Both the position numbers and the translations under genes were made by a program. Positions 1 to 64,000 of a DNA stretch of 64,000 nucleotides are shown here, piece by piece. This stretch comes from an uncultured Candidatus Binatia bacterium. GTDB taxonomy: Bacteria; Desulfobacterota; Binatia; Bin18. The notes below the pieces were generated by a model. The model worked only from the letters and a program-made list of their open reading frames with translations, ran no database searches and was not told the origin of the DNA. Position 1 is the stretch's first letter. Each line of letters starts with the position of its first letter. Where the stretch lies: positions 1,408,001 through 1,472,000 of the forward strand of contig OZ241744.1 of assembly GCA_965200965.1 (NCBI GenBank). The letters are read 5' to 3'.

Positions 1-111
1 CCGCCAGCTTAAGGCGGCAGCGTATTTCCGACACAGGCCGTCAATTCTGGTAAACGCCAAATACGTCCAGGGGCTGGAATAGTCATAAAAAAATTCGACC
101 TGAGCGGCCAT
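1..111 (-). CDS. 2-hydroxychromene-2-carboxylate isomerase / DsbA-like (GST-kappa) protein, N-terminus (runs off window)
   Basis: Not in ORF track; translated by hand: MAAQVEFFYDYSSPWTYLAFTRI..., with AAGGAG RBS upstream; FxYDxxSPWxY motif. Confidence 0.8.
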   Translation of the reverse strand, partial: MAAQVEFFYDYSSPWTYLAFTRIDGLCRKYAAALSWR

Positions 112-883
112 GTGGGCTCTCCTTTGCAAGCGGCTGAGGGGTTAAGAAATCGGCGATCAGCCGGTTCATTGCCGGGGCATGGGCGAGGTGGATATTGTGT
201 TTGCCGTCGGGAAAAAGATGCAGTAGCGAGCCGGCAATGCCCTGGTGCAAGACATCTGCATGAAAGCGCGGGACGAGCGGGTCTTTTTCACCGTGTAGAA
301 GAAGAGTCGGACACCGAATCTCGGCCAGGCGCTGGCGGCATACCTCACCCCCGGCTTTGTACAGGGCGTACATCACGTCGCACCAGCCCGTCCACAGCTC
401 CTGGAGTTCATCGCCGTACAGCGCACCCATTGCCTGGCGCATCCGGGGGGACCAGGACGACAGGGATCGGGTTTTTTCATAGCACTCAATATCGTGGCGG
501 CTGATGTGGGCGTTGCCGCCCCACACGACGAGTTTTTCGACCCGCCGGGGATGGGCCAGGGTCAGCAGCAGACCGATGATCGCGCCATCGCTCCAGCCCC
601 CAACAGCGTAGGACTCACAGCCCAGATGGGCCATCAGGGCCGCGCAGTCTTCGGCATCCCGGTGGTAGAAATCCAGCGGAAAATCGCGCTTGGGCGGGCG
701 TGACTTGCCATAGCCACGCGGGTCAAAGGCAATGACCCGCACCCCCATCCCGGGCAACTGTTCAAGCTGTGGGCCGAAGTCCGACTGGCCGGTTCCAAGT
801 GCACCGGGAATCAAGACCAGCGGCACGCCGTGTCCGCGGTCTTCGTAGTACAGCCTGACTCCCCGGAGCTGTGCATACGGCAT
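83..883 (-). CDS. alpha/beta hydrolase (BPHL/valacyclovir hydrolase-like)
   Basis: GWSDG nucleophile elbow, DPRGYG, C-terminal HNIH; ATG 883 with GAGGAG RBS. Confidence 0.85.
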   Translation of the reverse strand: MPYAQLRGVRLYYEDRGHGVPLVLIPGALGTGQSDFGPQLEQLPGMGVRVIAFDPRGYGKSRPPKRDFPLDFYHRDAEDCAALMAHLGCESYAVGGWSDGAIIGLLLTLAHPRRVEKLVVWGGNAHISRHDIECYEKTRSLSSWSPRMRQAMGALYGDELQELWTGWCDVMYALYKAGGEVCRQRLAEIRCPTLLLHGEKDPLVPRFHADVLHQGIAGSLLHLFPDGKHNIHLAHAPAMNRLIADFLTPQPLAKESPHGRSGRIFL

Positions 884-1021
884 GTCTTCGCCTCCTCGCC
901 CTACACTGATACCACAATCGTGGCCAGGAGAGAACCGGGGGGTGGCTGTCTTGCAGAAGCCGCCTGTCTCTGCCACAGTACACGGGGTACCGCAAGGACC
1001 GCTGGACGGCGAGAGGGGCGT

Positions 1022-1618
1022 ATGAAAACCATAGGATTGACTGGCGGGATTGGCTCGGGCAAGAGCACCGTCTCTCAGCTGCTGGCAGAACTCGGCGCGC
1101 TTGTCATTGACGCCGATACAGTCGGCCACGAAATCTATCTGCCGGGCAAGGAAGCCTGGAAGCAGGTCACGGGTGCCTTCGGCCCGGAGATTGTGGCCGC
1201 GGATCAAACTATTGACCGGAAAAAACTCGGCGCGATTGTGTTTGGCAGCCCCGAGGCGCTCCAGCGCTTAAACGCCATTGTCCATCCCCTGATGTTCCAG
1301 GACATCGCCCGGCGTATCCAGGACAAACGCGCCGCGGGGTTCTCTGAGCCTATCGTGGTGGAGGCGGCCATTCTGATCGAGGCCAACTGGATGCCCCTGG
1401 TTGACGAGGTGTGGCTGGTCGAAGCCAGCACCCAGGCCGTGGTTGAGCGCGTCACCGCACAACGCGGCTTGGCGGCCAGCGAGACCGAGGCCCGCATTGC
1501 CAGCCAGTTGTCCAAGGCCGAACGGCGCAAACACGCCCAGATCGTTATCCATAATGACGGATCGCTGGCCGACCTCAAGCGCCGGATCAATCGGGCCTGG
1601 GAGCGGCTGTCAGCATGA
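1022..1618 (+). CDS. coaE: dephospho-CoA kinase
   Basis: IGLTGGIGSGKST P-loop, IDAD, LNAIVHP motifs. Confidence 0.95.
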   Translation: MKTIGLTGGIGSGKSTVSQLLAELGALVIDADTVGHEIYLPGKEAWKQVTGAFGPEIVAADQTIDRKKLGAIVFGSPEALQRLNAIVHPLMFQDIARRIQDKRAAGFSEPIVVEAAILIEANWMPLVDEVWLVEASTQAVVERVTAQRGLAASETEARIASQLSKAERRKHAQIVIHNDGSLADLKRRINRAWERLSA

Positions 1619-2280
1619 GAGGCCTGGCAGTCACAGGCGTCATCTTTGATATGGACGGCACCCTGGCCGACTCGGTGGAATACTTCTACCGGGTCTCGCT
1701 GGAAGTCCTGGAGATTGCCGGCGTCCCCCCGCCCTCCCGGGAGCGGGTGTACGCGCTGATGCGGGCCGGGGATGACAATCCGCTGCTCAAGCTCTTTCCG
1801 CCCGACCATCCAGACCCGGCGGCCACCCTCAAGCGCATTGTTGACGACCGGATGGACGCCTGGATGGCACACTATCACCACAAGACCGCGGCCATTCCGG
1901 GCAGTCTGGAACTGCTCAAGCATCTGCACACCCGAGGGCTGCGGCTCGGCATTGCCACCTCTTCGGGCCGTGCGCTGCCGTTTCTGGATCACTGGGGGGT
2001 CCGCCGTCTGTTCAGCGGCATTATCGGCCGGGAGGATGTTGAGCACAAAAAGCCGCACCCTGAGCCGATTCTCAGGTGTCTGGAGCGCCTCGCCCTCCAG
2101 CCGCACGAGGCGGTGTATATCGGCGACTCGCCAATTGACGTGCAGGCCAGCCGGGCCGCGGGTTCGCATACCGTCGGGGTGTTGACCGGCACCAGCGACC
2201 GGGCGGTCATGCTGCACCACGCGCCGGACTATATTCTGGACAGTGTGGTCGAACTGCCCGATATCCTCGCCACGCACTAG
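1615..2280 (+). CDS. HAD-family hydrolase
   Basis: FDMDGTL, KPHP, IGDSPID motifs. Confidence 0.9.
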   Translation: MRGLAVTGVIFDMDGTLADSVEYFYRVSLEVLEIAGVPPPSRERVYALMRAGDDNPLLKLFPPDHPDPAATLKRIVDDRMDAWMAHYHHKTAAIPGSLELLKHLHTRGLRLGIATSSGRALPFLDHWGVRRLFSGIIGREDVEHKKPHPEPILRCLERLALQPHEAVYIGDSPIDVQASRAAGSHTVGVLTGTSDRAVMLHHAPDYILDSVVELPDILATH

Positions 2281-2292
2281 AGAGGACAGACA

Positions 2293-2760
2293 ATGGGACA
2301 TCTGCTTGGCATCGCCGTGCGCCGCGCTTCACGCGCGCCAATGGAAACCCGAGACCAGACCCACATCAGCCAACACAGCGGTCTTCAGGGCGACTATCGG
2401 GGCAAATACGGCCCGCGTCAGATCACCGTCCTGTCTCAAGAGGCGTGGCAGGCCGCCTGTCAGGACCTCCGGGTCGAGCTGCCGTGGACGGCCCGCCGGG
2501 CCAACCTGCTCATCAGTGGCATTAAGCTAGAGCAAACGACCCGCCACATTCTGCGCATCGGCCCGATCAGACTGACCATTACCGGCGAAACCGACCCCTG
2601 CCAGCGGATGGACATGCAGCACCTGGGGTTACGCCAAGCCCTCGTCCCGGCTTGGCGGGGCGGGGTCACATGTTTTGTCCTGAGCGAGGGCGAGATTCGT
2701 CTTGGCGATGAGATCGAGTTGCTGTCCGATAGAGATTGTATGGATCGGACTTTGCTCTAA
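2293..2760 (+). CDS. MOSC domain protein
   Basis: RRANLL, PCxRM, WRGG motifs. Confidence 0.85.
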   Translation: MGHLLGIAVRRASRAPMETRDQTHISQHSGLQGDYRGKYGPRQITVLSQEAWQAACQDLRVELPWTARRANLLISGIKLEQTTRHILRIGPIRLTITGETDPCQRMDMQHLGLRQALVPAWRGGVTCFVLSEGEIRLGDEIELLSDRDCMDRTLL

Positions 2761-3296
2761 CCCTCCAGCGTCCACACATCGCACCACACCTCCGCCGGCC
2801 GGCCCGGTCCAGGTAGAGACAGGGTGCGTATCGTGGCCGCTACCCCCAGGGGCACGGCCTCAGCCGCCAGGGCTTTCAGTCGCGCGATAACGCTGGCCGG
2901 CAAACGGCCAAGCGGAACGCGCTGCGGAACATCCCCCCTGTCCCGCCACTCGCCACGCACCGCTATCGTGTCTTCATCCAGATATTCCAGCGACAGCCGG
3001 CGCGCCTGGCCAGTCATAAAGGTGGTAATGCGCCCCGCTTCCGCGGCCTGCGACAGCCCTTCCAGGCGGACATTTTCGGCCAGCCGCGGGGTGAGATAGG
3101 CGACCGAATACGGGGACAGCCTCGGCGGGGTGTCTGCCGTAGCAAACAGCCCGCCGGGGTCCTGACGCAAGCGGATGAGAGACGGCCCATCCGTCACCAG
3201 GCGGAAGGCCCGCTCATACGGAACGGTGACCGCATCGTCTGGGCTGTCAAGCAGCAAAATCTCTTCGGACCGCGAACGCTCGCCAGGCATCTTCAT
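2757..3296 (-). CDS. hypothetical protein (weak HIRAN-like C-terminus)
   Basis: 179-aa ORF tightly packed behind the SDR gene. Confidence 0.5.
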   Translation of the reverse strand: MKMPGERSRSEEILLLDSPDDAVTVPYERAFRLVTDGPSLIRLRQDPGGLFATADTPPRLSPYSVAYLTPRLAENVRLEGLSQAAEAGRITTFMTGQARRLSLEYLDEDTIAVRGEWRDRGDVPQRVPLGRLPASVIARLKALAAEAVPLGVAATIRTLSLPGPGRPAEVWCDVWTLEG

Positions 3297-3298
3297 CG

Positions 3299-4069
3299 CT
3301 AAATCAACGACCGCGACTGACAGCCATCAACGGTAATACACGCCCCGGATACCCAGTTTGCCCGGCCCGAAGCCAGGAACACCACCACGTCAGCCACCTC
3401 CTCCACCGTGCCAAAGCGGCCGGCTGGCAGCTCGGCCTTGATGAACGCCGCAATGCCCTCCGGGTTCTGCTGCTGACGCCGCTCCCACGACCCGCCGGGA
3501 AACAGAATCGAGCCAGGCGCAACGCTGTTGACCCGCACGCCGTGCGGGGCCAGCTCACGGGCCATTTCTTTGGACAGGCTGATCATGGCGGCTTTGGAGG
3601 CGTTATACGTCATCGGTCCGCCCCACTCGCGGCCATAGATCGAACTGATGTTGATCACGCAGCCGCTCCCCTGCTCCCGCATAGCCGGCACAGCCAGCCG
3701 ACACAGCTCGAGCGCTGAAAAGAAATTGAGATCAAAACCCTTGTGCCAGTCCTCACCCGAGGCATCCAGGTTCCCGCCCGGACGCGAGCCGCCAACATTG
3801 TTGACCAGGATGTCGATAGCCCCGTACTCCCGGCGCGTGGCCTCAACCCAGCCCTTGGTCTGGATCTCGTTCGAGACATCAAGGGCGGTGGTCAGGACCC
3901 GGCCGCCCCGACCGCGGATTGCCTCGGCCGTCTGCTCCAACGCTTCCCGGCCCCGCGCACAGACGCTGAGGCGGCAGCCCTCGGCAGCCAAGCCCAGCGC
4001 AATCGCCTTGCCGATCCCGCGGCTGGCCCCGCTGACCATTGCGACTTTCCCTGCAAGTCCCAACTCCAT
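3299..4069 (-). CDS. SDR family oxidoreductase
   Basis: SGASRGIG, NNVG, YNASK. Confidence 0.9.
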   Translation of the reverse strand: MELGLAGKVAMVSGASRGIGKAIALGLAAEGCRLSVCARGREALEQTAEAIRGRGGRVLTTALDVSNEIQTKGWVEATRREYGAIDILVNNVGGSRPGGNLDASGEDWHKGFDLNFFSALELCRLAVPAMREQGSGCVINISSIYGREWGGPMTYNASKAAMISLSKEMARELAPHGVRVNSVAPGSILFPGGSWERRQQQNPEGIAAFIKAELPAGRFGTVEEVADVVVFLASGRANWVSGACITVDGCQSRSLI

Positions 4070-4219
4070 AACTCCCTCCGCTGTGTATCCTGCCGGTCTA
4101 CATAGCCTGTGTGCGGCTGGGCTGCCAGAGCCCGAACAAGAGCCCCACTAACTCTTGCCAGCATCCGACCTGTCCAGATAGACTGGACGGCGGCTCACAA
4201 CACAGCAGGGAGGGAGAAT

Positions 4220-4942
4220 ATGCCAGAGCATTTTGTGCTGGACAAAGACGGTCGGATTGCCACCCTGACCTTTAACCGGCCCGAAAAACGCAATCCGCTG
4301 AACGAGGCGATCTTGCACGAACTCGAAGGGCTGCTCCATCAGGTCCGCGATGACCCCGCGGTTCGGGTCATGATCTTCACCGGCACGGGCAACACCTTTT
4401 GTGCCGGAGCCGACCTGAGCCAGACCAGGGGGGTCGCCGACAGGCACGAGCGGGAACGTATCTTCGCCAGCTATCGGCAACGCCGGGGGCGGCTGGTCGG
4501 ACGTATTCTGCACACCCTGGTCCACCTTGAGCCGATGACCATTGCGGCCATCAACGGCTATGCGGTCGGCGGTGGCTGGGCGCTGGCCCTGGGCTGTGAT
4601 CTTCGGCTCGCGGTGGAGGAGGCCCAATTCTGGTTTCCCGAAGTAGACCTCGGGGTGCCGCTCAGCCCCGATTCAACCGCCCTGCTGACCGCCCATGTCG
4701 GCCCAACGCTGGCCAAGGAGATCATCATCACCTGCCGCCGGTATATGGCCGAAGAATTGGTCCCCCTGGGGCTGCTTAACCGGGTGGTCAAAAGGGATGC
4801 GCTTACGGCCACAGTACGCGAGCTGGCCGACAGCCTGGTGGACAAGAATCCCCAAGCCGTGGTCGCCTCCAAGGCGACGGTCAATGCCGCGGCGTTCGGA
4901 GGGGCGGTCGTCAGCCCGGACCTGCTCCTGAGCAGGGACTAG
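4220..4942 (+). CDS. enoyl-CoA hydratase/isomerase family
   Basis: NRPEKRN, FCAGADL, AVGGG, PEVDLG. Confidence 0.9.
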   Translation: MPEHFVLDKDGRIATLTFNRPEKRNPLNEAILHELEGLLHQVRDDPAVRVMIFTGTGNTFCAGADLSQTRGVADRHERERIFASYRQRRGRLVGRILHTLVHLEPMTIAAINGYAVGGGWALALGCDLRLAVEEAQFWFPEVDLGVPLSPDSTALLTAHVGPTLAKEIIITCRRYMAEELVPLGLLNRVVKRDALTATVRELADSLVDKNPQAVVASKATVNAAAFGGAVVSPDLLLSRD

Positions 4943-5014
4943 CAGGGCCTGAGGCATGGGGGGAAAGGTTCTGCCCGCTCGCCTGTCGCCTCCGATTCAG
5001 TCAAGGAGAGCCGT

Positions 5015-6169
5015 ATGCCGTCTATGGAACAATGCCCTGAAATCCGTGAAGAGATGCGCAAGCTGTGTCGCAAATATCCAGATGAGTACTGGCGCAGACT
5101 CGATAAAGAGGACGCCTATCCCGCACACTTTGTTCAGGAACTGACCGATGCCGGTTGGCTGGCCGCGCTGATTCCAGAGCAGTACGGTGGCTCGGGCCTG
5201 ACGGTTCGGGAAGCCAGCGTGATCCTCGAAGAAATCAACCGCTCGGGCGGCAACGCCGCCGCCTGTCACGCCCAGATGTATATCATGGGTGCCCTGCTCC
5301 GCCACGGCAGCAACGAACAAAAAGCGCGCTACCTGCCCAAAATTGCCAGCGGTGAGATCCGCCTCCAGGCGTTTGGCGTCACCGAGCCGAACGCCGGCTC
5401 AGACACGACCCGGCTCGAAACCTTCGCCCGCAAGGACGGGGACTATTATATTGTGAATGGGGCCAAGATTTTTATCTCCCGCGTCCAGCACTCCGACATG
5501 ATGCTGCTGCTGGCCCGGACCACGCCGGCAGCCGAGTGTCCCAAAAAGACACTGGGGCTGAGCGTGTTCCTGGTTGATCTGAAACAGGCCGGCAACGCGC
5601 TTGAGGTGCGAAAAATTGACGCCATGATCAACCATGAAACCAACCAGCTCTTTTTCCACGACCTCAAGGTTCCCAAAGAAAATCTGATCGGCGAAGAAAA
5701 CCGGGGCTTCTCCTATATTCTGGATGGCATGAACGCCGAGCGTATTCTGGTCGCGGCCGAGTCGGTTGGCGACGCGCGCTGGTTTATCGACCGCGCCGTC
5801 ACCTACGGCAAGGAGCGCGTCATCTTTGGCCGCCCGATCGCCCAGAACCAGGGCATCCAGTTTCCGCTCGCCCAGGCCTACGCCCAGACCGAGGCCGCCG
5901 ACCTGATGCGGTTTCGGGCCGCCGAGCTGTTCGACACCGGCCAGCCGTGCGGACCCGAGGCCAACATGGCCAAGCTGCTGTGTGCCCAAGCCGCCTGGGC
6001 CGCGGCCAACGCCGCCCTCGACACCCACGGCGGCTACGGCTTTGCCGCCGAGTATGACGTGGAGCGCAAGTTCCGCGAGTGCCGCCTGTTCACCATTGCC
6101 CCAATCTCAAACAATATGGTCCTCAACTATGTGGCCGAGCATGTGCTGGGGATGCCACGCTCGTACTGA
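5015..6169 (+). CDS. acyl-CoA dehydrogenase
   Basis: VTEPNAGSD, NGAKIFIS, HGGYGF. Confidence 0.95.
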   Translation: MPSMEQCPEIREEMRKLCRKYPDEYWRRLDKEDAYPAHFVQELTDAGWLAALIPEQYGGSGLTVREASVILEEINRSGGNAAACHAQMYIMGALLRHGSNEQKARYLPKIASGEIRLQAFGVTEPNAGSDTTRLETFARKDGDYYIVNGAKIFISRVQHSDMMLLLARTTPAAECPKKTLGLSVFLVDLKQAGNALEVRKIDAMINHETNQLFFHDLKVPKENLIGEENRGFSYILDGMNAERILVAAESVGDARWFIDRAVTYGKERVIFGRPIAQNQGIQFPLAQAYAQTEAADLMRFRAAELFDTGQPCGPEANMAKLLCAQAAWAAANAALDTHGGYGFAAEYDVERKFRECRLFTIAPISNNMVLNYVAEHVLGMPRSY

Positions 6170-6218
6170 CTGTGCCCCGCGTCACATGTCTTGAACGCGC
6201 TATCACCCAGGAGGCAGC

Positions 6219-7448
6219 ATGGGAGCACTGACCGATAAGTACTGCATTGTTGGAGTCGGCGAGACGCCGCATATGCGGCCGTCGAACCGCACCACCCTGT
6301 CCATGGCCTGCGAGGCCGTCAAAAAAGCCATGACCGACGCCGGTCTTGGGCCGGGCGACATTGACGGTATGAGCAGTTATCAGGCCGGCGACTCAACCAC
6401 CTCAAACCATGTGGCGAGCTCGTTGGGTATGCGCCTCAACTATTCGGTCGATATCCTGGGCGGCGGCTCAAGTACCGAGGCCCTGCTTGGCAAGACAATC
6501 GGCCTGCTTGAAGCCGGCTACTGCAAAGTCATGGTGATCTTCCGCTCGATGAACGGTCGCTCGGGCCGTCGCATGGGCGGGCAGGCCCCCAGCGGTCCAG
6601 TGCCGCCCACCCGGGCCGCGGAAGACAACCAGTTCATGATGCCCTGGGGCTGGACCTCCCCGGCCCAACGCTTCGGCATGTCGGCCATGCGCTATTTGCG
6701 CGATACCGGCACAAGCACAAAGTCCCTGGCCGAGGTCGCGGTCGCCCACCGGCACCACGCCAGCCTGAACCCCAAGGCCGCCATGCGCCACCCGATCACG
6801 ATTGCGGACCACCAGAACTCGCGCTGGGTTGTCAAACCCTTCCGCCTGCTGGACTGCTGTTTGGAGACCGATGTGTCTGCCGCGCTGATTGTCACCTCGC
6901 GCGAGCGCGCCTACGACCTGCGCCAACCACCGGTGTTCATCATGGGCGGGACCGGCCGCACTATGGCCCCCAACGCGGCCTGGAACTACTCCCGGCCGGA
7001 GATTCACTATGTGGCCGGCAACTATGGCCGCCAACGCTTGTTCGGGATGGCCGGCATCAGCCACAAGGATGTCAACCTGATCTCGTGCTACGACGCCTTC
7101 ACCTTTACTACCCTGATCCAGCTCGAAGCCTACGGCTTCTGCGGCAAAGGCGAAGCCGGCGAGTTTGTCAAAGGCGGACGCCTCCAGATCGATCATCAAC
7201 TGCCCTCAAACCTGTCCGGGGGCCATCTGTCCGAGGGCTATACCCACGGGATCAGCATGGTGATTGAGAATGCCCGCCAACTCCGTCACCGCGCCGACGA
7301 CGCCTGCCCGGGCTGGGCCGAGGGCAAGCACAGCTACGACCGTGAGGCCGGCTGTCGGCAGGTGAGAGACGCCCGGATCGCGGCCTGTCTGGGCTGGGGA
7401 ACGGAAACCATGTCAAGTTCGGCAATTCTGCGCGGGATTGCAGCCTGA
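6219..7448 (+). CDS. thiolase-family (Ltp2/SCP-x-like) protein
   Basis: LLDCCLETD, YDAFT, NLSGGHLSEGY; followed by a DUF35 gene. Confidence 0.85.
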   Translation: MGALTDKYCIVGVGETPHMRPSNRTTLSMACEAVKKAMTDAGLGPGDIDGMSSYQAGDSTTSNHVASSLGMRLNYSVDILGGGSSTEALLGKTIGLLEAGYCKVMVIFRSMNGRSGRRMGGQAPSGPVPPTRAAEDNQFMMPWGWTSPAQRFGMSAMRYLRDTGTSTKSLAEVAVAHRHHASLNPKAAMRHPITIADHQNSRWVVKPFRLLDCCLETDVSAALIVTSRERAYDLRQPPVFIMGGTGRTMAPNAAWNYSRPEIHYVAGNYGRQRLFGMAGISHKDVNLISCYDAFTFTTLIQLEAYGFCGKGEAGEFVKGGRLQIDHQLPSNLSGGHLSEGYTHGISMVIENARQLRHRADDACPGWAEGKHSYDREAGCRQVRDARIAACLGWGTETMSSSAILRGIAA

Positions 7449-7460
7449 GGAGGGCGGAGT

Positions 7461-7931
7461 ATGCCAGGCCCGATTGATTACAGCAAAATCATGATTGTCC
7501 CGGACTTCGACACAGCCGAATGGTGGCTGGGCACCAAAGTCGGCAAGTATCTGGTGCGCCAGTGCAAGGACTGTGGGCACACCTGGTTCCCGCCCTTCCC
7601 GGCCTGCAATACATGTACCTCAATGAACCTGGGCTGGTTTGAAACGGCCGGCAGAGGCGTATTGCACAGCTATATCGTCGTCACCCAGCCGATTCTGGGT
7701 GCCTTTGTCGAGGCCGTCCCGTATGTCGTCGGCCTGATTGAACTCGACGACTGCCACGAGGCCGACGGCTCGCTGGTCCGCGTTGGCGGCGTACTGCTCG
7801 ACGACGAGGACGCCGTGGCTATCGGCCTGCCGGTCGAGGTCGGGTTTGAGCAAACCAGCGACCCGGATATTGTTGTGCCGCGCTGGAAGATCTGCGGTAC
7901 CGCGGACAATACCTGGAAGTTCACCGGGTAG
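7461..7931 (+). CDS. Zn-ribbon/OB-fold (DUF35) protein
   Basis: CxxC...CxxC plus PYVVGLIEL. Confidence 0.85.
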   Translation: MPGPIDYSKIMIVPDFDTAEWWLGTKVGKYLVRQCKDCGHTWFPPFPACNTCTSMNLGWFETAGRGVLHSYIVVTQPILGAFVEAVPYVVGLIELDDCHEADGSLVRVGGVLLDDEDAVAIGLPVEVGFEQTSDPDIVVPRWKICGTADNTWKFTG

Positions 7932-7961
7932 CGCGGCCAGGCCAATAAGAGGAGACAGACG

Positions 7962-8732
7962 ATGGCTGACGAAATCCTGTGTTCCATCCAAGACAGTATT
8001 GCCACCATCACCATGAACCGGCCCGAGAAACGCAACGCCATGAATAGCGCCTTGCTCGACGGTCTGGTCAGCAACTTCACCGCCCTTGAAACCAATCCGG
8101 ATGTGCGGGTTATCGTCATCCGGGGCGCGGGCAAAGCGTTTTGCGCCGGTCTTGATCTGCGCGAACTCAGCGCCCGCCAGCAGGGCGCTGACGCCGAGAT
8201 GGGCGTGGTCGAGATTCTCCAGATGATCGAGGGCGCACGTCACCCCACTCTTGCTATGGTCCAGGGCGACGCCCTGGCCGGCGGCTGTGAGTTGGCCCTG
8301 CACTGTGACCTGCGGGTCGTGTCAGACCTGGCCCGCTTTGGAATGCCGCTGGCCCGCCTGGGGTTGGTCATTCCCTTCCCGCTGTGCCAAAAGTTGGTCG
8401 AGATCGTCGGCCCGGCCTTCACCAAACAGATTTTGCTGAGCGGCCAGCCGGTCACGGCCACCCGTGCCTACGACATGGGCATGGTGCATCAGGTGGTGCC
8501 GGCCGCCGAACTTGAGCAGGCCACCTATGATCTGGCCCGGACGATTGCCGCCAACGCGCCGCTGTCCCTGTCCGGCATGAAAACCACCATCCACCGCGCG
8601 ATCTCGCTGCGCAAAACAATTGACTATCAGGACTTGCAGCAGATGGCGGCCACAGCACGGACCAGCCAGGATGCCAAAGAGGGGGTCAGGGCCATGCTGG
8701 AGAAACGCAAACCCCAGTTCCGGGGGCTGTAG
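7962..8732 (+). CDS. enoyl-CoA hydratase/isomerase family
   Basis: NRPEKRNA, FCAGLDL, AGGCEL. Confidence 0.9.
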   Translation: MADEILCSIQDSIATITMNRPEKRNAMNSALLDGLVSNFTALETNPDVRVIVIRGAGKAFCAGLDLRELSARQQGADAEMGVVEILQMIEGARHPTLAMVQGDALAGGCELALHCDLRVVSDLARFGMPLARLGLVIPFPLCQKLVEIVGPAFTKQILLSGQPVTATRAYDMGMVHQVVPAAELEQATYDLARTIAANAPLSLSGMKTTIHRAISLRKTIDYQDLQQMAATARTSQDAKEGVRAMLEKRKPQFRGL

Positions 8733-8758
8733 CCGACCTCTGTGCCTGAGGCGCAATC

Positions 8759-9145
8759 GTGCTTGGTCTTGTCCTGACCGTTGGCGGTGGGCTGCTGGGG
8801 CTGGGCGGAGCCGCCTTGCTCCTGTCCGCCAGCGCCTACCTGAGCCGCCGGGGAGAGGCCATGCCCCTGTCCCTCACCCCGCCCAAACGGCTGGTTGTCT
8901 CCGGCCCCTACGCCCATATCCAACACCCCATGCTGCTCGGCGTCTTGTGCCTGGGGCTGGGTGCCGCAGCCTGGTTTCGCTCATCCGGCCTGGGGCTGGC
9001 CGGCGCGGTCTTTGGCCTGGCGGCCCATATGTGGGTCATGCTCGGCGAAGAGCCCCGACTGAAAGAGCGCTTTGGCGAAGACTATGCAGCCTACCAGGCG
9101 GCCACCCCGCGCTGGCTGCCCTTTTTTTCTACGCTCCCGGAATAG
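8759..9145 (+). CDS. isoprenylcysteine/phospholipid methyltransferase-family membrane protein
   Basis: LVVSGPYAHIQHPM, EEPRLKERFGEDY, TPRW. Confidence 0.8.
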   Translation: MLGLVLTVGGGLLGLGGAALLLSASAYLSRRGEAMPLSLTPPKRLVVSGPYAHIQHPMLLGVLCLGLGAAAWFRSSGLGLAGAVFGLAAHMWVMLGEEPRLKERFGEDYAAYQAATPRWLPFFSTLPE

Positions 9146-9155
9146 GGAGGAGTCG

Positions 9156-9702
9156 ATGACCGTTCAGCACGCACCCATGACCGCTGAAGATCTGTTTGCG
9201 CTGCCCGACGACGACCACAGGTATGAGCTGGTCAAAAGAGAGTTGATTCGTCTGGCCCCCACCGGTGGAGAGCATAGAGTGCTGACCGTCCGCGTGGCCT
9301 CTGTCCTGCACGCCTCTGTCCAGGCCAATGATCTCGGTCTTGTCAGTGGCGCGGAAACGGCTTCATCCTTCAGCGCGGCCCCGACAGCGTGCGTACCCCG
9401 GACGCGGCCGGTATTGCCAGGGCACGCATCCCCGCTACCGGCGTTCCCACCGGCTACTGGCCGTTTGCGCCCGGACTTGGCGGTAGAAGTCACCTCTCCC
9501 CCAGATCGCTTCGCCTCGGTACAGACCAAAATCGCCGAGTATTTTTCGGCGGGAACACGGCTGGTGTGGGTCGTGGAGCCGGCCACACGGACGGTCTCCG
9601 TCTATCGCTCACCGCACAATGTGCAGACCCTTGGGGAAGACGATGAACTGAGTGGCGAGGGGGTGCTGCCGGGCTTTCGCTGGGCGGCGGCTGTTCGGCT
9701 GA
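9156..9702 (+). pseudogene. Uma2-family endonuclease with three indels
   Basis: RYELV, PDLAVEV, GTRLVWVV in one frame; VRTPDAAGI..YWPFAP in another; RRLFG* end also out of frame. Confidence 0.7.
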
Positions 9703-9739
9703 GTCGTATGTCTCATATTAGCCCAAGGCGATTTGCGTC

Positions 9740-10897
9740 TCAAGAAGGTTCGTCAGTATCGTCCCCCTCAAAGAGCTCGGCCAACCTATCTTCGTAGTCC
9801 CACAGTATAGAATCGACAATTCCGTATCCGTCGCAATCAAACACAGATTCTCCGCCCTCGAACGGAGCTCCACGAATAAAGGCTGAAACAGCTACACTTT
9901 CTAAATACTCTCGCAATTCTTCAAGGCTTGTAACCGGTGTAGCCATACGGTCGTCGTCAGGATCATAAAATATGATCGTCTTATTGTTGCTGTCCCATTC
10001 AGCGCCTTCAAGCGCGCCTGAGACCGCCTCGCGTGCGTCTATTTCCCAAGGCATTTCTTCTAAATATAACTCCCACTTGGAAAGATAATCGTCCAGTATT
10101 TTATGAAGCTGAGGATGTGTGTTGTCGTAATTCTCGGTGAGACTGATGCTAGGACGGCGGTTGTGAGCGACGCAGTTACGCATCTTTTCTATGGAATCCA
10201 TCAAATTTTTTAATCCGGCTAATAGTTCCGCGTCGTCTTTGTGTTCTATGGGAACACGGTTAAACTCCTCATAAAATTTCTCGTAGGTATCTGCATTGCG
10301 AATAACTGTAAGAAGGTCATCGAGTTTAAATTTTTGTCTCTGATTAAGCTCAGCATAGTTTCCAAACGTCAGATGAAAAAATTGGTTCTCCCTTCCCACC
10401 TTCATATCATTCTCTGTCGGCTTTACCCTTGGCTTGACTGTCTCATCGCGGAGCAGATTAAAAGGCTCTTCACTCTGGTAAGCGTGTAAATAGATGATCG
10501 ACAGGACGCGGCGCAATTTCATCTCCAGCGCAAAAATCTCTTTGGCCCGCTCGGCGAGTTCAGCTTGGAGCAAAGGGTCTTCAAACTTCACCGCGTGGAT
10601 GATAGGTGGGGTATCGGACAGGGCATCAGCAAACTCCCGAACGACAGTTTCGGCAGACGTAGTTTCCTCTGGCAATTCAAGAACGAAACCTACGAGTAGG
10701 TGAGAAGTCTCTGTTCCATTACCACCAGTAGACTCCTCGCCGGAACGCCGGTGACGAATTTGGATCATGCGGTCTACGATGTCCACACCAAACTCATTCT
10801 GGTTATTCTCCAGCACTCCGGCAAGCAAGCTAGCCACTACCTGCCGGAGGTCCATTAGCGGTATCGCACGACAAGAGATAATGAATTCAAAAGTCAT
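9740..10897 (-). CDS. HEPN domain protein (Swt1/Apea-like), putative RNase
   Basis: EMKLRR...FFHLTF...RNCVAH (Rx4H); ATGA overlap with the S-subunit stop. Confidence 0.7.
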   Translation of the reverse strand: MTFEFIISCRAIPLMDLRQVVASLLAGVLENNQNEFGVDIVDRMIQIRHRRSGEESTGGNGTETSHLLVGFVLELPEETTSAETVVREFADALSDTPPIIHAVKFEDPLLQAELAERAKEIFALEMKLRRVLSIIYLHAYQSEEPFNLLRDETVKPRVKPTENDMKVGRENQFFHLTFGNYAELNQRQKFKLDDLLTVIRNADTYEKFYEEFNRVPIEHKDDAELLAGLKNLMDSIEKMRNCVAHNRRPSISLTENYDNTHPQLHKILDDYLSKWELYLEEMPWEIDAREAVSGALEGAEWDSNNKTIIFYDPDDDRMATPVTSLEELREYLESVAVSAFIRGAPFEGGESVFDCDGYGIVDSILWDYEDRLAELFEGDDTDEPS

Positions 10898-12294
10898 GGT
10901 GCGGATGGTCCTAGCAATTGCTCCTCAAACCAGCGCTTGGCCTCCTGCCAACCGGCTTCGGCCTCGGCGCGAAGGCGACGAGCCTCATTACGGCGACGGC
11001 GGAGCTCGGCGACTATTTTTTCTTGGACTTCCAGTTTGGCGACCGGAATGAGCAGATTTACCACATCGTCATTTGTGAGACGGGGATGGGTATTGCCCGT
11101 CATCATGTGGACGGTCTGGGCAAGTACCATCCGACTCCGCAGTACCGCAGCGAGATAGTCCGGCAATAATTTTCCGGCGTCCCTTACGCGGAGAACATGG
11201 AACTCGGGAGAGCAGCAACCATTTCTTTCCGCACGATGAACCTTGTTCAGATACGGCCGTAGACGCGCAAAGAGAATATCACCAACTTTATAGGTGAAAC
11301 AGGTTCCTTGAGCGGTGTCAGCGGAATCGGTCAATTCTCCTGTGTGGCTCTGAACGTGTGCGAGGCTCAAATAGTTTTCGCCGGGCGTATCGAGTTGATT
11401 CCGCTGAAAACTCACCACTTCGGAAAGCCGTGCAACCGTCAATCCCCCGGAGGCGCTATCTAGCGTACATAGAGCCCTCAGACGGTCCGGGTGATAGTAA
11501 TCTGCATTGAGTCGTCCGTCGGAACATAGCTGTGTCAAGCGAACTGCAAAGACACGGCATGAATCCTCAGACGGTAGCGTGATGCCCAGCCCATCAAGCA
11601 GGAAATCATCAATGCCGGCCAATAGTGCATTAGCCTCGGCGCGAAGACGACGAGCCGCCTCACGAGCCGCTTTTATTGATGCAACAATTTCGTTCTGGCG
11701 GGATTCCGAAAGTTCTGGAAACGGAAGAGCCTCAAGAAATGTCGCAGGGACTCGCTGCTGCCCGGCTGAACCCGTAAAGGCGTAAGTCGCAAGGCGACGA
11801 AGCGATGCCTGACTGACAAACTCCATGACGAACTCTTTGGAAATTCCAGGAGCACGCACCCTGAGAACGTGAAACTCTGTCGAACCGAACCCTACGCCAT
11901 TTGGTAGCCTGTCTACAATACACGATTTTCCGTTCTGCATACACGGCGTAATCTTCGCCCACAGGGTGTCTCCGTTGATGAAGGGAGTATAGCCCTTGCG
12001 TACTTCTTTAAGTGGCCTGTTTGTAACTGTGTATTCTCCCGTAGCACCGTCGGAAACCGCTTGCATTGGTATGAAGCCCACAAGATCGTCCTCACCAATC
12101 CCAGCTATATTGACGGGTGGATTAACATCAACATAGGCCGAAAGTGGCTTACTAGCCGTCGGATTCCTCCGAAGACCCTTCAAATAGAGTCGGAGTTCTG
12201 GCGTATGGAGAGGGACACTTAACGAAAATCCCTCTAAATTGCCCCGCTTCACCGCAAAGCACTGAGCTTTGCCCGGTTCAGCGGGGCTTAAGCG
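10894..12294 (-). CDS. restriction-modification specificity (S) subunit with two TRDs; probably reached by -1 frameshift from the upstream gene
   Basis: AKITPCMQNGK/GSTEFHVL/GSAGQQRV (TRD1), ARLRPYLNK/SPEFHVL/GNTHPRL (TRD2), helical spacers; first in-frame ATG lies inside TRD1. Confidence 0.85.
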   Translation of the reverse strand, partial: RLSPAEPGKAQCFAVKRGNLEGFSLSVPLHTPELRLYLKGLRRNPTASKPLSAYVDVNPPVNIAGIGEDDLVGFIPMQAVSDGATGEYTVTNRPLKEVRKGYTPFINGDTLWAKITPCMQNGKSCIVDRLPNGVGFGSTEFHVLRVRAPGISKEFVMEFVSQASLRRLATYAFTGSAGQQRVPATFLEALPFPELSESRQNEIVASIKAAREAARRLRAEANALLAGIDDFLLDGLGITLPSEDSCRVFAVRLTQLCSDGRLNADYYHPDRLRALCTLDSASGGLTVARLSEVVSFQRNQLDTPGENYLSLAHVQSHTGELTDSADTAQGTCFTYKVGDILFARLRPYLNKVHRAERNGCCSPEFHVLRVRDAGKLLPDYLAAVLRSRMVLAQTVHMMTGNTHPRLTNDDVVNLLIPVAKLEVQEKIVAELRRRRNEARRLRAEAEAGWQEAKRWFEEQLLGPSAP

Positions 12295-12300
12295 AAAAAA
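12241..12300 (-). promoter_or_regulatory. candidate -1 programmed ribosomal frameshift signal (T TTT TTC + 6-nt spacer + 47-nt stem-loop)
   Basis: CTT TTT TTC GCT TAA then GCCCCGCT..ACCG..GCAAAGC-TCAGT-GCTTTGC..CGGT..AGCGGGGC. Confidence 0.7.
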
Positions 12301-14303
12301 AGTGTCGGGTCTCTCTGAAACGCCCTCCACTTGCGCAACAGGCCGGTGTCGGGGATGATTTCGCGCCGGCGTTCGCTCCAGTCAGGCTTCTTTGGGTTGG
12401 CGGTGCTCCACTCGTAAGAGACGCGGTAGTCAAACAAGTCACAGCTTTGCCGCTCAATTTTCTCCTTGCCCGGCTCTTCCTTCTCAACAGTCACCTCAAA
12501 GGTTTTCCGCCCGGTGGCGTCATAGCCGATGTTGTCCGTCAAGGCCATGAAAATGGGGGCGTCGTCGGGAACGGTCTCGCCGTCCTTGAGGCGACGGAGG
12601 AAAACGAGGCTGGCCTTGACGCCGGCGTCGTAGTGCTGAAAAGCGAACTGCGGCAGGCTGACGACTGCCAGCAGTTGGAAATGCTCAAGCAGCCAGTTAC
12701 GCACGCCCTGGAGCGAGGAGTTGGTGAGAATGCCGTCAGGCAGCACCACCGCGGCACGCCCGCTGCCAGGCTTGAGGAAAGAATAGACACGTTCGAGGAA
12801 CAGGATTTCTGTCTTGACGCTGGCGCGGGCTTTGACCGCCTTGGCCCCGCTCTTCGCGCCGACTGCACCGTTTTTCTTGGCATCCGGATACTTTTTCCCG
12901 ACGTAATCCAGGAGGTCAAACTGCCCCAGATAGTCGGCACCCTTCTCTGCCCGCCTGACGACAGACCCAAAAGGCGGGTTGGTCAGAATCAGGTCAAATT
13001 TGCCTGAGGCGAGTCCCAGATTTTTGGCGCGAAGCTCTTTCAGAAAGTCCAGCGCGTCATGGCCGACAATGTTGGAGTGTCCGTCGTCATGGACGATCAT
13101 GTTCATTTTTGCCACGCGGGCCAGTTCGTCGTTGATCTCAATGCCAAACAGGTTTTTCTGGGCAAAGTCATGCCAGAATTGAAAATGTCTGGCTGTGTTG
13201 GATTTATGCTTGTGGTCCGCTTCGCGGCGAACATGGTCCAAGGCGTACAGCAGAAAGCCGCCTGAGCCACAGGCCGGGTCAAGGACCAGATGCTTGCGTT
13301 TGGGGTCAAGCACTTCCACGGCAAAGGCGATCAACTCGCGGGGTGTGAAATACTGGCCGAAGTCACCCTTGAAGAAGCCGCCCATGAACTCCTCAAAGGC
13401 AACGCCTTTGGTGTCAAGTTCGGTGCCCTGGAGCGATATGCCTTCCAGGTGTTCCACACACTGTGCCAGAACGGGCGCGTCTACATTGATGCGGTCGGTG
13501 AACACATCCGGTTCCAACTCCTTCTCATGTTCGTAAAGGCGGTGAACGCGCTCGGCAAGTTGGGCGGTCGTTTCTCCATCGCGGCGTTGAAACTCGTAGG
13601 GCTGGCCGTCTTCGCGGTCCGGGTCCTTCTCGTCACGGTTCTTGACAAAGACCAGTTTGGAGAACTCGCCAAAGGCGGCGATGGGACTGCGTTTTCCGCC
13701 CTCCCAGAGCGTTTGATGACACTTGCGGATGGCGGCGCGCAGCGCTTCGCGGGGAATGGCCGCAAGGTCGCGGCCCGGCTCGTTTTTGTGGAAGCGCCAG
13801 GGAAGCGGCTTACCATAGCGCTGGGGGATATCGGTGAGATGGTTCCTGTCCCGCTCGCCAGGTGGAAACGTGTCGAACCGCAGCAGACGGCGTGTCAGAC
13901 CGGCGATTGATCCGCAGTATGTCGCGCCAAGGCTGGCCCTGTTGCCACACGCCTGCTCAATGGACTGGCCAAACCCGCCATCGCTGATATCGGTCCGCTT
14001 GCACTCGAACACGAAATACGGAGATTTCAGCTCATCATCGTCATAGACGACAATATCGGCAAAATCGTTCGGGGTCCGGCGCGGAACGTTGACCTCAAAA
14101 CGGATGCGCTCGGGCGGGTAGTCATACTTATAGATCAGCTCCGCCCAGAACTCGGCGCGGACTTTTTCTTCCGGGTCAGCCCACCGTTCCGAATGGCTGG
14201 CCGCCTTGTAGTGGATGCGCTCGGCCCTTCCTTCGCCGGTAATTTCCGCCTTGCCCTCGGCAAGGGCGTACTCAAGGTAAGGAGGCTGTCGTGTGTCAGG
14301 CAT
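12288..14303 (-). CDS. fused restriction endonuclease (HsdR_N-type PD-(D/E)xK) - N6-adenine methyltransferase (Type IIB/IIG-like RM chain)
   Basis: PEEKVR..ADIVVY..FECKR nuclease; GQYFTP, DPACGSGGF, TNPPF, VVLPDGIL MTase motifs; no helicase motifs. Confidence 0.9.
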   Translation of the reverse strand: MPDTRQPPYLEYALAEGKAEITGEGRAERIHYKAASHSERWADPEEKVRAEFWAELIYKYDYPPERIRFEVNVPRRTPNDFADIVVYDDDELKSPYFVFECKRTDISDGGFGQSIEQACGNRASLGATYCGSIAGLTRRLLRFDTFPPGERDRNHLTDIPQRYGKPLPWRFHKNEPGRDLAAIPREALRAAIRKCHQTLWEGGKRSPIAAFGEFSKLVFVKNRDEKDPDREDGQPYEFQRRDGETTAQLAERVHRLYEHEKELEPDVFTDRINVDAPVLAQCVEHLEGISLQGTELDTKGVAFEEFMGGFFKGDFGQYFTPRELIAFAVEVLDPKRKHLVLDPACGSGGFLLYALDHVRREADHKHKSNTARHFQFWHDFAQKNLFGIEINDELARVAKMNMIVHDDGHSNIVGHDALDFLKELRAKNLGLASGKFDLILTNPPFGSVVRRAEKGADYLGQFDLLDYVGKKYPDAKKNGAVGAKSGAKAVKARASVKTEILFLERVYSFLKPGSGRAAVVLPDGILTNSSLQGVRNWLLEHFQLLAVVSLPQFAFQHYDAGVKASLVFLRRLKDGETVPDDAPIFMALTDNIGYDATGRKTFEVTVEKEEPGKEKIERQSCDLFDYRVSYEWSTANPKKPDWSERRREIIPDTGLLRKWRAFQRDPTLFFA

Positions 14304-14381
14304 AGGTTGTTCCTCTCGGTTCCGCTCAATTTCCCTGTAGACTATGCAGACCGGATTAGCGAAGCATAATCCAACGCCCGA

Positions 14382-15086
14382 TTAAGCCCTGAAGGTAGAC
14401 CGGATTTCTTTCCGATACATTGCTATCAGGCTGTCCTCGGGAATCTGACCCCAGATCAGCCAGTAGAGGAGTTCGTCAACAACTTCAAGAGCGTCATTGC
14501 TGAGTTTGTGCTCGGACACTTGATAAGCGTTATGGTGTGCGCCTATTGGCTGTAAGTGATCCAGCCGAAGAATTGACTCATCAGGCCCAGCTATCGGCAG
14601 CTTATCCCAAAGGAACTGTGGGTATTCGCAATGTCGAATACGCTCCACAAACCCAGGATTATATCCCCCGCGGCTGCCGTCTCTCGTTGCGCCATAGTAC
14701 GGCACTGCCAATATCGTTGGCGCAGTCGAATGCCTTGCCATACCCCTGGTAAGGGGCTGGTCAACAGGCGGGCCGCCGGAGCCGACGATCAGGCACGGCC
14801 TCTTCTTGGCCCGATAAGCGGCCCAGACTTCACCCGGATGCAAAGGCATTGCAGCAACGGGCAATTCCGTCCTCTTGAGTGGCTGACCAATCCGAAGGGG
14901 CGCTACTCGAATTGTCGCGCTGTCGTGCCGAGTGGCTTCTGCTCGGGCCAGGGGCTCAAATGTGTAGGGAACTTGGTCAATGTGCGGAACAAAGGCGGAG
15001 ACCAGCGCGCCACGACACAAAATCTTCCTGGAATTCTCTATCCACCAAGTGCTCGCAAGTGCTCGGGTGAATGAGGGACTGAACAC
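14382..15086 (-). CDS. PemK/MazF-like toxin candidate
   Basis: KKRPCLIV and SILRLDHLQPI resemble PemK/MazF signatures; directly downstream of a Panacea gene. Confidence 0.5.
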   Translation of the reverse strand: MFSPSFTRALASTWWIENSRKILCRGALVSAFVPHIDQVPYTFEPLARAEATRHDSATIRVAPLRIGQPLKRTELPVAAMPLHPGEVWAAYRAKKRPCLIVGSGGPPVDQPLTRGMARHSTAPTILAVPYYGATRDGSRGGYNPGFVERIRHCEYPQFLWDKLPIAGPDESILRLDHLQPIGAHHNAYQVSEHKLSNDALEVVDELLYWLIWGQIPEDSLIAMYRKEIRSTFRA

Positions 15087-15091
15087 AATCG

Positions 15092-15889
15092 TCAGGATAC
15101 ATCCCCGCCCTTCCTGGTGGGAGACTTCCAGACCTCATCTGAAAACTGGACGGTGTGTTCGCCTTCCGGCAAGGGGGCACCGGCGAGACTATCAAGCCAA
15201 TTCATGCCTTCGTCGTACACCTCGTCATAACGGGCATCTGGTACTGGGTTAATCAGCCTGGGAGCTTTTTTTCCCCTGTTTTTATATTTCGCTCGTAGTG
15301 CCCGCATTCGTTCTCTGAACTTTTTCTTTTGCCCAATTGATAAGCCAGCCATCTTCAACGGTTTCTGAACAGAGTCATGGATTGCGTTGTCCTCGGCGGC
15401 AACGGTAAAATCCAGAGACTCATTCGGTGCTGCGGATAGCATGGGTTCCGTACCATAGACGGCATGCAGTAGACTGTGCGTGTCTTGCCCGAATTGGCGC
15501 ACCTCTCCTTTCAGGCCCGAGATTATCTCAAATGGGAGTTGGCTCTCCAACTCCTCCAGCAGCCGCCCGTCACGCAGATGCCAACGAACCCAATCCTGCC
15601 TGTCCTCATAGTCGCTCTGCAACGACCGTCTCTCCGCGCTGATTGCCCTCAGCGCTGGCTCAATGCGCGCATGAACAGACAGAGACCAAGGACCAAATTT
15701 GTAGAATTGCCATTCGGTACCGGTAAAAATAGCTCCATTGTTGCGTTTCGCGTGGAAAAGGTCAGCCAAGTAGACATACTTGACCAGGTGAATTGGGCCA
15801 AGCTGACGATCAGAGAACTCATCTTGCTCTCCGGCAACCAGCAACGCGTACTGGAGCAACACATCAACACGGGAGAGGTCTGTCGGCAT
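15092..15889 (-). CDS. Panacea (DUF4065/SocA-like) antitoxin domain protein
   Basis: HLVKYVYLADL...FTG..W.FYKFGPWS...VYGTEPM. Confidence 0.75.
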   Translation of the reverse strand: MPTDLSRVDVLLQYALLVAGEQDEFSDRQLGPIHLVKYVYLADLFHAKRNNGAIFTGTEWQFYKFGPWSLSVHARIEPALRAISAERRSLQSDYEDRQDWVRWHLRDGRLLEELESQLPFEIISGLKGEVRQFGQDTHSLLHAVYGTEPMLSAAPNESLDFTVAAEDNAIHDSVQKPLKMAGLSIGQKKKFRERMRALRAKYKNRGKKAPRLINPVPDARYDEVYDEGMNWLDSLAGAPLPEGEHTVQFSDEVWKSPTRKGGDVS

Positions 15890-16023
15890 CAATTCGACTC
15901 ACAGGGATGAGAATCAGAGCGGGGGAAGGTGAACATCGAACATCCCCTGACGACGATGTTCCTCATGCGCTTCTCCCGGAGTGGCGAGCCTACCAGAACC
16001 GTCAGGCTGTGCCTACCCGTGGC

Positions 16024-16046
16024 GAGACACCCCAGCGGGGCGTCTC
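16024..16046. repeat. REP-like palindrome
   Basis: GAGACACCCC-AGC-GGGGCGTCTC hairpin between the SDR stop and the defence island. Confidence 0.45.
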
Positions 16047-16068
16047 CACCCGTCAGGCTGCACGCCCT

Positions 16069-16851
16069 CTACACCACCGCCGACACCCCGCCGTCAATGT
16101 TGATCGCCGTGCCGGTGATGAAGCCGGCCTGGTCCGAGACCAGAAAGGCGACGAGCGCGCCGACCTCTTCGGGCTGGCCGAGGCGCTTGAGCGGCACACT
16201 CTGGGCCATTTTGTCCTTGAACTCATCAAGCGTGCCCGTGGTCCCCATCCGCTGCCAGTAGCGTTCGGTCTGGGCGCTGACGATATTGGTGAGGCATACC
16301 GTGTTGACCAGGATGTTCTCCCCGGCGTAGTCCAGGGACAGGGCTTTGGTCAGCGCAATGCCGGCAGCCCGGCTGACCGAGGTCGGCAGGGACCGCGCCC
16401 CCGGGGCCTTGCCACCCGGGTGGGTGACGTTGATAATCCGCCCGCCGCCGACCGCGCGCATATGCGGCAGCACGGCCCGGGTGCAGCGCACCGCGGCGGT
16501 AAACTTGAGGTCAAGGTCTTCGGTCCACTCGGCTTCGCTGATGTCCTCAAACTTCTTGGCCGCGGAGCGCCCGGCGTTATTGACCAGAATATCGACCCGG
16601 CCAAAATGGGCCGCGGCGCTGGCTACGAAGGTGTCGATGTCTTCGCCTTTGGTGACATCGGCCGGTACGGCCAGCACCTCACCGCCGGTCTGCGCCCGCA
16701 CCTCGGTCGCGGCCCGATCGAGCACCTCTGGGCGTCGGGCGCAGATGGCCACCTTGGCCCCCTCGCGCGTCAAACACACCGCAATGCCCTTGCCAATGCC
16801 CTCACTGCCACCGGTGATAAGCGCAACCCTGTCCTGTAATCCAAGCTCCAT
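16069..16851 (-). CDS. SDR family oxidoreductase
   Basis: TGGSEGIG, NNAG; GAGGAG RBS. Confidence 0.9.
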   Translation of the reverse strand: MELGLQDRVALITGGSEGIGKGIAVCLTREGAKVAICARRPEVLDRAATEVRAQTGGEVLAVPADVTKGEDIDTFVASAAAHFGRVDILVNNAGRSAAKKFEDISEAEWTEDLDLKFTAAVRCTRAVLPHMRAVGGGRIINVTHPGGKAPGARSLPTSVSRAAGIALTKALSLDYAGENILVNTVCLTNIVSAQTERYWQRMGTTGTLDEFKDKMAQSVPLKRLGQPEEVGALVAFLVSDQAGFITGTAINIDGGVSAVV

Positions 16852-17014
16852 AGCGTTGTCCTCCTCACAAAGTTTATGGCCCTCACGGCCTAGGCCGCCC
16901 TCTGGCAGGTGCACCCGCCCGGGCGGAAGCGCTCACGCTCGGCCTAGCCGCAGCCCGGGACGGTATAGTGTATCCGGCAGCTCTCAGACAGCAGGGGCAG
17001 CCCTGCTCCTCGGA

Positions 17015-18145
17015 CTAGCTCCCTAACTGATACAGCTGCACGCAGTTGTCCGCCACAATAGACTGCCGGTGTGCGGTGGGCACGCCGGCAAAATGCCGGT
17101 CAAGGAACTGCCGCGACTCCGGCCAACTGCTGTCCAGATGGGGAAAATCTGACGACCACATCATGCGCCCGACGCCGATGAACTCACGCAGCATGATCCC
17201 TGGAACATCGTCAATAAAAGTCAAATAACAGTGCTCGTGCCAGTACTCGCTGGGCAAGCGCCGACACCTGACCATCGGGTCTTTGGCCATCGTGCGGCGA
17301 TGATAGCCCCAATCCAGGCGATGCAGAAAATTGGCCGCCCACGACAGCTCGTTCTCGGCCGAGATCAACCGCAGGCCGGGATGCCGGTCAAACACCCCTT
17401 CCAGGATAAAGGTGGCAAAGGCCCGCGCCATGCGGACCGGCAGCACGGCATAGCCAACCGCAGCACTCTCTTCGCCGGTCTCGTCCTGGGTCCAGTTCAC
17501 ATTGGCATGACCGGAGGCGATGATGTGCAAACTCAGCGGCATATTCAACTCGGCCAGGCTTGCCCACAACGGGTCCCACTGGGGAGCCGAATAGCGTGAG
17601 CCATTTGGCGTGTCCTGGGGCAGGAGGACGCCGACCAGCCCCTTTTCCTTGGCCCGGCGGCACTCCTGAACCGCCCACTCAACCTCGAAGGCTGGGACGA
17701 CGGCAATGCCGAACAAGTCCTGGGGGTGGCTGCGACAAAAATCGCTCAGCCAGTCATTATACGCCTGACACACCGCCTGCTGGAGTTGTTGGTCTGGAAT
17801 CCCGAATGCCCGCATGGTGTAGTTTGGGTACAACACCTCGGCATCAACCCCGTCCATACGCATGTATGTGACCCGGGCGTCCGGCTGCCAGTCCTTGGCA
17901 TCGGTAGCGTAGCGTTGGTCGCCTTCAGCCGCCGCGGCATAGGCTTTGTCTCGATTTCTGGCCACCGCCCCCATCGGACGCCTGGCCACATGGGATGGCA
18001 GACCCTCACACACCCAGCGGTCGCCAGAGGCGGTTGAGACGACCCGCGGGCCACGGTCTCTGTAGGCCCCGGGCAGATAGCGCTGCCACAGGTCGGGCGG
18101 CTCAATCGCGTGTGAATCAGCCGAGACGGCGCGATAGGGTTTCAT
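17015..18145 (-). CDS. amidohydrolase_2 family protein
   Basis: SADSH, YNDWL, SLHI, WSSDFPH. Confidence 0.9.
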   Translation of the reverse strand: MKPYRAVSADSHAIEPPDLWQRYLPGAYRDRGPRVVSTASGDRWVCEGLPSHVARRPMGAVARNRDKAYAAAAEGDQRYATDAKDWQPDARVTYMRMDGVDAEVLYPNYTMRAFGIPDQQLQQAVCQAYNDWLSDFCRSHPQDLFGIAVVPAFEVEWAVQECRRAKEKGLVGVLLPQDTPNGSRYSAPQWDPLWASLAELNMPLSLHIIASGHANVNWTQDETGEESAAVGYAVLPVRMARAFATFILEGVFDRHPGLRLISAENELSWAANFLHRLDWGYHRRTMAKDPMVRCRRLPSEYWHEHCYLTFIDDVPGIMLREFIGVGRMMWSSDFPHLDSSWPESRQFLDRHFAGVPTAHRQSIVADNCVQLYQLGS

Positions 18146-18160
18146 GGCTGCCTCCTTTCC

Positions 18161-19072
18161 TCAGCGGAAGGCCTCAATGGTTTCCTGGAGGGCCACCATC
18201 TGATTGCCGTTTGCCGACGAGGGCACAAGAATCGGCGTCTTCAGACCGGTGTCATACCAGGCCTCAATCCCGTCCCGCACCTCAGAGACGCCGCCGTACA
18301 GGGTCGTCTGTTGCAGCCAGCGGTCCGACATCAGGGCCGGGAGCTTGTCGGGCTGTTTGTTGGCTACGGCCCGCTGGATATCCCGCATCTCCTCTTCAAA
18401 GCCAGCCTCAATCCAGTACTGCTGATAGTTGGGCAGGGTGACATACGACCTGAGTATGCGTCGCAGGACCTGAGCGGCCGCGGCCGTGTCGTCCGCAATA
18501 ACGGTCGGGATCATATTGCCGACAAAGAAGGTGTCATCCTGCATCTTGTCAGCCGGCAGAACGCTGAGCGAGGTTGGCATATGCGAGCGGGCGGCGTTGG
18601 CCCACACCGCGCCCTGCGACACCTCGGCCGACAGTCTGGCCATCGCCGTGCGCAGGGTGGCCAGAATAATCGGCGGCAGGCTATCGTTTTTCGGGAGTCC
18701 AGCCCGCATATCCTGGATGAAGCGGCGCACGTCGGCCAGCGGTTTGCCGACCTGGAGATTCATGCGTTTGTGGACCGGGCCGTGGCTCACCCCAATGCCG
18801 AACCGGAAGCGGCCGCCCGAGAGTTCGTGGAGAAAGGCCGCGGTTTGGGCGTAGTCGTAGGGGTGACGGGTATACAGGTTGGTAATGCTCGTGCCAAACG
18901 GGATTTCGTTGGTGACCAGGGCTAAGGCTTCGCACAGGGCAAGGCCATCGCCCACACTCTGGCAGTAGATGCCGCTGAAGCCTTCGCGTTCAAGCTGTTG
19001 GGCGACTTCCAGGGTTGCTTTGCGTCGTCCGGCAACCGCGACTAGGGCGACGGCGGGTTTGGGGTGTGGCAT
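18161..19072 (-). CDS. LLM-class flavin-dependent oxidoreductase
   Basis: FGTSI, LSGGRFRFGIGVSH. Confidence 0.85.
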   Translation of the reverse strand: MPHPKPAVALVAVAGRRKATLEVAQQLEREGFSGIYCQSVGDGLALCEALALVTNEIPFGTSITNLYTRHPYDYAQTAAFLHELSGGRFRFGIGVSHGPVHKRMNLQVGKPLADVRRFIQDMRAGLPKNDSLPPIILATLRTAMARLSAEVSQGAVWANAARSHMPTSLSVLPADKMQDDTFFVGNMIPTVIADDTAAAAQVLRRILRSYVTLPNYQQYWIEAGFEEEMRDIQRAVANKQPDKLPALMSDRWLQQTTLYGGVSEVRDGIEAWYDTGLKTPILVPSSANGNQMVALQETIEAFR

Positions 19073-19160
19073 GACAATCCTCCTCGTTCGTAGACATGGG
19101 GCGGATTGTAGCTGGAGTTGGCCGGATTTGCTACGAGAGGATAGCTGAAAGGGGGAGACG

Positions 19161-19982
19161 ATGAACCTGTGGACAACCGAAACGAGCGACGGCGTGGTGC
19201 TGGCCCGCTATGACAACCCGCCGATGAATTATTTCTGCGCCGAAGGGGCGCAAGAGCTGAACCACCTCATTGAAACCTGGCGCGAGCCGTCCTGCCGAGC
19301 CGTTGTTTTGGGCGGCGCGCTGCCGGGCAAGTTCATCACCCACTACAGCGTGGAAGAACTCGTTGAGTTAGCCCGCAACCGGGACAAGATGCGGACGCTG
19401 GGCACCGCGCTAAGCACCGGCTATCACGCCATGTTGCTGCGTCTGCGCAATCTGTCCAAGCCAGTCATCGTAGCCATGAACGGCGACACAATGGGAGGTG
19501 GCTTTGAGTTGAGCCTGGCCGGCGATATCCGTATCGGCCAGCGTGGCGACTATCGATTCGGGCTGCCGGAAGTGAAGCTCGGTATTCTGCCGGGCGGCAG
19601 CGGGACCCAGCGGCTGTCCCGTTTGATCGGTCCTGGCCGGGCGGTCGAGTTTGTGCTGCGCTCGCGGGTGGTCCGTCCCGAAGAAGCCCTGGCGCTCGGT
19701 CTGGTCCACGAACTGGCCGATGACGCCCTGGCACGGGCGCAAGAGATTGGCCGGGAGATTGCCAACTTCCCGCCGCTGGCCGTGGCCCGGGCCAAACACG
19801 CCGTGTATGCCGGGAGCGACACCCACCTGAGCACCGGCCTGGATATTGAGAGCGCCGATTTTCTGGAGACCATGCTGTCAGACGACGGGCTGCTGGCCAT
19901 GCAAACCTATATCGATCTGCCGTATGACAAACGCCGCGACTGGCTCGAACGGCCGACCAATCCCGGCTATACGGGCCGCTAG
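19161..19982 (+). CDS. enoyl-CoA hydratase/isomerase family
   Basis: MGGGFEL, GLPEVKLGILPG. Confidence 0.9.
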   Translation: MNLWTTETSDGVVLARYDNPPMNYFCAEGAQELNHLIETWREPSCRAVVLGGALPGKFITHYSVEELVELARNRDKMRTLGTALSTGYHAMLLRLRNLSKPVIVAMNGDTMGGGFELSLAGDIRIGQRGDYRFGLPEVKLGILPGGSGTQRLSRLIGPGRAVEFVLRSRVVRPEEALALGLVHELADDALARAQEIGREIANFPPLAVARAKHAVYAGSDTHLSTGLDIESADFLETMLSDDGLLAMQTYIDLPYDKRRDWLERPTNPGYTGR

Positions 19983-20104
19983 GCCCCTCGTGTCTTCCCG
20001 GCTCGGTTGAGCTATGATGGTGTGGCCCTGCCACCTTACCATGTGCTACTCTTCATCTATTATGAGGTCGTGGATCCCGCCGGGATCGTAGAAGGAGTAC
20101 CGCG

Positions 20105-22099
20105 ATGCGTCGTCCTGTCCTATTTGCATGCCTGTTCACCGTCCTGTTCGGAAGCAGCCCGAGTTGGAGCCAGACCACCTCAGCCTCCCCCTCAGCGCCC
20201 ACCCTGACGAGCCTAGCGAGCGAGGTCGCAACCTTGAAGGCTACTGTCACTACCTTGCGGACCACCGTGGCCAAGCTGACCCGCTACATTCAGGTTATCG
20301 AGAATGCAGCCACCAGCACCTACCATGGCCTGAGCAGTCCGCATGTGGTCTTCACCGGGGCCAATGTCCACATCCGCAGCGGGTCGTCGGGGGTGACCCA
20401 TAAAGGACGGACCGTGAACGATGGCTGGGTCTCCGAACCCCTGGGGCTGGGCAACCTGATTATCGGCTACAACGAGGCGAACACTTGGCCGACTGCGGAT
20501 ACGGCCCAGCGGGGCGGCTCGCACAACTTGGTGATCGGGAGGTATCATCAGTACCCCACCTCTGGTGGGTTGGTGGCGGGGGAGGATAACGTCATCTCCG
20601 GCCATGCGGCGAGCGTGAGCGGCGGCACTCGGAACACAGCCAGCGGTCCTGCGGCGAGCGTGAGCGGCGGCACTCAGAACACAGCCAGCGGTCCTGCGGC
20701 GAGCGTGAGCGGGGGCTACCGCAACCGCTCCAGCGGCTATCACACCAGCGTGAGCGGCGGCGGTCAGAACACGGCCAGCGGCTCTAACTCCAGCGTGAGC
20801 GGCGGCCATGCCAACACGGCGACGAGCATCGCGGCGAGCGTGAGCGGGGGGCTAGAGAACACGGCCAGCGGCTCTAACTCCAGCGTGAGCGGGGGGCTAG
20901 AGAACACGGCCAGCGGCTCTAACTCCAGCGTGAGCGGCGGCCGTCTGAACAGGGCCAACGGAGGGAACTCCAGCGTGAGCGGCGGCCACAGCAACACGAC
21001 CCGGCATTATGACTCCAGCGTGAGCGGCGGCCATGCCAACACGGCCAGCGGCTGGGCGGCGAGCGTGAGCGGCGGCACTCAGAACACAGCCAGCGGCGCT
21101 GACTCCAGCGTGAGCGGCGGCACTCAGAACACAGCCAGCGGTCCTGCGGCAAGCGTGAGCGGCGGCTACCGCAACCGCTCCAGCGGCTATCACACCAGCG
21201 TGAGCGGCGGCGGTCAGAACACGGCCAGCGGCGCTGACTCCAGCGTGAGCGGCGGCGGTCAGAACACGGCCAGCGGCTCTAACTCCAGCGTGAGCGGGGG
21301 GCTAGAGAACACGGCCAGCGGCTCTAACTCCAGCGTGAGCGGCGGCCGTCTGAACAGGGCCAGCGGAGGGAACTCCAGCGTGAGCGGCGGCCACAGCAAC
21401 ACGACCCGGCATTATGACTCCAGCGTGAGCGGCGGCCATGCCAACACGGCCAGCGGCTGGGCGGCGAGCGTGAGCGGCGGCGGTCAGAACACGGCCAGCG
21501 GCGCTGACTCCAGTGTGAGCGGCGGCACTCAGAACACAGCCAGCGGCGCTGACTCCAGCGTGAGCGGCGGCGTCGGCAACATGGCCAGCGGCTCTAACTC
21601 CAGCGTGAGCGGGGGTGCCAACAACACGGCCAGCAGCCGCCAGTCGAGTGTGAGCGGGGGCCTCAGCAACACGGCCAGCGGTGCTCACTCCAGTGTGCTC
21701 GGTGGCGGCCGCAACACGGCCAACGGCTTTAACTCCAGCGTGAGCGGGGGTGCCCGCAACACGGCCAGTGGTCAGGCGACGAGCCTGAGCGGGGGCTGGG
21801 GCAACACGGCAGGTGACTATGGGGCCAGCGTCAGCGGCGGCATTCGCAACAGGGCCCTGGGCCGGATGGCCAGTGTGAGCGGCGGCAGGGACAACAGGGC
21901 CCTGGCTAATGAATCCAGCGTGAGCGGGGGCAAGAACAACACGGCGATCGGGAAGCGGAGCAGCATCAGCGGGGGCGAAAACCAGACGGTCAACGGCGAC
22001 CTCTGGTCCTGCTGGGGCTGGGGGGCCGTGCCTCGCCCGCTCGTCCCGTCCAGAGACAGTCCCTTTCGCCAACATTCCGTCGGGCTGTTGCGCCCATAG
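20105..22099 (+). CDS. secreted protein with about 33 14-residue SVSGGxxNxASGxx repeats (beta-roll/adhesin-like)
   Basis: signal peptide, short coiled coil, GLGNLIIGYNE/GSHNLVIG lead-in, long repeat array. Confidence 0.85.
   Translation: MRRPVLFACLFTVLFGSSPSWSQTTSASPSAPTLTSLASEVATLKATVTTLRTTVAKLTRYIQVIENAATSTYHGLSSPHVVFTGANVHIRSGSSGVTHKGRTVNDGWVSEPLGLGNLIIGYNEANTWPTADTAQRGGSHNLVIGRYHQYPTSGGLVAGEDNVISGHAASVSGGTRNTASGPAASVSGGTQNTASGPAASVSGGYRNRSSGYHTSVSGGGQNTASGSNSSVSGGHANTATSIAASVSGGLENTASGSNSSVSGGLENTASGSNSSVSGGRLNRANGGNSSVSGGHSNTTRHYDSSVSGGHANTASGWAASVSGGTQNTASGADSSVSGGTQNTASGPAASVSGGYRNRSSGYHTSVSGGGQNTASGADSSVSGGGQNTASGSNSSVSGGLENTASGSNSSVSGGRLNRASGGNSSVSGGHSNTTRHYDSSVSGGHANTASGWAASVSGGGQNTASGADSSVSGGTQNTASGADSSVSGGVGNMASGSNSSVSGGANNTASSRQSSVSGGLSNTASGAHSSVLGGGRNTANGFNSSVSGGARNTASGQATSLSGGWGNTAGDYGASVSGGIRNRALGRMASVSGGRDNRALANESSVSGGKNNTAIGKRSSISGGENQTVNGDLWSCWGWGAVPRPLVPSRDSPFRQHSVGLLRP
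20590..21990 (+). repeat. 42-bp coding tandem repeat array with higher-order block duplications
   Basis: recurring agcgtgagcggcgg..aacacggccagcgg at 42-bp period. Confidence 0.9.
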
Positions 22100-22111
22100 G
22101 AGGAAAAACAT

Positions 22112-23914
22112 ATGCCATACGCAGGTCTGCACAAGCTGCTGCGCAGTACGATCGCTGCAAGCGCGTTCTTGCTTGTTCTCCCAGGTGAGGCGTCTGCCGT
22201 AGGCGGAAGAGCCCAGACACCTGAGCCGACACCGGCTGCCGCCCCCGCCTCGGTCCCGGCACCGCCGGCCCAGAACGACACCTCCCAGCTTGGCGATTTC
22301 AAGCTGGTCACCCACGCTCGTCTGCTCAAGGGCACGCAAGACCCCTCGGCTTGGCTGATGTACGGCGGCAGCTATGACAGCACCCGCTTCAGCCCGCTGA
22401 CCGATATCAACCGCGCCAATGTGAAAAAACTCCAGGCGGCATGGATGTTTCAAACCGGGGTCCCGGCCCAGTTCCAGGCCTCGCCGGTTGTGGCTGACGG
22501 CGTCATGTATATGACGGCTGCCTTCAACCATGTGTATGCGCTGAATGCCGAAACGGGCGAGATGCTATGGCGTTATGACCACCCCCTGCCGGGTGATATG
22601 CGGGTGTGCTGCGGCCCCAGCAACCGGGGCGTGGCAATAAGCGGCGATACGGTCTTTATGGCGACCCTCGACGCCCGCCTCGTCGCCCTCCAGGCCCAGA
22701 CCGGGGCCCTGGTGTGGCAGGTTGAGATCGACGATTACCGCAAAGGCTATAGCGCAACCGCCGCGCCCCTCATCGTCAAGAACAAGGTCATCGTCGGGAT
22801 TGCCGGTGGCGAGTATGGCATTCGTGGCTATGTGGATGCCTATCACGCGCAGACCGGAGCGCGCCGGTGGCGCCGTTATACCACCCCAGGCGCGGACGAA
22901 CCCGGGTCTGAAACCTGGTCCGGCGACTCGTGGAAGATCGGCGGCGGGCCGACCTGGATCACCGGCTCCTATGACCCTGAGCAGGACCTGATTTTCTGGG
23001 CAACCGGCAACCCGTCTCCCGACTGGAACGGTGATGTCCGCGAGGGAGATAATCTGTATACCGACTCGGTGCTGGCCCTGGAGCCGGAAACCGGCGCGAT
23101 CAAGTGGCATTTCCAGTTTACGCCGCACGATATCTGGGACTACGACGGCAATACCGACCTGTTTCTGATTGACGTTGAGCGGAGCGGGAAGACCGTCAAA
23201 GCCCTGGCCCAGCCCAACCGCAACGGCTACCTGTATGTGCTTGACCGAACCTCGGGCGAGTTTCTGCACGGCTCGCAGTATGTGGAACAGCTCAACTGGG
23301 CCAAGGGCCTTGACGAGCAGGGCCGCCCCATTGTGAACCCCGAATACGTCCCGACCAAGGAGGCCGGCAACTTTATCTGCCCAGGCTCGGTCGGCGGCAA
23401 AAACGGCTCGTGGACCGCAGCCTACAGCCCCATCACCAGGTACATGTATCTGCCGGTGGTCGAGAGTTGCTGGCAGATGACCAAAGGCGCGGCCACCTTT
23501 ATTCAGGGCATCCCTTTCTGGGGCGGCGGGCCAGGCAAGACGCAGGCCGACGACCAGTCGTCCTACGGCCATCTGTCCGCGGTAGACGTGTCAAGCGGAG
23601 CGGTGAAGTGGCGCTACAAAGACGACTATCCCCTGGTCGGCGGCACGATGGCCACCGCTGGCGGCCTGGTGTTTACCGGCGACCAAAAGGGCTATGCGCT
23701 GGCGTTTGACGACACCACAGGCGAGCTGCTGTGGAAGTTCCAGACCGGCTCAACCGTGCGCGGCCAGCCGGCAACCTACAAGGTCAACGGGCGTCAATAT
23801 GTGGCGATTCCGAGCGGCGGCGGCGGCTTGGCCGTGTCTCTGGTTGGCGAGAACCCGCTGGCGTCCAAAGGCAGCGCCCTGTTTGTGTTCGCCCTGCCCG
23901 AGGGTGAAGAATGA
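22112..23914 (+). CDS. PQQ-dependent alcohol dehydrogenase (methanol/ethanol family), predicted lanthanide-dependent
   Basis: vicinal CC (VCCGPSNRG), GGEYG, TGNPSP, WDYDG, W-docking motifs. Confidence 0.9.
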   Translation: MPYAGLHKLLRSTIAASAFLLVLPGEASAVGGRAQTPEPTPAAAPASVPAPPAQNDTSQLGDFKLVTHARLLKGTQDPSAWLMYGGSYDSTRFSPLTDINRANVKKLQAAWMFQTGVPAQFQASPVVADGVMYMTAAFNHVYALNAETGEMLWRYDHPLPGDMRVCCGPSNRGVAISGDTVFMATLDARLVALQAQTGALVWQVEIDDYRKGYSATAAPLIVKNKVIVGIAGGEYGIRGYVDAYHAQTGARRWRRYTTPGADEPGSETWSGDSWKIGGGPTWITGSYDPEQDLIFWATGNPSPDWNGDVREGDNLYTDSVLALEPETGAIKWHFQFTPHDIWDYDGNTDLFLIDVERSGKTVKALAQPNRNGYLYVLDRTSGEFLHGSQYVEQLNWAKGLDEQGRPIVNPEYVPTKEAGNFICPGSVGGKNGSWTAAYSPITRYMYLPVVESCWQMTKGAATFIQGIPFWGGGPGKTQADDQSSYGHLSAVDVSSGAVKWRYKDDYPLVGGTMATAGGLVFTGDQKGYALAFDDTTGELLWKFQTGSTVRGQPATYKVNGRQYVAIPSGGGGLAVSLVGENPLASKGSALFVFALPEGEE

Positions 23915-23921
23915 GCAGGCC

Positions 23922-24761
23922 ATGACGCGATTTTTCAGTGCCATCTGCCTTGTCGTCCTGGCTGTGTGTCCGGTGTCTGGCCAGGACAGGGCGGTTTTCC
24001 GCGCGTGTTTGCTGGCCGATAATCCGCCCTACTCCTGGCAGGCCGACGAGAGCGGTTTTGACCTTGAGACAGCCCGGGCGGTTGCCGAGTCAATAGGACG
24101 CAGGTTTCAGCCGGTCTGGGTTGCCCACGACACCCGGATCACCGAGATTGATGAGACCGACCTGCCCGTCTTTGGTCTCTCGCGTAGCCAGTGTGACGCG
24201 ATTTTCAGCGTGCCGGGCCAAGAAGCGCTGAACGAAGCGCCGGCGCTGGTGGTCGGAGAGCCGTACTACGGGGCCGGCTTTGAGCTGCTTGGACCGACTG
24301 CAAACAGTCCCCGCGGTCTGGACGATATCGGACAGCGGCCGGTTGCGGTTCGGGCGCAAACGATCGCGCATTTCATGCTGAGCGCCCGGCGCATCCAGAC
24401 CTTTACCACCTTCTCTCTTGAAGAGGCGCTCGGCGCGGTCAGCAGCGGCAAAGCGGCCGCCGCCCTGGTGTGGGGACCAAAAGCGGGCTGGCACTTGCGC
24501 ACCCATCCTGAACTGCCCTTCCGGCTCGTTGATACGCGCGAGCCGCCCAGCGTGGTGCGCTGGAACGAATCGGTCGCCACCCGCAAAGCCGATGCCGAGT
24601 TGCGCCAGGCCATTGACGGCGCGCTCAGCCGGCTGGCGGAAGCCGGTGCTCTCACCCGTTTGCTCGAAAAATATGGGATTCCCGCCCACCGTCCTTTTGC
24701 CACCACATACAGTTTTGCCGAGATGCAGCAGCTCATGTTTCACTCACTGAGCAATCGCTGA
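23922..24761 (+). CDS. MoxJ/XoxJ-like periplasmic binding protein
   Basis: RACL..NPPYS..GFD; position in PQQ cluster. Confidence 0.75.
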   Translation: MTRFFSAICLVVLAVCPVSGQDRAVFRACLLADNPPYSWQADESGFDLETARAVAESIGRRFQPVWVAHDTRITEIDETDLPVFGLSRSQCDAIFSVPGQEALNEAPALVVGEPYYGAGFELLGPTANSPRGLDDIGQRPVAVRAQTIAHFMLSARRIQTFTTFSLEEALGAVSSGKAAAALVWGPKAGWHLRTHPELPFRLVDTREPPSVVRWNESVATRKADAELRQAIDGALSRLAEAGALTRLLEKYGIPAHRPFATTYSFAEMQQLMFHSLSNR

Positions 24762-24775
24762 CCCGAGGGAGCGCT

Positions 24776-25192
24776 ATGAGTCGTCTGGCGGCCGGTTTCT
24801 CTTTTTTGGTGTGGAGTCTCTTCGGTATCGCAACAGGGCCGACCCTCGGCCAGGACAGCAATCCGTTTGCCGGTGATGCGGCCGCCATTGTCGAGGGCGA
24901 GGCCCTGTTTCAGGCCGTGTGTACCGGCTACTGCCACGTCGCCCCGGACAGCCAGCGCGACGCCAAATGCCCGGACCTGTTTGACTGTGAGTGGAAGAAC
25001 GGCGGCAGCGACAAAGAGATGTTTCAAGTCCTGCTCGACGGCGTGCCCAACACCGAGATGGTCCCTTTCAGGGGCCAGTTGCCCGACGATATGCTGTGGC
25101 AGATTGTGGCCTATGTGAAATCCGCTTCGCGCTGCGAAGAGGGCAGCGCCGCCGTGGATCAAAAAACCTCCGCGGTGTCCGCCCACGAATAG
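24776..25192 (+). CDS. c-type cytochrome (CxxxCH)
   Basis: NPFAGD..GEALF..CTGYCH..PDL..GVPNTEMVPF. Confidence 0.8.
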   Translation: MSRLAAGFSFLVWSLFGIATGPTLGQDSNPFAGDAAAIVEGEALFQAVCTGYCHVAPDSQRDAKCPDLFDCEWKNGGSDKEMFQVLLDGVPNTEMVPFRGQLPDDMLWQIVAYVKSASRCEEGSAAVDQKTSAVSAHE

Positions 25193-25204
25193 GAGGGGAG
25201 AGCA

Positions 25205-26176
25205 ATGATACGTCTGACTGCACGAAGTTTCTCAGTGTTGCCCTTTGCCCTGTGCTTTGTGACATGGGCCTTTTCCGCCTCGGCCGCGGCCCAGCCCTTT
25301 GCCTATGTCAGTCACGAAAAGTCAAACGATGTGTGGGTCATCAATACCCGGACCGACGAGGTGGTGGCCAAAGTCCCGGTCGGCGACCGGCCGCGCGGGC
25401 TTGTCGTGTCCGCGGACGGCAAACGGGTGTACGCCGCCAACGGCAACTCCAACGATATCTCGGTCATTGACGCCGAAACTAATACCGTCGTGGAGACCTT
25501 CCCGGTCGGCATTGACCCCGAAGGCATTGACCTCAGTCAGGACGAGAGCCTGCTCTTTGTGGTCAACGAAAACGAGGGTGTGATGCGCGTTGTTGAACTG
25601 GCCACCAAGAAGGTGCTCGCCACCGTCGAGGCCGGCATAGAGCCGGAAACAGTGGTGCTCTCGCCGGATGGCCGGCTGGCCTTTGTGCCGAATGAAACCT
25701 CCCACGATGTGACCGTCATTGACGCCCAGACCTATCAGGTCCTGCGCTCGATCAAGGTCGGCGAGAATCCGCGCGGGGTGGCGTTTCTGCCCGACGGTAA
25801 AACCGCCTATGTGAGCAGCGAGCGCAGCAATACGGTGGCGGTGATTGATGTCGAAAAGCTGGCCGTGACCGACACCATCGCCATGGGCGAGCGGCCAGTC
25901 GGCATCTCTGTGCTGCCGGACGGCTCAAAAGTCTATGTGGTGCATGGCCGGGCCAATGACGTACGGGTGATTGATCCACACACCAAGCAGGTGACTAAGA
26001 CCATCCCCCTGGGCGGCCAGCGGTGCTGGTGGTCGGCCCTGACCCCGGACGGCAAGAAGCTCTACGCCACAATGGGCCGGTCTGACGGCTTGGCCGTGAT
26101 CGATACTACAACCGATACGCTGCTGAAGACCATTGCGGTCGGCAATGTCCCCTGGGGAGTAGCAGTCACGCCCTGA
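25205..26176 (+). CDS. YVTN beta-propeller protein (PQQ-catabolism associated)
   Basis: repeated SxDG..YV.N...VxVID blades; signal peptide. Confidence 0.85.
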   Translation: MIRLTARSFSVLPFALCFVTWAFSASAAAQPFAYVSHEKSNDVWVINTRTDEVVAKVPVGDRPRGLVVSADGKRVYAANGNSNDISVIDAETNTVVETFPVGIDPEGIDLSQDESLLFVVNENEGVMRVVELATKKVLATVEAGIEPETVVLSPDGRLAFVPNETSHDVTVIDAQTYQVLRSIKVGENPRGVAFLPDGKTAYVSSERSNTVAVIDVEKLAVTDTIAMGERPVGISVLPDGSKVYVVHGRANDVRVIDPHTKQVTKTIPLGGQRCWWSALTPDGKKLYATMGRSDGLAVIDTTTDTLLKTIAVGNVPWGVAVTP

Positions 26177-26977
26177 TCAGAACCGCCACACCAGCAGGAA
26201 CTGCGGAACGCTCTCGTCGTTTTCCGTGCCCAGCTTATTCATCCAGTACTGGTACTCCAGGCCGATAAAGACCCGGTTGGCCGTCCCCAGCAGCGCCTCG
26301 CCCAGGTCCAGCCGGAGCTGCGGTTGGGCCAGAATCCAGCTTTTGACCCGATTGCCGAACTCGTTGGTCCGGACATCTATGTACTCGGCGTGCCCTTCGA
26401 TTGAGAAAGACAGGCCGCGGATACTGAAGGGGTAGGCCCAGTTGATGTCGAGCATGAAGCTGTCGCTCTCTTTGGGCGCACCGCCGCGCGACACGCCCCG
26501 GCTGTCGTCAATATAGGCGGTCAACTCAGTATTCAGAAACGCAAAACCCGGCAGATTCCAGGCGATACGCAGGCCGGGCAGGTATTTGATGACCTTGGCG
26601 TCTACGCTGACGTTGAGGCCGAGGAGCAGCGAGAAGTCCTTGATCGGCCCGATGCCGAGATGCTTGCCGGTCAGCTTGCCGAGGCTGAAGCTGGGATACC
26701 ACTCGAAGTACAGGTCGGTATCGTTGAAGTTGTCTCTTTCGACGTCTTCAATGAAATCGGCAAAAAAGAAGCTCTCGCCATACTTCCAGCCCAGGGCGTT
26801 CTGGAGGGTGAGGATGAAGGTATCATCGTTGAGGTCCGAAAACGGGTTTTCGAGATGCCCGTACTGGAAGTGTAACTCGGTCGTACTCCAGTCCACAAGG
26901 CCGGCCGCAGCCGGTGAGGCGGTCAGTAAGAGGGCCAGGAGCGCGGCACACACAGCGAGGCGGGGGCGGTCGGGCAT
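26177..26977 (-). CDS. Tsx/DUF5020-like outer-membrane nucleoside channel
   Basis: signal peptide, WKYGESFFFAD, GLEYQYWMNKLG, terminal F. Confidence 0.75.
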   Translation of the reverse strand: MPDRPRLAVCAALLALLLTASPAAAGLVDWSTTELHFQYGHLENPFSDLNDDTFILTLQNALGWKYGESFFFADFIEDVERDNFNDTDLYFEWYPSFSLGKLTGKHLGIGPIKDFSLLLGLNVSVDAKVIKYLPGLRIAWNLPGFAFLNTELTAYIDDSRGVSRGGAPKESDSFMLDINWAYPFSIRGLSFSIEGHAEYIDVRTNEFGNRVKSWILAQPQLRLDLGEALLGTANRVFIGLEYQYWMNKLGTENDESVPQFLLVWRF

Positions 26978-27151
26978 GAGGTTTCCTCCGTTCAGGGCTG
27001 GAGCACAAGCATGAGGATACACACCGCTACAGGGCGTAGAAGGCGGCCCCGGTTGCTTTTTTGAAGTACGAAAGTTGTGGCTTTTTCATGGCTGCTCTTA
27101 CCCTTGTCATTCTCCTGGACTGGTTTGATGCTTTTAGGATAGAGACGAGTA

Positions 27152-27519
27152 TCAACGCTTCAAGGGCAGAACCCGGGCTCTGGAGCTCCTTTCGTCTACC
27201 ACGATCAAGGCTCCTGCCTCCAGGAACGCCTCGTGCTGCCGAATGGCCGCAACGACTAGAGCCTCAAGATGCTCTGGTACGACATTTTGGGCGCGTACTT
27301 GGATAACGCTCGGTCCTCTGGCGTTGGTGAGAGCCAGTAACATGCCGAAATCCAAATGTGAGTAAAGACGACAGACCGGCTCTCTCGTGCCCAGTCCATA
27401 ATGACCCGATCTGCGGCACACGGATCACCGACCACCGACCAGTGTACAGCAGACCAACCATGACATGCGAAGACCTCTCTCCATCTGGGTGAAAGATTCA
27501 TGTCAATGAGGAATTTCAT
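27152..27519 (-). pseudogene. DUF5615 PIN-like toxin, frameshifted
   Basis: MKFLIDMNLSP..VFTH | LDFG..PSVIQVR; 1-bp deletion near 27357 in the T-H-D-L-D-F motif. Confidence 0.8.
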
Positions 27520-27749
27520 GGGTGGCTGATGTGAGATTCAAATTCTTCAGCCCGCCATGCAGCATATGCCAGTGCTCTACGGATATCTTCTTCCTCCAAA
27601 TAGGGATAGGCATCCAGGATCTGTTCGGTAGAATGACCTGCGGCGAGCAAGCCCACCACGGTCCCTACGGTTACACGCAGCCCACGAATACAGGGTTTCC
27701 CGCCCATGACTGCTGGATCGAGGGTGATATGTGTCGGAGGTTTCATCAT
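27516..27749 (-). CDS. DUF433 antitoxin
   Basis: DPAVMGGKPCIRGLRVTV..YPYLEEEDI. Confidence 0.9.
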   Translation of the reverse strand: MMKPPTHITLDPAVMGGKPCIRGLRVTVGTVVGLLAAGHSTEQILDAYPYLEEEDIRRALAYAAWRAEEFESHISHP

Positions 27750-27844
27750 ACTCCTTTACAGCAACCACACTGCGCAGGGCGATTGCGGTCGGGAATATCC
27801 AGTGGGGTAGAGTGATGTTGCCTATCCATCGGCTGTGGCAGGCA

Positions 27845-27970
27845 TTATTCGGCTCTGTACTTCTTTAGCAAGGCCCTCATTTCATCGGTTTTCGCTGCCG
27901 CGGAGGGTGTTTGGCCATCACTATCCTGGGCGTTTACATCTGCCCCGTGCTCAAGTAAGAACTCCGCCAT
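27845..27970 (-). pseudogene. ankyrin-repeat relic
   Basis: hand translation MAEFLLEHGADVNAQDSDGQTPSAAAKTDEMRALLKKYRAE*. Confidence 0.7.
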
Positions 27971-28101
27971 TTCTCCACTTCAAAATGAGGCCGTTGCGAT
28001 TTTTTCATGGCCGCTAGCTCAGGGGGGCAGTCCGTGTCACCGTAGGCTTGATACGGATATAACGGGCTGCCTTCCAGGCGGGGCGTTCTGTGACGCCGCG
28101 C

Positions 28102-28431
28102 TTAGCCCGCGTCTTCAATGGCCGCCCGCACGACCGGCTCAAGCTCGCCGCTCTGGTGCATCTCCTGGATGATGTCGCAGCCGCCGATGAACTCGCCCTT
28201 GACGTAGATCTGTGGGATGGTCGGCCAGTTGGAGTAGTGCTTGATGCCCTCCCGCACCGCGGGATTCTGGAGCACATCAACCGTTTGGTAGGGCACACCG
28301 AGCGAATCAAAAATCTGAATCGTGGCCGCGGAGAAGCCACACATCGGAAACTGCCGGTTGCCCTTCATAAAGATGAGGATCGGAGTGTCTTTGACGTGCT
28401 GGTCAATTTGGCTGAGAATATCGTCTGCCAT
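28102..28431 (-). CDS. grxD: monothiol glutaredoxin Grx4
   Basis: FMKG..PMCGFS, WPTIPQ, GGCDI. Confidence 0.95.
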   Translation of the reverse strand: MADDILSQIDQHVKDTPILIFMKGNRQFPMCGFSAATIQIFDSLGVPYQTVDVLQNPAVREGIKHYSNWPTIPQIYVKGEFIGGCDIIQEMHQSGELEPVVRAAIEDAG

Positions 28432-28488
28432 ACGCATGACTCCTTAGGGTGGTGGGTGAATGAAAAGAGCCTCAAGCGAGACTCGCCC

Positions 28489-28782
28489 TTAGGGGGTTTT
28501 GGCCGGCTGTATAGTCAGGACGCTGGCCGCCTCGGCCTGCGCCTCCTTCGGGGTAAGGGTGCTGAGCTTCAGGGCGTGGATGCGCTCTACCATCGCGTCC
28601 TGGAGTGCTCCATACACCATCCGGTGACGGGCGACTTTCCCTTTGCCGTGAAACGAGGCCGAGATGACCAGCGCCTCGTAGTGGTCTCCACCGCCGGTCA
28701 GGTCGCGGATTTTGACCTCGGCATCGGCAATTCCCTGGACAATCAGTTGGCTGATTTCCTCAGCCGTCATTGGTTCAGTCAT
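28489..28782 (-). CDS. BolA/IbaG family protein
   Basis: DLTGGGDHY, RHRMVY, IHAL; adjacent to grxD. Confidence 0.9.
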   Translation of the reverse strand: MTEPMTAEEISQLIVQGIADAEVKIRDLTGGGDHYEALVISASFHGKGKVARHRMVYGALQDAMVERIHALKLSTLTPKEAQAEAASVLTIQPAKTP

Positions 28783-28882
28783 GAGACGCTCCCCTCGCTG
28801 TTGAACACGGCTCAGCGCTCGGACCGAAGGCCGGGCCGTGGGCGTTTGCTCTGAGGGCAAACGAGGCGGGCAAAGCGCAGGA

Positions 28883-28999
28883 TTATTTCTTCTGCATCTC
28901 TGCTCCGCAGCACCTCACAGCACCGTCTCCGCCTTTGGTGACAATGATCTGGGCACCGCATTTTCCACACAGATACATTTTTCCGAGTTGGTTGGCCAT
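28883..28999 (-). CDS. desulforedoxin-like microprotein (38 aa)
   Basis: MANQLGKMYLCGKCGAQIIVTKGGDGAVRCCGAEMQKK; CxxC-x15-CC; AGGAGG RBS; below the ORF-track cutoff. Confidence 0.85.
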   Translation of the reverse strand: MANQLGKMYLCGKCGAQIIVTKGGDGAVRCCGAEMQKK

Positions 29000-29051
29000 G
29001 ACACTACCCTCCTGTCAAGAATGTATATGTATGCCGCATTGTGCGGGGTTT

Positions 29052-29825
29052 TTAGTTTCGCGTAAAGACCGGCTTGCGTTTTGCCAGGAAGGCGCGGACG
29101 CCCTCGGCTCTGTCCTGGGTCGTCTGGAGCAGGACGTACAGGTCTTCCTCAAGGCGGGTGCCCTGCTCCAGGCTCAGGTCCAGGGCCTTTAGCACCGCCT
29201 CTTTGCCGAGACGCAGGGCAATGGGGCCTTTCTCCAGCAGACCGGCCAGGACCTCGTCAACCCGGGCCGTAAAACGGTCAGCTGCAATGGCCTCTGTCAC
29301 CAGGCCAATCTGTTGCGCCCGGCTCGCGTCGAGACGCTTGGCGGTCAGAATCAGCTCCAGCGCCCTGGCTTGGCCGATGACGCGGGGCAGACGTTGGCTG
29401 CCGCCGCAGAACGGAATCAGGCCCTCGGTCAGCTGCGGGAGACCAAACTGCGCGCCGGCTTTTGCCAGTCGCAGGTCACACGCCAAGGCCAGTTCCAGCC
29501 CGACCCCCAGGGCGTCGCCGTTCAGCACGGCGATGGCCGGTTTGGTCAGGGCGGCCAGCCGCTCGACACAATACAGCCGACCAAACTGCTGGCGAATGCT
29601 GTGAGCGGTCGCTCCGCTGGGACCCGGCGTATACTCCAGCCCGGCGCAGAACGCCTCACCCTGACCGGTCAGTAACAGAATCTCGACCGCGTCGTCGTTC
29701 TCAACCGCTTCGCACACCGCAGCCAACTCTTGGGCCATAGCCGGGGTGAGGCGGTTGCCGCTGTCAGGCCGATTCAGCCTCAGCCGGGCAAAGCGCCGGT
29801 GGGTGGTGTAGGTGAGGTCTGACAT
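29052..29825 (-). CDS. enoyl-CoA hydratase/isomerase family
   Basis: LNRPD, FCAGL, GLELALACD. Confidence 0.9.
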   Translation of the reverse strand: MSDLTYTTHRRFARLRLNRPDSGNRLTPAMAQELAAVCEAVENDDAVEILLLTGQGEAFCAGLEYTPGPSGATAHSIRQQFGRLYCVERLAALTKPAIAVLNGDALGVGLELALACDLRLAKAGAQFGLPQLTEGLIPFCGGSQRLPRVIGQARALELILTAKRLDASRAQQIGLVTEAIAADRFTARVDEVLAGLLEKGPIALRLGKEAVLKALDLSLEQGTRLEEDLYVLLQTTQDRAEGVRAFLAKRKPVFTRN

Positions 29826-29837
29826 GGCCGGCCAGCC

Positions 29838-31394
29838 TTAATCTCCGTACTCGGCGCGGAGTTCCTTTTTCAGAATCTTGCCCATATGGTTTTTGGGCAG
29901 TTCGTCCATGAAGTGAATGTCTTCGGGTTTCTTAAAGCTCGACAGCCGCTTACGGCAGAATTCTCCCAACTCGTCTTCGGTCACACTCTGGCCCGGACGC
30001 ACCGCGACAAAGGCGGCAATTTTTTGCCCCCACTGCTCGTCCGGCACGCCGATAATGGCCGCTTCGTCAACCGCGGGGTGGGCGTGCAAGACGGCTTCGA
30101 TTTCGGCTGGGGCGATATTCTCGCCGCCCCGGATAATGATGTCGTCCTTGCGACCGACCAGGTAGATATAGCCGTCCCGGTCGAGATAGCCCATGTCTCG
30201 GGTATGCAGCCAACCCTCATCATCAAACAGGGCCGCGGTCGCGCTCTCCTGGCCGGCGTAGCCCTTCATGGCGCGTGGCGTGCGAATCACCACCTCGCCG
30301 ATCTCGTCGGCCGGCAGCGGTCTGTTATCGTCGTCAAGGATGGCGACTTCAACATCGGGCAGCGGCTTCCCAACCGAGGTGAGCCGCTTGAGGTTGCGCT
30401 CGATCTCTTCCTGGCTGCCGTTGAGTTTATGGTCATCCGGGCCGAGTACCGACAGGGTGGAGTTGGTCTCGGTCTGGCCAAAAGCATTCACAAAGCCGGT
30501 GCTATCCGGGAACAACTCAATCGCCTTGCGAATGACCGGAAACGGCATGGGCGCGCCCCCGTAGGACAGGTTTTCCAGGCTTGACAGGTCATAGTTGGAA
30601 AACTCTGGAAGGTCAATAAGCTGTTTCATCATGGTCGGCACGACAAAGGCGTGGGTGACGTGTTCGCCCTGGACCGCGGCCAGCCACTCCTTGGCGTCAA
30701 ACTGGCGCAGAATGACGATCTTGCGGCCAGACCACATCGCGGTCATAATGTTCATCGCACCGGCGATATGGTACAGTGGGGCGCACAACAGCGAGGTGCC
30801 GCGCGGAGTACCATCGGCCATCTCGACCGTGCCGACAACATAGTTGGTAAACCCGCCGTAGGTCAGCATCACCCCCTTGGGCAGCGAGGTGGTGCCGCTG
30901 GTGTACATCAGGATCGACAGGTCTTCTTCGTCCACATCGGCGTCTTCAATATCGGGCGAGCCTCTGGCAATCAGCTCCTCATGGTTGTGCATGTCAGGCT
31001 GGGTGCTCTCCATCGCTACATAGTGCTGAATCATCGAAAACCTGGGCTTCAGCTGCTCAAGCAGCGGTAGATAGCGGTCGCCGATAAACATGACTTTGAC
31101 ATCCGCGGCCGTGACCATATATTCCACTTCGGGCGGTTTGGCCCGGTAGTTGAGGGGCACGAAGGTCGCGCCGAGGGTCGCGGTCGCGTAATACGCCTCA
31201 ATATACTGATTTGAGTTGGTCTGGAGGGCGGCGACGCGGTCGCCGGGGCCAACGTCAAGCGCTTTCAGACTGCTGGCCAGTCGGCGGACACGGTCGAGTG
31301 TTTCGCCATAGCTCTGTCGTTTGCCCTCAAAAACGAGGATTTCCTGATCGGCCAGCATCATACCGGGAAGACTGAGAAAATTCGCAGTGTTCAT
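29838..31394 (-). CDS. acyl-CoA synthetase / AMP-binding (ANL) ligase
   Basis: YTSGTTSLPKG, FGQTE, GRKDD, PKNHMGKI. Confidence 0.95.
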   Translation of the reverse strand: MNTANFLSLPGMMLADQEILVFEGKRQSYGETLDRVRRLASSLKALDVGPGDRVAALQTNSNQYIEAYYATATLGATFVPLNYRAKPPEVEYMVTAADVKVMFIGDRYLPLLEQLKPRFSMIQHYVAMESTQPDMHNHEELIARGSPDIEDADVDEEDLSILMYTSGTTSLPKGVMLTYGGFTNYVVGTVEMADGTPRGTSLLCAPLYHIAGAMNIMTAMWSGRKIVILRQFDAKEWLAAVQGEHVTHAFVVPTMMKQLIDLPEFSNYDLSSLENLSYGGAPMPFPVIRKAIELFPDSTGFVNAFGQTETNSTLSVLGPDDHKLNGSQEEIERNLKRLTSVGKPLPDVEVAILDDDNRPLPADEIGEVVIRTPRAMKGYAGQESATAALFDDEGWLHTRDMGYLDRDGYIYLVGRKDDIIIRGGENIAPAEIEAVLHAHPAVDEAAIIGVPDEQWGQKIAAFVAVRPGQSVTEDELGEFCRKRLSSFKKPEDIHFMDELPKNHMGKILKKELRAEYGD

Positions 31395-31470
31395 AGGCGC
31401 TCCTCTTTGCGTAGTGCGGGTACAGCCGTTTCAGCTATCAGCCTTGAGCCGGGATGACAAGATACGAGGG

Positions 31471-32172
31471 CTACAGGCGGGAAAACAGACGCCATTCCAG
31501 CCCCAGACCCTCGGCCAGGGGCAGGTCAAGGCCCTGCCGAACCGCACGTTTGGCCAGGGCCAGCAGCCGCGGGTCGTGTCGGGCCAGGCTGGTGGCCAGC
31601 GTTTTTGCCGTTGTGAGCAGGACTTCGCGTGGCACGACCTGATTGGTCAGGCCGATCTGAAGCGCCTGCTCGGCGTTCACCCGCTTGCCCGTCAGGACCA
31701 TATCAAGGGCACGGCCAAGACCGATCGCCCGTGGCGCGGTCTGCGTTCCGGCAACGCCGGGAATCATCCCCAGCCCGGTTTCGGGCAAAAAGAACACCGT
31801 ATCGTCAGCGGCAATACACAGGTCGCACAACAGGGCCATTTCCATGCCGCCGCCAACGGTAAAGCCGTGGACCGCGGCAATTGTTGGCTGGGGCAGGCTG
31901 AGCAGCGTACCCCACACATCGCGCCGCCAGCGGATCTCCCGCGCGCCGACCGGCGAGGGGGCCGAGCCGAACTCCGACACATCCCCGCCGGTGGAGAAGG
32001 CCGGGCCCTCACCGCGCAGAATCATAACCCGCACCTCGGGGTCGTCGCCGACCGCGTGGAGCGTCTCGTACAGACCGTCACGCATCTCCACATTGTAGGC
32101 GTTGAACACCTTGGGGCGGTTGAGTGACACAATGGCCAGACTGTTTTCTTTATGGTAGATGACCGCCGCCAT
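31471..32172 (-). CDS. enoyl-CoA hydratase/isomerase family
   Basis: LNRPK, FSTGGD, GGGMEM, PETGLG. Confidence 0.9.
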   Translation of the reverse strand: MAAVIYHKENSLAIVSLNRPKVFNAYNVEMRDGLYETLHAVGDDPEVRVMILRGEGPAFSTGGDVSEFGSAPSPVGAREIRWRRDVWGTLLSLPQPTIAAVHGFTVGGGMEMALLCDLCIAADDTVFFLPETGLGMIPGVAGTQTAPRAIGLGRALDMVLTGKRVNAEQALQIGLTNQVVPREVLLTTAKTLATSLARHDPRLLALAKRAVRQGLDLPLAEGLGLEWRLFSRL

Positions 32173-32193
32173 GCTTTGTCACTAGCGGGTCAG

Positions 32194-32221
32194 GGGTGCT
32201 GGGTAAAGGGTGCTGGGTAAA
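32194..32221. repeat. 14-bp tandem duplication
   Basis: gggtgctgggtaaa x2. Confidence 0.8.
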
Positions 32222-32269
32222 AAGACGGGGGAGCGACTGAGGGTGCTGTCGCTGTAGAGGGACGGCCGA

Positions 32270-33211
32270 TCAACGCGCTCCTTCGCTCTGATCAAGGTCC
32301 AAGTACCGCTGTTCGAACTGCGAGAGTACTCCCCTTTCTCCCATCAGTGGCTTCCAGGCCCTTACCACATCGGCCAGGGTAAACGCTGAGAATGTTGCAT
32401 CGTTGCGCAAGAGCTCGCGGTATCCCCTGATTACGCGGCTGCAATCATGATCTTCAGGGTGATATACGACCGCCAAGCGACCTTCTTTGTACTTTGATTT
32501 GGGATGTCGCAGCAAAGACCACGCGAGCAGATGGTCGCGCCAGAGTTGGTTGTGCTTCTTTTCATCAATATCATTGCTGGCATTTTCTCCCCCCCAAGGG
32601 GAGTTCGGCATCTTCCACCACCTTCGATACTCCGGCTTGTCCTTCCTGTAGTATTTCTGCGAGAATGGCTCGGTCAGCTTGGTCTCGATCCCGACAAACC
32701 CCGCCTGCGCGTCAGCCGTTTCGTACCCAATGAACGCATCGAACGCCGTGCGGTCGTCCAGATACTCAGCACGGGGTTGTGGAGCCCACTCAAAGCACAC
32801 GCCTGTCACTCGCACGATGTGAGCTCCCCACAGTGCGCGCGCCAGCCTGGTGGCCAACGGCAGGTCGAGTGCGAGTTCACCGAACAGGTTGAAACACATT
32901 GGCTGACTCGACAGCATGTTTCTCTGGAGCCGAAATGGCTCCACCGTCCCAGAGCTTTCGGCAAGCCGTTGCTTAACTAACCCAAAGATGTTGTGTGTCA
33001 GGAAGTTAAGTCCAGCATCTGCCGACTCCTTGGTCAACATGTTCCCATAATAAGCAGTATCCGAAGGTCGGGGACCGGTTCCGTACGGCACCTTGAGCAC
33101 CTCATCCCTGTACCAACTCTGATGCAGCCTCATCCGCTTTGTGAAGGGCTTATCGCCCGTATATTGCGGGCCGAGGCCACGCCTTCCGCCGTTCGGCCTT
33201 TCATCAGCCAT
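32270..33211 (-). CDS. PGN_0703-like PD-(D/E)xK putative restriction endonuclease
   Basis: LSSQPMCFNLF, DRTAFDAFI, GIETKLTEPF, NQLWRDHLL. Confidence 0.75.
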   Translation of the reverse strand: MADERPNGGRRGLGPQYTGDKPFTKRMRLHQSWYRDEVLKVPYGTGPRPSDTAYYGNMLTKESADAGLNFLTHNIFGLVKQRLAESSGTVEPFRLQRNMLSSQPMCFNLFGELALDLPLATRLARALWGAHIVRVTGVCFEWAPQPRAEYLDDRTAFDAFIGYETADAQAGFVGIETKLTEPFSQKYYRKDKPEYRRWWKMPNSPWGGENASNDIDEKKHNQLWRDHLLAWSLLRHPKSKYKEGRLAVVYHPEDHDCSRVIRGYRELLRNDATFSAFTLADVVRAWKPLMGERGVLSQFEQRYLDLDQSEGAR

Positions 33212-33251
33212 ATGGTTTCCCCTTACCTAATGCCGGGACAGGCAATCGTGT

Positions 33252-34820
33252 CTAGGCGGCCCCTCTGTTCCAGGTTCTGTGCCACACGATTTTGCCGCCG
33301 ACGATCGTGGTGGTTGCCGACAGCGAACCGATGGCCTGGGCTGGGACCGCACTCATATCATCGTCAAGGAGCACCAGGTCCGCCAGCATTCCCGGCGCGA
33401 TCTTGCCCTTCGTGTCTTCTTCAAAGCCTACCCAGGCGGCCGCGCTGGTGAAAAGCCCCAGCGCCTGGGCCAGGCTCACCCGCTCCACCGCATTCACCGC
33501 CCGGCCGGTCTGAGACTGTCTGGTGCGGGCCGCGGCGATGCTGGCCAGCGGGGCCAGTGGTCCAACCGGACAGTCTGAGCTGCCCGCCACCGGGATACGG
33601 CGGTTGAGCAGGCTTCTCGTCCGGTACAGCCAGGGGTGGATTTCGGGCGCAACCTCAGCCGTGTATTTGTCTCCGTACCAGTACACAAATCCGGGCTGGG
33701 TGACGACCGCGCAGCCGCTTCTTTTCAGTTGATCCAGAAACGGCGGTGGACACAGCGCGCAGTGTTCGATCCGGTGGCGGTGGTCTGGGCGCGGCAGCCC
33801 TTGCTGGGCGTGTTCCAGCGCATCAAGAGCCAGGCCGATGGTGGCTTCTTCGACGGCGTGGAAGGCCAGCTGGAAGCCGTGTTGATGGGCACGCCAGACC
33901 ATGCGCCTGAGTTCCTGCGGCTGTGGATAGAGCATGCCCCGGCTCTCGTGCAACATGATTTTGATACTGCCCAAGCGGACCTGCTCGTCCCCGCTAAAAG
34001 GTCCGAGCCGGGCTTCGAGGAGCTGGTCCAGGGCTGCACTACCGAGCATGACAGTGGCCCGCGAAGTCAGTAGCCCGTCTGCCCTCAACTGCTGAAAGAC
34101 CGCCAGATCGTCAAGGGTATTGCCGGCGCTGGCGTCGTGGAATGAGGTCACGCCCAGGCGCAGCAAGTCTTGTCCGGCCCGTTGCAGGCCAGCCCGAAAT
34201 TCGGCCGCGGGCAGGCCAGGAATAACGGTCCGCAAAAAGGGCTCAAGTTCGTACACTACACCTGTTGGCCGGCCGCTGGGGTCGCGTTCGGCGTGGCCGC
34301 CGTCACGGTTGGCAAAGGACGGGCCGATGCCGGCGCGTTGCAGGCCGGCGGTGTTGAGCACCGCGGCATGGCCGGAGCGGTGGCGGACCACAACCGGCCT
34401 GTCACGACACACTGCGTCAAGGTCATCTCGGGTCGGATGGCGTTTTTCGCTCAGCAGGAAGTCCTCGTAGCCATAGCCGCGCAGCCATTCTCCGGGCTGG
34501 AGCCGGGGCAGACTACGCGCCAGGGTGTGGCGTAGCTCGGCCATTGATCCGGCACCGCTGAGATCCGCGCCACACAGTCGGCTGGCCCAAGAAAAGAGGT
34601 GGAGATGCGGATCAATGAAGCCGGGCAGAACGGTGTGACCGTGGCAGTCCAGCAGATGGGTGTGGCACGCAATATACGGCCGGAGGTCGGCCGTTCTGCC
34701 AACCGCCACGATCCGCTCGCCGGCTATGGCCACGGCTTCGGCGGTCGGGCGGTTCGGGTCCTGGGTGAGAACCCTGCCGCTATGCACCACAAGGTCGGCC
34801 GGGCAGACGGGCAGCGACAT
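33252..34820 (-). CDS. amidohydrolase_3 (YtcJ-like)
   Basis: PGFIDPHLH, FHAVE, RIEH, GSSDCPV, GMLADL. Confidence 0.9.
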   Translation of the reverse strand: MSLPVCPADLVVHSGRVLTQDPNRPTAEAVAIAGERIVAVGRTADLRPYIACHTHLLDCHGHTVLPGFIDPHLHLFSWASRLCGADLSGAGSMAELRHTLARSLPRLQPGEWLRGYGYEDFLLSEKRHPTRDDLDAVCRDRPVVVRHRSGHAAVLNTAGLQRAGIGPSFANRDGGHAERDPSGRPTGVVYELEPFLRTVIPGLPAAEFRAGLQRAGQDLLRLGVTSFHDASAGNTLDDLAVFQQLRADGLLTSRATVMLGSAALDQLLEARLGPFSGDEQVRLGSIKIMLHESRGMLYPQPQELRRMVWRAHQHGFQLAFHAVEEATIGLALDALEHAQQGLPRPDHRHRIEHCALCPPPFLDQLKRSGCAVVTQPGFVYWYGDKYTAEVAPEIHPWLYRTRSLLNRRIPVAGSSDCPVGPLAPLASIAAARTRQSQTGRAVNAVERVSLAQALGLFTSAAAWVGFEEDTKGKIAPGMLADLVLLDDDMSAVPAQAIGSLSATTTIVGGKIVWHRTWNRGAA

Positions 34821-34888
34821 GGCGTTTGACAGCAAAAAGGTCGATGCGTGGCATCGACCTGTGAGCCGAAATGAAGCGCCGGGTGCGC

Positions 34889-35029
34889 TTAGTCGGACGA
34901 CGGCAGGGGTTTTGCCTCTTTGAGCGGCATATCTGCATCACAGCAGTTCAGCGTGCCGTCGCCGGGTTTGTTGCACAGAACCTCAGTCCCACAGGTTCCA
35001 CACATATAGCGTTTTCCCAACTGAGCCAT
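34889..35029 (-). CDS. desulforedoxin-like microprotein (46 aa) with KPLPSSD tail
   Basis: MAQLGKRYMCGTCGTEVLCNKPGDGTLNCCDADMPLKEAKPLPSSD; AGGAGG RBS; below the ORF-track cutoff. Confidence 0.85.
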   Translation of the reverse strand: MAQLGKRYMCGTCGTEVLCNKPGDGTLNCCDADMPLKEAKPLPSSD

Positions 35030-35059
35030 GCTACCCTCCTTGCATATGTGATCGTCCCC

Positions 35060-36130
35060 TCACTCCCAGGGGAATGGAAGGACAGTCACCTCTGCTATCA
35101 TGGGTGTTCCGTTGGTGTCAATCCGCAGCTGGGTGCCCGGCTCGAGATGCTCACGGCGGACATAGCCGAGGGCGATGGGACGACCCAAACAGGGAGAGAT
35201 GACGGCGCTGGTGATCCAGCCGACCTCCCTGGTATCGTGGAACAGCTTGTCCCCGCTCTGGGGCGGAACCGCCCCCCGCACCAGCAGGCCGCTGAGTTTG
35301 CGATTCACCCGTCCACGCGCCGAGGCGCGTTCGACCACCTCCTGGCCCAGATAGCAGCCCTTGTTGAAGCTGATCGTGTGCTCAAGGCCGACTTCCAGCA
35401 CGATGCGGTCTTCGTCCATGTCAAGGCCGTACCACGGAATCCCGGCCTCAATTCGCAGTATATTGAGCGCGTGTAAACCGACCGGGCACGCCCCGAGCGG
35501 CTGGCCGGCCCTGACGAGGGCCTGCCACACCGCCTCGGCCCGCGGCCGGGGAAGCAGGAGTTCGTAGCCGTTCAGGCCGGTCTCGGGCACACGAACGATG
35601 CGGACGGGCGTTTCGGCCAGCCGGACTTCCGTGTGCTGGCCGGCGTCGGTCAGGCTGAGTGAGACGCCGGCCGCGGTGAGCAGACCTGGGGCCAGCGGTC
35701 CCAGGACGGCAAGCGTGGCTTGGCCCAGAGCCTCCAACTCCACGTCATCGGCGATGATGAAGCGCTCGAGCGCGGCGACCGTCTTGTCTTTGATCCGGGC
35801 GTCAAGGTCGAGCAGGAAGCGGTCTTTGAGCGCATACACCCGCAGGTCGGCCACAATCCGGCCGTGCTCTGTCAACAGGGTTGCCGGACAGCCCTGGCCG
35901 GGCTGCAAGGAGCCGACATCGTTCGACACCATGCCTTGCAAAAACGAGACGCGGTCTTCTCCGCTCATAGCGAGCTGGACCCGGAAGGACAGGTCGATAA
36001 TCCCGGCCGTGTGGTGGACAGCCCGGTATTCTTGCTCAACATTGGTAAAGCGCTCGGGCAGGCGAATGCCCCGGTCGTCAATCAAGGCGGCTCCGTGGGC
36101 AGTGTGCCAAGCCGTCAGCGGGGACTGCAT
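35060..36130 (-). CDS. YgfZ/GcvT folate-binding protein
   Basis: KGCYLGQE signature, RIEAG. Confidence 0.9.
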   Translation of the reverse strand: MQSPLTAWHTAHGAALIDDRGIRLPERFTNVEQEYRAVHHTAGIIDLSFRVQLAMSGEDRVSFLQGMVSNDVGSLQPGQGCPATLLTEHGRIVADLRVYALKDRFLLDLDARIKDKTVAALERFIIADDVELEALGQATLAVLGPLAPGLLTAAGVSLSLTDAGQHTEVRLAETPVRIVRVPETGLNGYELLLPRPRAEAVWQALVRAGQPLGACPVGLHALNILRIEAGIPWYGLDMDEDRIVLEVGLEHTISFNKGCYLGQEVVERASARGRVNRKLSGLLVRGAVPPQSGDKLFHDTREVGWITSAVISPCLGRPIALGYVRREHLEPGTQLRIDTNGTPMIAEVTVLPFPWE

Positions 36131-36141
36131 GTGACACCTCC

Positions 36142-37230
36142 TCAGGCCGGAGCGGCGTTCAGGCGGCGCAACTCCCGCACCGCCCGAATGCGTTCCTGGG
36201 CCAGGGTGACGGCCAACCGATGGGCGGGGATGCGGCGTTGCTTGGCCTCGGTAAACAAGGTTTTGAGCGTGGTATAGATGGTTTCGGTTTTAGCCTGGGC
36301 CCGCTCACGCCGGTAGCCGCCGGGGCCGAGTTCGTCGGCAACGTTGATGAGGCCGCCGGCGTTGATGGCGAAATCGGGTGCGTACAGAATGCCCCGGTCG
36401 AACAGGGCGTCGCCGTCCTCGTCGCTCAGCAGTTGGTTGTTGGCCCCGCCGCCAATGATCCGGCAGCGCAGGTGGGGAATGGTCTGGCTGTGAAACAGGC
36501 CGCCGGTGGCGCACGGGGCCAGGATGTCGCACTCCTGGCTGTAGATGTCCTGGGGGCTGACCACCCGGGCCTGGAAGTCGGCCTCGGCCTGCTGGACGCG
36601 GCTGGCGTCCACATCGGCCACAATGAGCCGCGCTCCGGCTTGGTGCAGGTGGCGGGCCAGGGGATAGCCGACCTTGCCCAGACCGGGCAGGGCCACGGTC
36701 TTGCTCCCGAAGTCGTCCGTGCCGTCCAGCTCTTCGAGACACGCCCGCTGGCCGCAGAAGATGCCCCAGGCCGTCATCTCTGAGGGGTCGCCGCCACCGC
36801 CACAGACCTCTTCCCGGCCAACGCCAAAGCGGCTCTCTTTGCGCACCCGTTCAATATCCGCGGTTGAGGTGCCCATGTCTTCGGTCGGGATGTAGTGGCC
36901 GGCCAGCGATTCAATCGCCCGGCCCAGGGCGCGGAACAGCATCTCTCGCTGCGGCTCGGTGACGGGACGCTCGGCAATCACTACCGCCTTGCCGCCGCCG
37001 TAGTCCAACCCGGCCAGCGCGGCCTTGTAGGTCATGGCTTGGGCCAGCCGCAGGGCGTCGGTAACGGCCTCGGCCTCAGTCGCATAGGCCCGCCGGCGCA
37101 TCCCGCCCAGGGCCGGCCCCAGGGTCGTGTCGTGGATGGCGACGATCGCTTTCAGCCCGACCGAGCGGTCGGCGCAAAAGACCACCTGTTCGTAGTCTTC
37201 GGCGTGCATGGTGTCAAACAGCGCAGTCAT
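36142..37230 (-). CDS. Glu/Leu/Phe/Val dehydrogenase (leucine dehydrogenase-like)
   Basis: HDTTLGPALGG, GGGKAV, EDMGT, GANNQ, NAGG. Confidence 0.9.
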   Translation of the reverse strand: MTALFDTMHAEDYEQVVFCADRSVGLKAIVAIHDTTLGPALGGMRRRAYATEAEAVTDALRLAQAMTYKAALAGLDYGGGKAVVIAERPVTEPQREMLFRALGRAIESLAGHYIPTEDMGTSTADIERVRKESRFGVGREEVCGGGGDPSEMTAWGIFCGQRACLEELDGTDDFGSKTVALPGLGKVGYPLARHLHQAGARLIVADVDASRVQQAEADFQARVVSPQDIYSQECDILAPCATGGLFHSQTIPHLRCRIIGGGANNQLLSDEDGDALFDRGILYAPDFAINAGGLINVADELGPGGYRRERAQAKTETIYTTLKTLFTEAKQRRIPAHRLAVTLAQERIRAVRELRRLNAAPA

Positions 37231-37246
37231 GGCCGTTTTCCCCGGT

Positions 37247-37552
37247 TCAGACCTCAACCAGAATGTCGTCGCCGTCAAGTTTGACCGCGTAGGTGTCTTG
37301 TTTCACGTCCGGGTCGTCAAGGTTCTCGCCGGTCGTCACATTGTATTCCCAGCCGTGCCAGGGGCAGATCACGGTCGTGCCGTCAAGGTCGCCCTCGTCC
37401 AGCGGGCCGCCCTGGTGGGGGCAGATATTGTCAATGGCGTAATACTTGCCCTCAACCTGGAAGATGGCGATCTGCTTGTCTTCGACCTCAACGCACTTCC
37501 CCCCGCCGTCCGGGATGTCACTCTTGTGGGCGACTTTGATGAAATCTCCCAT
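37247..37552 (-). CDS. Rieske (2Fe-2S) ferredoxin
   Basis: CPHQGGPL...CPWHG. Confidence 0.9.
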   Translation of the reverse strand: MGDFIKVAHKSDIPDGGGKCVEVEDKQIAIFQVEGKYYAIDNICPHQGGPLDEGDLDGTTVICPWHGWEYNVTTGENLDDPDVKQDTYAVKLDGDDILVEV

Positions 37553-37639
37553 GCCTTGTCCTCCTCCCATGCAAAAAAGCCCCTCTGTCAGCGCGGGCAG
37601 AGACAGAGAGGCCGGAGAATCTCAGGGGGCAGACGGCTC

Positions 37640-38146
37640 CTAGCCGCCGTAGAAGACCTTGTCACCCAGGTCGGCCATAATCAGCGTGGCGGCGTCGGCC
37701 CGGCCCTCGGGCTGTCGCTGGACAACCGCGTCAACCACCTTGCCGATAAAGACCGAGTGGTCGCCATTCTCAACCGTCTGCTCCAACGAGCACTCGACAT
37801 AGGCCGGGACGCTCTCCAGCACGGGCGAGCCGGTACTGCCGGCTTTGTAGGCTTCGCCGTTAATCGTATTGCCGTCCTTCTCAACCGGTTTGAAAAAGGC
37901 AAAAGCCGGGCCTTGTTGTCCCTTGCCCAGGATGTTCAGGGCAAAACAGCCGGCTTTTTTCACCATCTCGTGTGCGCTTGAGTCGCCCTTTACGCCGACC
38001 ACCACCAGCGGCGGGTCAAAGGCGGTTTGCGTCACCCAGTTGACGGTTGCCGCGGCAATCTCGCCGTCTTTTTCAGCGGTCAGGACATACAGGCCATACG
38101 GAATCATGCGTAAGGCGGTCTTTTTGGCGTCTGCATCCATGCTCAT
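37640..38146 (-). CDS. flavin reductase family protein
   Basis: IPYGLYVLT, WVTQ..PPL, GDHSVFIG. Confidence 0.9.
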   Translation of the reverse strand: MSMDADAKKTALRMIPYGLYVLTAEKDGEIAAATVNWVTQTAFDPPLVVVGVKGDSSAHEMVKKAGCFALNILGKGQQGPAFAFFKPVEKDGNTINGEAYKAGSTGSPVLESVPAYVECSLEQTVENGDHSVFIGKVVDAVVQRQPEGRADAATLIMADLGDKVFYGG

Positions 38147-39151
38147 TCTCCCTCGTGCAGTGTATTGTCGGGCCTTGTATCCGGCCTGTCCGTGGCGCGC
38201 AAGCCCTCGGCCTGTTGCGTCCGTGGGAGCTGAAAGATTTCGAGGCGTCCCGCGCAGCCGGCGCTGTCCTCCCATTTCGCTTCGCAGGTATCTGTTCCGA
38301 GGCTGCCGGTAAAGATTCCCCATTGGTTGTCGTCGTTGTCGTCTATGAGCCATTGCCCGACATACAGCCCGTTGTGAGCACAGACCTCGCCAGAAACCCT
38401 GAAACTTCCAAATGGAGGGGTGCGAGTAGAGCCGCGTATCCTCCCATCCTCTATTTCCACGCGCATAACCCCTCTGGCCGCTGTACACATCACGTCATCA
38501 GGGGGCCGGTTGCTGGGAGGAGGATAGAAGCGAATATACCAGTATCCATCAAAGTCTCCTCTCTGCGCTCTTGGGCATGGCAGCGGCGGTGGCCGGAGAA
38601 CCGGCTGTCGTGCCACGGTATCGGGCACCCCCGGTTCCGCTAAAGCCTGGTGACAGGCACCAGCCTCTAATATCATCACTTGCGACGGTCTCCAGATGTT
38701 GAGTGCTGGTATTCCACTCAAACCATGTGATCTCGCCGGGGGAGGGGAAATCCGGTATCTGGGCCCGGGCCGCTCTTCCACTATCCTGTGTCAGAAACTC
38801 CTCTCCGGTAGTCGCTACCGTAAATGTGCTTCTGTCGAACTCCACGCCGTTATCGTAGGCGACTGCGGTGTGCCACCCATCGCCGAGGATGGCCCAGTTC
38901 CAGTAGGTGACAAAGCCGTTGTACCCGTCATCACGACATACCGGGATGGTATCTGCACGGGGCAACCCGTACTGAGTGGGCAGCGGTTCTCCTCCGTCAA
39001 GTCTGACCGTAACTGTGCCGGCCCTGCACTTCCAGCCGGAGATGACCCCGATGCCCGACAGTTTGTCACCGTTGCCGGGAATCTCAAGATTCGCTGCGTA
39101 AGCCAGCGACGGGGCCAGGGCAAGCAGCCCGAGCCACAGCAGAAAAGACAT
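38143..39151 (-). pseudogene. secreted hypothetical protein split by a frameshift
   Basis: signal peptide plus LEIPGNG..SGIGVISGWKC N-domain (frame ends 38549); C-domain in a second frame ending 38143 with ATGA overlap on the next gene. Confidence 0.55.
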
Positions 39152-39329
39152 TCTACCCTCCCCAAAAAACCCTGAGATTATTGTCACCGCCGTATTGTAT
39201 TTTGTCCGTACAGGGGGCGCAAGTCCTGACGCGCCGAGCCAGGACGCAGGTCAGGACGCGCGTTGACTTTGTGGCCGCTGCCGGGCTGGGGTCGGGCCTG
39301 TCGCCGGTGTCGCCCCGGCTGGAGCAGGC

Positions 39330-39698
39330 TTATTCATCCGTGTAGTAGATGCGGGGTACGCGCCAGCGTTCCAGCAAACCGGGCGTGTCCTTGGCCGCGG
39401 TTTTGAGGTGGGCGGCGTGGTGGTCCATATCGGCGTAGAGCCGGGCTACGTCTATACGGTGGTGGCTGGGACGATAGTTCTCAAGACGCATGAGCCCCTG
39501 GGTCAAAAGATTGACCGTGCCCTGTGAGGCTCCACGGTGGAAGCGCAGGTGGAGGCCGGTGGCAAAACGGATCAGGGCTTCATAGAAGGCGTGGTCTTCT
39601 GGCGCGATTTCAGACCACGCCTCTTCCAGAACCTGATGACAATTGAAATACTCGCGCCGGTTGAACAGGCGCACAGCCTCTTGCAGTTTCGGGTGCAT
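39330..39698 (-). CDS. DUF309 domain protein
   Basis: LFNxxxYFxCHxVLExxW. Confidence 0.85.
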   Translation of the reverse strand: MHPKLQEAVRLFNRREYFNCHQVLEEAWSEIAPEDHAFYEALIRFATGLHLRFHRGASQGTVNLLTQGLMRLENYRPSHHRIDVARLYADMDHHAAHLKTAAKDTPGLLERWRVPRIYYTDE

Positions 39699-39760
39699 GG
39701 CAGCAACCTAAAACGGGACACCTGAAACGTAAAGACGGCTGACGAGAAAGGAAGAAGCCC

Positions 39761-41206
39761 ATGCCTATTCGGACGGTTGAGCAGTATAAAGACAGCCTCA
39801 AAGACGACCGCGTGGTGTATCTGCGTGGCCAGCGGCTGACCAATGTGACCGAACATCCGCTGATTCACAAGGCGATTGAGCACGAGGCCACCGACTATCG
39901 CTTGATGCACGACCCGGAGTTCCGCGAGCTGGCCGTTGTGCGCCATCCGGCCAGTGGTGAGGAGATGAGTCGGTATTTTCTGCCGCCCAGCAGTGCCCAA
40001 GCACTGCTCAAGCGCAGCGAGCTGATTGAAACGGCCTGCCGCGAGGGCGGCACGCTGGTGGTGCTGGCCAAGGTGGTCGGCAGTGATGCCCTGTTTGGCC
40101 TGACACGGACCTGTCACAAGGTTGATGCGGCCCTGGGCACGAGCTACGCCGGGAACGTCAAAGCCTTTTATGAGACCTGCTGGCGCACTGACCTGAGCTT
40201 TGCCCTGGCCCAGACCGACGTGAAAGGCGACCGCTCACTCCGCCCCTCTGAGCAGGAAGACCCCGACCTGTACCTGCACATTGTTGAGGAGAGGCCCGAC
40301 GGCATTGTTGTGCGCGGGGCAAAAACCCATACCTCCAACACGACCCACGCCAACGAAATGATCGTGCTGCCGACCCGGGCAATGGGCGAGGCGGATCAGG
40401 ACTACGCGGTGTCCTTTGCCATTCCGCTCAACGCGCCGGGCCTCAAGCTGCTGATGAGCGGCTATGGCTCCTACACCGAGCGCAACGCGTTTGACCACCC
40501 GGTCAGCTCGGGCCTGAAGATGACCGAAACCCTGACGGTCTTTGATAACGTGTTTGTGCCCAAGGAGCGGATCTTTCTGAAGGGTGAATGGGAGTTTGCC
40601 GGTCCGCTGGCCCTGTCGTTCGTGGAGTACCACCGGCTGACCGCGATTTCCTACAAGCTGCCGTTTCTGGACCTGTTGGCCGGTGCCGGCCGGCTGATGG
40701 CCGAGTACAACGGGGTCGAAAAGGCGGCCCATATCAAAGACAAGCTGTTCTGGCTGGCCAGCTATGCCGAAACGATCCGCTCGCTGACCCATATGGCGTG
40801 CATGAAAGCCGTGCCAGGCGACGCCGATATGGTCATGCCTGACCCGGCCACGGTGAATATCGCCAAGCACCATTTTGCGGCCAATTTCCACCAGGCCCTG
40901 TCGCATGTCCAGGACATTGCCGGCGGTCTTCTGGTCACGGCCCCGGCCGTCGAAGACCTGCACAGCGAAGAGACCGGACCGCTGCTCGAGAAATACCTCA
41001 AGGGCAAAAAGGGGACCTCGGGCCGGGAGCGTTTGCAACTGATTAACCTGATTCAAGACATCACCGCGTCCGACTTTGGCGGCTATCAGGCCGTCCTGGC
41101 ACTGCATGCCGAAGGCTCGATGGAGGCCGAGAAGATGCAATTGTACCGCGAGTACGACTGGTCCAAAGTCAGCGATCTCGCCCGCCGTATGGCGCGCCTG
41201 CACTAG
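39761..41206 (+). CDS. HpaB / 4-hydroxybutyryl-CoA dehydratase family flavoprotein
   Basis: QTDVKGDRS, GIVVRGAK, FDNVFVP, DIAGG. Confidence 0.85.
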   Translation: MPIRTVEQYKDSLKDDRVVYLRGQRLTNVTEHPLIHKAIEHEATDYRLMHDPEFRELAVVRHPASGEEMSRYFLPPSSAQALLKRSELIETACREGGTLVVLAKVVGSDALFGLTRTCHKVDAALGTSYAGNVKAFYETCWRTDLSFALAQTDVKGDRSLRPSEQEDPDLYLHIVEERPDGIVVRGAKTHTSNTTHANEMIVLPTRAMGEADQDYAVSFAIPLNAPGLKLLMSGYGSYTERNAFDHPVSSGLKMTETLTVFDNVFVPKERIFLKGEWEFAGPLALSFVEYHRLTAISYKLPFLDLLAGAGRLMAEYNGVEKAAHIKDKLFWLASYAETIRSLTHMACMKAVPGDADMVMPDPATVNIAKHHFAANFHQALSHVQDIAGGLLVTAPAVEDLHSEETGPLLEKYLKGKKGTSGRERLQLINLIQDITASDFGGYQAVLALHAEGSMEAEKMQLYREYDWSKVSDLARRMARLH

Positions 41207-41267
41207 AGCGCAGTCGAGGAATCCAGTCTGAGCACCCCACCAGGCTGTCGCAGTTTCCCAGGAAGCT

Positions 41268-42566
41268 ATGCGTGCCTCTGGCTCTCAGCGTGACAGAAGC
41301 GGTCTCGATCTCTTGCGGGCAGCCTTGCGTGACGATTTGGATTTTCACGGCGCAAAAGGCAGCCATGCCACGCACAGTTGGCATCCTTTTCCCGCCAGGT
41401 TTCCGCCCCAACTGCCACAGTTTTTTATTGAACATCTTTCGGATCGCAAGGATACTGTTTTTGATCCAATGTTCGGCTCAGGTACGACACTGGTGGAGGC
41501 GGCACGCCTGGGACGGCGGGCGGTTGGGTGTGACATTGACCCTTTGGCACGGATGATGACAGCGGCAAAGCTGGTACCCCTTGAAGCAGCCAAAACCTTA
41601 GAGGCCGGCTATGCGGTCATCCACGCAGCCCGACGTACCTTGGGGTACGGCCGTGATCAGTTGGAGCGGGAATTATCCCAACGCTTTGATGAGAAAACCC
41701 GAGCGTTTGTCAATTACTGGTTTTTGCCCCAACACCAGCTGGAACTTCTCGCCCTTCTGAAGGAGATTGCGTTGGTGCGGCAGGGAGGGATGCAACAATT
41801 CTTCAAGGTGGTCTTTTCATCAACCATCATTGCCAAGTCCGGGGGCGTTTCGCTGGCGCGCGATCTGGCGCATACACGTCCGCACAGGGTTGCCGAGAAA
41901 AAGCCGAACTCGGCGTTCGTCGAATTTGCCAAGCGACTAAAAGCGAGTCTGGCCTCTGTCGCCGGCGATTCGGCCATTGGGCAAAGCGCCGACATTCGAG
42001 CGGCTCGCGCCGATAAAACCGGCTTGCCGCCGGCAAGCGTTGATCTGATTGTAACCTCGCCGCCGTATGCGAACAACGCGATTGATTACATGCGGGCGCA
42101 CAAATTCTCGCTGGTCTGGTTTGGCTGGACAATCGACACCCTGGCCAGGATTCGGGCCCAATATCTGGGCCATGAGGCCGTCGCCGGCGTGCGATTCGAC
42201 CCCCTGCCCCGGCAGTGCGAAGGAACACTTGCTACCCTGGCAGAGCGTGATGCCAAAAAAGCCGCGGTCTTACGCCGCTATTTTGGTGAGATGTCCGCTG
42301 TGATCAGCGAAATGTGGCGGGTCTTGAAAAAAGGCAAACCAGCGGTGATTGTTGTTGGGAGCTCGAATCTGCGTGGTATAGATGTCGAGACGCAAAAGGG
42401 GCTTGCCGCCATCGGCCAGAGTGTCGGCTTTGCTGTAGCGGGAATCGGCACTCGCCGGCTGGACCGCGATAGGCGCATGATGCCGGCGCGCTGGGGCAGG
42501 GATCGACATTCGCAGATTGAGGAACGGATGCACGAAGAATATGTGATCGGATTGATAAAACAATGA
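41268..42566 (+). CDS. orphan DNA (probably N4-cytosine) methyltransferase
   Basis: HPFPARFP, DPMFGSGTT, VTSPPY. Confidence 0.85.
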   Translation: MRASGSQRDRSGLDLLRAALRDDLDFHGAKGSHATHSWHPFPARFPPQLPQFFIEHLSDRKDTVFDPMFGSGTTLVEAARLGRRAVGCDIDPLARMMTAAKLVPLEAAKTLEAGYAVIHAARRTLGYGRDQLERELSQRFDEKTRAFVNYWFLPQHQLELLALLKEIALVRQGGMQQFFKVVFSSTIIAKSGGVSLARDLAHTRPHRVAEKKPNSAFVEFAKRLKASLASVAGDSAIGQSADIRAARADKTGLPPASVDLIVTSPPYANNAIDYMRAHKFSLVWFGWTIDTLARIRAQYLGHEAVAGVRFDPLPRQCEGTLATLAERDAKKAAVLRRYFGEMSAVISEMWRVLKKGKPAVIVVGSSNLRGIDVETQKGLAAIGQSVGFAVAGIGTRRLDRDRRMMPARWGRDRHSQIEERMHEEYVIGLIKQ

Positions 42567-42638
42567 AACAGAGCGAGATCGAGAAACTGCGATCCACTTG
42601 AAGGCCGCTAAGAACCATGTCCACAAGGAGGAAGAGCT

Positions 42639-44228
42639 ATGAGTCGATATACTGGAACAGCCGGCCCCCACGCCGCAGAGGGCTGGCAGGTATCGCGTTT
42701 GACCCCAGCGAGTGAGCTGTTTGGTGCCAACGGCATGCGGTTTGGCCCGGACGGCAGGATTTATGTTGTCCAAGCCTTTGGCAGTCAGATCAGCGCACTT
42801 GAGCCAACCACCGGGGCCAGGGAAACCATCTCGCCGGTCGGTGGAGAAATTGTCGCCCCGGACGATATCGCCTTTGACTCGCACGGCACAATGTATGTGA
42901 CCGAGGTGATGAACGCCCGGGTCAGTGCGCGGACGCCAAACGGTGAAGTCAAGGTCATTGCCGATAATGTGCCGGCGGCCAACGGCATCGTGGCCTACCA
43001 GGACCGGTTGTTCATGGACGAGTGTCGGCCGGGTGGACGCCTGTGGGAGCTGTACCCGGACGGCCGTTCACCCCGGCTGATGGCCGACAATCTGCCCTTG
43101 CCCAACGCGCTGATGGTCGGGCCGGACGGGAACATCTATTTTCCCCAGATCGCCGCCGGCGAAATCTGGCGATGCTCGCTCGAAGGTGGCACGCCCGAGA
43201 AGTTTGTCGATGGCCTGGCCGTGCCGACCGCGGTCAAGTTTGACAAGAACGGCCTGCTGACCACCACCCAGGCCGGCAGCGGCGAGATCACCAGGATCGA
43301 CATCCAGAGTGGTACCAAAACCCAGGTCGCCAAGGTCCGGCCGGGAATCGATAACTTTGTGATTGATGACGACAACCGGCTGTTCATTTCTCACTTTGTG
43401 GACGGCGGGGTGGCCGAGCTCATGAGCGACGGCACAGAGCGGGTGTTGAGCAACGCCGGTATGCTCGGCCCATTTGGTTTGTCGGTCGGCAACGGAACCC
43501 TGTTCGCCGCCGACGGCATGAGCCTGATTATGTTGACGGCCGACGGCCAGCAGAGCCGCCCGGCCCAGTTTCCCCAGGAGGGCTTCCCGGGGTTTCTGCG
43601 CGGCTTAGCGGTTGGTCCGTCTCATAATGTGTATGCCAACATCTCGGCCGGCAGTGTGGTGTCGTATGACCTTGACGCCCACGAGACCAGCGTTATTGCC
43701 GAGGGCCTGGACGAACTCTACGGCCTGGCGGTCAGCCCTGACGGGTCGCTGGTTGTGGCCGAGGGCGGGTCTGGTCGGGTGCTGGTCGTGACGACGAGTG
43801 GAGAGGTTTCGACCGCGGCGAGTGGCCTGGGCCGTCCGATGGGTGTTGCAGTGGCCAGTGACGGGAGCTGTTATGTGAGTGACGGCGACCGGGGTCAGGT
43901 CGTGCGTATTAGCGGCGGAACCTCGACCGTTCTTGACGGGCTCCAAAAGCCGCACGGGGTGACGCTGGCGGGAGACCTGTTGTTTGTCGTTGATGCCGGC
44001 AGCAAAGAACTCATTGCCTTCTCGCTGTCAAGCAGACAGCGCCAGACCGTGGCCAGCAATCTGCCGGTCGGCGCTCCGCCGGGTGTCACACCCAAGCTGC
44101 TGGCGGGCATTGCCGGGCTGGTTCCGGGACCGCTCACGCCGTTCTCCGATCTGGCCGCCGGCAACGACGGAACCGTCTATATTGCCGCGGACGGCGACGG
44201 CAGCGTGCTGGCTGTCAAACGCGCCTGA
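42639..44228 (+). CDS. SMP-30/NHL double beta-propeller protein
   Basis: repeated P.G...xDG.lYV blades. Confidence 0.8.
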   Translation: MSRYTGTAGPHAAEGWQVSRLTPASELFGANGMRFGPDGRIYVVQAFGSQISALEPTTGARETISPVGGEIVAPDDIAFDSHGTMYVTEVMNARVSARTPNGEVKVIADNVPAANGIVAYQDRLFMDECRPGGRLWELYPDGRSPRLMADNLPLPNALMVGPDGNIYFPQIAAGEIWRCSLEGGTPEKFVDGLAVPTAVKFDKNGLLTTTQAGSGEITRIDIQSGTKTQVAKVRPGIDNFVIDDDNRLFISHFVDGGVAELMSDGTERVLSNAGMLGPFGLSVGNGTLFAADGMSLIMLTADGQQSRPAQFPQEGFPGFLRGLAVGPSHNVYANISAGSVVSYDLDAHETSVIAEGLDELYGLAVSPDGSLVVAEGGSGRVLVVTTSGEVSTAASGLGRPMGVAVASDGSCYVSDGDRGQVVRISGGTSTVLDGLQKPHGVTLAGDLLFVVDAGSKELIAFSLSSRQRQTVASNLPVGAPPGVTPKLLAGIAGLVPGPLTPFSDLAAGNDGTVYIAADGDGSVLAVKRA

Positions 44229-44349
44229 GCGTCGTGGCGTAGCTGTCCCGTTTTCAGGGTCCTGGGCTGCGCTCATGACCCGCGCCGGCCTGAACGGGCC
44301 GGCGAGGATTGAAACAACCAAACCAAACCAAACGAGGATATATCCCCCC

Positions 44350-45033
44350 ATGTCAGACTCCGCTCTTGCTCCTCCCGCTCCGTCGGCGACCGTCGTTGTG
44401 CTGCGTGACTCCCCCGCCGGTCTGGAAACCCTGCTGTTGCGCCGGAACTCCCGGCTGGCCTTCCACGGTGGAGCCTGGGTTTTTCCCGGCGGCCATATTG
44501 ACCCGGTGGATCATGTGGGCGGGGCTGAAGACGTCATGTTGGCCGCGGCCCGCAATGCGGCTGTGCGTGAGGCCCGGGAAGAGGCCAAGCTGGCGATTGA
44601 GGCCGACAAGCTGGTCTTCTTTGCCCACTGGACAACCCCGGTCATCCGGCCCAAACGCTTCTCTACCTGGTTCTTTGTCGCTCCGGCAGGACAGGGGGCA
44701 GTAGCGGTTGACGGAAACGAGATCCACGCCCATAGCTGGATGCGACCGCAAAAAGCCCTGGCCGCCCAGCAGGCCGGAGAGATTGAGTTGCCGCCCCCGA
44801 CCTTTGTCTCGATTACCAGACTGTCCGTTTTCCACACGGTCAACCAGGCCCTGAGCTGCTTCGCCGAGCGTGAGCCAGAGATATTTTTCCCCCGCCTCCA
44901 GACAGTAGCGGGTGGGGCGTGCTGCCTGTACCAGGGCGACGCCGGCTATGAGACCGGGGACCTTGACGCCCCCGGTGCTCGGCACCGGCTGTGGATGCTG
45001 AAGAGCGGCTGGTGCTACGAGCGGAAGCCTTAG
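44350..45033 (+). CDS. NUDIX hydrolase
   Basis: WVFPGG, AAVREAREE, HWTTP..KRF. Confidence 0.85.
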   Translation: MSDSALAPPAPSATVVVLRDSPAGLETLLLRRNSRLAFHGGAWVFPGGHIDPVDHVGGAEDVMLAAARNAAVREAREEAKLAIEADKLVFFAHWTTPVIRPKRFSTWFFVAPAGQGAVAVDGNEIHAHSWMRPQKALAAQQAGEIELPPPTFVSITRLSVFHTVNQALSCFAEREPEIFFPRLQTVAGGACCLYQGDAGYETGDLDAPGARHRLWMLKSGWCYERKP

Positions 45034-45099
45034 ACCTCCAGGACAATTTTACCGAAGTTGTGGTTGTTCTTCTGGGCAGGTACAGAGCAGGCGAGAGAA

Positions 45100-46950
45100 T
45101 TACGATTTGCTGTTTTTCTCTCCCTCTGTTGCTGGAGTCATGAATCGTGGGGTTCGTGCAGTATCGCCGCTCACTAACACGCGGATTTCGTCAAGGTCTT
45201 CCTCGAACGCCTTTGCCGTGACCCGGCGATAGCGCCAACAGCTGAATTCCGGCCCACGACGCGCACTTATGGCTTCCCTCGCGTGACGTTCGAAATTAAA
45301 CGCCATTGCTCTATCGCCCGAAGCCCAACAGGCAATTGACATACACTGAAGATAATTCGGCTGCTCTTTGGTTTTCGGATTTTCCTGGTCGAGCTTAACA
45401 ACTCGTTCAAACAGCTGTGGCCTGACCTCTCCCGTCGCTCCCCATATCGCCATCCCGTAGTTGAAAGCGTCCCCGATCTCCATCTCCTCAACGTCGCGTC
45501 CCCTGTGGCGGAGAAGGTTCGCCGCCTCGTCGCACTTTCCAATACTGATATAAGCTGACACCAATTCCGATCTCGCCGATATGCGTTTGTTCTCAGGCTG
45601 ATTGTCATCGTCAACAAGCGATTGCAAGAGAGACACCGCGATCTTTCTTTCTTCCTCTGACTCGTCAAGGGTGTACGCAAGCCAGAGTTGGTCTTCAAAG
45701 TCCAGGGATGCAACTGCCGCGGACTCAGCAACGCCTTTGAGACTGTCAGGGCTCACCTTCCGTATCGCTGCCCTGACGAGAGGAGGGGGTAATCGGTCGG
45801 AGCGTAGAGCTTGCCATGCATCTTCGTTCGCACCGTCCATATCCCCACTCCCAGCACGAACCCGAGCCCGGTGCAGATATCCATCGGGCTCAGTGTATCC
45901 AGCTTCGAGCGCACGATCGAATAACGACACGGCCTGTTCCAAGTGTTGTTGATCTTCTTGGAACCTACCAAGGGTGAACAGGACTTCCCCATCGCTCGAA
46001 TGCATCTCCTCAATATCCTGGAGCGTCTCGTCCATCCTCTGCTGTGACTCGTACCTTACTCCCCGACTGCGCAGCTGCCTTCCCGCTCGCTGAATGTAGG
46101 CTAGTGCTCCCTCCCGGTCTGCTAAATTGCCTCTGACAATCTCTTGAACGAGCTTGCGATATTCCTGCGCGAGCCGACTTTTCGGACGGTCCTTGGTGAA
46201 CACCACTTGGTTCAGCAGGGCCAGGCTGTTATATCGGTGTACGATCGCAGGTTCGTGGTCAAAGTCTAACTGCCGCTGGAATGCGCTGATCTTGCTCTCC
46301 AGAATCCTGTCTTCGTCGTCCAGATCGGGTACGTTGGACATCACAAAGTGCAGAGCAATCTCCTTGTTGCGTGGCGTGCGGGCTTCCGACCGAATATCCT
46401 GGACAATTCTGGTCAAACCCCGCAGATTCTGCTCGTTTGGAAAGAACAGGAGTAACACGGCGTCGGGGAGTTGGCGGGTACAGATGCCGGCGGTATCCGT
46501 GTGGCCGGTGCGCGAGTCGATCAGCACATAGTCCGGCTTGATGGTCTCTTCCCACTGCTCCTTCAGGTCCTCAAACAGAAGATAGCCGTCGTGTTTTTCG
46601 TACAGGGTGGCCCAGTCAATCTGATTGAATTTGGTGGCGTAAAATTCTCGCTGTGCGCCGGAGGGCATGATCCACAAGCCACCGCGATCGCCAATGCCGG
46701 ACGATTTGTAAATGAACCGGTCAACCTCCGGGGCTTGACCGGAATCCAGATATTCGCCAACAAAGTCGATGATTCCCGGAACGAAGTTCTCGGAACCCAG
46801 AATGTCGAAGGTGTCGAGTCCCGGGGCCTCCAAATCGAAATCAACGGCAAGGACACGCCGGCCTGTGTTGGCGAGTTCGACAGCGATATTCACGAGTGCC
46901 ATTGTGCGCCCGACACCGCCTTTGAACGAGTAGAATGTCGTAATGAACAT
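45100..46950 (-). CDS. ParA/MinD-like KGGVGR-variant ATPase with TPR-like C-terminus
   Basis: TFYSFKGGVGRT, DFDLEAPG, YVLIDSRTG; helical repeats. Confidence 0.85.
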   Translation of the reverse strand: MFITTFYSFKGGVGRTMALVNIAVELANTGRRVLAVDFDLEAPGLDTFDILGSENFVPGIIDFVGEYLDSGQAPEVDRFIYKSSGIGDRGGLWIMPSGAQREFYATKFNQIDWATLYEKHDGYLLFEDLKEQWEETIKPDYVLIDSRTGHTDTAGICTRQLPDAVLLLFFPNEQNLRGLTRIVQDIRSEARTPRNKEIALHFVMSNVPDLDDEDRILESKISAFQRQLDFDHEPAIVHRYNSLALLNQVVFTKDRPKSRLAQEYRKLVQEIVRGNLADREGALAYIQRAGRQLRSRGVRYESQQRMDETLQDIEEMHSSDGEVLFTLGRFQEDQQHLEQAVSLFDRALEAGYTEPDGYLHRARVRAGSGDMDGANEDAWQALRSDRLPPPLVRAAIRKVSPDSLKGVAESAAVASLDFEDQLWLAYTLDESEEERKIAVSLLQSLVDDDNQPENKRISARSELVSAYISIGKCDEAANLLRHRGRDVEEMEIGDAFNYGMAIWGATGEVRPQLFERVVKLDQENPKTKEQPNYLQCMSIACWASGDRAMAFNFERHAREAISARRGPEFSCWRYRRVTAKAFEEDLDEIRVLVSGDTARTPRFMTPATEGEKNSKS

Positions 46951-46955
46951 CTCGG

Positions 46956-47519
46956 TCAGGCTGCCAGTCGCAACTGAAAGCTGTCTTGCTCTCGCCGAAC
47001 GGCGTCGGAATCCTTCAGACATCGAAAGCGCCTGCCGTCCACAGGCGATGCTGTTACTGAAGACCACCCAGCAGATGCAAAACTCTTGAGCCTTTGCATG
47101 GTCGCGGGGCTTGCCAGAAGCCGCAGGTAGCGGTCGTTCGCCAGGGTCTGAATCATGGTCCCGTTTTCCCAACGGTTCAGCGTTGCTTCGCCAAGCCCGG
47201 TCACCTCGGCGAAGGCTGCGCGTGTCATCCCATGACTGTCTCTGATCCGTCGTATTTCCGCGGGGGTAAGAACACCAAAATGGTGACAGACCGCGTCGTG
47301 CTTCAGCCGCTCAGCTTCGTCGTCAAGAAATGTGACTGCACAGGAGCCACAGCGCCGCACCGGCAGATCTATGGTCAGATCGACAGCGGATTCTCCAGAA
47401 CCGTAGCTGAATGTGTGTCGATGTGTGAATGTTGTTACTGCATTGTCGCCACACTGTGGGCATGTGTAGCCGCTTTCTGCCACAGCAGGTATCCGGGTTG
47501 TCAAGGGTCGAGATTCCAT
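46956..47519 (-). CDS. MqsA-like antitoxin (Zn-ribbon + HTH) with C-terminal extension
   Basis: CPQC..CGSC, LTPAEIRRIR..TRAAFA..TLNRWENG. Confidence 0.85.
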   Translation of the reverse strand: MESRPLTTRIPAVAESGYTCPQCGDNAVTTFTHRHTFSYGSGESAVDLTIDLPVRRCGSCAVTFLDDEAERLKHDAVCHHFGVLTPAEIRRIRDSHGMTRAAFAEVTGLGEATLNRWENGTMIQTLANDRYLRLLASPATMQRLKSFASAGWSSVTASPVDGRRFRCLKDSDAVRREQDSFQLRLAA

Positions 47520-47530
47520 ATGTCACATCC

Positions 47531-47884
47531 CTATTCCGGCTCGGAGTAGTGAAAGCTGCGCCCCCATATCTTTCCAGACCCGAGTTCGAGTTTGACATAG
47601 AGGGTAGGAGCATCCGGCTCCAGGTCGATCTTCATGACGTAACCTGTGGCTCCCGGCGGCTTGCGAAGGGTCACTGTGTCTATATTGTGCTTGCTTTCGA
47701 GCTTGGAGGCGATCAGGTCCCAGGCCGCCGCGTCCGTGAAGTGGGTATCGAGCATTCCGGACGGGTTGCGAACACTGCCAGGACGCCAATCGGTCGGGCG
47801 ATCGAGGTCGAACCCGGTCACACGGGAACGGGGTCGCCTTGCCAGGATCGCCAGTTGGTGACGTACCGAATCGTCTATACCCAT
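47531..47884 (-). CDS. MqsR/RelE-like toxin candidate
   Basis: LYVKL..SFHYS C-terminal motif; upstream of the MqsA-like gene. Confidence 0.65.
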   Translation of the reverse strand: MGIDDSVRHQLAILARRPRSRVTGFDLDRPTDWRPGSVRNPSGMLDTHFTDAAAWDLIASKLESKHNIDTVTLRKPPGATGYVMKIDLEPDAPTLYVKLELGSGKIWGRSFHYSEPE

Positions 47885-47927
47885 GTGAGCGACCGATCTT
47901 TATACGCCCGTAAGTATGCATCACTCA

Positions 47928-47981
47928 CAATCATATGATAGAAATTTTTAAAGTCAAGAGCCTCTTTCAATCGTATGATAG
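47928..47981 (-). promoter_or_regulatory. sigma70-like promoter with two operator-like repeats
   Basis: TTGACT(47957-52)-16nt-TATGAT(47935-30); caatc(a/g)tatgatag at 47928 and 47968. Confidence 0.6.
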
Positions 47982-48019
47982 GAAAAATTGTGATTGACTC
48001 GCCAGAGCGACGGGACGGT

Positions 48020-49000
48020 TTACGCGACCTCCAGGACAATTTTGCCGAAGTTGCGGTTGTCTTCCATGTATTGATGGGCCGCGGCGGCCTGGGCGAGCGG
48101 AAAAACGGTATCAATGATCGGTCGGATGTTTCCCGCGGTCAGCAGCGGCAGCCAAGTCTGCCTGAAGCGCCGGGTAATCTCGATTTTCTCCGCAAGCGGG
48201 CGGCTGCGCAGCACCGAGCCGAAGACCTGGAGGCGTTTGCTCAGAATCAGACCGAGGTTGGTTTCGACTTTCACCCCGCCCATCAGCCCGACTAGCACCA
48301 GCCGCCCGCCGGTCTTCAGGCTGCGCAGATTCCTGTCCCAGTAGGCCGCGCCGATGAAGTCCTCAATGAGGTCTACGCCCCGCCCCCGTGTCTGTTCGCG
48401 CACCCAGTCGGCAAAGTCCTGCTCGTGGTAGTTGCAGCCGGCCTCGGCCCCGAGTTCGAGACAGCGCCGAATTTTCTCCCCAGACCCGGCGGTAATCAGA
48501 ACCCGGGCACCGGTTTCACGCGCCATCTGGATGCCGGCCGTCCCCACCCCACTCGCCCCGGCGTGGATCAGAATGGTTTCACCGGCTTTGAGGCCGCCAA
48601 GGGTGAAGATCGTTTCCTGGGCGGTGAAATAGACCTCGGGCACTGCCGCGGCCTGACCGAAGCTCCAGCCGTCCGGGATGGGCATGGCCATCCGCGCATC
48701 AATAATGGCCTGCTCCGCATAGCCGCCGCTGCCGACCAGACCAAAGACGCGGTCGCCCAGTCTAAAGCCGTGGACCGCGGAGCCGGCCGCCTCCACCTCA
48801 CCGGCTAGTTCCAGACCCAGGATGTCCGATTCGCCGGCCGGCGGTGGATAGGCACCGCGGCGTTGCATGGTGTCGGCGCGGTTGAGGGCAGAGGCGCAGA
48901 CCCGCACGAGGAGTTGATCCGGCCCCGGGATCGGGTCGGCCACGTCGGCCAACTCCAAGACCTCTGGGCCGCCGGGTTTGGCAAAAGTAATGGCTTTCAT
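48020..49000 (-). CDS. NAD(P)H-quinone oxidoreductase (PIG3 family)
   Basis: LNRAD, GLELAG, HAGASGVG, GKIVL. Confidence 0.9.
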   Translation of the reverse strand: MKAITFAKPGGPEVLELADVADPIPGPDQLLVRVCASALNRADTMQRRGAYPPPAGESDILGLELAGEVEAAGSAVHGFRLGDRVFGLVGSGGYAEQAIIDARMAMPIPDGWSFGQAAAVPEVYFTAQETIFTLGGLKAGETILIHAGASGVGTAGIQMARETGARVLITAGSGEKIRRCLELGAEAGCNYHEQDFADWVREQTRGRGVDLIEDFIGAAYWDRNLRSLKTGGRLVLVGLMGGVKVETNLGLILSKRLQVFGSVLRSRPLAEKIEITRRFRQTWLPLLTAGNIRPIIDTVFPLAQAAAAHQYMEDNRNFGKIVLEVA

Positions 49001-49009
49001 GGCTGGGCC

Positions 49010-49801
49010 TTATTTTCCTTGGAAGCGTGGCTTGCGTTTCTCCACAAAGGCCGTCACTCCCTCGGCAAAGTCGGGTGACTGGGCCGAGATGGTGATGGAC
49101 CGTGCTTCGCTGTGGAGTTGTTCTTGGAAAGAGCTGCCAAAACTCTGGTTTAGGAGCAGCTTGGTGCGGCCAAAGGCCGCGGTCGGTCCTTGGGCCAACT
49201 CATCGGCCAGGCTTGTGGCTTCTTCCAGGACGTTTTCGGGCGGGACGACGGCGGTGGCCAAGCCGAGCTCGAGCGCTTCCTGGGCCGACACCGGGGTGTT
49301 GCGCATAAACAGTGCTGTGGCCCTGCCCATGCCGACAAAACGGGGCAGGAAGAAGGTTGAACTGGAGTCCGGGCTAGCCCCAATGCCGAGAAAAGCGGTC
49401 ACCAGACTGGCCTTGGCCGACACAATCCGAAAATCGCAGGCCAGGGCCAAGCCAAGCCCCCCGCCGGCCGCCACGCCGTTGAGGGCGGCAATCACCGGCT
49501 TTTGCATTTCACGCACGAGACCGATCGCTGTATGCAGGATCGGCATCATCTTTTCAAAGCTGGGTCCGATCGTCCGGGTTTGCAATTCACCGACAAAAAA
49601 CTTGATATCCCCCCCACCGCTAAAGGCCCGGCCCTGGCCGGTCAGAATAACCGCCCGGACATCCGTATCATCGGCACAGACCTGGAGGGACTGGCGCAGG
49701 CCAAGCGACAGCTCGGTATTCATCACATTCAACTGCTCGGGGCGGTTGAGGGTAAGAGTAGCCACCCGGCCCTGGCGATCCAACAGTACGGCGTCTCCCA
49801 T
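49010..49801 (-). CDS. enoyl-CoA hydratase/isomerase (PaaG-like)
   Basis: FSGGGD, AAGGG, GASPDS. Confidence 0.9.
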   Translation of the reverse strand: MGDAVLLDRQGRVATLTLNRPEQLNVMNTELSLGLRQSLQVCADDTDVRAVILTGQGRAFSGGGDIKFFVGELQTRTIGPSFEKMMPILHTAIGLVREMQKPVIAALNGVAAGGGLGLALACDFRIVSAKASLVTAFLGIGASPDSSSTFFLPRFVGMGRATALFMRNTPVSAQEALELGLATAVVPPENVLEEATSLADELAQGPTAAFGRTKLLLNQSFGSSFQEQLHSEARSITISAQSPDFAEGVTAFVEKRKPRFQGK

Positions 49802-49929
49802 CGTCTTCTCCTTTTGCACGCCAGTGTTCCTGCCGTGTGCCGGCTTGACGGGGCGGACAGGATCACCGAGCATAGTCTGGCTCTGCTCCATATAAAATTC
49901 CTGGCCTGAGCGAAAGAGAGGAGACGTGT

Positions 49930-50379
49930 ATGCCGGTCAAACAGACCACACCGCCCCAAGCCCACCAGACCCTGAGCGCGGATCCGTCGGTCGTCTATCT
50001 CGACGTGCGAACCGAGGCCGAATTTACCACCGGACATCCGCCCGGTGCGCTGAATATCCCGGTCATCTTTTTTGACCCGGCGACCCGCCAGCCGAGGCCG
50101 AATCCGGGCTTTCAGACGGTTGTTGAGGCCGCTATCGCCAAAGGGACGGCGGTAATTGTCGGCTGTCAGGCCGGGGTGCGCTCACAGCGCGCCGCGGAAC
50201 TCATGCAGCAGGCCGGCTACAGCGATGTGACCAATATGCAGGGCGGATTTGGCGGCGGCCAGACGCCGGCCGGGGAAGTGGTAGCGGGCTGGCGCGATGC
50301 CGGCCTGCCGGTCAGCACCGACAACGGCGACGGGATCAGCTACGCCTCTTTGGCCGCCAAAGCGGGGGGTGGGGGATAG
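49930..50379 (+). CDS. rhodanese domain protein
   Basis: LDVRT..GHPPGA, CQAGVRS. Confidence 0.9.
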   Translation: MPVKQTTPPQAHQTLSADPSVVYLDVRTEAEFTTGHPPGALNIPVIFFDPATRQPRPNPGFQTVVEAAIAKGTAVIVGCQAGVRSQRAAELMQQAGYSDVTNMQGGFGGGQTPAGEVVAGWRDAGLPVSTDNGDGISYASLAAKAGGGG

Positions 50380-50456
50380 CCTCTGAAAATCCAGTCAACC
50401 CGGCTTTGATTGACCGGGCCGGGGACGCTGCCGGACGACGATCACGCCGCCCGCTG

Positions 50457-50573
50457 AGGTCTGAACCCGGATTCATCTGATTAGGAGATTCGCGTGATTC
50501 CCCGCCCTGGCCTCCCCCCTGCTGACTCCTCCCCTGCCCATCAGCGGAATCACACCGCTCACAGTTCAGACCT
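50457..50573. repeat. nested inverted-repeat element (MITE/REP-like)
   Basis: AGGTCTGAAC/GTTCAGACCT, GTGATTCC/GGAATCAC, GCTGA/TCAGC. Confidence 0.55.
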
Positions 50574-51440
50574 TCCCCCCTGCCCAATCACCCCCTGCGC
50601 CCGCAGGCGTGCTTTCAACGCCGCCTGCGGGCCCTGCCCCTTGGCACTGTTGCACGCCCCGCACAAGCAGTTGCAGGTTATCGAGATGGTCTGTGCCGCC
50701 CTTGGCCCGCGGCACGAGGTGGTCAATGGTGAAGTTGCGAAACGGAAACACTACCCCACACCCGCAGAAGGGGTCCAGCACGATGTCGCCGGGATTGCTG
50801 CTGGCGGTGATGGTGCGCTCTAACACCGCGAGGGGCTTCTGCGTGGGGAAGCCGAGGCGTTCCTTGGCCTGCCCATTGAGTGCCGAAATGTCCCACCCAT
50901 CAGAGAACGGGGAGCCGACAGGGGCAGTGACATCGCAGCTGTCGCGGTCAGCCCATTCTCCAGAAGCGAGCTTGTGCCTGACCCGAGGGTTCTCCCGGTC
51001 ATAGAGGCGCACAATACGGCGTCCTTGCGAGGTCCCTGTATTATATCCGGCCCTCCTCAATTCTCGTTGACGTTTCGTCGGTGGACCGTGGAACTTGTGA
51101 AACGTTGACGCAGGACTTTTGGCGTACAAGAGGAGCACATCATGGTTTCGTTGAAAGGCCGTGATCGTGTTCGCCCATGTATGATAATACCACACAATTT
51201 CATGCCGAAAGGGGACCCGCCCGAAGACCGCGTCAAGCAGCATCTTCAGGGAGGCCCCCGCGGGCGGGTCACAGTGAAGACAGGTGAGGCCCGGCCGGCC
51301 CCGGCACATCTCCAGCAGCCACCCCGCCCTCATAATCAGGTAGCTCTTCGTGCCCGGCGAGTGGCTGAGGCCGGCGGCATCAATGACCACATACAGGGCC
51401 GGCTCTTGCTCGGCAATCGCGCCGTACCAGGCTCCCCATC
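50566..51440 (-). pseudogene. decayed DNA methyltransferase-HNH fusion
   Basis: LHCDP, HEIVWYY, FPTQKP, VLDPFCGCG joined directly to HNH IDHLVPRAKGGTDHLDNLQLL; no catalytic DPPF segment found. Confidence 0.75.
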
Positions 51441-51721
51441 ATCTGAGCACGGGCCAACCCCATGCCAACATCCGCAGGATCAGGTGCCCCCCATGACCTC
51501 CAGTGCTCTTCGGCATTTTTGCACCGGGGGTTTGGATATTGTCGCCTCAGCCGTGCTGGCTGGGCGAGACGAAGTTCCGGGCAGGGTGCTGAAACCGCGC
51601 TCATTTTTGGGAGCGAATTATGAAGTTGGAGTCGCACCCAAGTCGCTTTGGGCGTACTAAGTTCCTGTTTTTGTTGAGGTCGGATTAAGGGGGGGGGGGG
51701 AAGGGTCCGAGCCAAAAGAGG

Positions 51722-52477
51722 CTATGGTCTGTCATCCGTGCCTCCCGGTGGGTATCCTAATGCCCGCAAGTAGGCCCGGACCGCACCGCGTAGTCCCATG
51801 TCCAGGGCGTCGCAGATTAAGGCATGCCCAATCGACACTTCGAGCAGGTCTGGCATATGCTGGGCAAAATAGGGCAGGTTATCCAGATTCAGGTCGTGTC
51901 CGGCGTTCAGCCCTAGCCCAACCGCCCGGGCCATCAGAGCGGCCTGATGATAGGGGGCAAAGACGCGCTCTCGCTCTGGGCCGTTGAACAGGCGGGCGTA
52001 GCGTTCGGTGTATAACTCAATCCGCTCCGCACCGAGGGCTTTTGCCCGGTGGACCTGGTCGGGGTCGGGATCAAGAAACAGGCTGGTCCGAATACCAGCC
52101 TCGCCCAGCCGTTTCAGGATATCGCCCAGCCTGTGCGTATCGTCGTGTAGATTCCAGCCCTGATCCGAGGTCAAGACATCGGGACCGTCCGGCACCAGGG
52201 TACACTGGGTCGGCTGTACCTTTTCTACCAAGTGCAGCAGCTCGGGCGACGGGTAGCCTTCGATGTTGAATTCCACCGCTTGTCCGGTCAGCATATCCCG
52301 CAAGTCGTACACATCCTGATAGCGGATATGGCGGCTGTCTGGACGTGGATGAACGGTGAGGCCGTGACAACCGGCCTTGATACATGTCTGGGCGGCGTGG
52401 ACAACGTTCGGCCGGTCGCCTCCCCGGGCGTTGCGCAGGGTGGCGATTTTATTGACGTTGACGCTGAGCTTGACCAC
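51722..52477 (-). CDS. pdxJ: pyridoxine 5'-phosphate synthase
   Basis: LSVNVNKIATLRNAR, TVHPRPD.RHI, NAGHDL, VSIGHA. Confidence 0.95.
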   Translation of the reverse strand: MVKLSVNVNKIATLRNARGGDRPNVVHAAQTCIKAGCHGLTVHPRPDSRHIRYQDVYDLRDMLTGQAVEFNIEGYPSPELLHLVEKVQPTQCTLVPDGPDVLTSDQGWNLHDDTHRLGDILKRLGEAGIRTSLFLDPDPDQVHRAKALGAERIELYTERYARLFNGPERERVFAPYHQAALMARAVGLGLNAGHDLNLDNLPYFAQHMPDLLEVSIGHALICDALDMGLRGAVRAYLRALGYPPGGTDDRP

Positions 52478-52572
52478 GGTACGAACTTCTTGCCCCGGCG
52501 GCTTGCAGGAAGACCGGGGGTTTGGTGTATTATGTCTCTCTGCTCCCACTATGCAAAGGGGAGGGAAGCGGT

Positions 52573-53766
52573 ATGGACTCGTATCTCCACGAACTCACCC
52601 GGCGGCTGGTTGCCTGGAATACGGTCAGTAGCAACACCAACGCGCCAGTCATGGAGTATCTTGGTGAACAGCTGGAAGGGCACGGTTTTCGGGTGTTGCT
52701 GCAACGGACCGAGGTGGCCGGTACGCAAAAAGTCAACCTGGTCGCGTGTGCCGGGCCACCCGAACCGGACGGGCTGATTATTTCCGGCCATGTTGACACG
52801 GTTCCGTTTGAGGACCAGCCGGGCTGGACCCGCGACCCGCTGCGGCTCGCGATTGAAGACGACCGGGTCTACGGCCGGGGAACCTCGGACATGAAAGCGT
52901 TTATTGCCCAGTGTGTGGACGCCGCGGCCCGGCTTGAGTTGAACGCCCTCACCCGCCCGCTGGTGTTTGTGTTCACCGCGGATGAAGAGGTCGGTATGCT
53001 CGGTGCCGAGCGGCTGCTGCCGGATTTGCCGGACGCCCTGCGTAACCTTCCCCAACCGCGCCTGGCCTGGATCGGCGAGCCGACCTCGGATCAGGTCTTT
53101 CATACCCATAAGGGCGTTGGCCTGGTGACGATCACGGTCCACGGCATCGGCGGCCACAGCAGCGTCCCGGAAAAGGGAGCAAACGCCATTGCGGTGGCCG
53201 GCAGGATCATTGAGACGCTCGGCCACTACCAAGCCGAACTGCGGGGCCAGCCCTCGGCCGAGTTTGCCAGCCTGTTTCCCGAAGCGCCGTACACCAGCCT
53301 GAATTTTGGCGTAATTCGAGGCGGCAGCGCGGGGAATATGATTGCCGAAGAATGTACCCTGCTGCTCAGCTACCGCCCGCTGCCGCGGACCGATCCAGCC
53401 GCAATCCATGCGGAGATTGTCCGCCGCGTTCGGGCGGTCGAGCCCCGCGATTACGGCTCTGAGCTGCGGCCGACTATCGAGGTCGGTGAGCCGTTTATTG
53501 CCCCGCCCCTCTTCTCGCCGCGCCACACCCCGCTTGAGCGGGTGTTGTTTGCCGAGTTCGACACCACTATAAGCGGCGGCGCGCCGTTTGGGACCGACGG
53601 CTGCCAGTTAGCCCGGGCCGGGATTGATTCCCTGATCTGTGGGCCCGGTGAGCTTGACCAGGCCCATCAACCGGATGAAAGCATCCGGCGTGAAGCCTTC
53701 GAACGTGGCTCGAAGCATATTCTGTCGGTTATTCATAAGATGTGTATGGCCCAACAGCCGGCCTGA
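52573..53766 (+). CDS. argE: acetylornithine deacetylase (M20)
   Basis: SGHVDTVP, GRGTSDMK, DEEVG, GEPT, AHQPDE. Confidence 0.75.
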   Translation: MDSYLHELTRRLVAWNTVSSNTNAPVMEYLGEQLEGHGFRVLLQRTEVAGTQKVNLVACAGPPEPDGLIISGHVDTVPFEDQPGWTRDPLRLAIEDDRVYGRGTSDMKAFIAQCVDAAARLELNALTRPLVFVFTADEEVGMLGAERLLPDLPDALRNLPQPRLAWIGEPTSDQVFHTHKGVGLVTITVHGIGGHSSVPEKGANAIAVAGRIIETLGHYQAELRGQPSAEFASLFPEAPYTSLNFGVIRGGSAGNMIAEECTLLLSYRPLPRTDPAAIHAEIVRRVRAVEPRDYGSELRPTIEVGEPFIAPPLFSPRHTPLERVLFAEFDTTISGGAPFGTDGCQLARAGIDSLICGPGELDQAHQPDESIRREAFERGSKHILSVIHKMCMAQQPA

Positions 53767-53780
53767 GCCGGGAGGGTGCT

Positions 53781-54386
53781 ATGACCGACTTGTCCTACAC
53801 GGAACCGATCCGCCTCCGGCTACGGCCCATTCTCGATGTGAACGAAGACGAGTTTTTCGCCTGGTGTCAGCTCAACCGGGACCTGCGCTTTGAGCGCACC
53901 GCGGAAGGAGATGTCGTCATCATGTCACCAGCCGGCGGAGAGACAGGCAACCGGAATGCGCGGCTCAACGCCTTTCTTACAGTATGGGCTCTGAACAACG
54001 GCAACGGCGAGCCTTTTGACTCCTCTACCGGCTTCGTCCTGCCCAATGGGGCGACGCGCTCGCCAGATGCCGCCTGGGTGAGACGCTCTCGCCTGGCAAC
54101 GCTCTCGCCTGAGCAGAAAAAGAAGTTTCTGCCGCTGTGTCCAGATTTTCTTATTGAACTCCGTTCGCCGTCTGACAGCCTGGAGGCGATTCAAGAGAAA
54201 ATGCAGGAGTATCTGGCCAATGGTGCCCGCTTGGGATGGTTGATTGACCCGCTTGACCGTCGCGTGTTTGTGTATCGCCCCGAGGCTGGCGTGAAGTGCC
54301 TGGACAATCCGGCTACCATATCGGGCGATCCAGAACTCCCGGGGTTCAGGCTTGATCTCAGCCGCATCTGGAAGGTTAATTTCTGA
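53781..54386 (+). CDS. Uma2-family endonuclease
   Basis: FDSSTGF, RSPDAAW, PDFLIELRS, LGWLIDP. Confidence 0.9.
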   Translation: MTDLSYTEPIRLRLRPILDVNEDEFFAWCQLNRDLRFERTAEGDVVIMSPAGGETGNRNARLNAFLTVWALNNGNGEPFDSSTGFVLPNGATRSPDAAWVRRSRLATLSPEQKKKFLPLCPDFLIELRSPSDSLEAIQEKMQEYLANGARLGWLIDPLDRRVFVYRPEAGVKCLDNPATISGDPELPGFRLDLSRIWKVNF

Positions 54387-54407
54387 GGAGAGGAAGAGGA
54401 GGACCAT

Positions 54408-55295
54408 ATGAAGTTTGCACTGATGGGGGTTGGCAGCGGCTCAACCGTCCGCCCTGATGTTCTCGCCCAGGTGGCCCACAAAGGCGAAGAGTTGGGCTTT
54501 GAGTCGGCCTGGATTCCGGAACACTTGGCCGTGCCGGTCGAGATGAAAGCCCGCTATCCCGGCTCGGCCGACGGCAGGTTTCCCGGCGGGTCTGGCGTAG
54601 CCCTGCACGACCCGTTTGTGGCCCTGTCGTTTGTGGCCGCCCAGACCAGGACGATCAAGCTCGGCACCGGCGTTTTTGTCCTGCCGCTGCGCAATACGCT
54701 CAGCGTGGCCAAGGCGGTCGCCAGCCTTGACGTGCTGTCGCAGGGACGGGTTATTTTTGGCATTGGCGTCGGCTGGTGCGAAGAGGAGTTTGAGGCCGTG
54801 GGCCTGCCGTTCAAGAACCGGGCTGGCCGGACCCGGGAAGCGGTCAGGGTGATGCGAGCACTGTGGACTGAGGAAACGCCGCAGTTTGACGGCACGCACC
54901 ACCGTTTTCAGCCGGTCGGCTTCAACCCCAAACCAGTCCAGAAACCGCATCCGCCGCTGATTTTCGGCGGCGAGAGCCGGGCCGCGCTCAGGCGCACGGC
55001 CGAGCTGGCCGACGGCTGGTGTGGTATGCGCTATACCCCGGCCAGCGTCAAGCCCTACCTGGCCACCCTGAAAGCGTTGACCGAACAGGCCGGGCGCGAC
55101 TTTTCCGGGCTGGAGATTACGGTGGGGCTTGACCCGAGCGTCAAGCCGACGCTCGACACGGTCAGGCAGTTTGAAGATGCTGGCGTCCACCGGCTGTTTG
55201 TCTTTTCTCCGGGCTGGACACGCCGGTCGCGTTTTGACACCGAACTGTATCCACAGATGGAACGCTTCGCCAATGAGGTTATGGTCAAACTGTGA
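54408..55295 (+). CDS. LLM-class F420-dependent oxidoreductase
   Basis: WIPEH, DPFVAL, LSQGRVIFGIGVGW, PKPVQKPHPP. Confidence 0.9.
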   Translation: MKFALMGVGSGSTVRPDVLAQVAHKGEELGFESAWIPEHLAVPVEMKARYPGSADGRFPGGSGVALHDPFVALSFVAAQTRTIKLGTGVFVLPLRNTLSVAKAVASLDVLSQGRVIFGIGVGWCEEEFEAVGLPFKNRAGRTREAVRVMRALWTEETPQFDGTHHRFQPVGFNPKPVQKPHPPLIFGGESRAALRRTAELADGWCGMRYTPASVKPYLATLKALTEQAGRDFSGLEITVGLDPSVKPTLDTVRQFEDAGVHRLFVFSPGWTRRSRFDTELYPQMERFANEVMVKL

Positions 55296-55367
55296 ACAGG
55301 ACAGGCACTCTGCACGCCCGGGTGAATACGCAAACGGTCCTCACCTTCCTTGAGTCAGGAGCACCCC

Positions 55368-56342
55368 ATGAACACATCCCCTATTCCCCGTCGCCGTTTC
55401 CTGAAAAACGCCGGCGCGCTGGCCGCGGCGGCCACCTTGGCCGGCCGCTGGTCTTTGCCCAAGGCTCACGCCGCTTCGCCTGGCCCGCTCACCTTCGGTA
55501 TTCAGACCCCGCCCCAGAATGTGACCTACAGCGAGCTACAACAGACTTGGCTGGAGGCCGATGAGCTTGGCTACGATAGCGCGTTTGGTTTTGATCATTT
55601 TTTCCCCATCATCACCGATCCGAACGGCCCGTGTCTGGAGGGCTGGACCCTGCTGGCGGCCCTGGCCGCCCAGACCAAGCGGCTCAAGGTCGGCCTGCTG
55701 GTGACCGGCAATACCTACCGCAACCCGGCCGTGCTGGCCAAGATGGCGGCGACCGTGGATCACGTCAGCAACGGCCGGCTGATCCTCGGTCTGGGCGCGG
55801 GCTGGTTTGAGCTGGAACACCGGGCCTTTGATATCCCATACTATACGGCCGGCCAGCGCGCCCGGCGTCTGGTCGAAGCGGTCGAACTGATCAAGCTGCT
55901 GTTCACCCAGGACAGGACAAGCTACACGGGCAAATACTACACGATCACCGACGCGCCGTTTGAACCGAAGCCGGTCCAGAAGCCCTATCCCCCGATTCTG
56001 ATTGGCGGCATGGGGCCAAGGGTCATCCAGCCGCTGGCCGCCCGTCACGCCGATATCTGGCATTTCTTTGTGCGTGACGGTGGGGTGGAAGCGGTGCAGA
56101 AAACCTGCGCTCATTTTGACGCCGTATGTCAAAAAGTCGGCCGCAATCCCGCCGAGGTGCAGAAGTCCGTCTCGCTGCGCTTTCCGCTCCTCAACCGACC
56201 GTCAGCCGAGATTATTCAGCAGGTCAAGGCCTTGCGCCACGCCGGGGTCCAGTACTTCATTCTCTCACTGTTTGAGAACCTGGACCGGCGGCTGATGCGA
56301 CGCTTTGCCACCGAGGTCCTGCCCGAGTTTCGGCAGACCTGA
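55368..56342 (+). CDS. LLM-class F420-dependent oxidoreductase with Tat signal
   Basis: PRRRFLK..AHA; FDHF, EGWTLL, GNTYRNP. Confidence 0.85.
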   Translation: MNTSPIPRRRFLKNAGALAAAATLAGRWSLPKAHAASPGPLTFGIQTPPQNVTYSELQQTWLEADELGYDSAFGFDHFFPIITDPNGPCLEGWTLLAALAAQTKRLKVGLLVTGNTYRNPAVLAKMAATVDHVSNGRLILGLGAGWFELEHRAFDIPYYTAGQRARRLVEAVELIKLLFTQDRTSYTGKYYTITDAPFEPKPVQKPYPPILIGGMGPRVIQPLAARHADIWHFFVRDGGVEAVQKTCAHFDAVCQKVGRNPAEVQKSVSLRFPLLNRPSAEIIQQVKALRHAGVQYFILSLFENLDRRLMRRFATEVLPEFRQT

Positions 56343-56359
56343 ACAGACGGGAGCGGACA

Positions 56360-57577
56360 ATGCAGCACAAGGTTCCCGCGGTGTTCATGCGGGGCGGCAC
56401 GAGCCGAGCGGTCTGTTTTCGGGAAGACGCCTTGGCGGGCTATGACCGGCCGACGCGCGATCGGATTATCCTGGCCGCCCTGGGCAGCCCCGATAGATAC
56501 GGCCGCCAGGTCGATGGGCTGGGTGGCGGTATTTCCTCTCTCAGCAAGGTGGCGATCATCGGCAAAAGCGCGCAACGTGACACCGATGTCACCTTCACCT
56601 TTGGTCAGGTTGATGTGCGGACACCGACGATTGACTGGCGGAGCACCTGCGGGAATATCTCGGCCGCGGTCGGTCCGTTTGCCATTGATGAGGGCTTGGT
56701 GCCGGCGCTTGAGCCGTTCACCGAGGTCCGGGTCCTGGCGACCAACACCGGCAAGCAGTACATCGCCCGGGTGCCGGTGCATCACGGCCACGCCGGGGTG
56801 GAGGGGGAGTACACGGTTGCCGGCGTCCCGGCTCCCGGGGCGTGTATCCGGCTTGAATACCTCGACCCTGGGGGTTCTCTGGGGGGCGGGGTATTGCCGA
56901 CCGGGGTGCCCCGCCAGGAACTGAGCCTGGCCGGCGGTCAGCGCGTCACCGTTTCGGTGCTGGACGCTGCCATGCCGACCGTTTTTGTCCGGGCCGAAGA
57001 TCTGGCGGTTGATGCTCGACGCCTGGCGGCCGAGCTTGACAGCGAGCGCAGTTTGCAGACCAGCCTCGAAGAGATACGCTGCCGGGTAGCCATGCTGCTG
57101 GGCTTGGCCAACAGCCCCGAAGCCGCCTACCACACCAGCCCGGCCTCGCCAAAGATCGCCCTTATTGCCCCGCCGGCCTCCTATATCAGCAGCGGCGGCG
57201 AGGAGGTCAGAGCCGAACAGATTGATGTGCTTGGCCGGGCGATCTCTATGGGCAACACCCACCGCACCTTCCCGGCCACGGTGTCGATGTGTACCGCGGT
57301 GGCCGCGGTAGTGGTGGATACGGTTGTCTGGCAGGTGGCCCGAGCGGCCTCGCCTGAAGGACTCCGCATCGGTCATCCGGCCGGCATCATGGAGGTCGGA
57401 GCCAGGGTACACCGCTGCGGGTCAGAATGGCGGGCTGAGAGCGTCTTCACCCGGCACACCGCCCGGCGGATCATGGCAGGGCATATTCTTGTCCCCCAAC
57501 ATTACCTGCATGGAACCGCCTGGTTCGCCAACGATCAAAAAAGAGAGCAGGGCCTTTACGGTGTAGAGGTCAAATAG
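56360..57577 (+). CDS. prpF: PrpF family isomerase
   Basis: MRGGTSR, QVDGLGGG.SS.SK, CGNISAAVG, HPAG, TARRIM. Confidence 0.85.
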   Translation: MQHKVPAVFMRGGTSRAVCFREDALAGYDRPTRDRIILAALGSPDRYGRQVDGLGGGISSLSKVAIIGKSAQRDTDVTFTFGQVDVRTPTIDWRSTCGNISAAVGPFAIDEGLVPALEPFTEVRVLATNTGKQYIARVPVHHGHAGVEGEYTVAGVPAPGACIRLEYLDPGGSLGGGVLPTGVPRQELSLAGGQRVTVSVLDAAMPTVFVRAEDLAVDARRLAAELDSERSLQTSLEEIRCRVAMLLGLANSPEAAYHTSPASPKIALIAPPASYISSGGEEVRAEQIDVLGRAISMGNTHRTFPATVSMCTAVAAVVVDTVVWQVARAASPEGLRIGHPAGIMEVGARVHRCGSEWRAESVFTRHTARRIMAGHILVPQHYLHGTAWFANDQKREQGLYGVEVK

Positions 57578-57658
57578 AAACCGGGATATTTTTCTCGGAA
57601 TCCGCCTGGAGTCGCTTGACAGAGGTGAATCGCTATCTGCTGGTAGCGTCCTCCGGCT

Positions 57659-58667
57659 TTAATCAGCCGCCCACCGATCCTCGAACTGCCGATCCTCCAT
57701 TTTCAGGGAGACACGCAGATTTTCGTTTAATTCCCTATGCATTGCGGGGAGCATATTGAAGTACTGCCCAACGGCTTGACGAATGCCGGCGAGACAAGTT
57801 TTTGTCTTAATCCAGTTCTGTGGGCTGAAGACCCGGTTTGTAGGTTGTGCCTCATTGGCAGCGGCTTCCAACGCACCGTTGAGACATGTACCCGCAGAGT
57901 CCACAATTTGGCCGACAAGGTTCGCCTCTGATGCTTTCTGAAAGGTGCGCGTTGGATTTGGGACTCTTTGTCCAACGTTACTTACCTGGCAAAAGAAGAG
58001 AGACACGGCATAGAGATGATGATAGGGAGCATAGGCGCGCATCGCCAATAGCGACTCGTTCAGGCTGAGGGGATTGTCCTTCTCCCACCGTATCTTGATT
58101 TCTTGCATCCATTGATGAAGAGAGTGAACATTCTCCGGTGAATACTCACGATTGCGTTTGAAGAGTTGTTCAAAGTGCTTGTCGAAAATCTTGTTCTCGC
58201 TATACGAGACATTAGGGCGTTGCGAATGCCACGCCATCAGGTCTTTCCCCATGTCAAGCAAATCTATAACGATCGATTGGTCTCTGTCAGCAGGAGCCTT
58301 TTCACCTCGTTTTGTGATAAAGTAGCCGCTCGGATATTGCTGCTCATATGATCGTTTGATTGCGAGTACGCGCCGGTCATTACTCCGCAGATCCCTGGGC
58401 TTTACAGCACTCTGTGAAGAGGACTTCGCGGAGAGGGGCTGCATCCACCGTTCCCTTGTTGATGAACTTGCCTTGCAGTACGAACACTGTTGAAGTGCCA
58501 TCATCGACAACGATAGCATCAATCTGCTTGTCGTCGGGGCCGTCCGTCACATCTTCCCTCGTCTCGATCATATCTCGAATGATGCTGATAGTAATCTGCT
58601 TCGATTTCCCTCTTGATTTTTTCGTACATGAGTCAACCTCTCCAATGCGCGGCTGGGCTATTGTCAA
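57659..58667 (-). pseudogene. AIPR-family protein with a large internal deletion
   Basis: N-terminal DGPDDKQIDAI..QGKF fused out of frame to C-terminal SQSAVKPRDLRSN..YFITKRGE. Confidence 0.7.
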
Positions 58668-58691
58668 GGCCTCTTTGTCAGGCGTGTCTCC

Positions 58692-59495
58692 TCAGTGGCC
58701 GTGCGTGGCGACAAAGCCCTCCAACTCGCGGTTGAAGTCCAGCGGGCTTTCCATCTCGTAGCAGTGGCCGACATCTTTGATAACCCGCAGCTCGGCCCCG
58801 GGGATGTGGTCGGCCAGAAACCGGTTGGCCTCAACCGGGGTAGCCCGGTCTTCTTCGCCGGCCAGGATCAGGGTTGGCTGGGTAATGTCTTTCAGGCGGT
58901 CGGTGATGTCCCACCGCCAGACCCCGTTGGGGTCCTCCAGACAGCCAAAAACCACCCGGCGGGGCAGTCCGGCCTCGTTGAGAAAGTTATTCCTGATCAT
59001 CGCACAGACTTCGGGCCGCTCCCGGCGTGTCCTGGCCGAGAAGCACCGCTCCACAATGGCGTCGGCCGCGGCCTGGTAGTTGTCGCGGAGGCTGGCGATG
59101 AACTCATCCGCGTCGGCATAGCGGCTCAGATTAGTGGTGCTGCTGACGATCACATTGCCGGCGACCAAGCGGGGATAATCGAGGCTCATTTGCATGGCCC
59201 GCATCCCGCCCATCGAATTGCCGACCAGAATCGCCCGGTCAACGCCGAGGGCGGCCAGGGCCGCGGCGTCGTCGGCCGCCATGTCCTGAATGGAGTAGCC
59301 GCTGAGCGGCTTGGACGACAGCCCGTGGCCCCGCGCCTCAATCACAATACAGTGGTAGCGATGGGCCAGAACCGGAGCCTGGAAGGCCCACAGCCAGGCG
59401 TTGGCCGAGAAGCCGTGCAGAAAGACCAGGGGAAATCCCGTGCCATAGTGGTTATAATGAATCCTGACACCCTTCTCGCGTTCGACATACGGCAT
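58692..59495 (-). CDS. alpha/beta hydrolase
   Basis: FLHGF, GNSMGG, GH. Confidence 0.9.
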   Translation of the reverse strand: MPYVEREKGVRIHYNHYGTGFPLVFLHGFSANAWLWAFQAPVLAHRYHCIVIEARGHGLSSKPLSGYSIQDMAADDAAALAALGVDRAILVGNSMGGMRAMQMSLDYPRLVAGNVIVSSTTNLSRYADADEFIASLRDNYQAAADAIVERCFSARTRRERPEVCAMIRNNFLNEAGLPRRVVFGCLEDPNGVWRWDITDRLKDITQPTLILAGEEDRATPVEANRFLADHIPGAELRVIKDVGHCYEMESPLDFNRELEGFVATHGH

Positions 59496-59509
59496 ACGCT
59501 TGTCCCTCC

Positions 59510-59980
59510 CTACTGGCCGACAAAGGGTTTCCTGGCCCAGCCGTCTTCATACGGAGTGAAGAACTCGGCCTTGACCTTCAGGCTCCTGAACCGCCATCCC
59601 TCGCCGGTGCGCACATACTCCTCGGCATACTTGGCGGCCAGCCACATGGCCTGATTGCGCCCGCCCAGCGTACACGGCTGGAACAGATACCACTGGCCGG
59701 TTGCGGTGTCGCCATCCACCTCAATCAGCGGGTTCATCACCTGGTGCAGGGCAAAAGGAAAAATGTCCGCCGCGGCTTGAAAGAAGTTGCGAATCGCTTC
59801 GCGGCCCTGGTGGACGCCGAAATTGCCGCCGTCCCAGACCGCGTCTTCGGTAAAGAGGGCCGCAATCGCGTCCGCGTCGTAGTGGTCATCACACGCCGCG
59901 CAGTACTTGGCCTTGAGCTTTTTGATCGCTTCAATATCTTCGACCGTGCGCAGCCGACGTTCGAGCTGTGCCATCTCCAT
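59510..59980 (-). CDS. SnoaL/NTF2-like (BaiE/LinA-type) protein
   Basis: EDIEAIKKLKAKYC..D, FTEDAVW, H..MNP. Confidence 0.85.
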   Translation of the reverse strand: MEMAQLERRLRTVEDIEAIKKLKAKYCAACDDHYDADAIAALFTEDAVWDGGNFGVHQGREAIRNFFQAAADIFPFALHQVMNPLIEVDGDTATGQWYLFQPCTLGGRNQAMWLAAKYAEEYVRTGEGWRFRSLKVKAEFFTPYEDGWARKPFVGQ

Positions 59981-60124
59981 ACCCTGTCCTCCCCTTATCC
60001 TCCTTACCTACACCAGCCGCCCCCAAATGAAAACCTGTTCAGCCGCTCGTCCAAACGGGCGCTGGCCCCCGGCCCGGCCTTGGGTTACAATCCGGCCCAT
60101 CTGCACCAGGCCAAAGGAGGGCGT

Positions 60125-60259
60125 ATGGCGTGGCCGGTCCGCTACAAGTTGGTCGGGCTGCTGACCGCCGGCAGCATGATTAACTACCTTGACCGGGTCA
60201 ATATCATTGGCGTTGCCTTGCCCGAGGCCGAGCCGGCCGGTGTCCGGACAGGAGTCTGA
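60125..60259 (+). pseudogene. N-terminal remnant of an ACS-family MFS transporter
   Basis: AGGAGG RBS then MAWPVRY..INYLDRVNI, then truncated. Confidence 0.65.
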
Positions 60260-60261
60260 AC

Positions 60262-61470
60262 ATGCCGCACGGAATCAACAAAAAAGCCCTGGCCCTGCTG
60301 GGGCTGGGCCACCTGATGGTTGACCTGAACACCGGTGCCCTGCCGGCCCTGCTGCCGTTTCTCAAAAACTCGTTTGCCCTGTCGTACACCATGACCAGCG
60401 CCCTCATTCTGGTCGCCAATGTGTCCTCGTCTCTGGTCCAGCCAGTCTTTGGCTATCTCTCGGACCGCAGCGCCAAAGCCTGGCTGCTGCCCTGTGGAGT
60501 CATCGCCGCCACCTGCGGCATGGCCAGCGTGGGCTTGGCCGGCAGCTATCCGACCCTGCTGGCCCTGGTCTTGATCAGCGGTATCGGGATTGCGAGCTAT
60601 CATCCAGAAGCCTACAAAACCGCCTATCTTTCCACCGGGGCAAAAAAGGCGACCGGCATATCGCTGTTTTCGGTTGGCGGCAATATCGGTCTAGGCTTAG
60701 GCCCGCTGGCTGTGGCCCTGTGTCTCGCCGGCTGGGGACCCCACGGCCTGCTGCTGCTGTGGATACCGGGGCTGATCGTCGGCGGCGTGTTCATCCGCTG
60801 TCTACCGTGGCTGTCGCAGGTTCGGCTGCCGTCGCCCGAGGCGCAGAGCGAGGCACCGGCTATTCCACATGCGGCTATGGTGGTGGTGTTAGGCGTGGTC
60901 ATGCTTGGGGCATGCGTCCACGCCGGGCTTTTCACCTATGTGCCGCTGTATTTTGACGCGCGGGGAGAGGGCACGCTCGTGGTTGGCTCGATTGTGTCGC
61001 TGTTTTTGATTGCCGGCGCGGTCGGGACGCTGATCGCCGGCCCGCTGTCCGACCGCATCGGCCATAAACGCTTCCTGGTGCTGAGCTTTGGCGCGCTGTG
61101 CCCCTTGCTGCCGGTGTTCCTCCACACCGATGGGGTCCTCAGCCTGATCGTCCTGGCCCTGGTCGGTATGCTGTTGTCGCCGATGTTCGCCCTCACCCTG
61201 GTCATTGCCCAGAACCTGATGCAGGGCCGGCTGGGCACAACCGCCGGGCTGCTGACCGGGGTCGGGTTTGGCGTTGGCGGGCTGGGCGTCACCGGCCTCG
61301 GCCTGATTGCCGATACCTGGGGGGTGGCGGCGGCGATGCAGACGCTGTGCGTCCTGCCCGTGCTGCCGTGGCTGTGCATCTGCTTGCTGCCGGCCGACGG
61401 GAAGACCGAGCCGGGCCCAGACCAAGTGCCGAATACGCCGGCTGCGGTCGCCCAGCCGAGCGAAAACTGA
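60262..61470 (+). CDS. MFS transporter (Fsr-like)
   Basis: GH..VD, QPVFGYLSDR, YHPE, FSVGGNIG. Confidence 0.9.
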   Translation: MPHGINKKALALLGLGHLMVDLNTGALPALLPFLKNSFALSYTMTSALILVANVSSSLVQPVFGYLSDRSAKAWLLPCGVIAATCGMASVGLAGSYPTLLALVLISGIGIASYHPEAYKTAYLSTGAKKATGISLFSVGGNIGLGLGPLAVALCLAGWGPHGLLLLWIPGLIVGGVFIRCLPWLSQVRLPSPEAQSEAPAIPHAAMVVVLGVVMLGACVHAGLFTYVPLYFDARGEGTLVVGSIVSLFLIAGAVGTLIAGPLSDRIGHKRFLVLSFGALCPLLPVFLHTDGVLSLIVLALVGMLLSPMFALTLVIAQNLMQGRLGTTAGLLTGVGFGVGGLGVTGLGLIADTWGVAAAMQTLCVLPVLPWLCICLLPADGKTEPGPDQVPNTPAAVAQPSEN

Positions 61471-61557
61471 GAAGTTGTGTTCAGACCGTGGCTGTGCTAG
61501 GACTGAGGCACCGAGGGTGTAACTGAGAGCAGAATTTTCTGGACCTGAGAGGGAGTA

Positions 61558-61845
61558 ATGCCGCCAAGACGAAGCCGAAGCCGGAGAAGACCCCACAAAC
61601 GATCCACCACCCCAAGACCCGAACGGACTGGCGACCCCGATGCCATTGAGATGACCGGTACGGTTGTCGAAGTCCTGCCCAACGCGTTTTTTCGGGTCAA
61701 GCTCGAAAACGACCATGTTGTCCTGGCCCATGTGGCCGGCAAGATGCGCAAGTTTTTCATTAAGATTATTCAGGGCGATACCGTCACTGTCCAGCTCTCT
61801 CCGTATGATCTGGGTCGGGGGCGCATTACCTTCCGCCGCCGCTAA
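61558..61845 (+). CDS. infA: translation initiation factor IF-1
   Basis: [38 protein letters not shown]. Confidence 0.95.
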
Positions 61846-61847
61846 GC

Positions 61848-61934
61848 CTGTCTTCCGCCTCGCGCGGCTCAGCCGGCCGTTGGGGTTCTGAGGGGTATCG
61901 CGCCTGACTGTCTTCCGCCTCGCGCGGCTCAGCC
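61848..61934. repeat. 27-bp exact direct repeat pair with a 33-bp spacer
   Basis: ctgtcttccgcctcgcgcggctcagcc at 61848 and 61908. Confidence 0.85.
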
Positions 61935-62918
61935 CTCTCCGCCGCCGACCACCGACTCTGGTGCCTGCCCGGCGGCAACCCGCTGGATATTGGCAAAGCC
62001 AAAGCTGATCCGCCGTGCCCAGGTGTCGAGCGTAACGCCGGCGATGTGCGGGGTGAGAACGACATTGTCCAGGCTGAGCAGCGGACTGTCGGTCGGCATG
62101 GGCTCGGCGGAAAACACGTCCAACCCGGCTCCGGCAATCTGTTTGGCGCGCAGGGCTTCAATCAGCGCGGGCTCGTCAACCACCGGACCGCGCGAGGTAT
62201 TGACCAGGATGGCCGAGGTTTTCATCAAACTGAGCGCACGGGCGTTGATGATTCCCTGTGTGCGCTCGGTCAGCGGGGTGTGGACCGACACGACATCGGC
62301 CTGACCCAGCAACTCGTCGAGGGGCAGGCTGACGGCGCTCAGCTCGCGCTCAAGCTCGGCCGGTGCCCGGACCGTATCGTAGTAGCGAATCGTGGCCTCA
62401 AAGCCGTTCGCCAAGCGGGCCAAGTAGCGACCGATTCGGCCAAAACCAACAATCCCCAGGGTCTTGGCCCGGAACTCGCGCATCCCCAGGGTTTCCTGGA
62501 GACCCAGCCAGCGCCCCTGGTGGAGGCTGTCGTGGTGCAGGAGCAGTTTTTTATACACGGCCAAAATCAGCAGCAGGGCGTGTTCGGCTACCGTTGGGGC
62601 GTTGGCTCCGCCGTTGTTGGCGACTGGAATCCCGACCTGTTGAAAGGCGGCCAGGTCGAGCCATTCATAGCCCGCGCTCAGGACCTGGAAGAGTTTGAGG
62701 CGGCTGGCCACGGCAATCTCTCGCTGGGACGGGTTGCCCGGATAGCCGAGCAGGAAGTCGGCCTGGGCGATTTTTTCGCGCCGCCGCTCGGCTGGCGCGT
62801 CCTGTTCGAGCAATTCAAGACGGAAACCCGACGGTGTCTGGGCGGCAGCCATGTCAAGGATCTGTTGCGGCACGGAGCGCCGGGAGTAGAGAAAGACAAT
62901 CGTGTGGGGTTCACTCAT
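61929..62918 (-). CDS. D-2-hydroxyacid dehydrogenase
   Basis: VAEH, GIVGFGRIG, NTSRG, GLDVF..EP, TPHIAG. Confidence 0.9.
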   Translation of the reverse strand: MSEPHTIVFLYSRRSVPQQILDMAAAQTPSGFRLELLEQDAPAERRREKIAQADFLLGYPGNPSQREIAVASRLKLFQVLSAGYEWLDLAAFQQVGIPVANNGGANAPTVAEHALLLILAVYKKLLLHHDSLHQGRWLGLQETLGMREFRAKTLGIVGFGRIGRYLARLANGFEATIRYYDTVRAPAELERELSAVSLPLDELLGQADVVSVHTPLTERTQGIINARALSLMKTSAILVNTSRGPVVDEPALIEALRAKQIAGAGLDVFSAEPMPTDSPLLSLDNVVLTPHIAGVTLDTWARRISFGFANIQRVAAGQAPESVVGGGEG

Positions 62919-62941
62919 CGCAGCTTCCCTCCTGTGGAGCC

Positions 62942-64000
62942 CTAGCCGAAGTGGGCCAGGATACGACATAAGATCTGGAAGCCTTGGCGCATATGGGTGA
63001 GTTCGGCAAATTCGTTCGGCGCGTGATAGGTGTCCAGACGGCCAAAGCCGGTAATCTGAATATCAAAACCGTGTGTTTGCAGCATCCGCACATAGGGCAG
63101 ACCGCCCGTCACTGAAAACGGACGGGAGTCGGGCCGCACCGCAGTCACTGCCTCAGCCAGGGCCTGGTAGCCGACCGAGCTGCGGTCGCACGCAATGCCG
63201 CCGACCGGCGCGCCAATGCTCTCCAGTTTGACCGTCCCGACCTCGCTTGGTCCCAGCCGGTAGCGGCTCGGCCCGAGCGTGGGCAGCTTCAGGATATCGA
63301 GCGTGGTGATAAACGCCGTGGCTCCGTCGCGGACCTCGTGGGGGGAATACCACGGCGTGAGACGGATATCGCCCTCCACCACCGCGGTGGCCGGAATCTT
63401 GGTCAGGCTGTCGTTGTGAACCGTGACCCGGGTCGGCTTGAGCGAGGAGGGGGCCCGAAAGCCGTACTCCCGCTCTTTGGGATGGGGCGGATAGTGCTCA
63501 TAAAACCAGCGCTGCAAGGCCCGGGTTACCTCAAAGGCCAGCTCGGCGGCGTTAATCCCGTCCTGCGGAAAACCGGAGTGGGAGACCTTGCCCTCCACCA
63601 CCAGCCGCCACGGTGCCATGCCGCCGGTCGCCAGGGTCGGCCCGAAGTCGGCGCTATCGAGCCAGTACACCGGCCCGTTTTTGAGGTGCGTGAGCCTGCC
63701 GTCCTGCACCAGCTTGCCGATGCCGATACCGCTGACCCGCGAGAGTTCTTCGTTAGCGATAATGACGCCGACAACAGTCCGGTCGAGACGGACTTCCGAC
63801 TCGGCCAGTTGGCGAAACAGATCGGTCAGGACCGCCACATGTCCCAGACAGTCGGTGACCCCCCGGCCGTATAAGCGGTCGCCCTCAATGTGGAGCTGAA
63901 ACGGCGGACGTTGCCACTCGGCCGGGTCGGCCGGCACGACATCAAGATGCGCCCCGACAAAGGCGACCGTGCGGGTGCTGCGGCCCGGGTAGGTAATGAT
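62942..64000 (-). CDS. M20 acetylornithine deacetylase-like peptidase (5' end outside window)
   Basis: GAHLDVVPA, GRGVTDCLGH, ANEE, HSG, YHAPNE. Confidence 0.85.
   Translation of the reverse strand: MITYPGRSTRTVAFVGAHLDVVPADPAEWQRPPFQLHIEGDRLYGRGVTDCLGHVAVLTDLFRQLAESEVRLDRTVVGVIIANEELSRVSGIGIGKLVQDGRLTHLKNGPVYWLDSADFGPTLATGGMAPWRLVVEGKVSHSGFPQDGINAAELAFEVTRALQRWFYEHYPPHPKEREYGFRAPSSLKPTRVTVHNDSLTKIPATAVVEGDIRLTPWYSPHEVRDGATAFITTLDILKLPTLGPSRYRLGPSEVGTVKLESIGAPVGGIACDRSSVGYQALAEAVTAVRPDSRPFSVTGGLPYVRMLQTHGFDIQITGFGRLDTYHAPNEFAELTHMRQGFQILCRILAHFG

Follow-up and report, generated by a model that had tools for sequence, protein, structure and literature searches.

A putative programmed −1 ribosomal frameshift between the RM and S frames of a Type IIB-like restriction-modification locus

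The closest described relatives of the locus studied here are enzymes in which the nuclease and the methyltransferase share one chain. BsaXI, described as (RM)2S (PMC11997821), and BcgI combine such a motor-less RM chain with an S subunit carrying two TRDs. AloI, CjeI and TstI have RM and two TRDs in single ORFs, and the ratio of one RM to two TRDs in single-chain Type IIB enzymes has been termed a mystery (PMC3874165). HaeIV is a homodimer with one specificity domain and a symmetric site. An engineered M-S fusion of EcoKI ('Type IMS'), in which an M + M-S pair reproduces M2S1, is reported to have required added M in vitro (PMC3510504). In another context, dnaX of Escherichia coli, the IS3 family and csoS2 rely on an X_XXY_YYZ heptamer, followed 5-8 nt later by a 3' structure, to make two products that assemble together in a set ratio (PMC4066793, PMC5009743).

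The window, a 64,000-nucleotide stretch of the genome of an uncultured Candidatus Binatia bacterium, carries the locus. Its features are as follows.

12288..14303, minus strand: RM gene, 671 aa, with an N-terminal HSDR_N_2 domain and an N6-adenine gamma-type methyltransferase, without motor domain
12328..12330, minus strand: S-frame GTG lying 12 codons before the slip site, candidate rival start with a weak SD
12294..12300, minus strand: slippery heptamer U_UUU_UUC (X_XXY_YYZ), on which tRNA-Phe pairs in both frames
12288..12293, minus strand: 6-nt spacer GCT TAA, containing the RM stop codon
12241..12287, minus strand: 47-nt RNA hairpin of stimulatory type, overlapping the start of S coding
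10894..12294, minus strand: S coding region, 466 codons in the −1 frame, two TRD halves, matching specificity-subunit models
About 12294-11575 and 11574-10897, minus strand: the two TRD halves of S
11633..11664, no strand assigned: one copy of a 32-nt direct repeat, where TRD1 ends; the two copies share 88% identity
10961..10992, no strand assigned: its partner at the end of TRD2
9740..10897, minus strand: 385-aa gene with an ATGA overlap with the S stop, an R-x4-H motif and a HEPN-like lead

Several traits place the locus close to Type IIB systems. Nuclease and N6-methyltransferase (HSDR_N_2 and N6_Mtase) lie in one chain without translocase, followed by a Type I-like S with two TRDs. The putative catalytic residues are D at about 84 and ECK at 100-102 in the nuclease domain, and motif I at about 342 and NPPF at 442 in the methyltransferase. 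No hsdR with a motor is linked to the locus, as it would be in a classical Type I system: the hsdR genes of this genome are more than 140 kb distant, and the flanks examined around the locus have no DEAH-type ORF of at least 800 aa. The nearest solved relative of RM is RM.BsaXI (E 3e-34), which is also the closest match of an alignment-based fold of the fused homologue P0079 (pLDDT 89); this fold replaced one predicted for the L051 fusion from its sequence alone, which was discarded for its pLDDT of 34.5. BsaXI is thus the best match in sequence and fold, yet its RM has 916 aa rather than 671, with about 22% identity (via P0079), and the S described here, unlike those of BsaXI and BcgI, has no conserved start and lies behind a putative frameshift cassette; one RM chain of the pair would therefore carry S covalently. 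The locus also resembles MADS, since RM matches NF047738 (MAD2 methyltransferase, 302 bits) and S matches NF047740 (MAD5 specificity subunit, 44 bits), but these scores are far below the cut-offs of 720 and 400, and the MADS models do not match any of the three flanking genes compared with them. A counterpart of the 385-aa gene follows S in many homologous loci. The locus is carried by 1 of 40 related genomes, and no relative of it was found in viral contigs. Microcystis and Thiobaca are among the cultured organisms that have such a locus.

The RM gene (minus-strand ORF 14303..12288) ends in CCG ACA CTT TTT TTC GCT TAA. The sequence-only reading had proposed that ribosomes slip by −1 at the heptamer T_TTT_TTC (12300-12294), producing a 671-aa RM chain and an RM-S chain of about 1136 aa. 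Both the heptamer with its potential for −1 re-pairing and the lengths of the ORFs were confirmed: the −1 frame continues without a stop over 466 codons past the slip site, and reading RM through that site into it gives a predicted fusion of 1136 aa. The heptamer T_TTT_TT[C/A/T] is kept in 99 of 101 homologous junctions from about 15 phyla. This count leaves out loci lacking the RM end (L048, L053, L069, L070, L071, L105, L107, L110) and one whose contig stops at the stop codon (L084), while two in-frame loci (L003 and L051) were counted separately. Codon usage predicts only 8.6 junctions with NNT-TTT ahead of the A-site codon (a figure computed for the 97 loci of 300 codons or more), against the 99/101 observed, and T-TTT-TTY occurs at 6 of 102 other Phe-Phe pairs within the genes. 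Conservation at the nucleotide level thus exceeds what protein coding demands, as judged from these counts and from the TRD2 lead-in control described below. The RM stop codon varies more: it can be TAA, TAG or TGA and is displaced in three loci (L078, L079, L103), where the 6-nt spacing is retained. Hence, of the conserved heptamer, in-frame stop and covarying hairpin sought in homologues, the first and last are present and the stop is variable. In E. coli, one source ranks heptamers of the form H_HH.U_UU.Y with the most efficient ones (PMC4066793), whereas an older comparison in the same species places U_UUU_UUA and U_UUU_UUU far below A_AAA_AAG (PMC5009743). The latter is the heptamer of the dnaX, IS3 and csoS2 group, from which our locus also differs by the lack of a clear SD stimulator and by encoding a defence enzyme. 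The shift here extends the protein, as in IS3 and unlike E. coli dnaX.

Homopolymers are error-prone. The split between RM and S could thus be an assembly error, or a fused gene could vary in phase by slipped-strand mispairing in the T tract, as phase-variable RM genes are known (PMC3711429, PMC4889913). We find either explanation extremely improbable. Independent assemblies give seven T's, so the tract does not result from an indel: contigs from four public runs of two studies cover the junction without any; two of the four are identical across the whole stretch and may be the source of this DNA. In addition, S is in the −1 frame in 100 of 100 junctions with a TRD match, the hairpin covaries, and in-frame forms differ by the loss of a TRD and not by tract length alone. 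It is also very unlikely that the RNA polymerase, by slipping on the T run and adding one U, creates a mixed mRNA pool from which standard translation makes RM and RM-S. The required run of 6-7 T's is present, and UUUUUUU is described as prone to transcriptional indels (PMC4066793), but at most homologous loci the run is only six T's long and keeps a fixed codon phase. Moreover, the conserved structure, placed at ribosome distance, would still be untranscribed while the polymerase crosses the run.

This structure is the second element of the proposed frameshift signal. The hairpin starts exactly 6 nt 3' of the heptamer, as claimed from the sequence alone, within the 5-8 nt at which stimulator structures are described to begin (PMC4066793). 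Its position and overall fold were right in that first description and its middle stem was not: ACCG/CGGT is really ACC/GGU, of 3 bp, because the extra C already pairs in the inner stem. The fold reaches −32.4 kcal/mol (z −5.5), with none of 200 shuffles equally stable, and of the 1028 TTTTTT[A/C] sites genome-wide, the one at the RM/S junction is followed, at 6 nt, by the most stable fold. The median energy among homologues is −27.9 kcal/mol (100 loci), and in 67 of 72 loci the fold at +6 ranks in the top 5% when compared with local windows. Hairpin positions are paired in 83% of cases, against 40-47% in slid controls, and 100 cells of the alignment show changes on both sides of a pair, against 40 in shuffles (0/500 reach this value); the alignment holds 73 of the 100 junctions, selected for the 47-nt outer stem, and the Fisher values are overstated because related loci are not independent. 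The lead-in to TRD2, which encodes the same protein motif, has no such hairpin (mean −13.3, versus −27.2 at TRD1), the fold being stronger at TRD1 in 83 of 86 loci. A candidate upstream SD-like stimulator scores −3.6 in the window and is only mildly enriched in homologues, where Lys-Asp codons explain it. Searching Rfam at the junction matched no family. We considered a terminator and rejected it: the U run comes before the hairpin, and on the opposite strand the hairpin is followed by A's.

The main rival to frameshifting is that S is an ordinary separate subunit, as in BcgI and BsaXI, translated by coupling from the GTG at 12330 or another weak start, the heptamer being a consequence of dual coding. 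The absence of an ATG until well inside TRD1 stands (the earliest is codon 76, at 12066), but the companion claim that there was no SD-backed start had overlooked two GTGs with weak SDs, the one in frame at 12330 and another at 12252, within the hairpin. Anti-SD pairing is −1.7 at both, versus −6.0 at the RM start. Of 95 loci, 76 have a GTG or ATG at −12 of the S frame, and in 60, including the window, the frame stays open from there to the slip site. Yet this codon is a by-product of a conserved Trp codon of RM and disappears when the residue changes, its median SD among homologous loci is −2.5 against −6.0 at the RM start of the window, and in 23 of 95 loci a −1-frame stop separates it from the slip site while heptamer and hairpin are retained. 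Such stops are somewhat rarer just upstream than in control windows (23/95 versus 33%), which were not matched for composition. No conserved SD-backed start of S was found across homologous loci. The S-frame codon overlying the RM stop is ATG, GTG or TTG in 4 of 101 junctions, and in 20 of 95 loci none of these codons occurs between the upstream −1 stop, searched up to 40 codons back, and codon +11, the long open S frame being kept in most of them. Candidate separate starts do exist in the family. Two distant homologues, located on plasmids and about 30% identical, lack the signal and show overlapping ATG starts close to where RM ends. An ATG also lies within 6 codons of S in each of the three loci without hairpin (L061, L097, L102), compared with 2 of the 97 others. 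A weak separate start leaves unexplained both why the hairpin is fixed at +6 and why its loss coincides with the gain of an ATG, and we regard it as improbable for the window. Three loci with −1 frames open far upstream might have been hidden fusions; very low third-position T (L009, L056) and an internal RM frameshift (L044) account for them.

Homologues in which RM and S are fused in frame bear on the function of the putative slip. Of the 23 that align through the RM end, 21 have one TRD; the exceptions, P0004 and P0129, carry two in frame. Both DNA loci with a fusion show a single TRD and a weakened hairpin. Conversely, 82 of the 84 classifiable heptamer loci have two TRDs (L001 and L040 have one). 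Four fusions (P0079, P0050, P0123, L051) carry in frame the exact junction that a −1 slip would produce, and in-frame fusions with one TRD arose at several places in the tree. The layout of these single-TRD fusions matches that of HaeIV, whereas the window locus has two TRDs and no in-frame fusion. Recombination between the 32-nt repeats would presumably remove one TRD, giving the form seen in L001 and L003. The same repeat accounts for an apparent joint in the comparison of assemblies, which we rejected as a deletion. Short S frames behind the signal might have been half-S genes, but most of them are two-TRD genes that indels or insertions have disrupted. The sequence-only reading would have been contradicted by homologues that were simple fusions or had independent S starts without the signal. 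Instead, the heptamer is nearly universal and the hairpin covaries, and the coupled-start and fused homologues, nested among signal-bearing loci, appear to be derived exceptions in which the hairpin or a TRD was lost.

If the frameshift is real, RM-S might still act alone, as an oligomer like AloI or TstI, the slip setting only how much enzyme is competent for recognition, with free RM as a by-product or a regulator. Single-chain Type IIB enzymes with two TRDs exist, TstI is a homotetramer without free RM (PMC4027205), and 2 of the 23 close fusions have two TRDs. We nevertheless consider this unlikely: an in-frame fusion is just one base away, but goes with a single TRD in 21/23 proteins and 2/2 DNA loci, and the engineered EcoKI fusion, as reported, requires free M in vitro. 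The parallel with EcoKI has limits, because that fusion is an artificial Type I enzyme with an HsdR motor, and the natural EcoKI junction uses translational coupling and no programmed slip. The predicted RM-S chain shares the layout of RM and two TRDs with AloI, CjeI and TstI, which are single ORFs, whereas here one mRNA would supply free RM too.

We therefore favor, with a probability of about three in four, programmed −1 ribosomal frameshifting that gives RM and RM-S chains pairing into an (RM)2S enzyme like BsaXI or BcgI. The RM gene of this motor-less, Type IIB-like system ends in a conserved U_UUU_UUC and hairpin, where a share of the ribosomes would slip into the two-TRD S frame, so that a single start codon would yield the 671-aa RM and the 1136-aa RM-S. 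The two would pair as the equivalent of (RM)2S, probably a heterodimer; a 1:1 pair would be in line with a slip efficiency near 50%, and the resulting enzyme would methylate and cleave at a bipartite site. Relatives may have solved the same supply problem by two other routes. In one, S acquires an ATG of its own while the hairpin decays; in the other, a TRD disappears and RM and TRD are fused in frame, which would give a HaeIV-like homodimer. For a single-TRD fusion such as L051, the predicted methylated motif would be a palindromic bipartite site. These two natural controls, hairpin loss with an ATG and fusion with one TRD, fit a role of the signal in stoichiometry. The comparison of homologues supports the earlier frameshift interpretation, in which the slip itself and the pairing of RM with RM-S are inferred. 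It is also fairly likely, if less so, that the pattern is general: a widespread family of restriction enzymes would build asymmetric (RM)2S by recoding, from one start, with a −1 slip of about 50% and an obligatory RM:RM-S heterodimer, and would switch among three gene arrangements, each preserving the ratio of one RM per TRD: a slip with two TRDs, a separate S that has its own ATG, or a single TRD fused in frame.

To our knowledge, few chromosomal bacterial genes use productive −1 ribosomal frameshifting. The literature searched contained no description of it in restriction-modification, nor of this arrangement of RM and S. If our reading is true, a common family of anti-phage enzymes sets its subunit ratio through recoding. 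Its S genes would have no true start, so that automatic gene calling would go wrong at such loci, and attempts to clone RM and S apart or to join them in frame could fail predictably. The puzzle of one RM for two TRDs in Type IIB enzymes would become testable with point mutants. The family would also be a naturally occurring 'Type IMS' architecture and would offer a way to study how the second RM is supplied in single-chain Type IIB enzymes.

The genes and signals of the restriction-modification locus lie on the minus strand of the window; we read the following features, from the RM (nuclease-methyltransferase) gene outwards:

14303..12288, minus strand: RM ORF, 671 aa, ending CCG ACA CTT TTT TTC GCT TAA
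12300-12294, minus strand: heptamer T_TTT_TTC, read directly at the RM end
9740-10897, minus strand: 385-aa gene with an R-x4-H motif, overlapping the stop of S (specificity subunit) via ATGA
14382-15086 and 15092-15892, minus strand: two ORFs directly upstream of RM, without match in a family search
20105-22099, plus strand: 664-aa ORF with many short 'NTASG..SSVSGG' repeats and a signal-peptide-like start, probably a surface repeat protein

RM carries HSDR_N_2 at its N-terminus and an N6 methyltransferase domain, and its nearest solved relative is RM.BsaXI (E 3e-34). The sequence-only reading had proposed that RM ends on a slippery heptamer, with a 47-nt hairpin 6 nt downstream and S in the -1 frame. 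We found each of these elements: the ORF closes with CTT TTT TTC GCT TAA, starting at the slip site, the -1 frame stays open for 466 codons that encode two target-recognition (TRD) halves, and the hairpin folds at -32.4 kcal/mol (z -5.5; 0 of 200 shuffles equal). For folding at +6, the site ranks first among 1028 TTTTTT[A/C] sites genome-wide. An artefact, such as a missed eighth T, or phase variation is extremely improbable: contigs from four runs in two studies show no indel in the T tract, although contigs drop rare variants and those of two runs may be the source of the window DNA.

The signal extends far beyond this genome. Scans of genome contigs (79 loci kept from the best 80 of 97 matches) and metagenome contigs (32 loci) gave, with the window, 101 junctions, including two identical pairs, once nine loci lacking the RM end or flank had been dropped and two in-frame fusions set apart; the tree labels of these homologues cover about 15 phyla. 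As the earlier proposal anticipated, the heptamer is conserved, being intact in 99 of 101 junctions (TTTTTTC 89, TTTTTTA 7, TTTTTTT 3, broken 2) against 8.6 of 97 expected from locus-specific codon usage; of 102 other Phe-Phe pairs within these genes, 6 follow the pattern. S lies in the -1 frame at all 100 junctions with a TRD match. An in-frame RM stop is likewise present, but its codon varies (TAA, TAG or TGA) and its position has moved in three loci (L078:4984-5055, L079:4969-5040, L103:3053-3124), either directly behind a T7 heptamer or five codons on, within the hairpin, with the 6-nt spacing kept. RNA polymerase slippage on the T run is a very improbable explanation of this arrangement.

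The hairpin is conserved too, with a median energy of -27.9 kcal/mol over 100 loci and, at 67 of 72 genome loci, a fold that ranks within the best 5% of nearby windows. The equivalent TRD2 lead-in, a protein-level control, averages -13.3 against -27.2 at the junction; in 83 of 86 genes it gives the weaker fold of the two. In an alignment of 73 rows selected for the 47-nt outer stem, a selection that favours this stem, 82.9% of cells pair (40-47% in slid structures), and the expected covariation appears as changes on both sides at 11 of 18 pairs, in 100 cells against 40 in shuffles, scores that relatedness can inflate; RNAalifold retains only the outer eight pairs. The recoding signal is real and strongly conserved, in a Type IIB-like defence locus.

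We favour, with a probability of about 0.75, a ribosomal -1 slip yielding an RM:RM-S heterodimer; the anatomy and the comparative pattern are established, while slippage, its efficiency and the pairing are inferred. With both of its sites occupied by tRNA-Phe, the ribosome would pause at the hairpin; some ribosomes would shift back by one nucleotide into S, the remainder terminating one codon on. Pairing of RM with RM-S would then supply two RM units per two TRDs, like (RM)2S.

Translation of S from a separate start is quite improbable, yet has some backing. The first ATG of the S frame is codon 76, in keeping with the original remark that none occurs until well inside TRD1, but an in-frame GTG at 12330 had been overlooked. 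In 76 of 95 loci a conserved Trp codon close to the RM end creates a GTG or ATG at -12, and in 60, the window included, no stop separates this codon from the slip site. In two distant plasmid homologues the signal is missing and S begins at a conventional ATG that overlaps RM. Against this, SD pairing at -12 is weak (median -2.5, window -1.7, compared with -6.0 at the window's RM start, scored against an anti-SD motif), and the heptamer persists in all 23 of 95 loci with an intervening stop and in all 20 of 95 with zero start codons in the range scanned around the slip site. At 4 of 101 junctions the S-frame codon overlying the RM stop could serve as a start. The three hairpin-less loci (L061, L097, L102) belong to two parts of the tree, and each has an ATG no more than six codons away, versus 2 of 97 others.

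That RM-S follows from a ribosomal slip and acts alone is unlikely, and TRD number bears on it. Of the 84 heptamer-bearing loci that could be classified, 82 have two TRDs (13 loci with short flanks and two unclear ones left out). The 120 best of 2578 long protein homologues comprise 111 with one TRD, five with two and four with none; the 23 fusions among them aligning through the RM end have one (21) or two (2). The in-frame fusions L003 and L051 join RM to one TRD and have a weakened hairpin. Fusions nest among signal-bearing loci at several places in a quick tree, two with starred support, and the junction expected from a slip stands in frame in L051 and in the fused proteins P0050, P0123 and P0079 (PTPFFRVSP), the last with a predicted fold (pLDDT 89, pTM 0.85) whose top PDB matches are BsaXI chains. 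Counted against the heterodimer are two-TRD fusions (P0004, P0129) and loci retaining the signal with a single TRD (L001, L040). In the window a 32-nt repeat ends each TRD, a pair that may offer a route to TRD loss.

Two further arrangements were seen. L039 and L040, on one chromosome, have near-identical RM genes with the signal, one preceding a two-TRD S and the other a single-TRD S. In L002, L004, L011, L027 and L034, S is broken by stretches of ~1-2.3 kb, possibly insertion elements, and continues downstream.

The 9.7-15.9 kb block resembles an acquired island by its lower GC (49-58%, flanks 61-66%). Homologues of the 385-aa gene lie downstream in 45 of 111 fetched loci, many with short flanks. 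This gene has no match in Pfam, PADLOC or NCBIfam, and in the ESM Atlas its neighbours either lack a name or show HEPN_Swt1 in 12-13% of their members; it is a possible RM-linked HEPN RNase.

By layout, the locus appears to resemble a Type IIB enzyme, because nuclease and methylase are fused, S has two TRDs and no motor is linked. A MADS identity was rejected, as was classical Type I, the linked motor being absent. We compared the locus with passages of PMC3874165, PMC11997821, PMC3510504, PMC4027205, PMC6158711, PMC4081073, bioRxiv 2025.10.21.683720, PMC5009743, PMC4066793 and PMC3711429. In these passages, 'frameshift' in two EcoKI-related papers denotes a gene overlap engineered away, and PMC3711429 lists a 'DNA methylase' cluster with a Streptococcus query. 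Judged by titles, abstract openings or passages, the open full-text literature offered no description of a programmed ribosomal frameshift that links RM to S; an earlier mention could sit in subscription journals, REBASE, GeneTack, the supplements of PMC4066793, part of those of PMC3711429 or a 2011 survey of disrupted bacterial ORFs. Two known kinds, a recoding signal and a Type IIB-like enzyme, are combined in one locus, in a form apparently undescribed so far, and the proposed frameshift between RM and S is directly testable.

Follow-up and report, generated by a model that had tools for sequence, protein, structure and literature searches.

The locus analysed here raises the question of why two very small desulforedoxin-like proteins should be encoded at the two ends of an operon for acyl-CoA enzymes, and what they contribute to it. 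The features are collected in Table 1, numbered according to the window, a 64,000-nt stretch of the Candidatus Binatia contig OZ241744.1.

Table 1. Features of the mini-protein locus (window numbering).
Feature	Position	Strand	Remark
Short mini-protein, 38 aa	28883..28999	-	tail-less; corresponds to the N-terminal domain of fused homologues
Shine-Dalgarno-like AGGAGGGTAG of short gene	29004..29013	-	
Crotonase 2 (ECH2)	29052..29825	-	degenerate active site
ANL-family acyl-CoA ligase (ANL*)	29838..31394	-	system-specific clade
Crotonase 1 (ECH1*)	31471..32172	-	system-specific clade; C-terminal helix truncated
PD-(D/E)XK nuclease, 313 aa	32270..33211	-	PF20796; lineage-specific insertion, outside the system
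Amidohydro_3 (YtcJ-like) metallo-amidohydrolase	33252..34835	-	system-linked clade; metal ligands kept, loop deleted
Terminator-like 10-bp hairpin, then T run	34838..34860	-	directly 3' of long gene
Long mini-protein, 46 aa	34889..35029	-	desulforedoxin-type domain and tail ending Pro-Ser-Ser-Asp (KEAKPLPSSD)
Shine-Dalgarno-like AGGAGGGTAG of long gene	35031..35040	-	
YgfZ/GcvT-like protein	35060..36130	-	upstream neighbour conserved within this class alone; non-core
Glu/Leu/Phe/Val dehydrogenase	36142-37278		between YgfZ and Rieske protein

The initial annotation had described a run of amidohydrolase, crotonase, ligase and crotonase genes between the two mini-genes. This gene order was confirmed, but the nuclease gene between the amidohydrolase and crotonase 1 had been missed; no counterpart of it was detected in the corresponding regions of 20 mapped relatives. 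The YgfZ and Rieske genes reported upstream were both present, the latter assigned by its visible CPH..CPWH motifs, but the dehydrogenase gene separating them had been overlooked. BolA-Grx4 is a family-level neighbour that is missing from the operon outside the family, and neither it nor YgfZ, a class-level neighbour, is part of the core.

Both mini-genes were verified at their positions on the minus strand, together with the shared motif QLGKxYxCxxCG-x14-CC-x3-M, the identical sequence claimed upstream of each and the confinement of the tail to the long protein. An LPxS sequence lies in register after the stop codon of the short gene. The description of the genes as unannotated was overstated, since both exact sequences are already recorded as called genes. 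Comparison of the long gene with 14 relatives gave 238 synonymous codon differences and 114 amino-acid differences, and that of the short gene with 15 relatives gave 121 and 109, respectively. A contig of a second study covering both genes differed at 23 positions, none of which lay within either gene. Because synonymous differences exceed amino-acid differences and the second contig leaves both genes unchanged, chance open reading frames are excluded, and both mini-genes are real and conserved. The possibility that the short gene is a pseudogene created by a nonsense change was ruled out, as the stop occupied an identical place in all 16 class-level loci examined and the downstream residues varied.

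The proposed desulforedoxin-like assignment was borne out by Pfam PF06397, which matched the long protein with 27.1 bits and the short one with 23.7 bits (gathering cut-off 23). In the profile scan, both proteins fell below the cut-off of TIGR00319, and the desulfoferrodoxin/superoxide reductase profile TIGR00320 gave only 21.2 and 19.5 bits against the 146.9 required, the superoxide reductase domain being absent from both reading frames. The model of the window mini-protein was all-beta (pLDDT 76.6). In other bacteria the two halves occur as one fused protein of ~100 residues (3,894 clusters), in which the long mini-protein corresponds to the C-terminal domain; such fusions were found with and without cysteines. 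The AlphaFold2 model of a fused form was compact (pLDDT 94.8, pTM 0.83), with a tail devoid of secondary structure. The modelled C-domain of a Cys-less fused homologue was superimposed on 1cfw over 36/36 residues as the top match (rmsd 1.5 A), with a Z of 3.3 that is low and belongs to a small domain. With the fused-form model, Foldseek gave no match at E<=0.001; the clusters listed by the ESM Atlas for the fused protein were all unnamed, and recognition lay under the Atlas's own threshold.

Since the halves form a single chain elsewhere, the long and short proteins likely assemble into a heterodimer carrying one tail, and an earlier guess to this effect thereby gains support. The likeness to desulforedoxin (PDB 1cfw/1dxg; PF06397) lies in the CxxC-x~15-CC motif and the fold, and the two-domain assembly presumably resembles the Dx dimer. 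However, the present proteins comprise two different halves, often fused, with an invariant Asp tail and dispensable metal ligands; they are linked to acyl-CoA enzymes, unlike the superoxide-reductase linkage, and stay below the TIGR00319/TIGR00320 cut-offs.

The tail was conserved to a high degree. The LPSSD ending was present in 118 of 120 close homologues, and among 129 tail-length representatives the terminal residue was Asp in 125, position -2 was Ser in 116 and Ala in 12, and position -3 was Ser in 102 and Ala in 23. Every codon family is in use in the tail, and therefore selection on it acts on the protein. The conserved element of the family is the tail with its near-invariant terminal Asp, both Ser residues and the free Cys being variable. 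The check set beforehand by the initial annotation, whether tail and neighbourhood are conserved, did not refute it, as both were conserved across several phyla.

Regarding the neighbourhood, the mini-protein gene lay within 400 bp of the ligase gene in 39 of 80 fused-type loci and adjoined it in 41 of 80 metagenome loci and in all six plasmid records opened. The peptide, the ligase clade and the crotonase 1 clade occurred in the same 12 of 201 Actinomycetota genomes; the two enzyme clades co-occurred in 33 of the 35 carriers among 41 relatives, and in the class of G043 the peptide and the ligase clade were found in the same 2 of ~250. Thus, the mini-protein is inherited together with a single clade of ligases and a single clade of crotonases, even where the genes lie apart. 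Two genomes (G043 and G128) held two peptides and two ligases with a single crotonase 1, G195 being an exception with two peptides and one ligase. The loop-deleted amidohydrolase clade usually joins these three. A profile search for it in Actinomycetota, restricted to 7 candidates per genome, gave scores that did not separate the clades and missed members, and the clade was instead resolved via region maps, a tree and loop length; no loop-deleted amidohydrolase was found in two near-complete carrier genomes, G030 and G038.

The ligase exceeded the cut-offs of PF00501/PF13193 and NF004837, and its adenylation motifs and catalytic Lys (T165, E309, D400, R415, K506) were invariant in 98/98 sequences. 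It also retains R84, G423-G424, W455 and K/R488, which we take to be CoA-binding residues, and its pocket is clade-specific and polar. In 8 of 80 metagenome loci, the ligase slot was occupied by a family I 3-oxoacid CoA-transferase of the ScoA/ScoB (PcaI/J) type, with the mini-proteins and crotonase 1 staying in place. These eight loci, which are close relatives, probably reflect one event, and their organisms could hold the ligase elsewhere. Because a CoA-transferase replaces the ligase in place and the ligase keeps the presumed CoA-binding residues, the first step would yield a CoA thioester rather than a LysW-type amide.

In crotonase 1, the two catalytic-type Glu residues, E111 and E131, were invariant, as were R81/R84. 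In crotonase 2, the second Glu is replaced by Gln and the C-terminal helix E-x3-Y-x2-LQ is conserved; its profile-profile comparison with the N-terminal part of fused crotonases reached only 9% probability. The two crotonases may form one enzyme, with crotonase 2 as a degenerate partner subunit. The His-x-His, Lys, His, His and Asp metal ligands of the amidohydrolase were kept in 39-40 of 40 system-linked members per position, and all 40 showed a deletion of ~20 residues behind the conserved Lys (span 30-35 against 47-57 in 18 others). A linked CaiB-type protein of fused-type loci is likewise truncated, and both deletions would be expected if the sites were opened for a large substrate.

Because the mini-protein is inherited together with a single CoA ligase and a single crotonase, usually joined by an amide hydrolase, it is likely a carrier. 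The best reading of the sequences, at slightly less than even confidence, is that the ligase would activate the terminal Asp carboxylate as a CoA thioester, on which the crotonase pair would then act, and that the product would be cleaved off by the amidohydrolase. The carrier pathway suggested by the initial annotation is thus retained, but not its LysW form, since the ligase is expected to give a CoA thioester and not a tail amide. Least certain are the crotonase reaction, the released product and whether it is the tail Asp itself, as an N-acyl-aminosuccinate resembling succinate, that becomes activated. Against the carrier, the core has neither a redox nor a group-transfer enzyme, no convincing crotonase reaction on an aspartyl thioester can be named, and non-covalent docking tails just as typically end in invariant acidic residues. 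The carrier genomes G030 and G038 and the copy numbers in G195 also speak against it. Its main rival, a possibility of some weight although a doubtful one, is an unmodified accessory heterodimer whose tail docks into the ligase and/or crotonase, serving as an activator or scaffold or supplying a catalytic carboxylate, the pathway substrate being a small amide or acid that undergoes hydrolysis, CoA activation, and hydration or cleavage. Strict co-occurrence and adjacency fit such a subunit; the invariant R81/R84 of crotonase 1 and the polar ligase pocket could bind a small dicarboxylate, further neighbours are catabolic acyl-CoA enzymes, and the known acceptors of ScoA/ScoB-type transferases are small acids. 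However, a ligase-specific activator should vanish when the ligase is exchanged for an unrelated fold, yet the pair stays, and a crotonase subunit should track the position and copy number of crotonase 1, whereas the pair tracks the ligase. The links to both enzymes are accounted for by a shared substrate, but just one of them by a subunit role in a single enzyme. The window-type operon also contains no conserved dehydrogenase or thiolase that would complete a beta-oxidation route.

The other readings are considerably weaker. An amino-group carrier like LysW, in which an amine would be coupled by the ligase to the terminal Asp through an amide bond, processed as protected cargo by the crotonases and set free by the amidohydrolase, is improbable. 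According to PMC10433800, LysW/ArgW systems mirror the locus in combining a small Cys-metal protein, a conserved acidic C-terminal residue, an ATP-dependent ligase and a downstream hydrolase, but the C-terminal motif of LysW given there is EDWGE with a terminal Glu, in contrast to the LPSSD of the present tail. Several amide-hydrolase-type families and a transglutaminase-like protein accompany the mini-protein pair in metagenome loci. Nevertheless, unlike LysW/AmCP systems with their LysX/ArgX-type ligases, the system employs an ANL ligase or a family I CoA-transferase, and crotonases take the tailoring role of kinase, reductase and aminotransferase. The CoA-transferase that can fill the ligase slot makes thioesters, not amides, and the ligase residues assumed above to bind CoA also argue against this reading, although an amide could form later from the thioester. 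An acyl carrier with a tail Ser or the extra Cys19 as its attachment site is very unlikely: Cys19 is invariant in close homologues and kept in 87 of 109 parsed representatives, and the tail offers two Ser, but Cys19 gives way to Val, Ala, Ile or Ser in 22 of the 109 and corresponds in the alignment to a desulforedoxin strand position that is hydrophobic, and each Ser is Ala in some members. The mini-proteins have no PP-binding Pfam match and no invariant Ser, and no phosphopantetheinyl transferase occurred among recurrent neighbours. Equally remote is an Fe(Cys)4 electron carrier or Fe/Fe-S accessory tied to YgfZ, Rieske, BolA and Grx4, the other function offered by the initial annotation. CxxC...CC is intact in the two window proteins, and in this family the operon is flanked by Fe-S genes. 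Among 129 tailed representatives, however, neither CxxC nor CC is present in 75, 13 have CxxC/CH and just 36 retain CxxC and CC, and within the same class Cys-less fusions accompany the same ligase and crotonase clades. The core also contains no redox enzyme. As fused homologues mostly lack metal cysteines, the metal site is dispensable in the family, and an iron or electron role is not supported as the core function.

MbtH-like activators are small proteins encoded beside an adenylating enzyme, and the mini-protein resembles them in this placement and in a copy number tracking the enzyme. It differs in belonging to another Pfam family, in persisting after replacement of the adenylating enzyme, and in being co-inherited with a crotonase and a hydrolase. 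MenE/MenB and Fcs/Ech likewise pair a CoA ligase with a crotonase without a redox step, and feruloyl-CoA synthetase and MenE are among the best PDB sequence matches; however, the NCBIfam cut-offs for these crotonases and for o-succinylbenzoate ligase (PRK03640/TIGR01923) were not reached, and those pathways are not known to have a small protein partner. Mycofactocin-type systems, found in similar taxa, rely on a small precursor whose C-terminus is invariant, on dedicated enzymes and on a hydrolase for release, whereas the present system has a folded carrier domain and no radical SAM enzyme or RRE. The literature listings and abstracts searched contained no description of the system.

No client enzyme family emerged from CaiB and Amidohydro_2 counts in carrier genomes. 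Service to an expanded CaiB family was unsupported, with only 4 CaiB matches in two carrier genomes, and Amidohydro_2 counts did not track carriers (1 in carrier G040, at least 44 in non-carrier G035). The idea that the tail Asp substitutes for a missing catalytic Asp of CaiB-type transferases was ruled out, as most of 46 genome paralogues retain Asp at the position judged from the motif to be catalytic.

The analysis thus delineates a compact, mostly single-copy system of carrier, ligase or CoA-transferase, crotonase pair and hydrolase, spread over thousands of sequence clusters in several phyla and hidden behind the labels 'hypothetical protein', 'fadD' and 'ech'. Should the tail Asp be the substrate, CoA-thioester and crotonase chemistry would take place on a protein C-terminus, for which no description was found, and a function would be given to one subclade of fadD/ech genes, present in culturable Mycobacterium, Rhodococcus and Sphingobium. 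It is conceivable, but on balance unlikely, that this constitutes a new protein-templated pathway, in which protein-bound aspartyl-CoA, as a mimic of succinyl-CoA, would be processed by a crotonase heteromer and an open-site amidohydrolase to an Asp-derived cofactor or metabolite. Such a product would be common to Binatia, Mycobacterium, Rhodococcus, Frankia, Streptomyces, sphingomonads, Myxococcota and anaerobic sediment bacteria.

The hairpin following the long gene is not a general feature, with z<-2 in 11 of 89 fused-type loci and 7 of 70 metagenome loci; similar hairpins with other stem sequences were found only in same-family relatives.

The two small open reading frames proposed by the initial annotation were confirmed on the minus strand, encoding a tailed mini-protein (long) and a tail-less one (short). 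As described, both are preceded by AGGAGGGTAG and contain CxxC-G-x14-CC-x3-M; neither reached the TIGR00319 or TIGR00320 cut-off. They had been called unannotated, which did not hold, since both exact protein sequences are already on record as called genes. The operon between them was correctly read as an Amidohydro_3 enzyme, crotonase 1 (ECH1), an ANL ligase and crotonase 2 (ECH2), except that a PD-(D/E)XK nuclease gene was overlooked. Synonymous changes exceeded replacements in both mini-genes when compared with class-level relatives. In a second study, a contig of 12.5 kb spans positions 28168-36200; of its 23 differences none falls in either mini-gene, and 13 lie in the amidohydrolase gene, clustered at its 5' end (7 synonymous, 6 not).

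Locations of the mini-genes and of associated features (L, locus handles; G, genome handles)
Feature	Location	Strand	Remark
Long mini-protein, 46 aa	window 34889-35029	minus	passed Pfam PF06397
Short mini-protein, 38 aa	window 28883-28999	minus	passed Pfam PF06397
Amidohydrolase gene	window 33252-34835
PD-(D/E)XK nuclease gene	window 32270-33211		at amidohydrolase-ECH1 junction
Other genes, about 11 kb	L051:4578-15329		same junction, G005
456-aa gene	L044:7993-9363		same junction, G021
Third long-gene copy	L046:8492-8641		G040
Transglutaminase-like TPR protein	L228:329-994 and 29 other metagenome loci		after peptide pair, anaerobe-type loci
Truncated CaiB/BaiF-like genes	L057:11038-12267; L176:9964-11076; 18 more		AFGDDA motif
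Hydantoinase/oxoprolinase-neighbour loci	L074, L078, L084, L089, L097, L108, L111, L116, L178, L181
664-aa secreted-type ORF	window 20105-22099		many 14-residue SVSGG repeats
PQQ-dependent dehydrogenase-like gene; genes for substrate-binding, cytochrome c and beta-propeller proteins	window 22112-26176		names by motifs

The long gene was present in 35 of 41 related genomes, with short about 5 kb away in most, in the order YgfZ, long, amidohydrolase, ECH1, ligase, ECH2, short. Three class-level relatives (L045, L047 and L048) instead encode one two-domain protein of 97-103 aa, which ends in LPSSD and lacks the four-Cys sites. The amidohydrolase-ECH1 junction is a site of insertion and breakage in the window's family, occupied by other genes in the window, G005 and G021; the operon of G002 (L049/L050) is split there by 3.5 Mb. 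In G040, a third long copy is isolated from the operon, degenerate and altered in its tail.

The fused form (about 100 aa, short half plus long half) comprised 3,894 clusters (E<=0.001), found in Myxococcota, Acidimicrobiia, Frankia, Phenylobacterium and Gammaproteobacteria, and occurred on 19 plasmid records from Rhodococcus, Streptomyces, Sphingobium, Mycobacterium and Sphingomonas. Searching exhaustively with a profile yielded 1,244 representatives at the 50% identity level. The tail proved to be conserved: LPSSD was the C-terminal end in 118 of the 120 close homologues listed, the other two running on. For tail statistics, 145 new representatives were retrieved and the 129 with a normal-length tail kept (11 run-on, 3 short and 2 motif-less sequences, 16 in all, were dropped). 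Their terminal residue was Asp in 125, Glu in 2 and another in 2, preceded by Ser (116) or Ala (12) at -2, Ser (102) or Ala (23) at -3 and Pro (120) at -4. Neither Cys motif was present in 75, CxxC+CC in 36 and CxxC+CH in 13, and the Cys19 position was Cys in 87/109 parsed representatives. By these counts over tail-length representatives, the terminal Asp is near-invariant, whereas variation is seen at the metal site, in the serines and at Cys19. AlphaFold2 folded a fused member with confidence (pLDDT 94.8, pTM 0.83), leaving the tail without secondary structure. Over 36/36 residues the C-domain of this model superposed on desulforedoxin 1cfw at an rmsd of 1.5 A (Z 3.3); the 46-aa protein alone was modelled more poorly (pLDDT 76.6, pTM 0.49). 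The natural fusion supports, without proving, a putative heterodimer of short and long. Five fused or reversed variants (P0253, P0266, P0342, P0366 and P0378) have divergent tails ending in Glu, Phe or Gly, or place a tail-less domain last; they are perhaps related systems with other chemistry.

The linkage to the ligase and crotonases was likewise borne out. System-specific clades of the ligase (ANL*; 98 sequences at >=529 bits vs 20 others at <=374) and of crotonase 1 (ECH1*) occurred in the same 33 of the 41 relatives, a test that is partly circular because loci of this kind had supplied the profiles. The two carriers without them are fragmented assemblies, 87-88% complete, and neither clade was found in the six non-carriers. 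Among 201 Actinomycetota, sampled around a centre genome picked as a positive, 13 matched the peptide profile; one (G124) has a tail-less desulforedoxin-like protein and lacks ANL*, and the remaining 12 coincide exactly with the 12 genomes that have ANL*. These also ranked as the top 12 for ECH1*, the twelfth at 172 bits being close to the next at 160, and their ECH1* is often on another contig or megabases from the peptide gene. In the class of G043 (about 250 genomes), peptide and ANL* were found in the same 2. In these broad searches, 6-24 candidates were scored per genome, related genomes were counted though not independent, the non-carriers include four unpublished genomes (G133, G093, G165 and G046), and the peptide score lacks the limited genome G462. 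Peptide:ANL*:ECH1* copy numbers were 2:2:1 in G043 and G128 and 2:1:1 in G195. An ANL ligase lay inside the fetched flank in 59/80 fused-type loci (full-length and within 400 bp in 39/80) and directly adjoined the peptide gene in all 6 plasmid records examined of the 19.

Eighty metagenome loci are of a further split type, in the order ECH2, ECH1*, ligase, short, long, their neighbour clusters being most frequent in Thermodesulfobacteriota and Chloroflexota. Directly upstream of the short-long pair was ANL* in 41, a contig edge in 21, another gene in 10, and a two-subunit family I 3-oxoacid CoA-transferase in 8 (TIGR02429, 206 vs 128.5; TIGR02428, 244.9 vs 243.55), with L236 and L259 showing ECH2, ECH1*, transferase A, B, short, long in full. 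These eight loci, close relatives, probably represent one event, and their organisms possibly hold ANL* elsewhere. Conversion of an acid to acyl-CoA is the only chemistry common to ANL* and the CoA-transferase; therefore, the first step probably supplies the crotonase with a CoA thioester. The gene directly downstream of the pair encoded a transglutaminase-like TPR protein in 19 loci, an HDAC-like protein in 15, an alpha/beta hydrolase in 7 and an MBL-fold hydrolase in 4. The first is a SirB1/Transglut_core2 look-alike of 221 aa whose Cys and His motifs are conserved; it could make or break amide bonds on the tail.

ANL* retains the adenylation residues together with R84, G423-G424, W455 and K/R488, which we take to be the CoA-contacting positions of 4-chlorobenzoate-CoA ligase; its clade-specific positions include Y185, N303, A304, T310, S312, T313, H322, R337 and D417. 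In ECH1*, E111, E131, R81 and R84 are invariant and the last helix is absent. In ECH2, Gln replaces the second Glu and conservation is highest in a C-terminal E-x3-Y-x2-LQ helix; in fused-type loci, whose crotonases are single chains of ~340 aa, a similar helix precedes the ECH1* part (weak scores; hhalign 9%). From these sequence features, we infer that ECH2 would complete the ECH1 site. A quick tree separated 40/40 system-linked amidohydrolases from 14 ordinary YtcJ-like proteins (split support 100); each metal ligand is retained in 39-40 of the 40, and all 40 are missing ~20 residues after a conserved Lys. All 12 Actinomycetota carriers have this loop-deleted type (11 recognized by sequence and G077 by its position beside ECH1*), whereas a search of carriers G030 and G038 did not find it. 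Alongside it in fused-type loci is a truncated CaiB-type protein (20 motif-bearing genes), aligning only to the first ~200 positions of PF02515; neither the genome of the window nor five relatives yielded it.

The system is real and widespread, and the hypothesis that the mini-protein is a carrier is testable. In its position and copy number the mini-protein tracks the activating enzyme, and in its presence it tracks ECH1*; it persists when the activating enzyme is swapped for another fold. Because it is linked to both enzymes and survives the replacement, a shared substrate is the simplest explanation. We thus tentatively favor, at somewhat below an even chance, a carrier whose tail Asp carboxylate would be converted to a CoA thioester, tailored by the crotonase and released by hydrolysis through the opened amidohydrolase site; the terminal Asp is proposed because it is the sole near-invariant reactive group, on an unstructured arm. 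The main rival, in which the mini-protein would stay unmodified and serve a small-molecule pathway as a docking subunit, would also place it beside its enzymes and is a lesser though serious possibility.

The mini-protein may work by analogy with LysW, which has Zn-binding Cys, the terminal Glu of EDWGE and the LysX ligase (PMC10433800). By tail motif and ligase type it falls outside LysW, and LysW-type amide loading of the tail is improbable. Acyl carriage on Ser or Cys, residues that vary across the family, is very unlikely. The mini-protein has the desulforedoxin fold, but at family level it does not qualify as an electron carrier, most tailed representatives lacking both Cys motifs; electron transfer, suggested initially as an Fe accessory role, is equally hard to credit. 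MbtH, MenE/MenB, Fcs/Ech and mycofactocin serve as further comparison systems. No description of a peptide-ligase-crotonase system was found among the literature listings and abstracts searched.

In five Actinomycetota genomes (L171, L172, L175, L176 and L177), the amidohydrolase, ECH1* and the truncated CaiB protein are neighbored by a second ANL ligase and a gene of 607-609 aa, accompanied by MaoC-like, acyl-CoA dehydrogenase and GntR genes, an arrangement presumably resembling the mycobacterial pckA-fadD4-fadE3-Rv0216 region. Genes of the hydantoinase/oxoprolinase (acetone-carboxylase-like) type, together with CoxG and an Fe-S oxidoreductase, are repeatedly found as neighbors of the system in unrelated taxa and are a possible source of substrate. 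The acyl-CoA enzymes of the window's own genome are strongly imbalanced, with 46 CaiB-type CoA-transferase ORFs, 28 acyl-CoA dehydrogenases and 32 Amidohydro_2 matches and just 4 ANL ligases and 4 crotonases detected. The PQQ-type gene group is kept downstream of the operon across the family.
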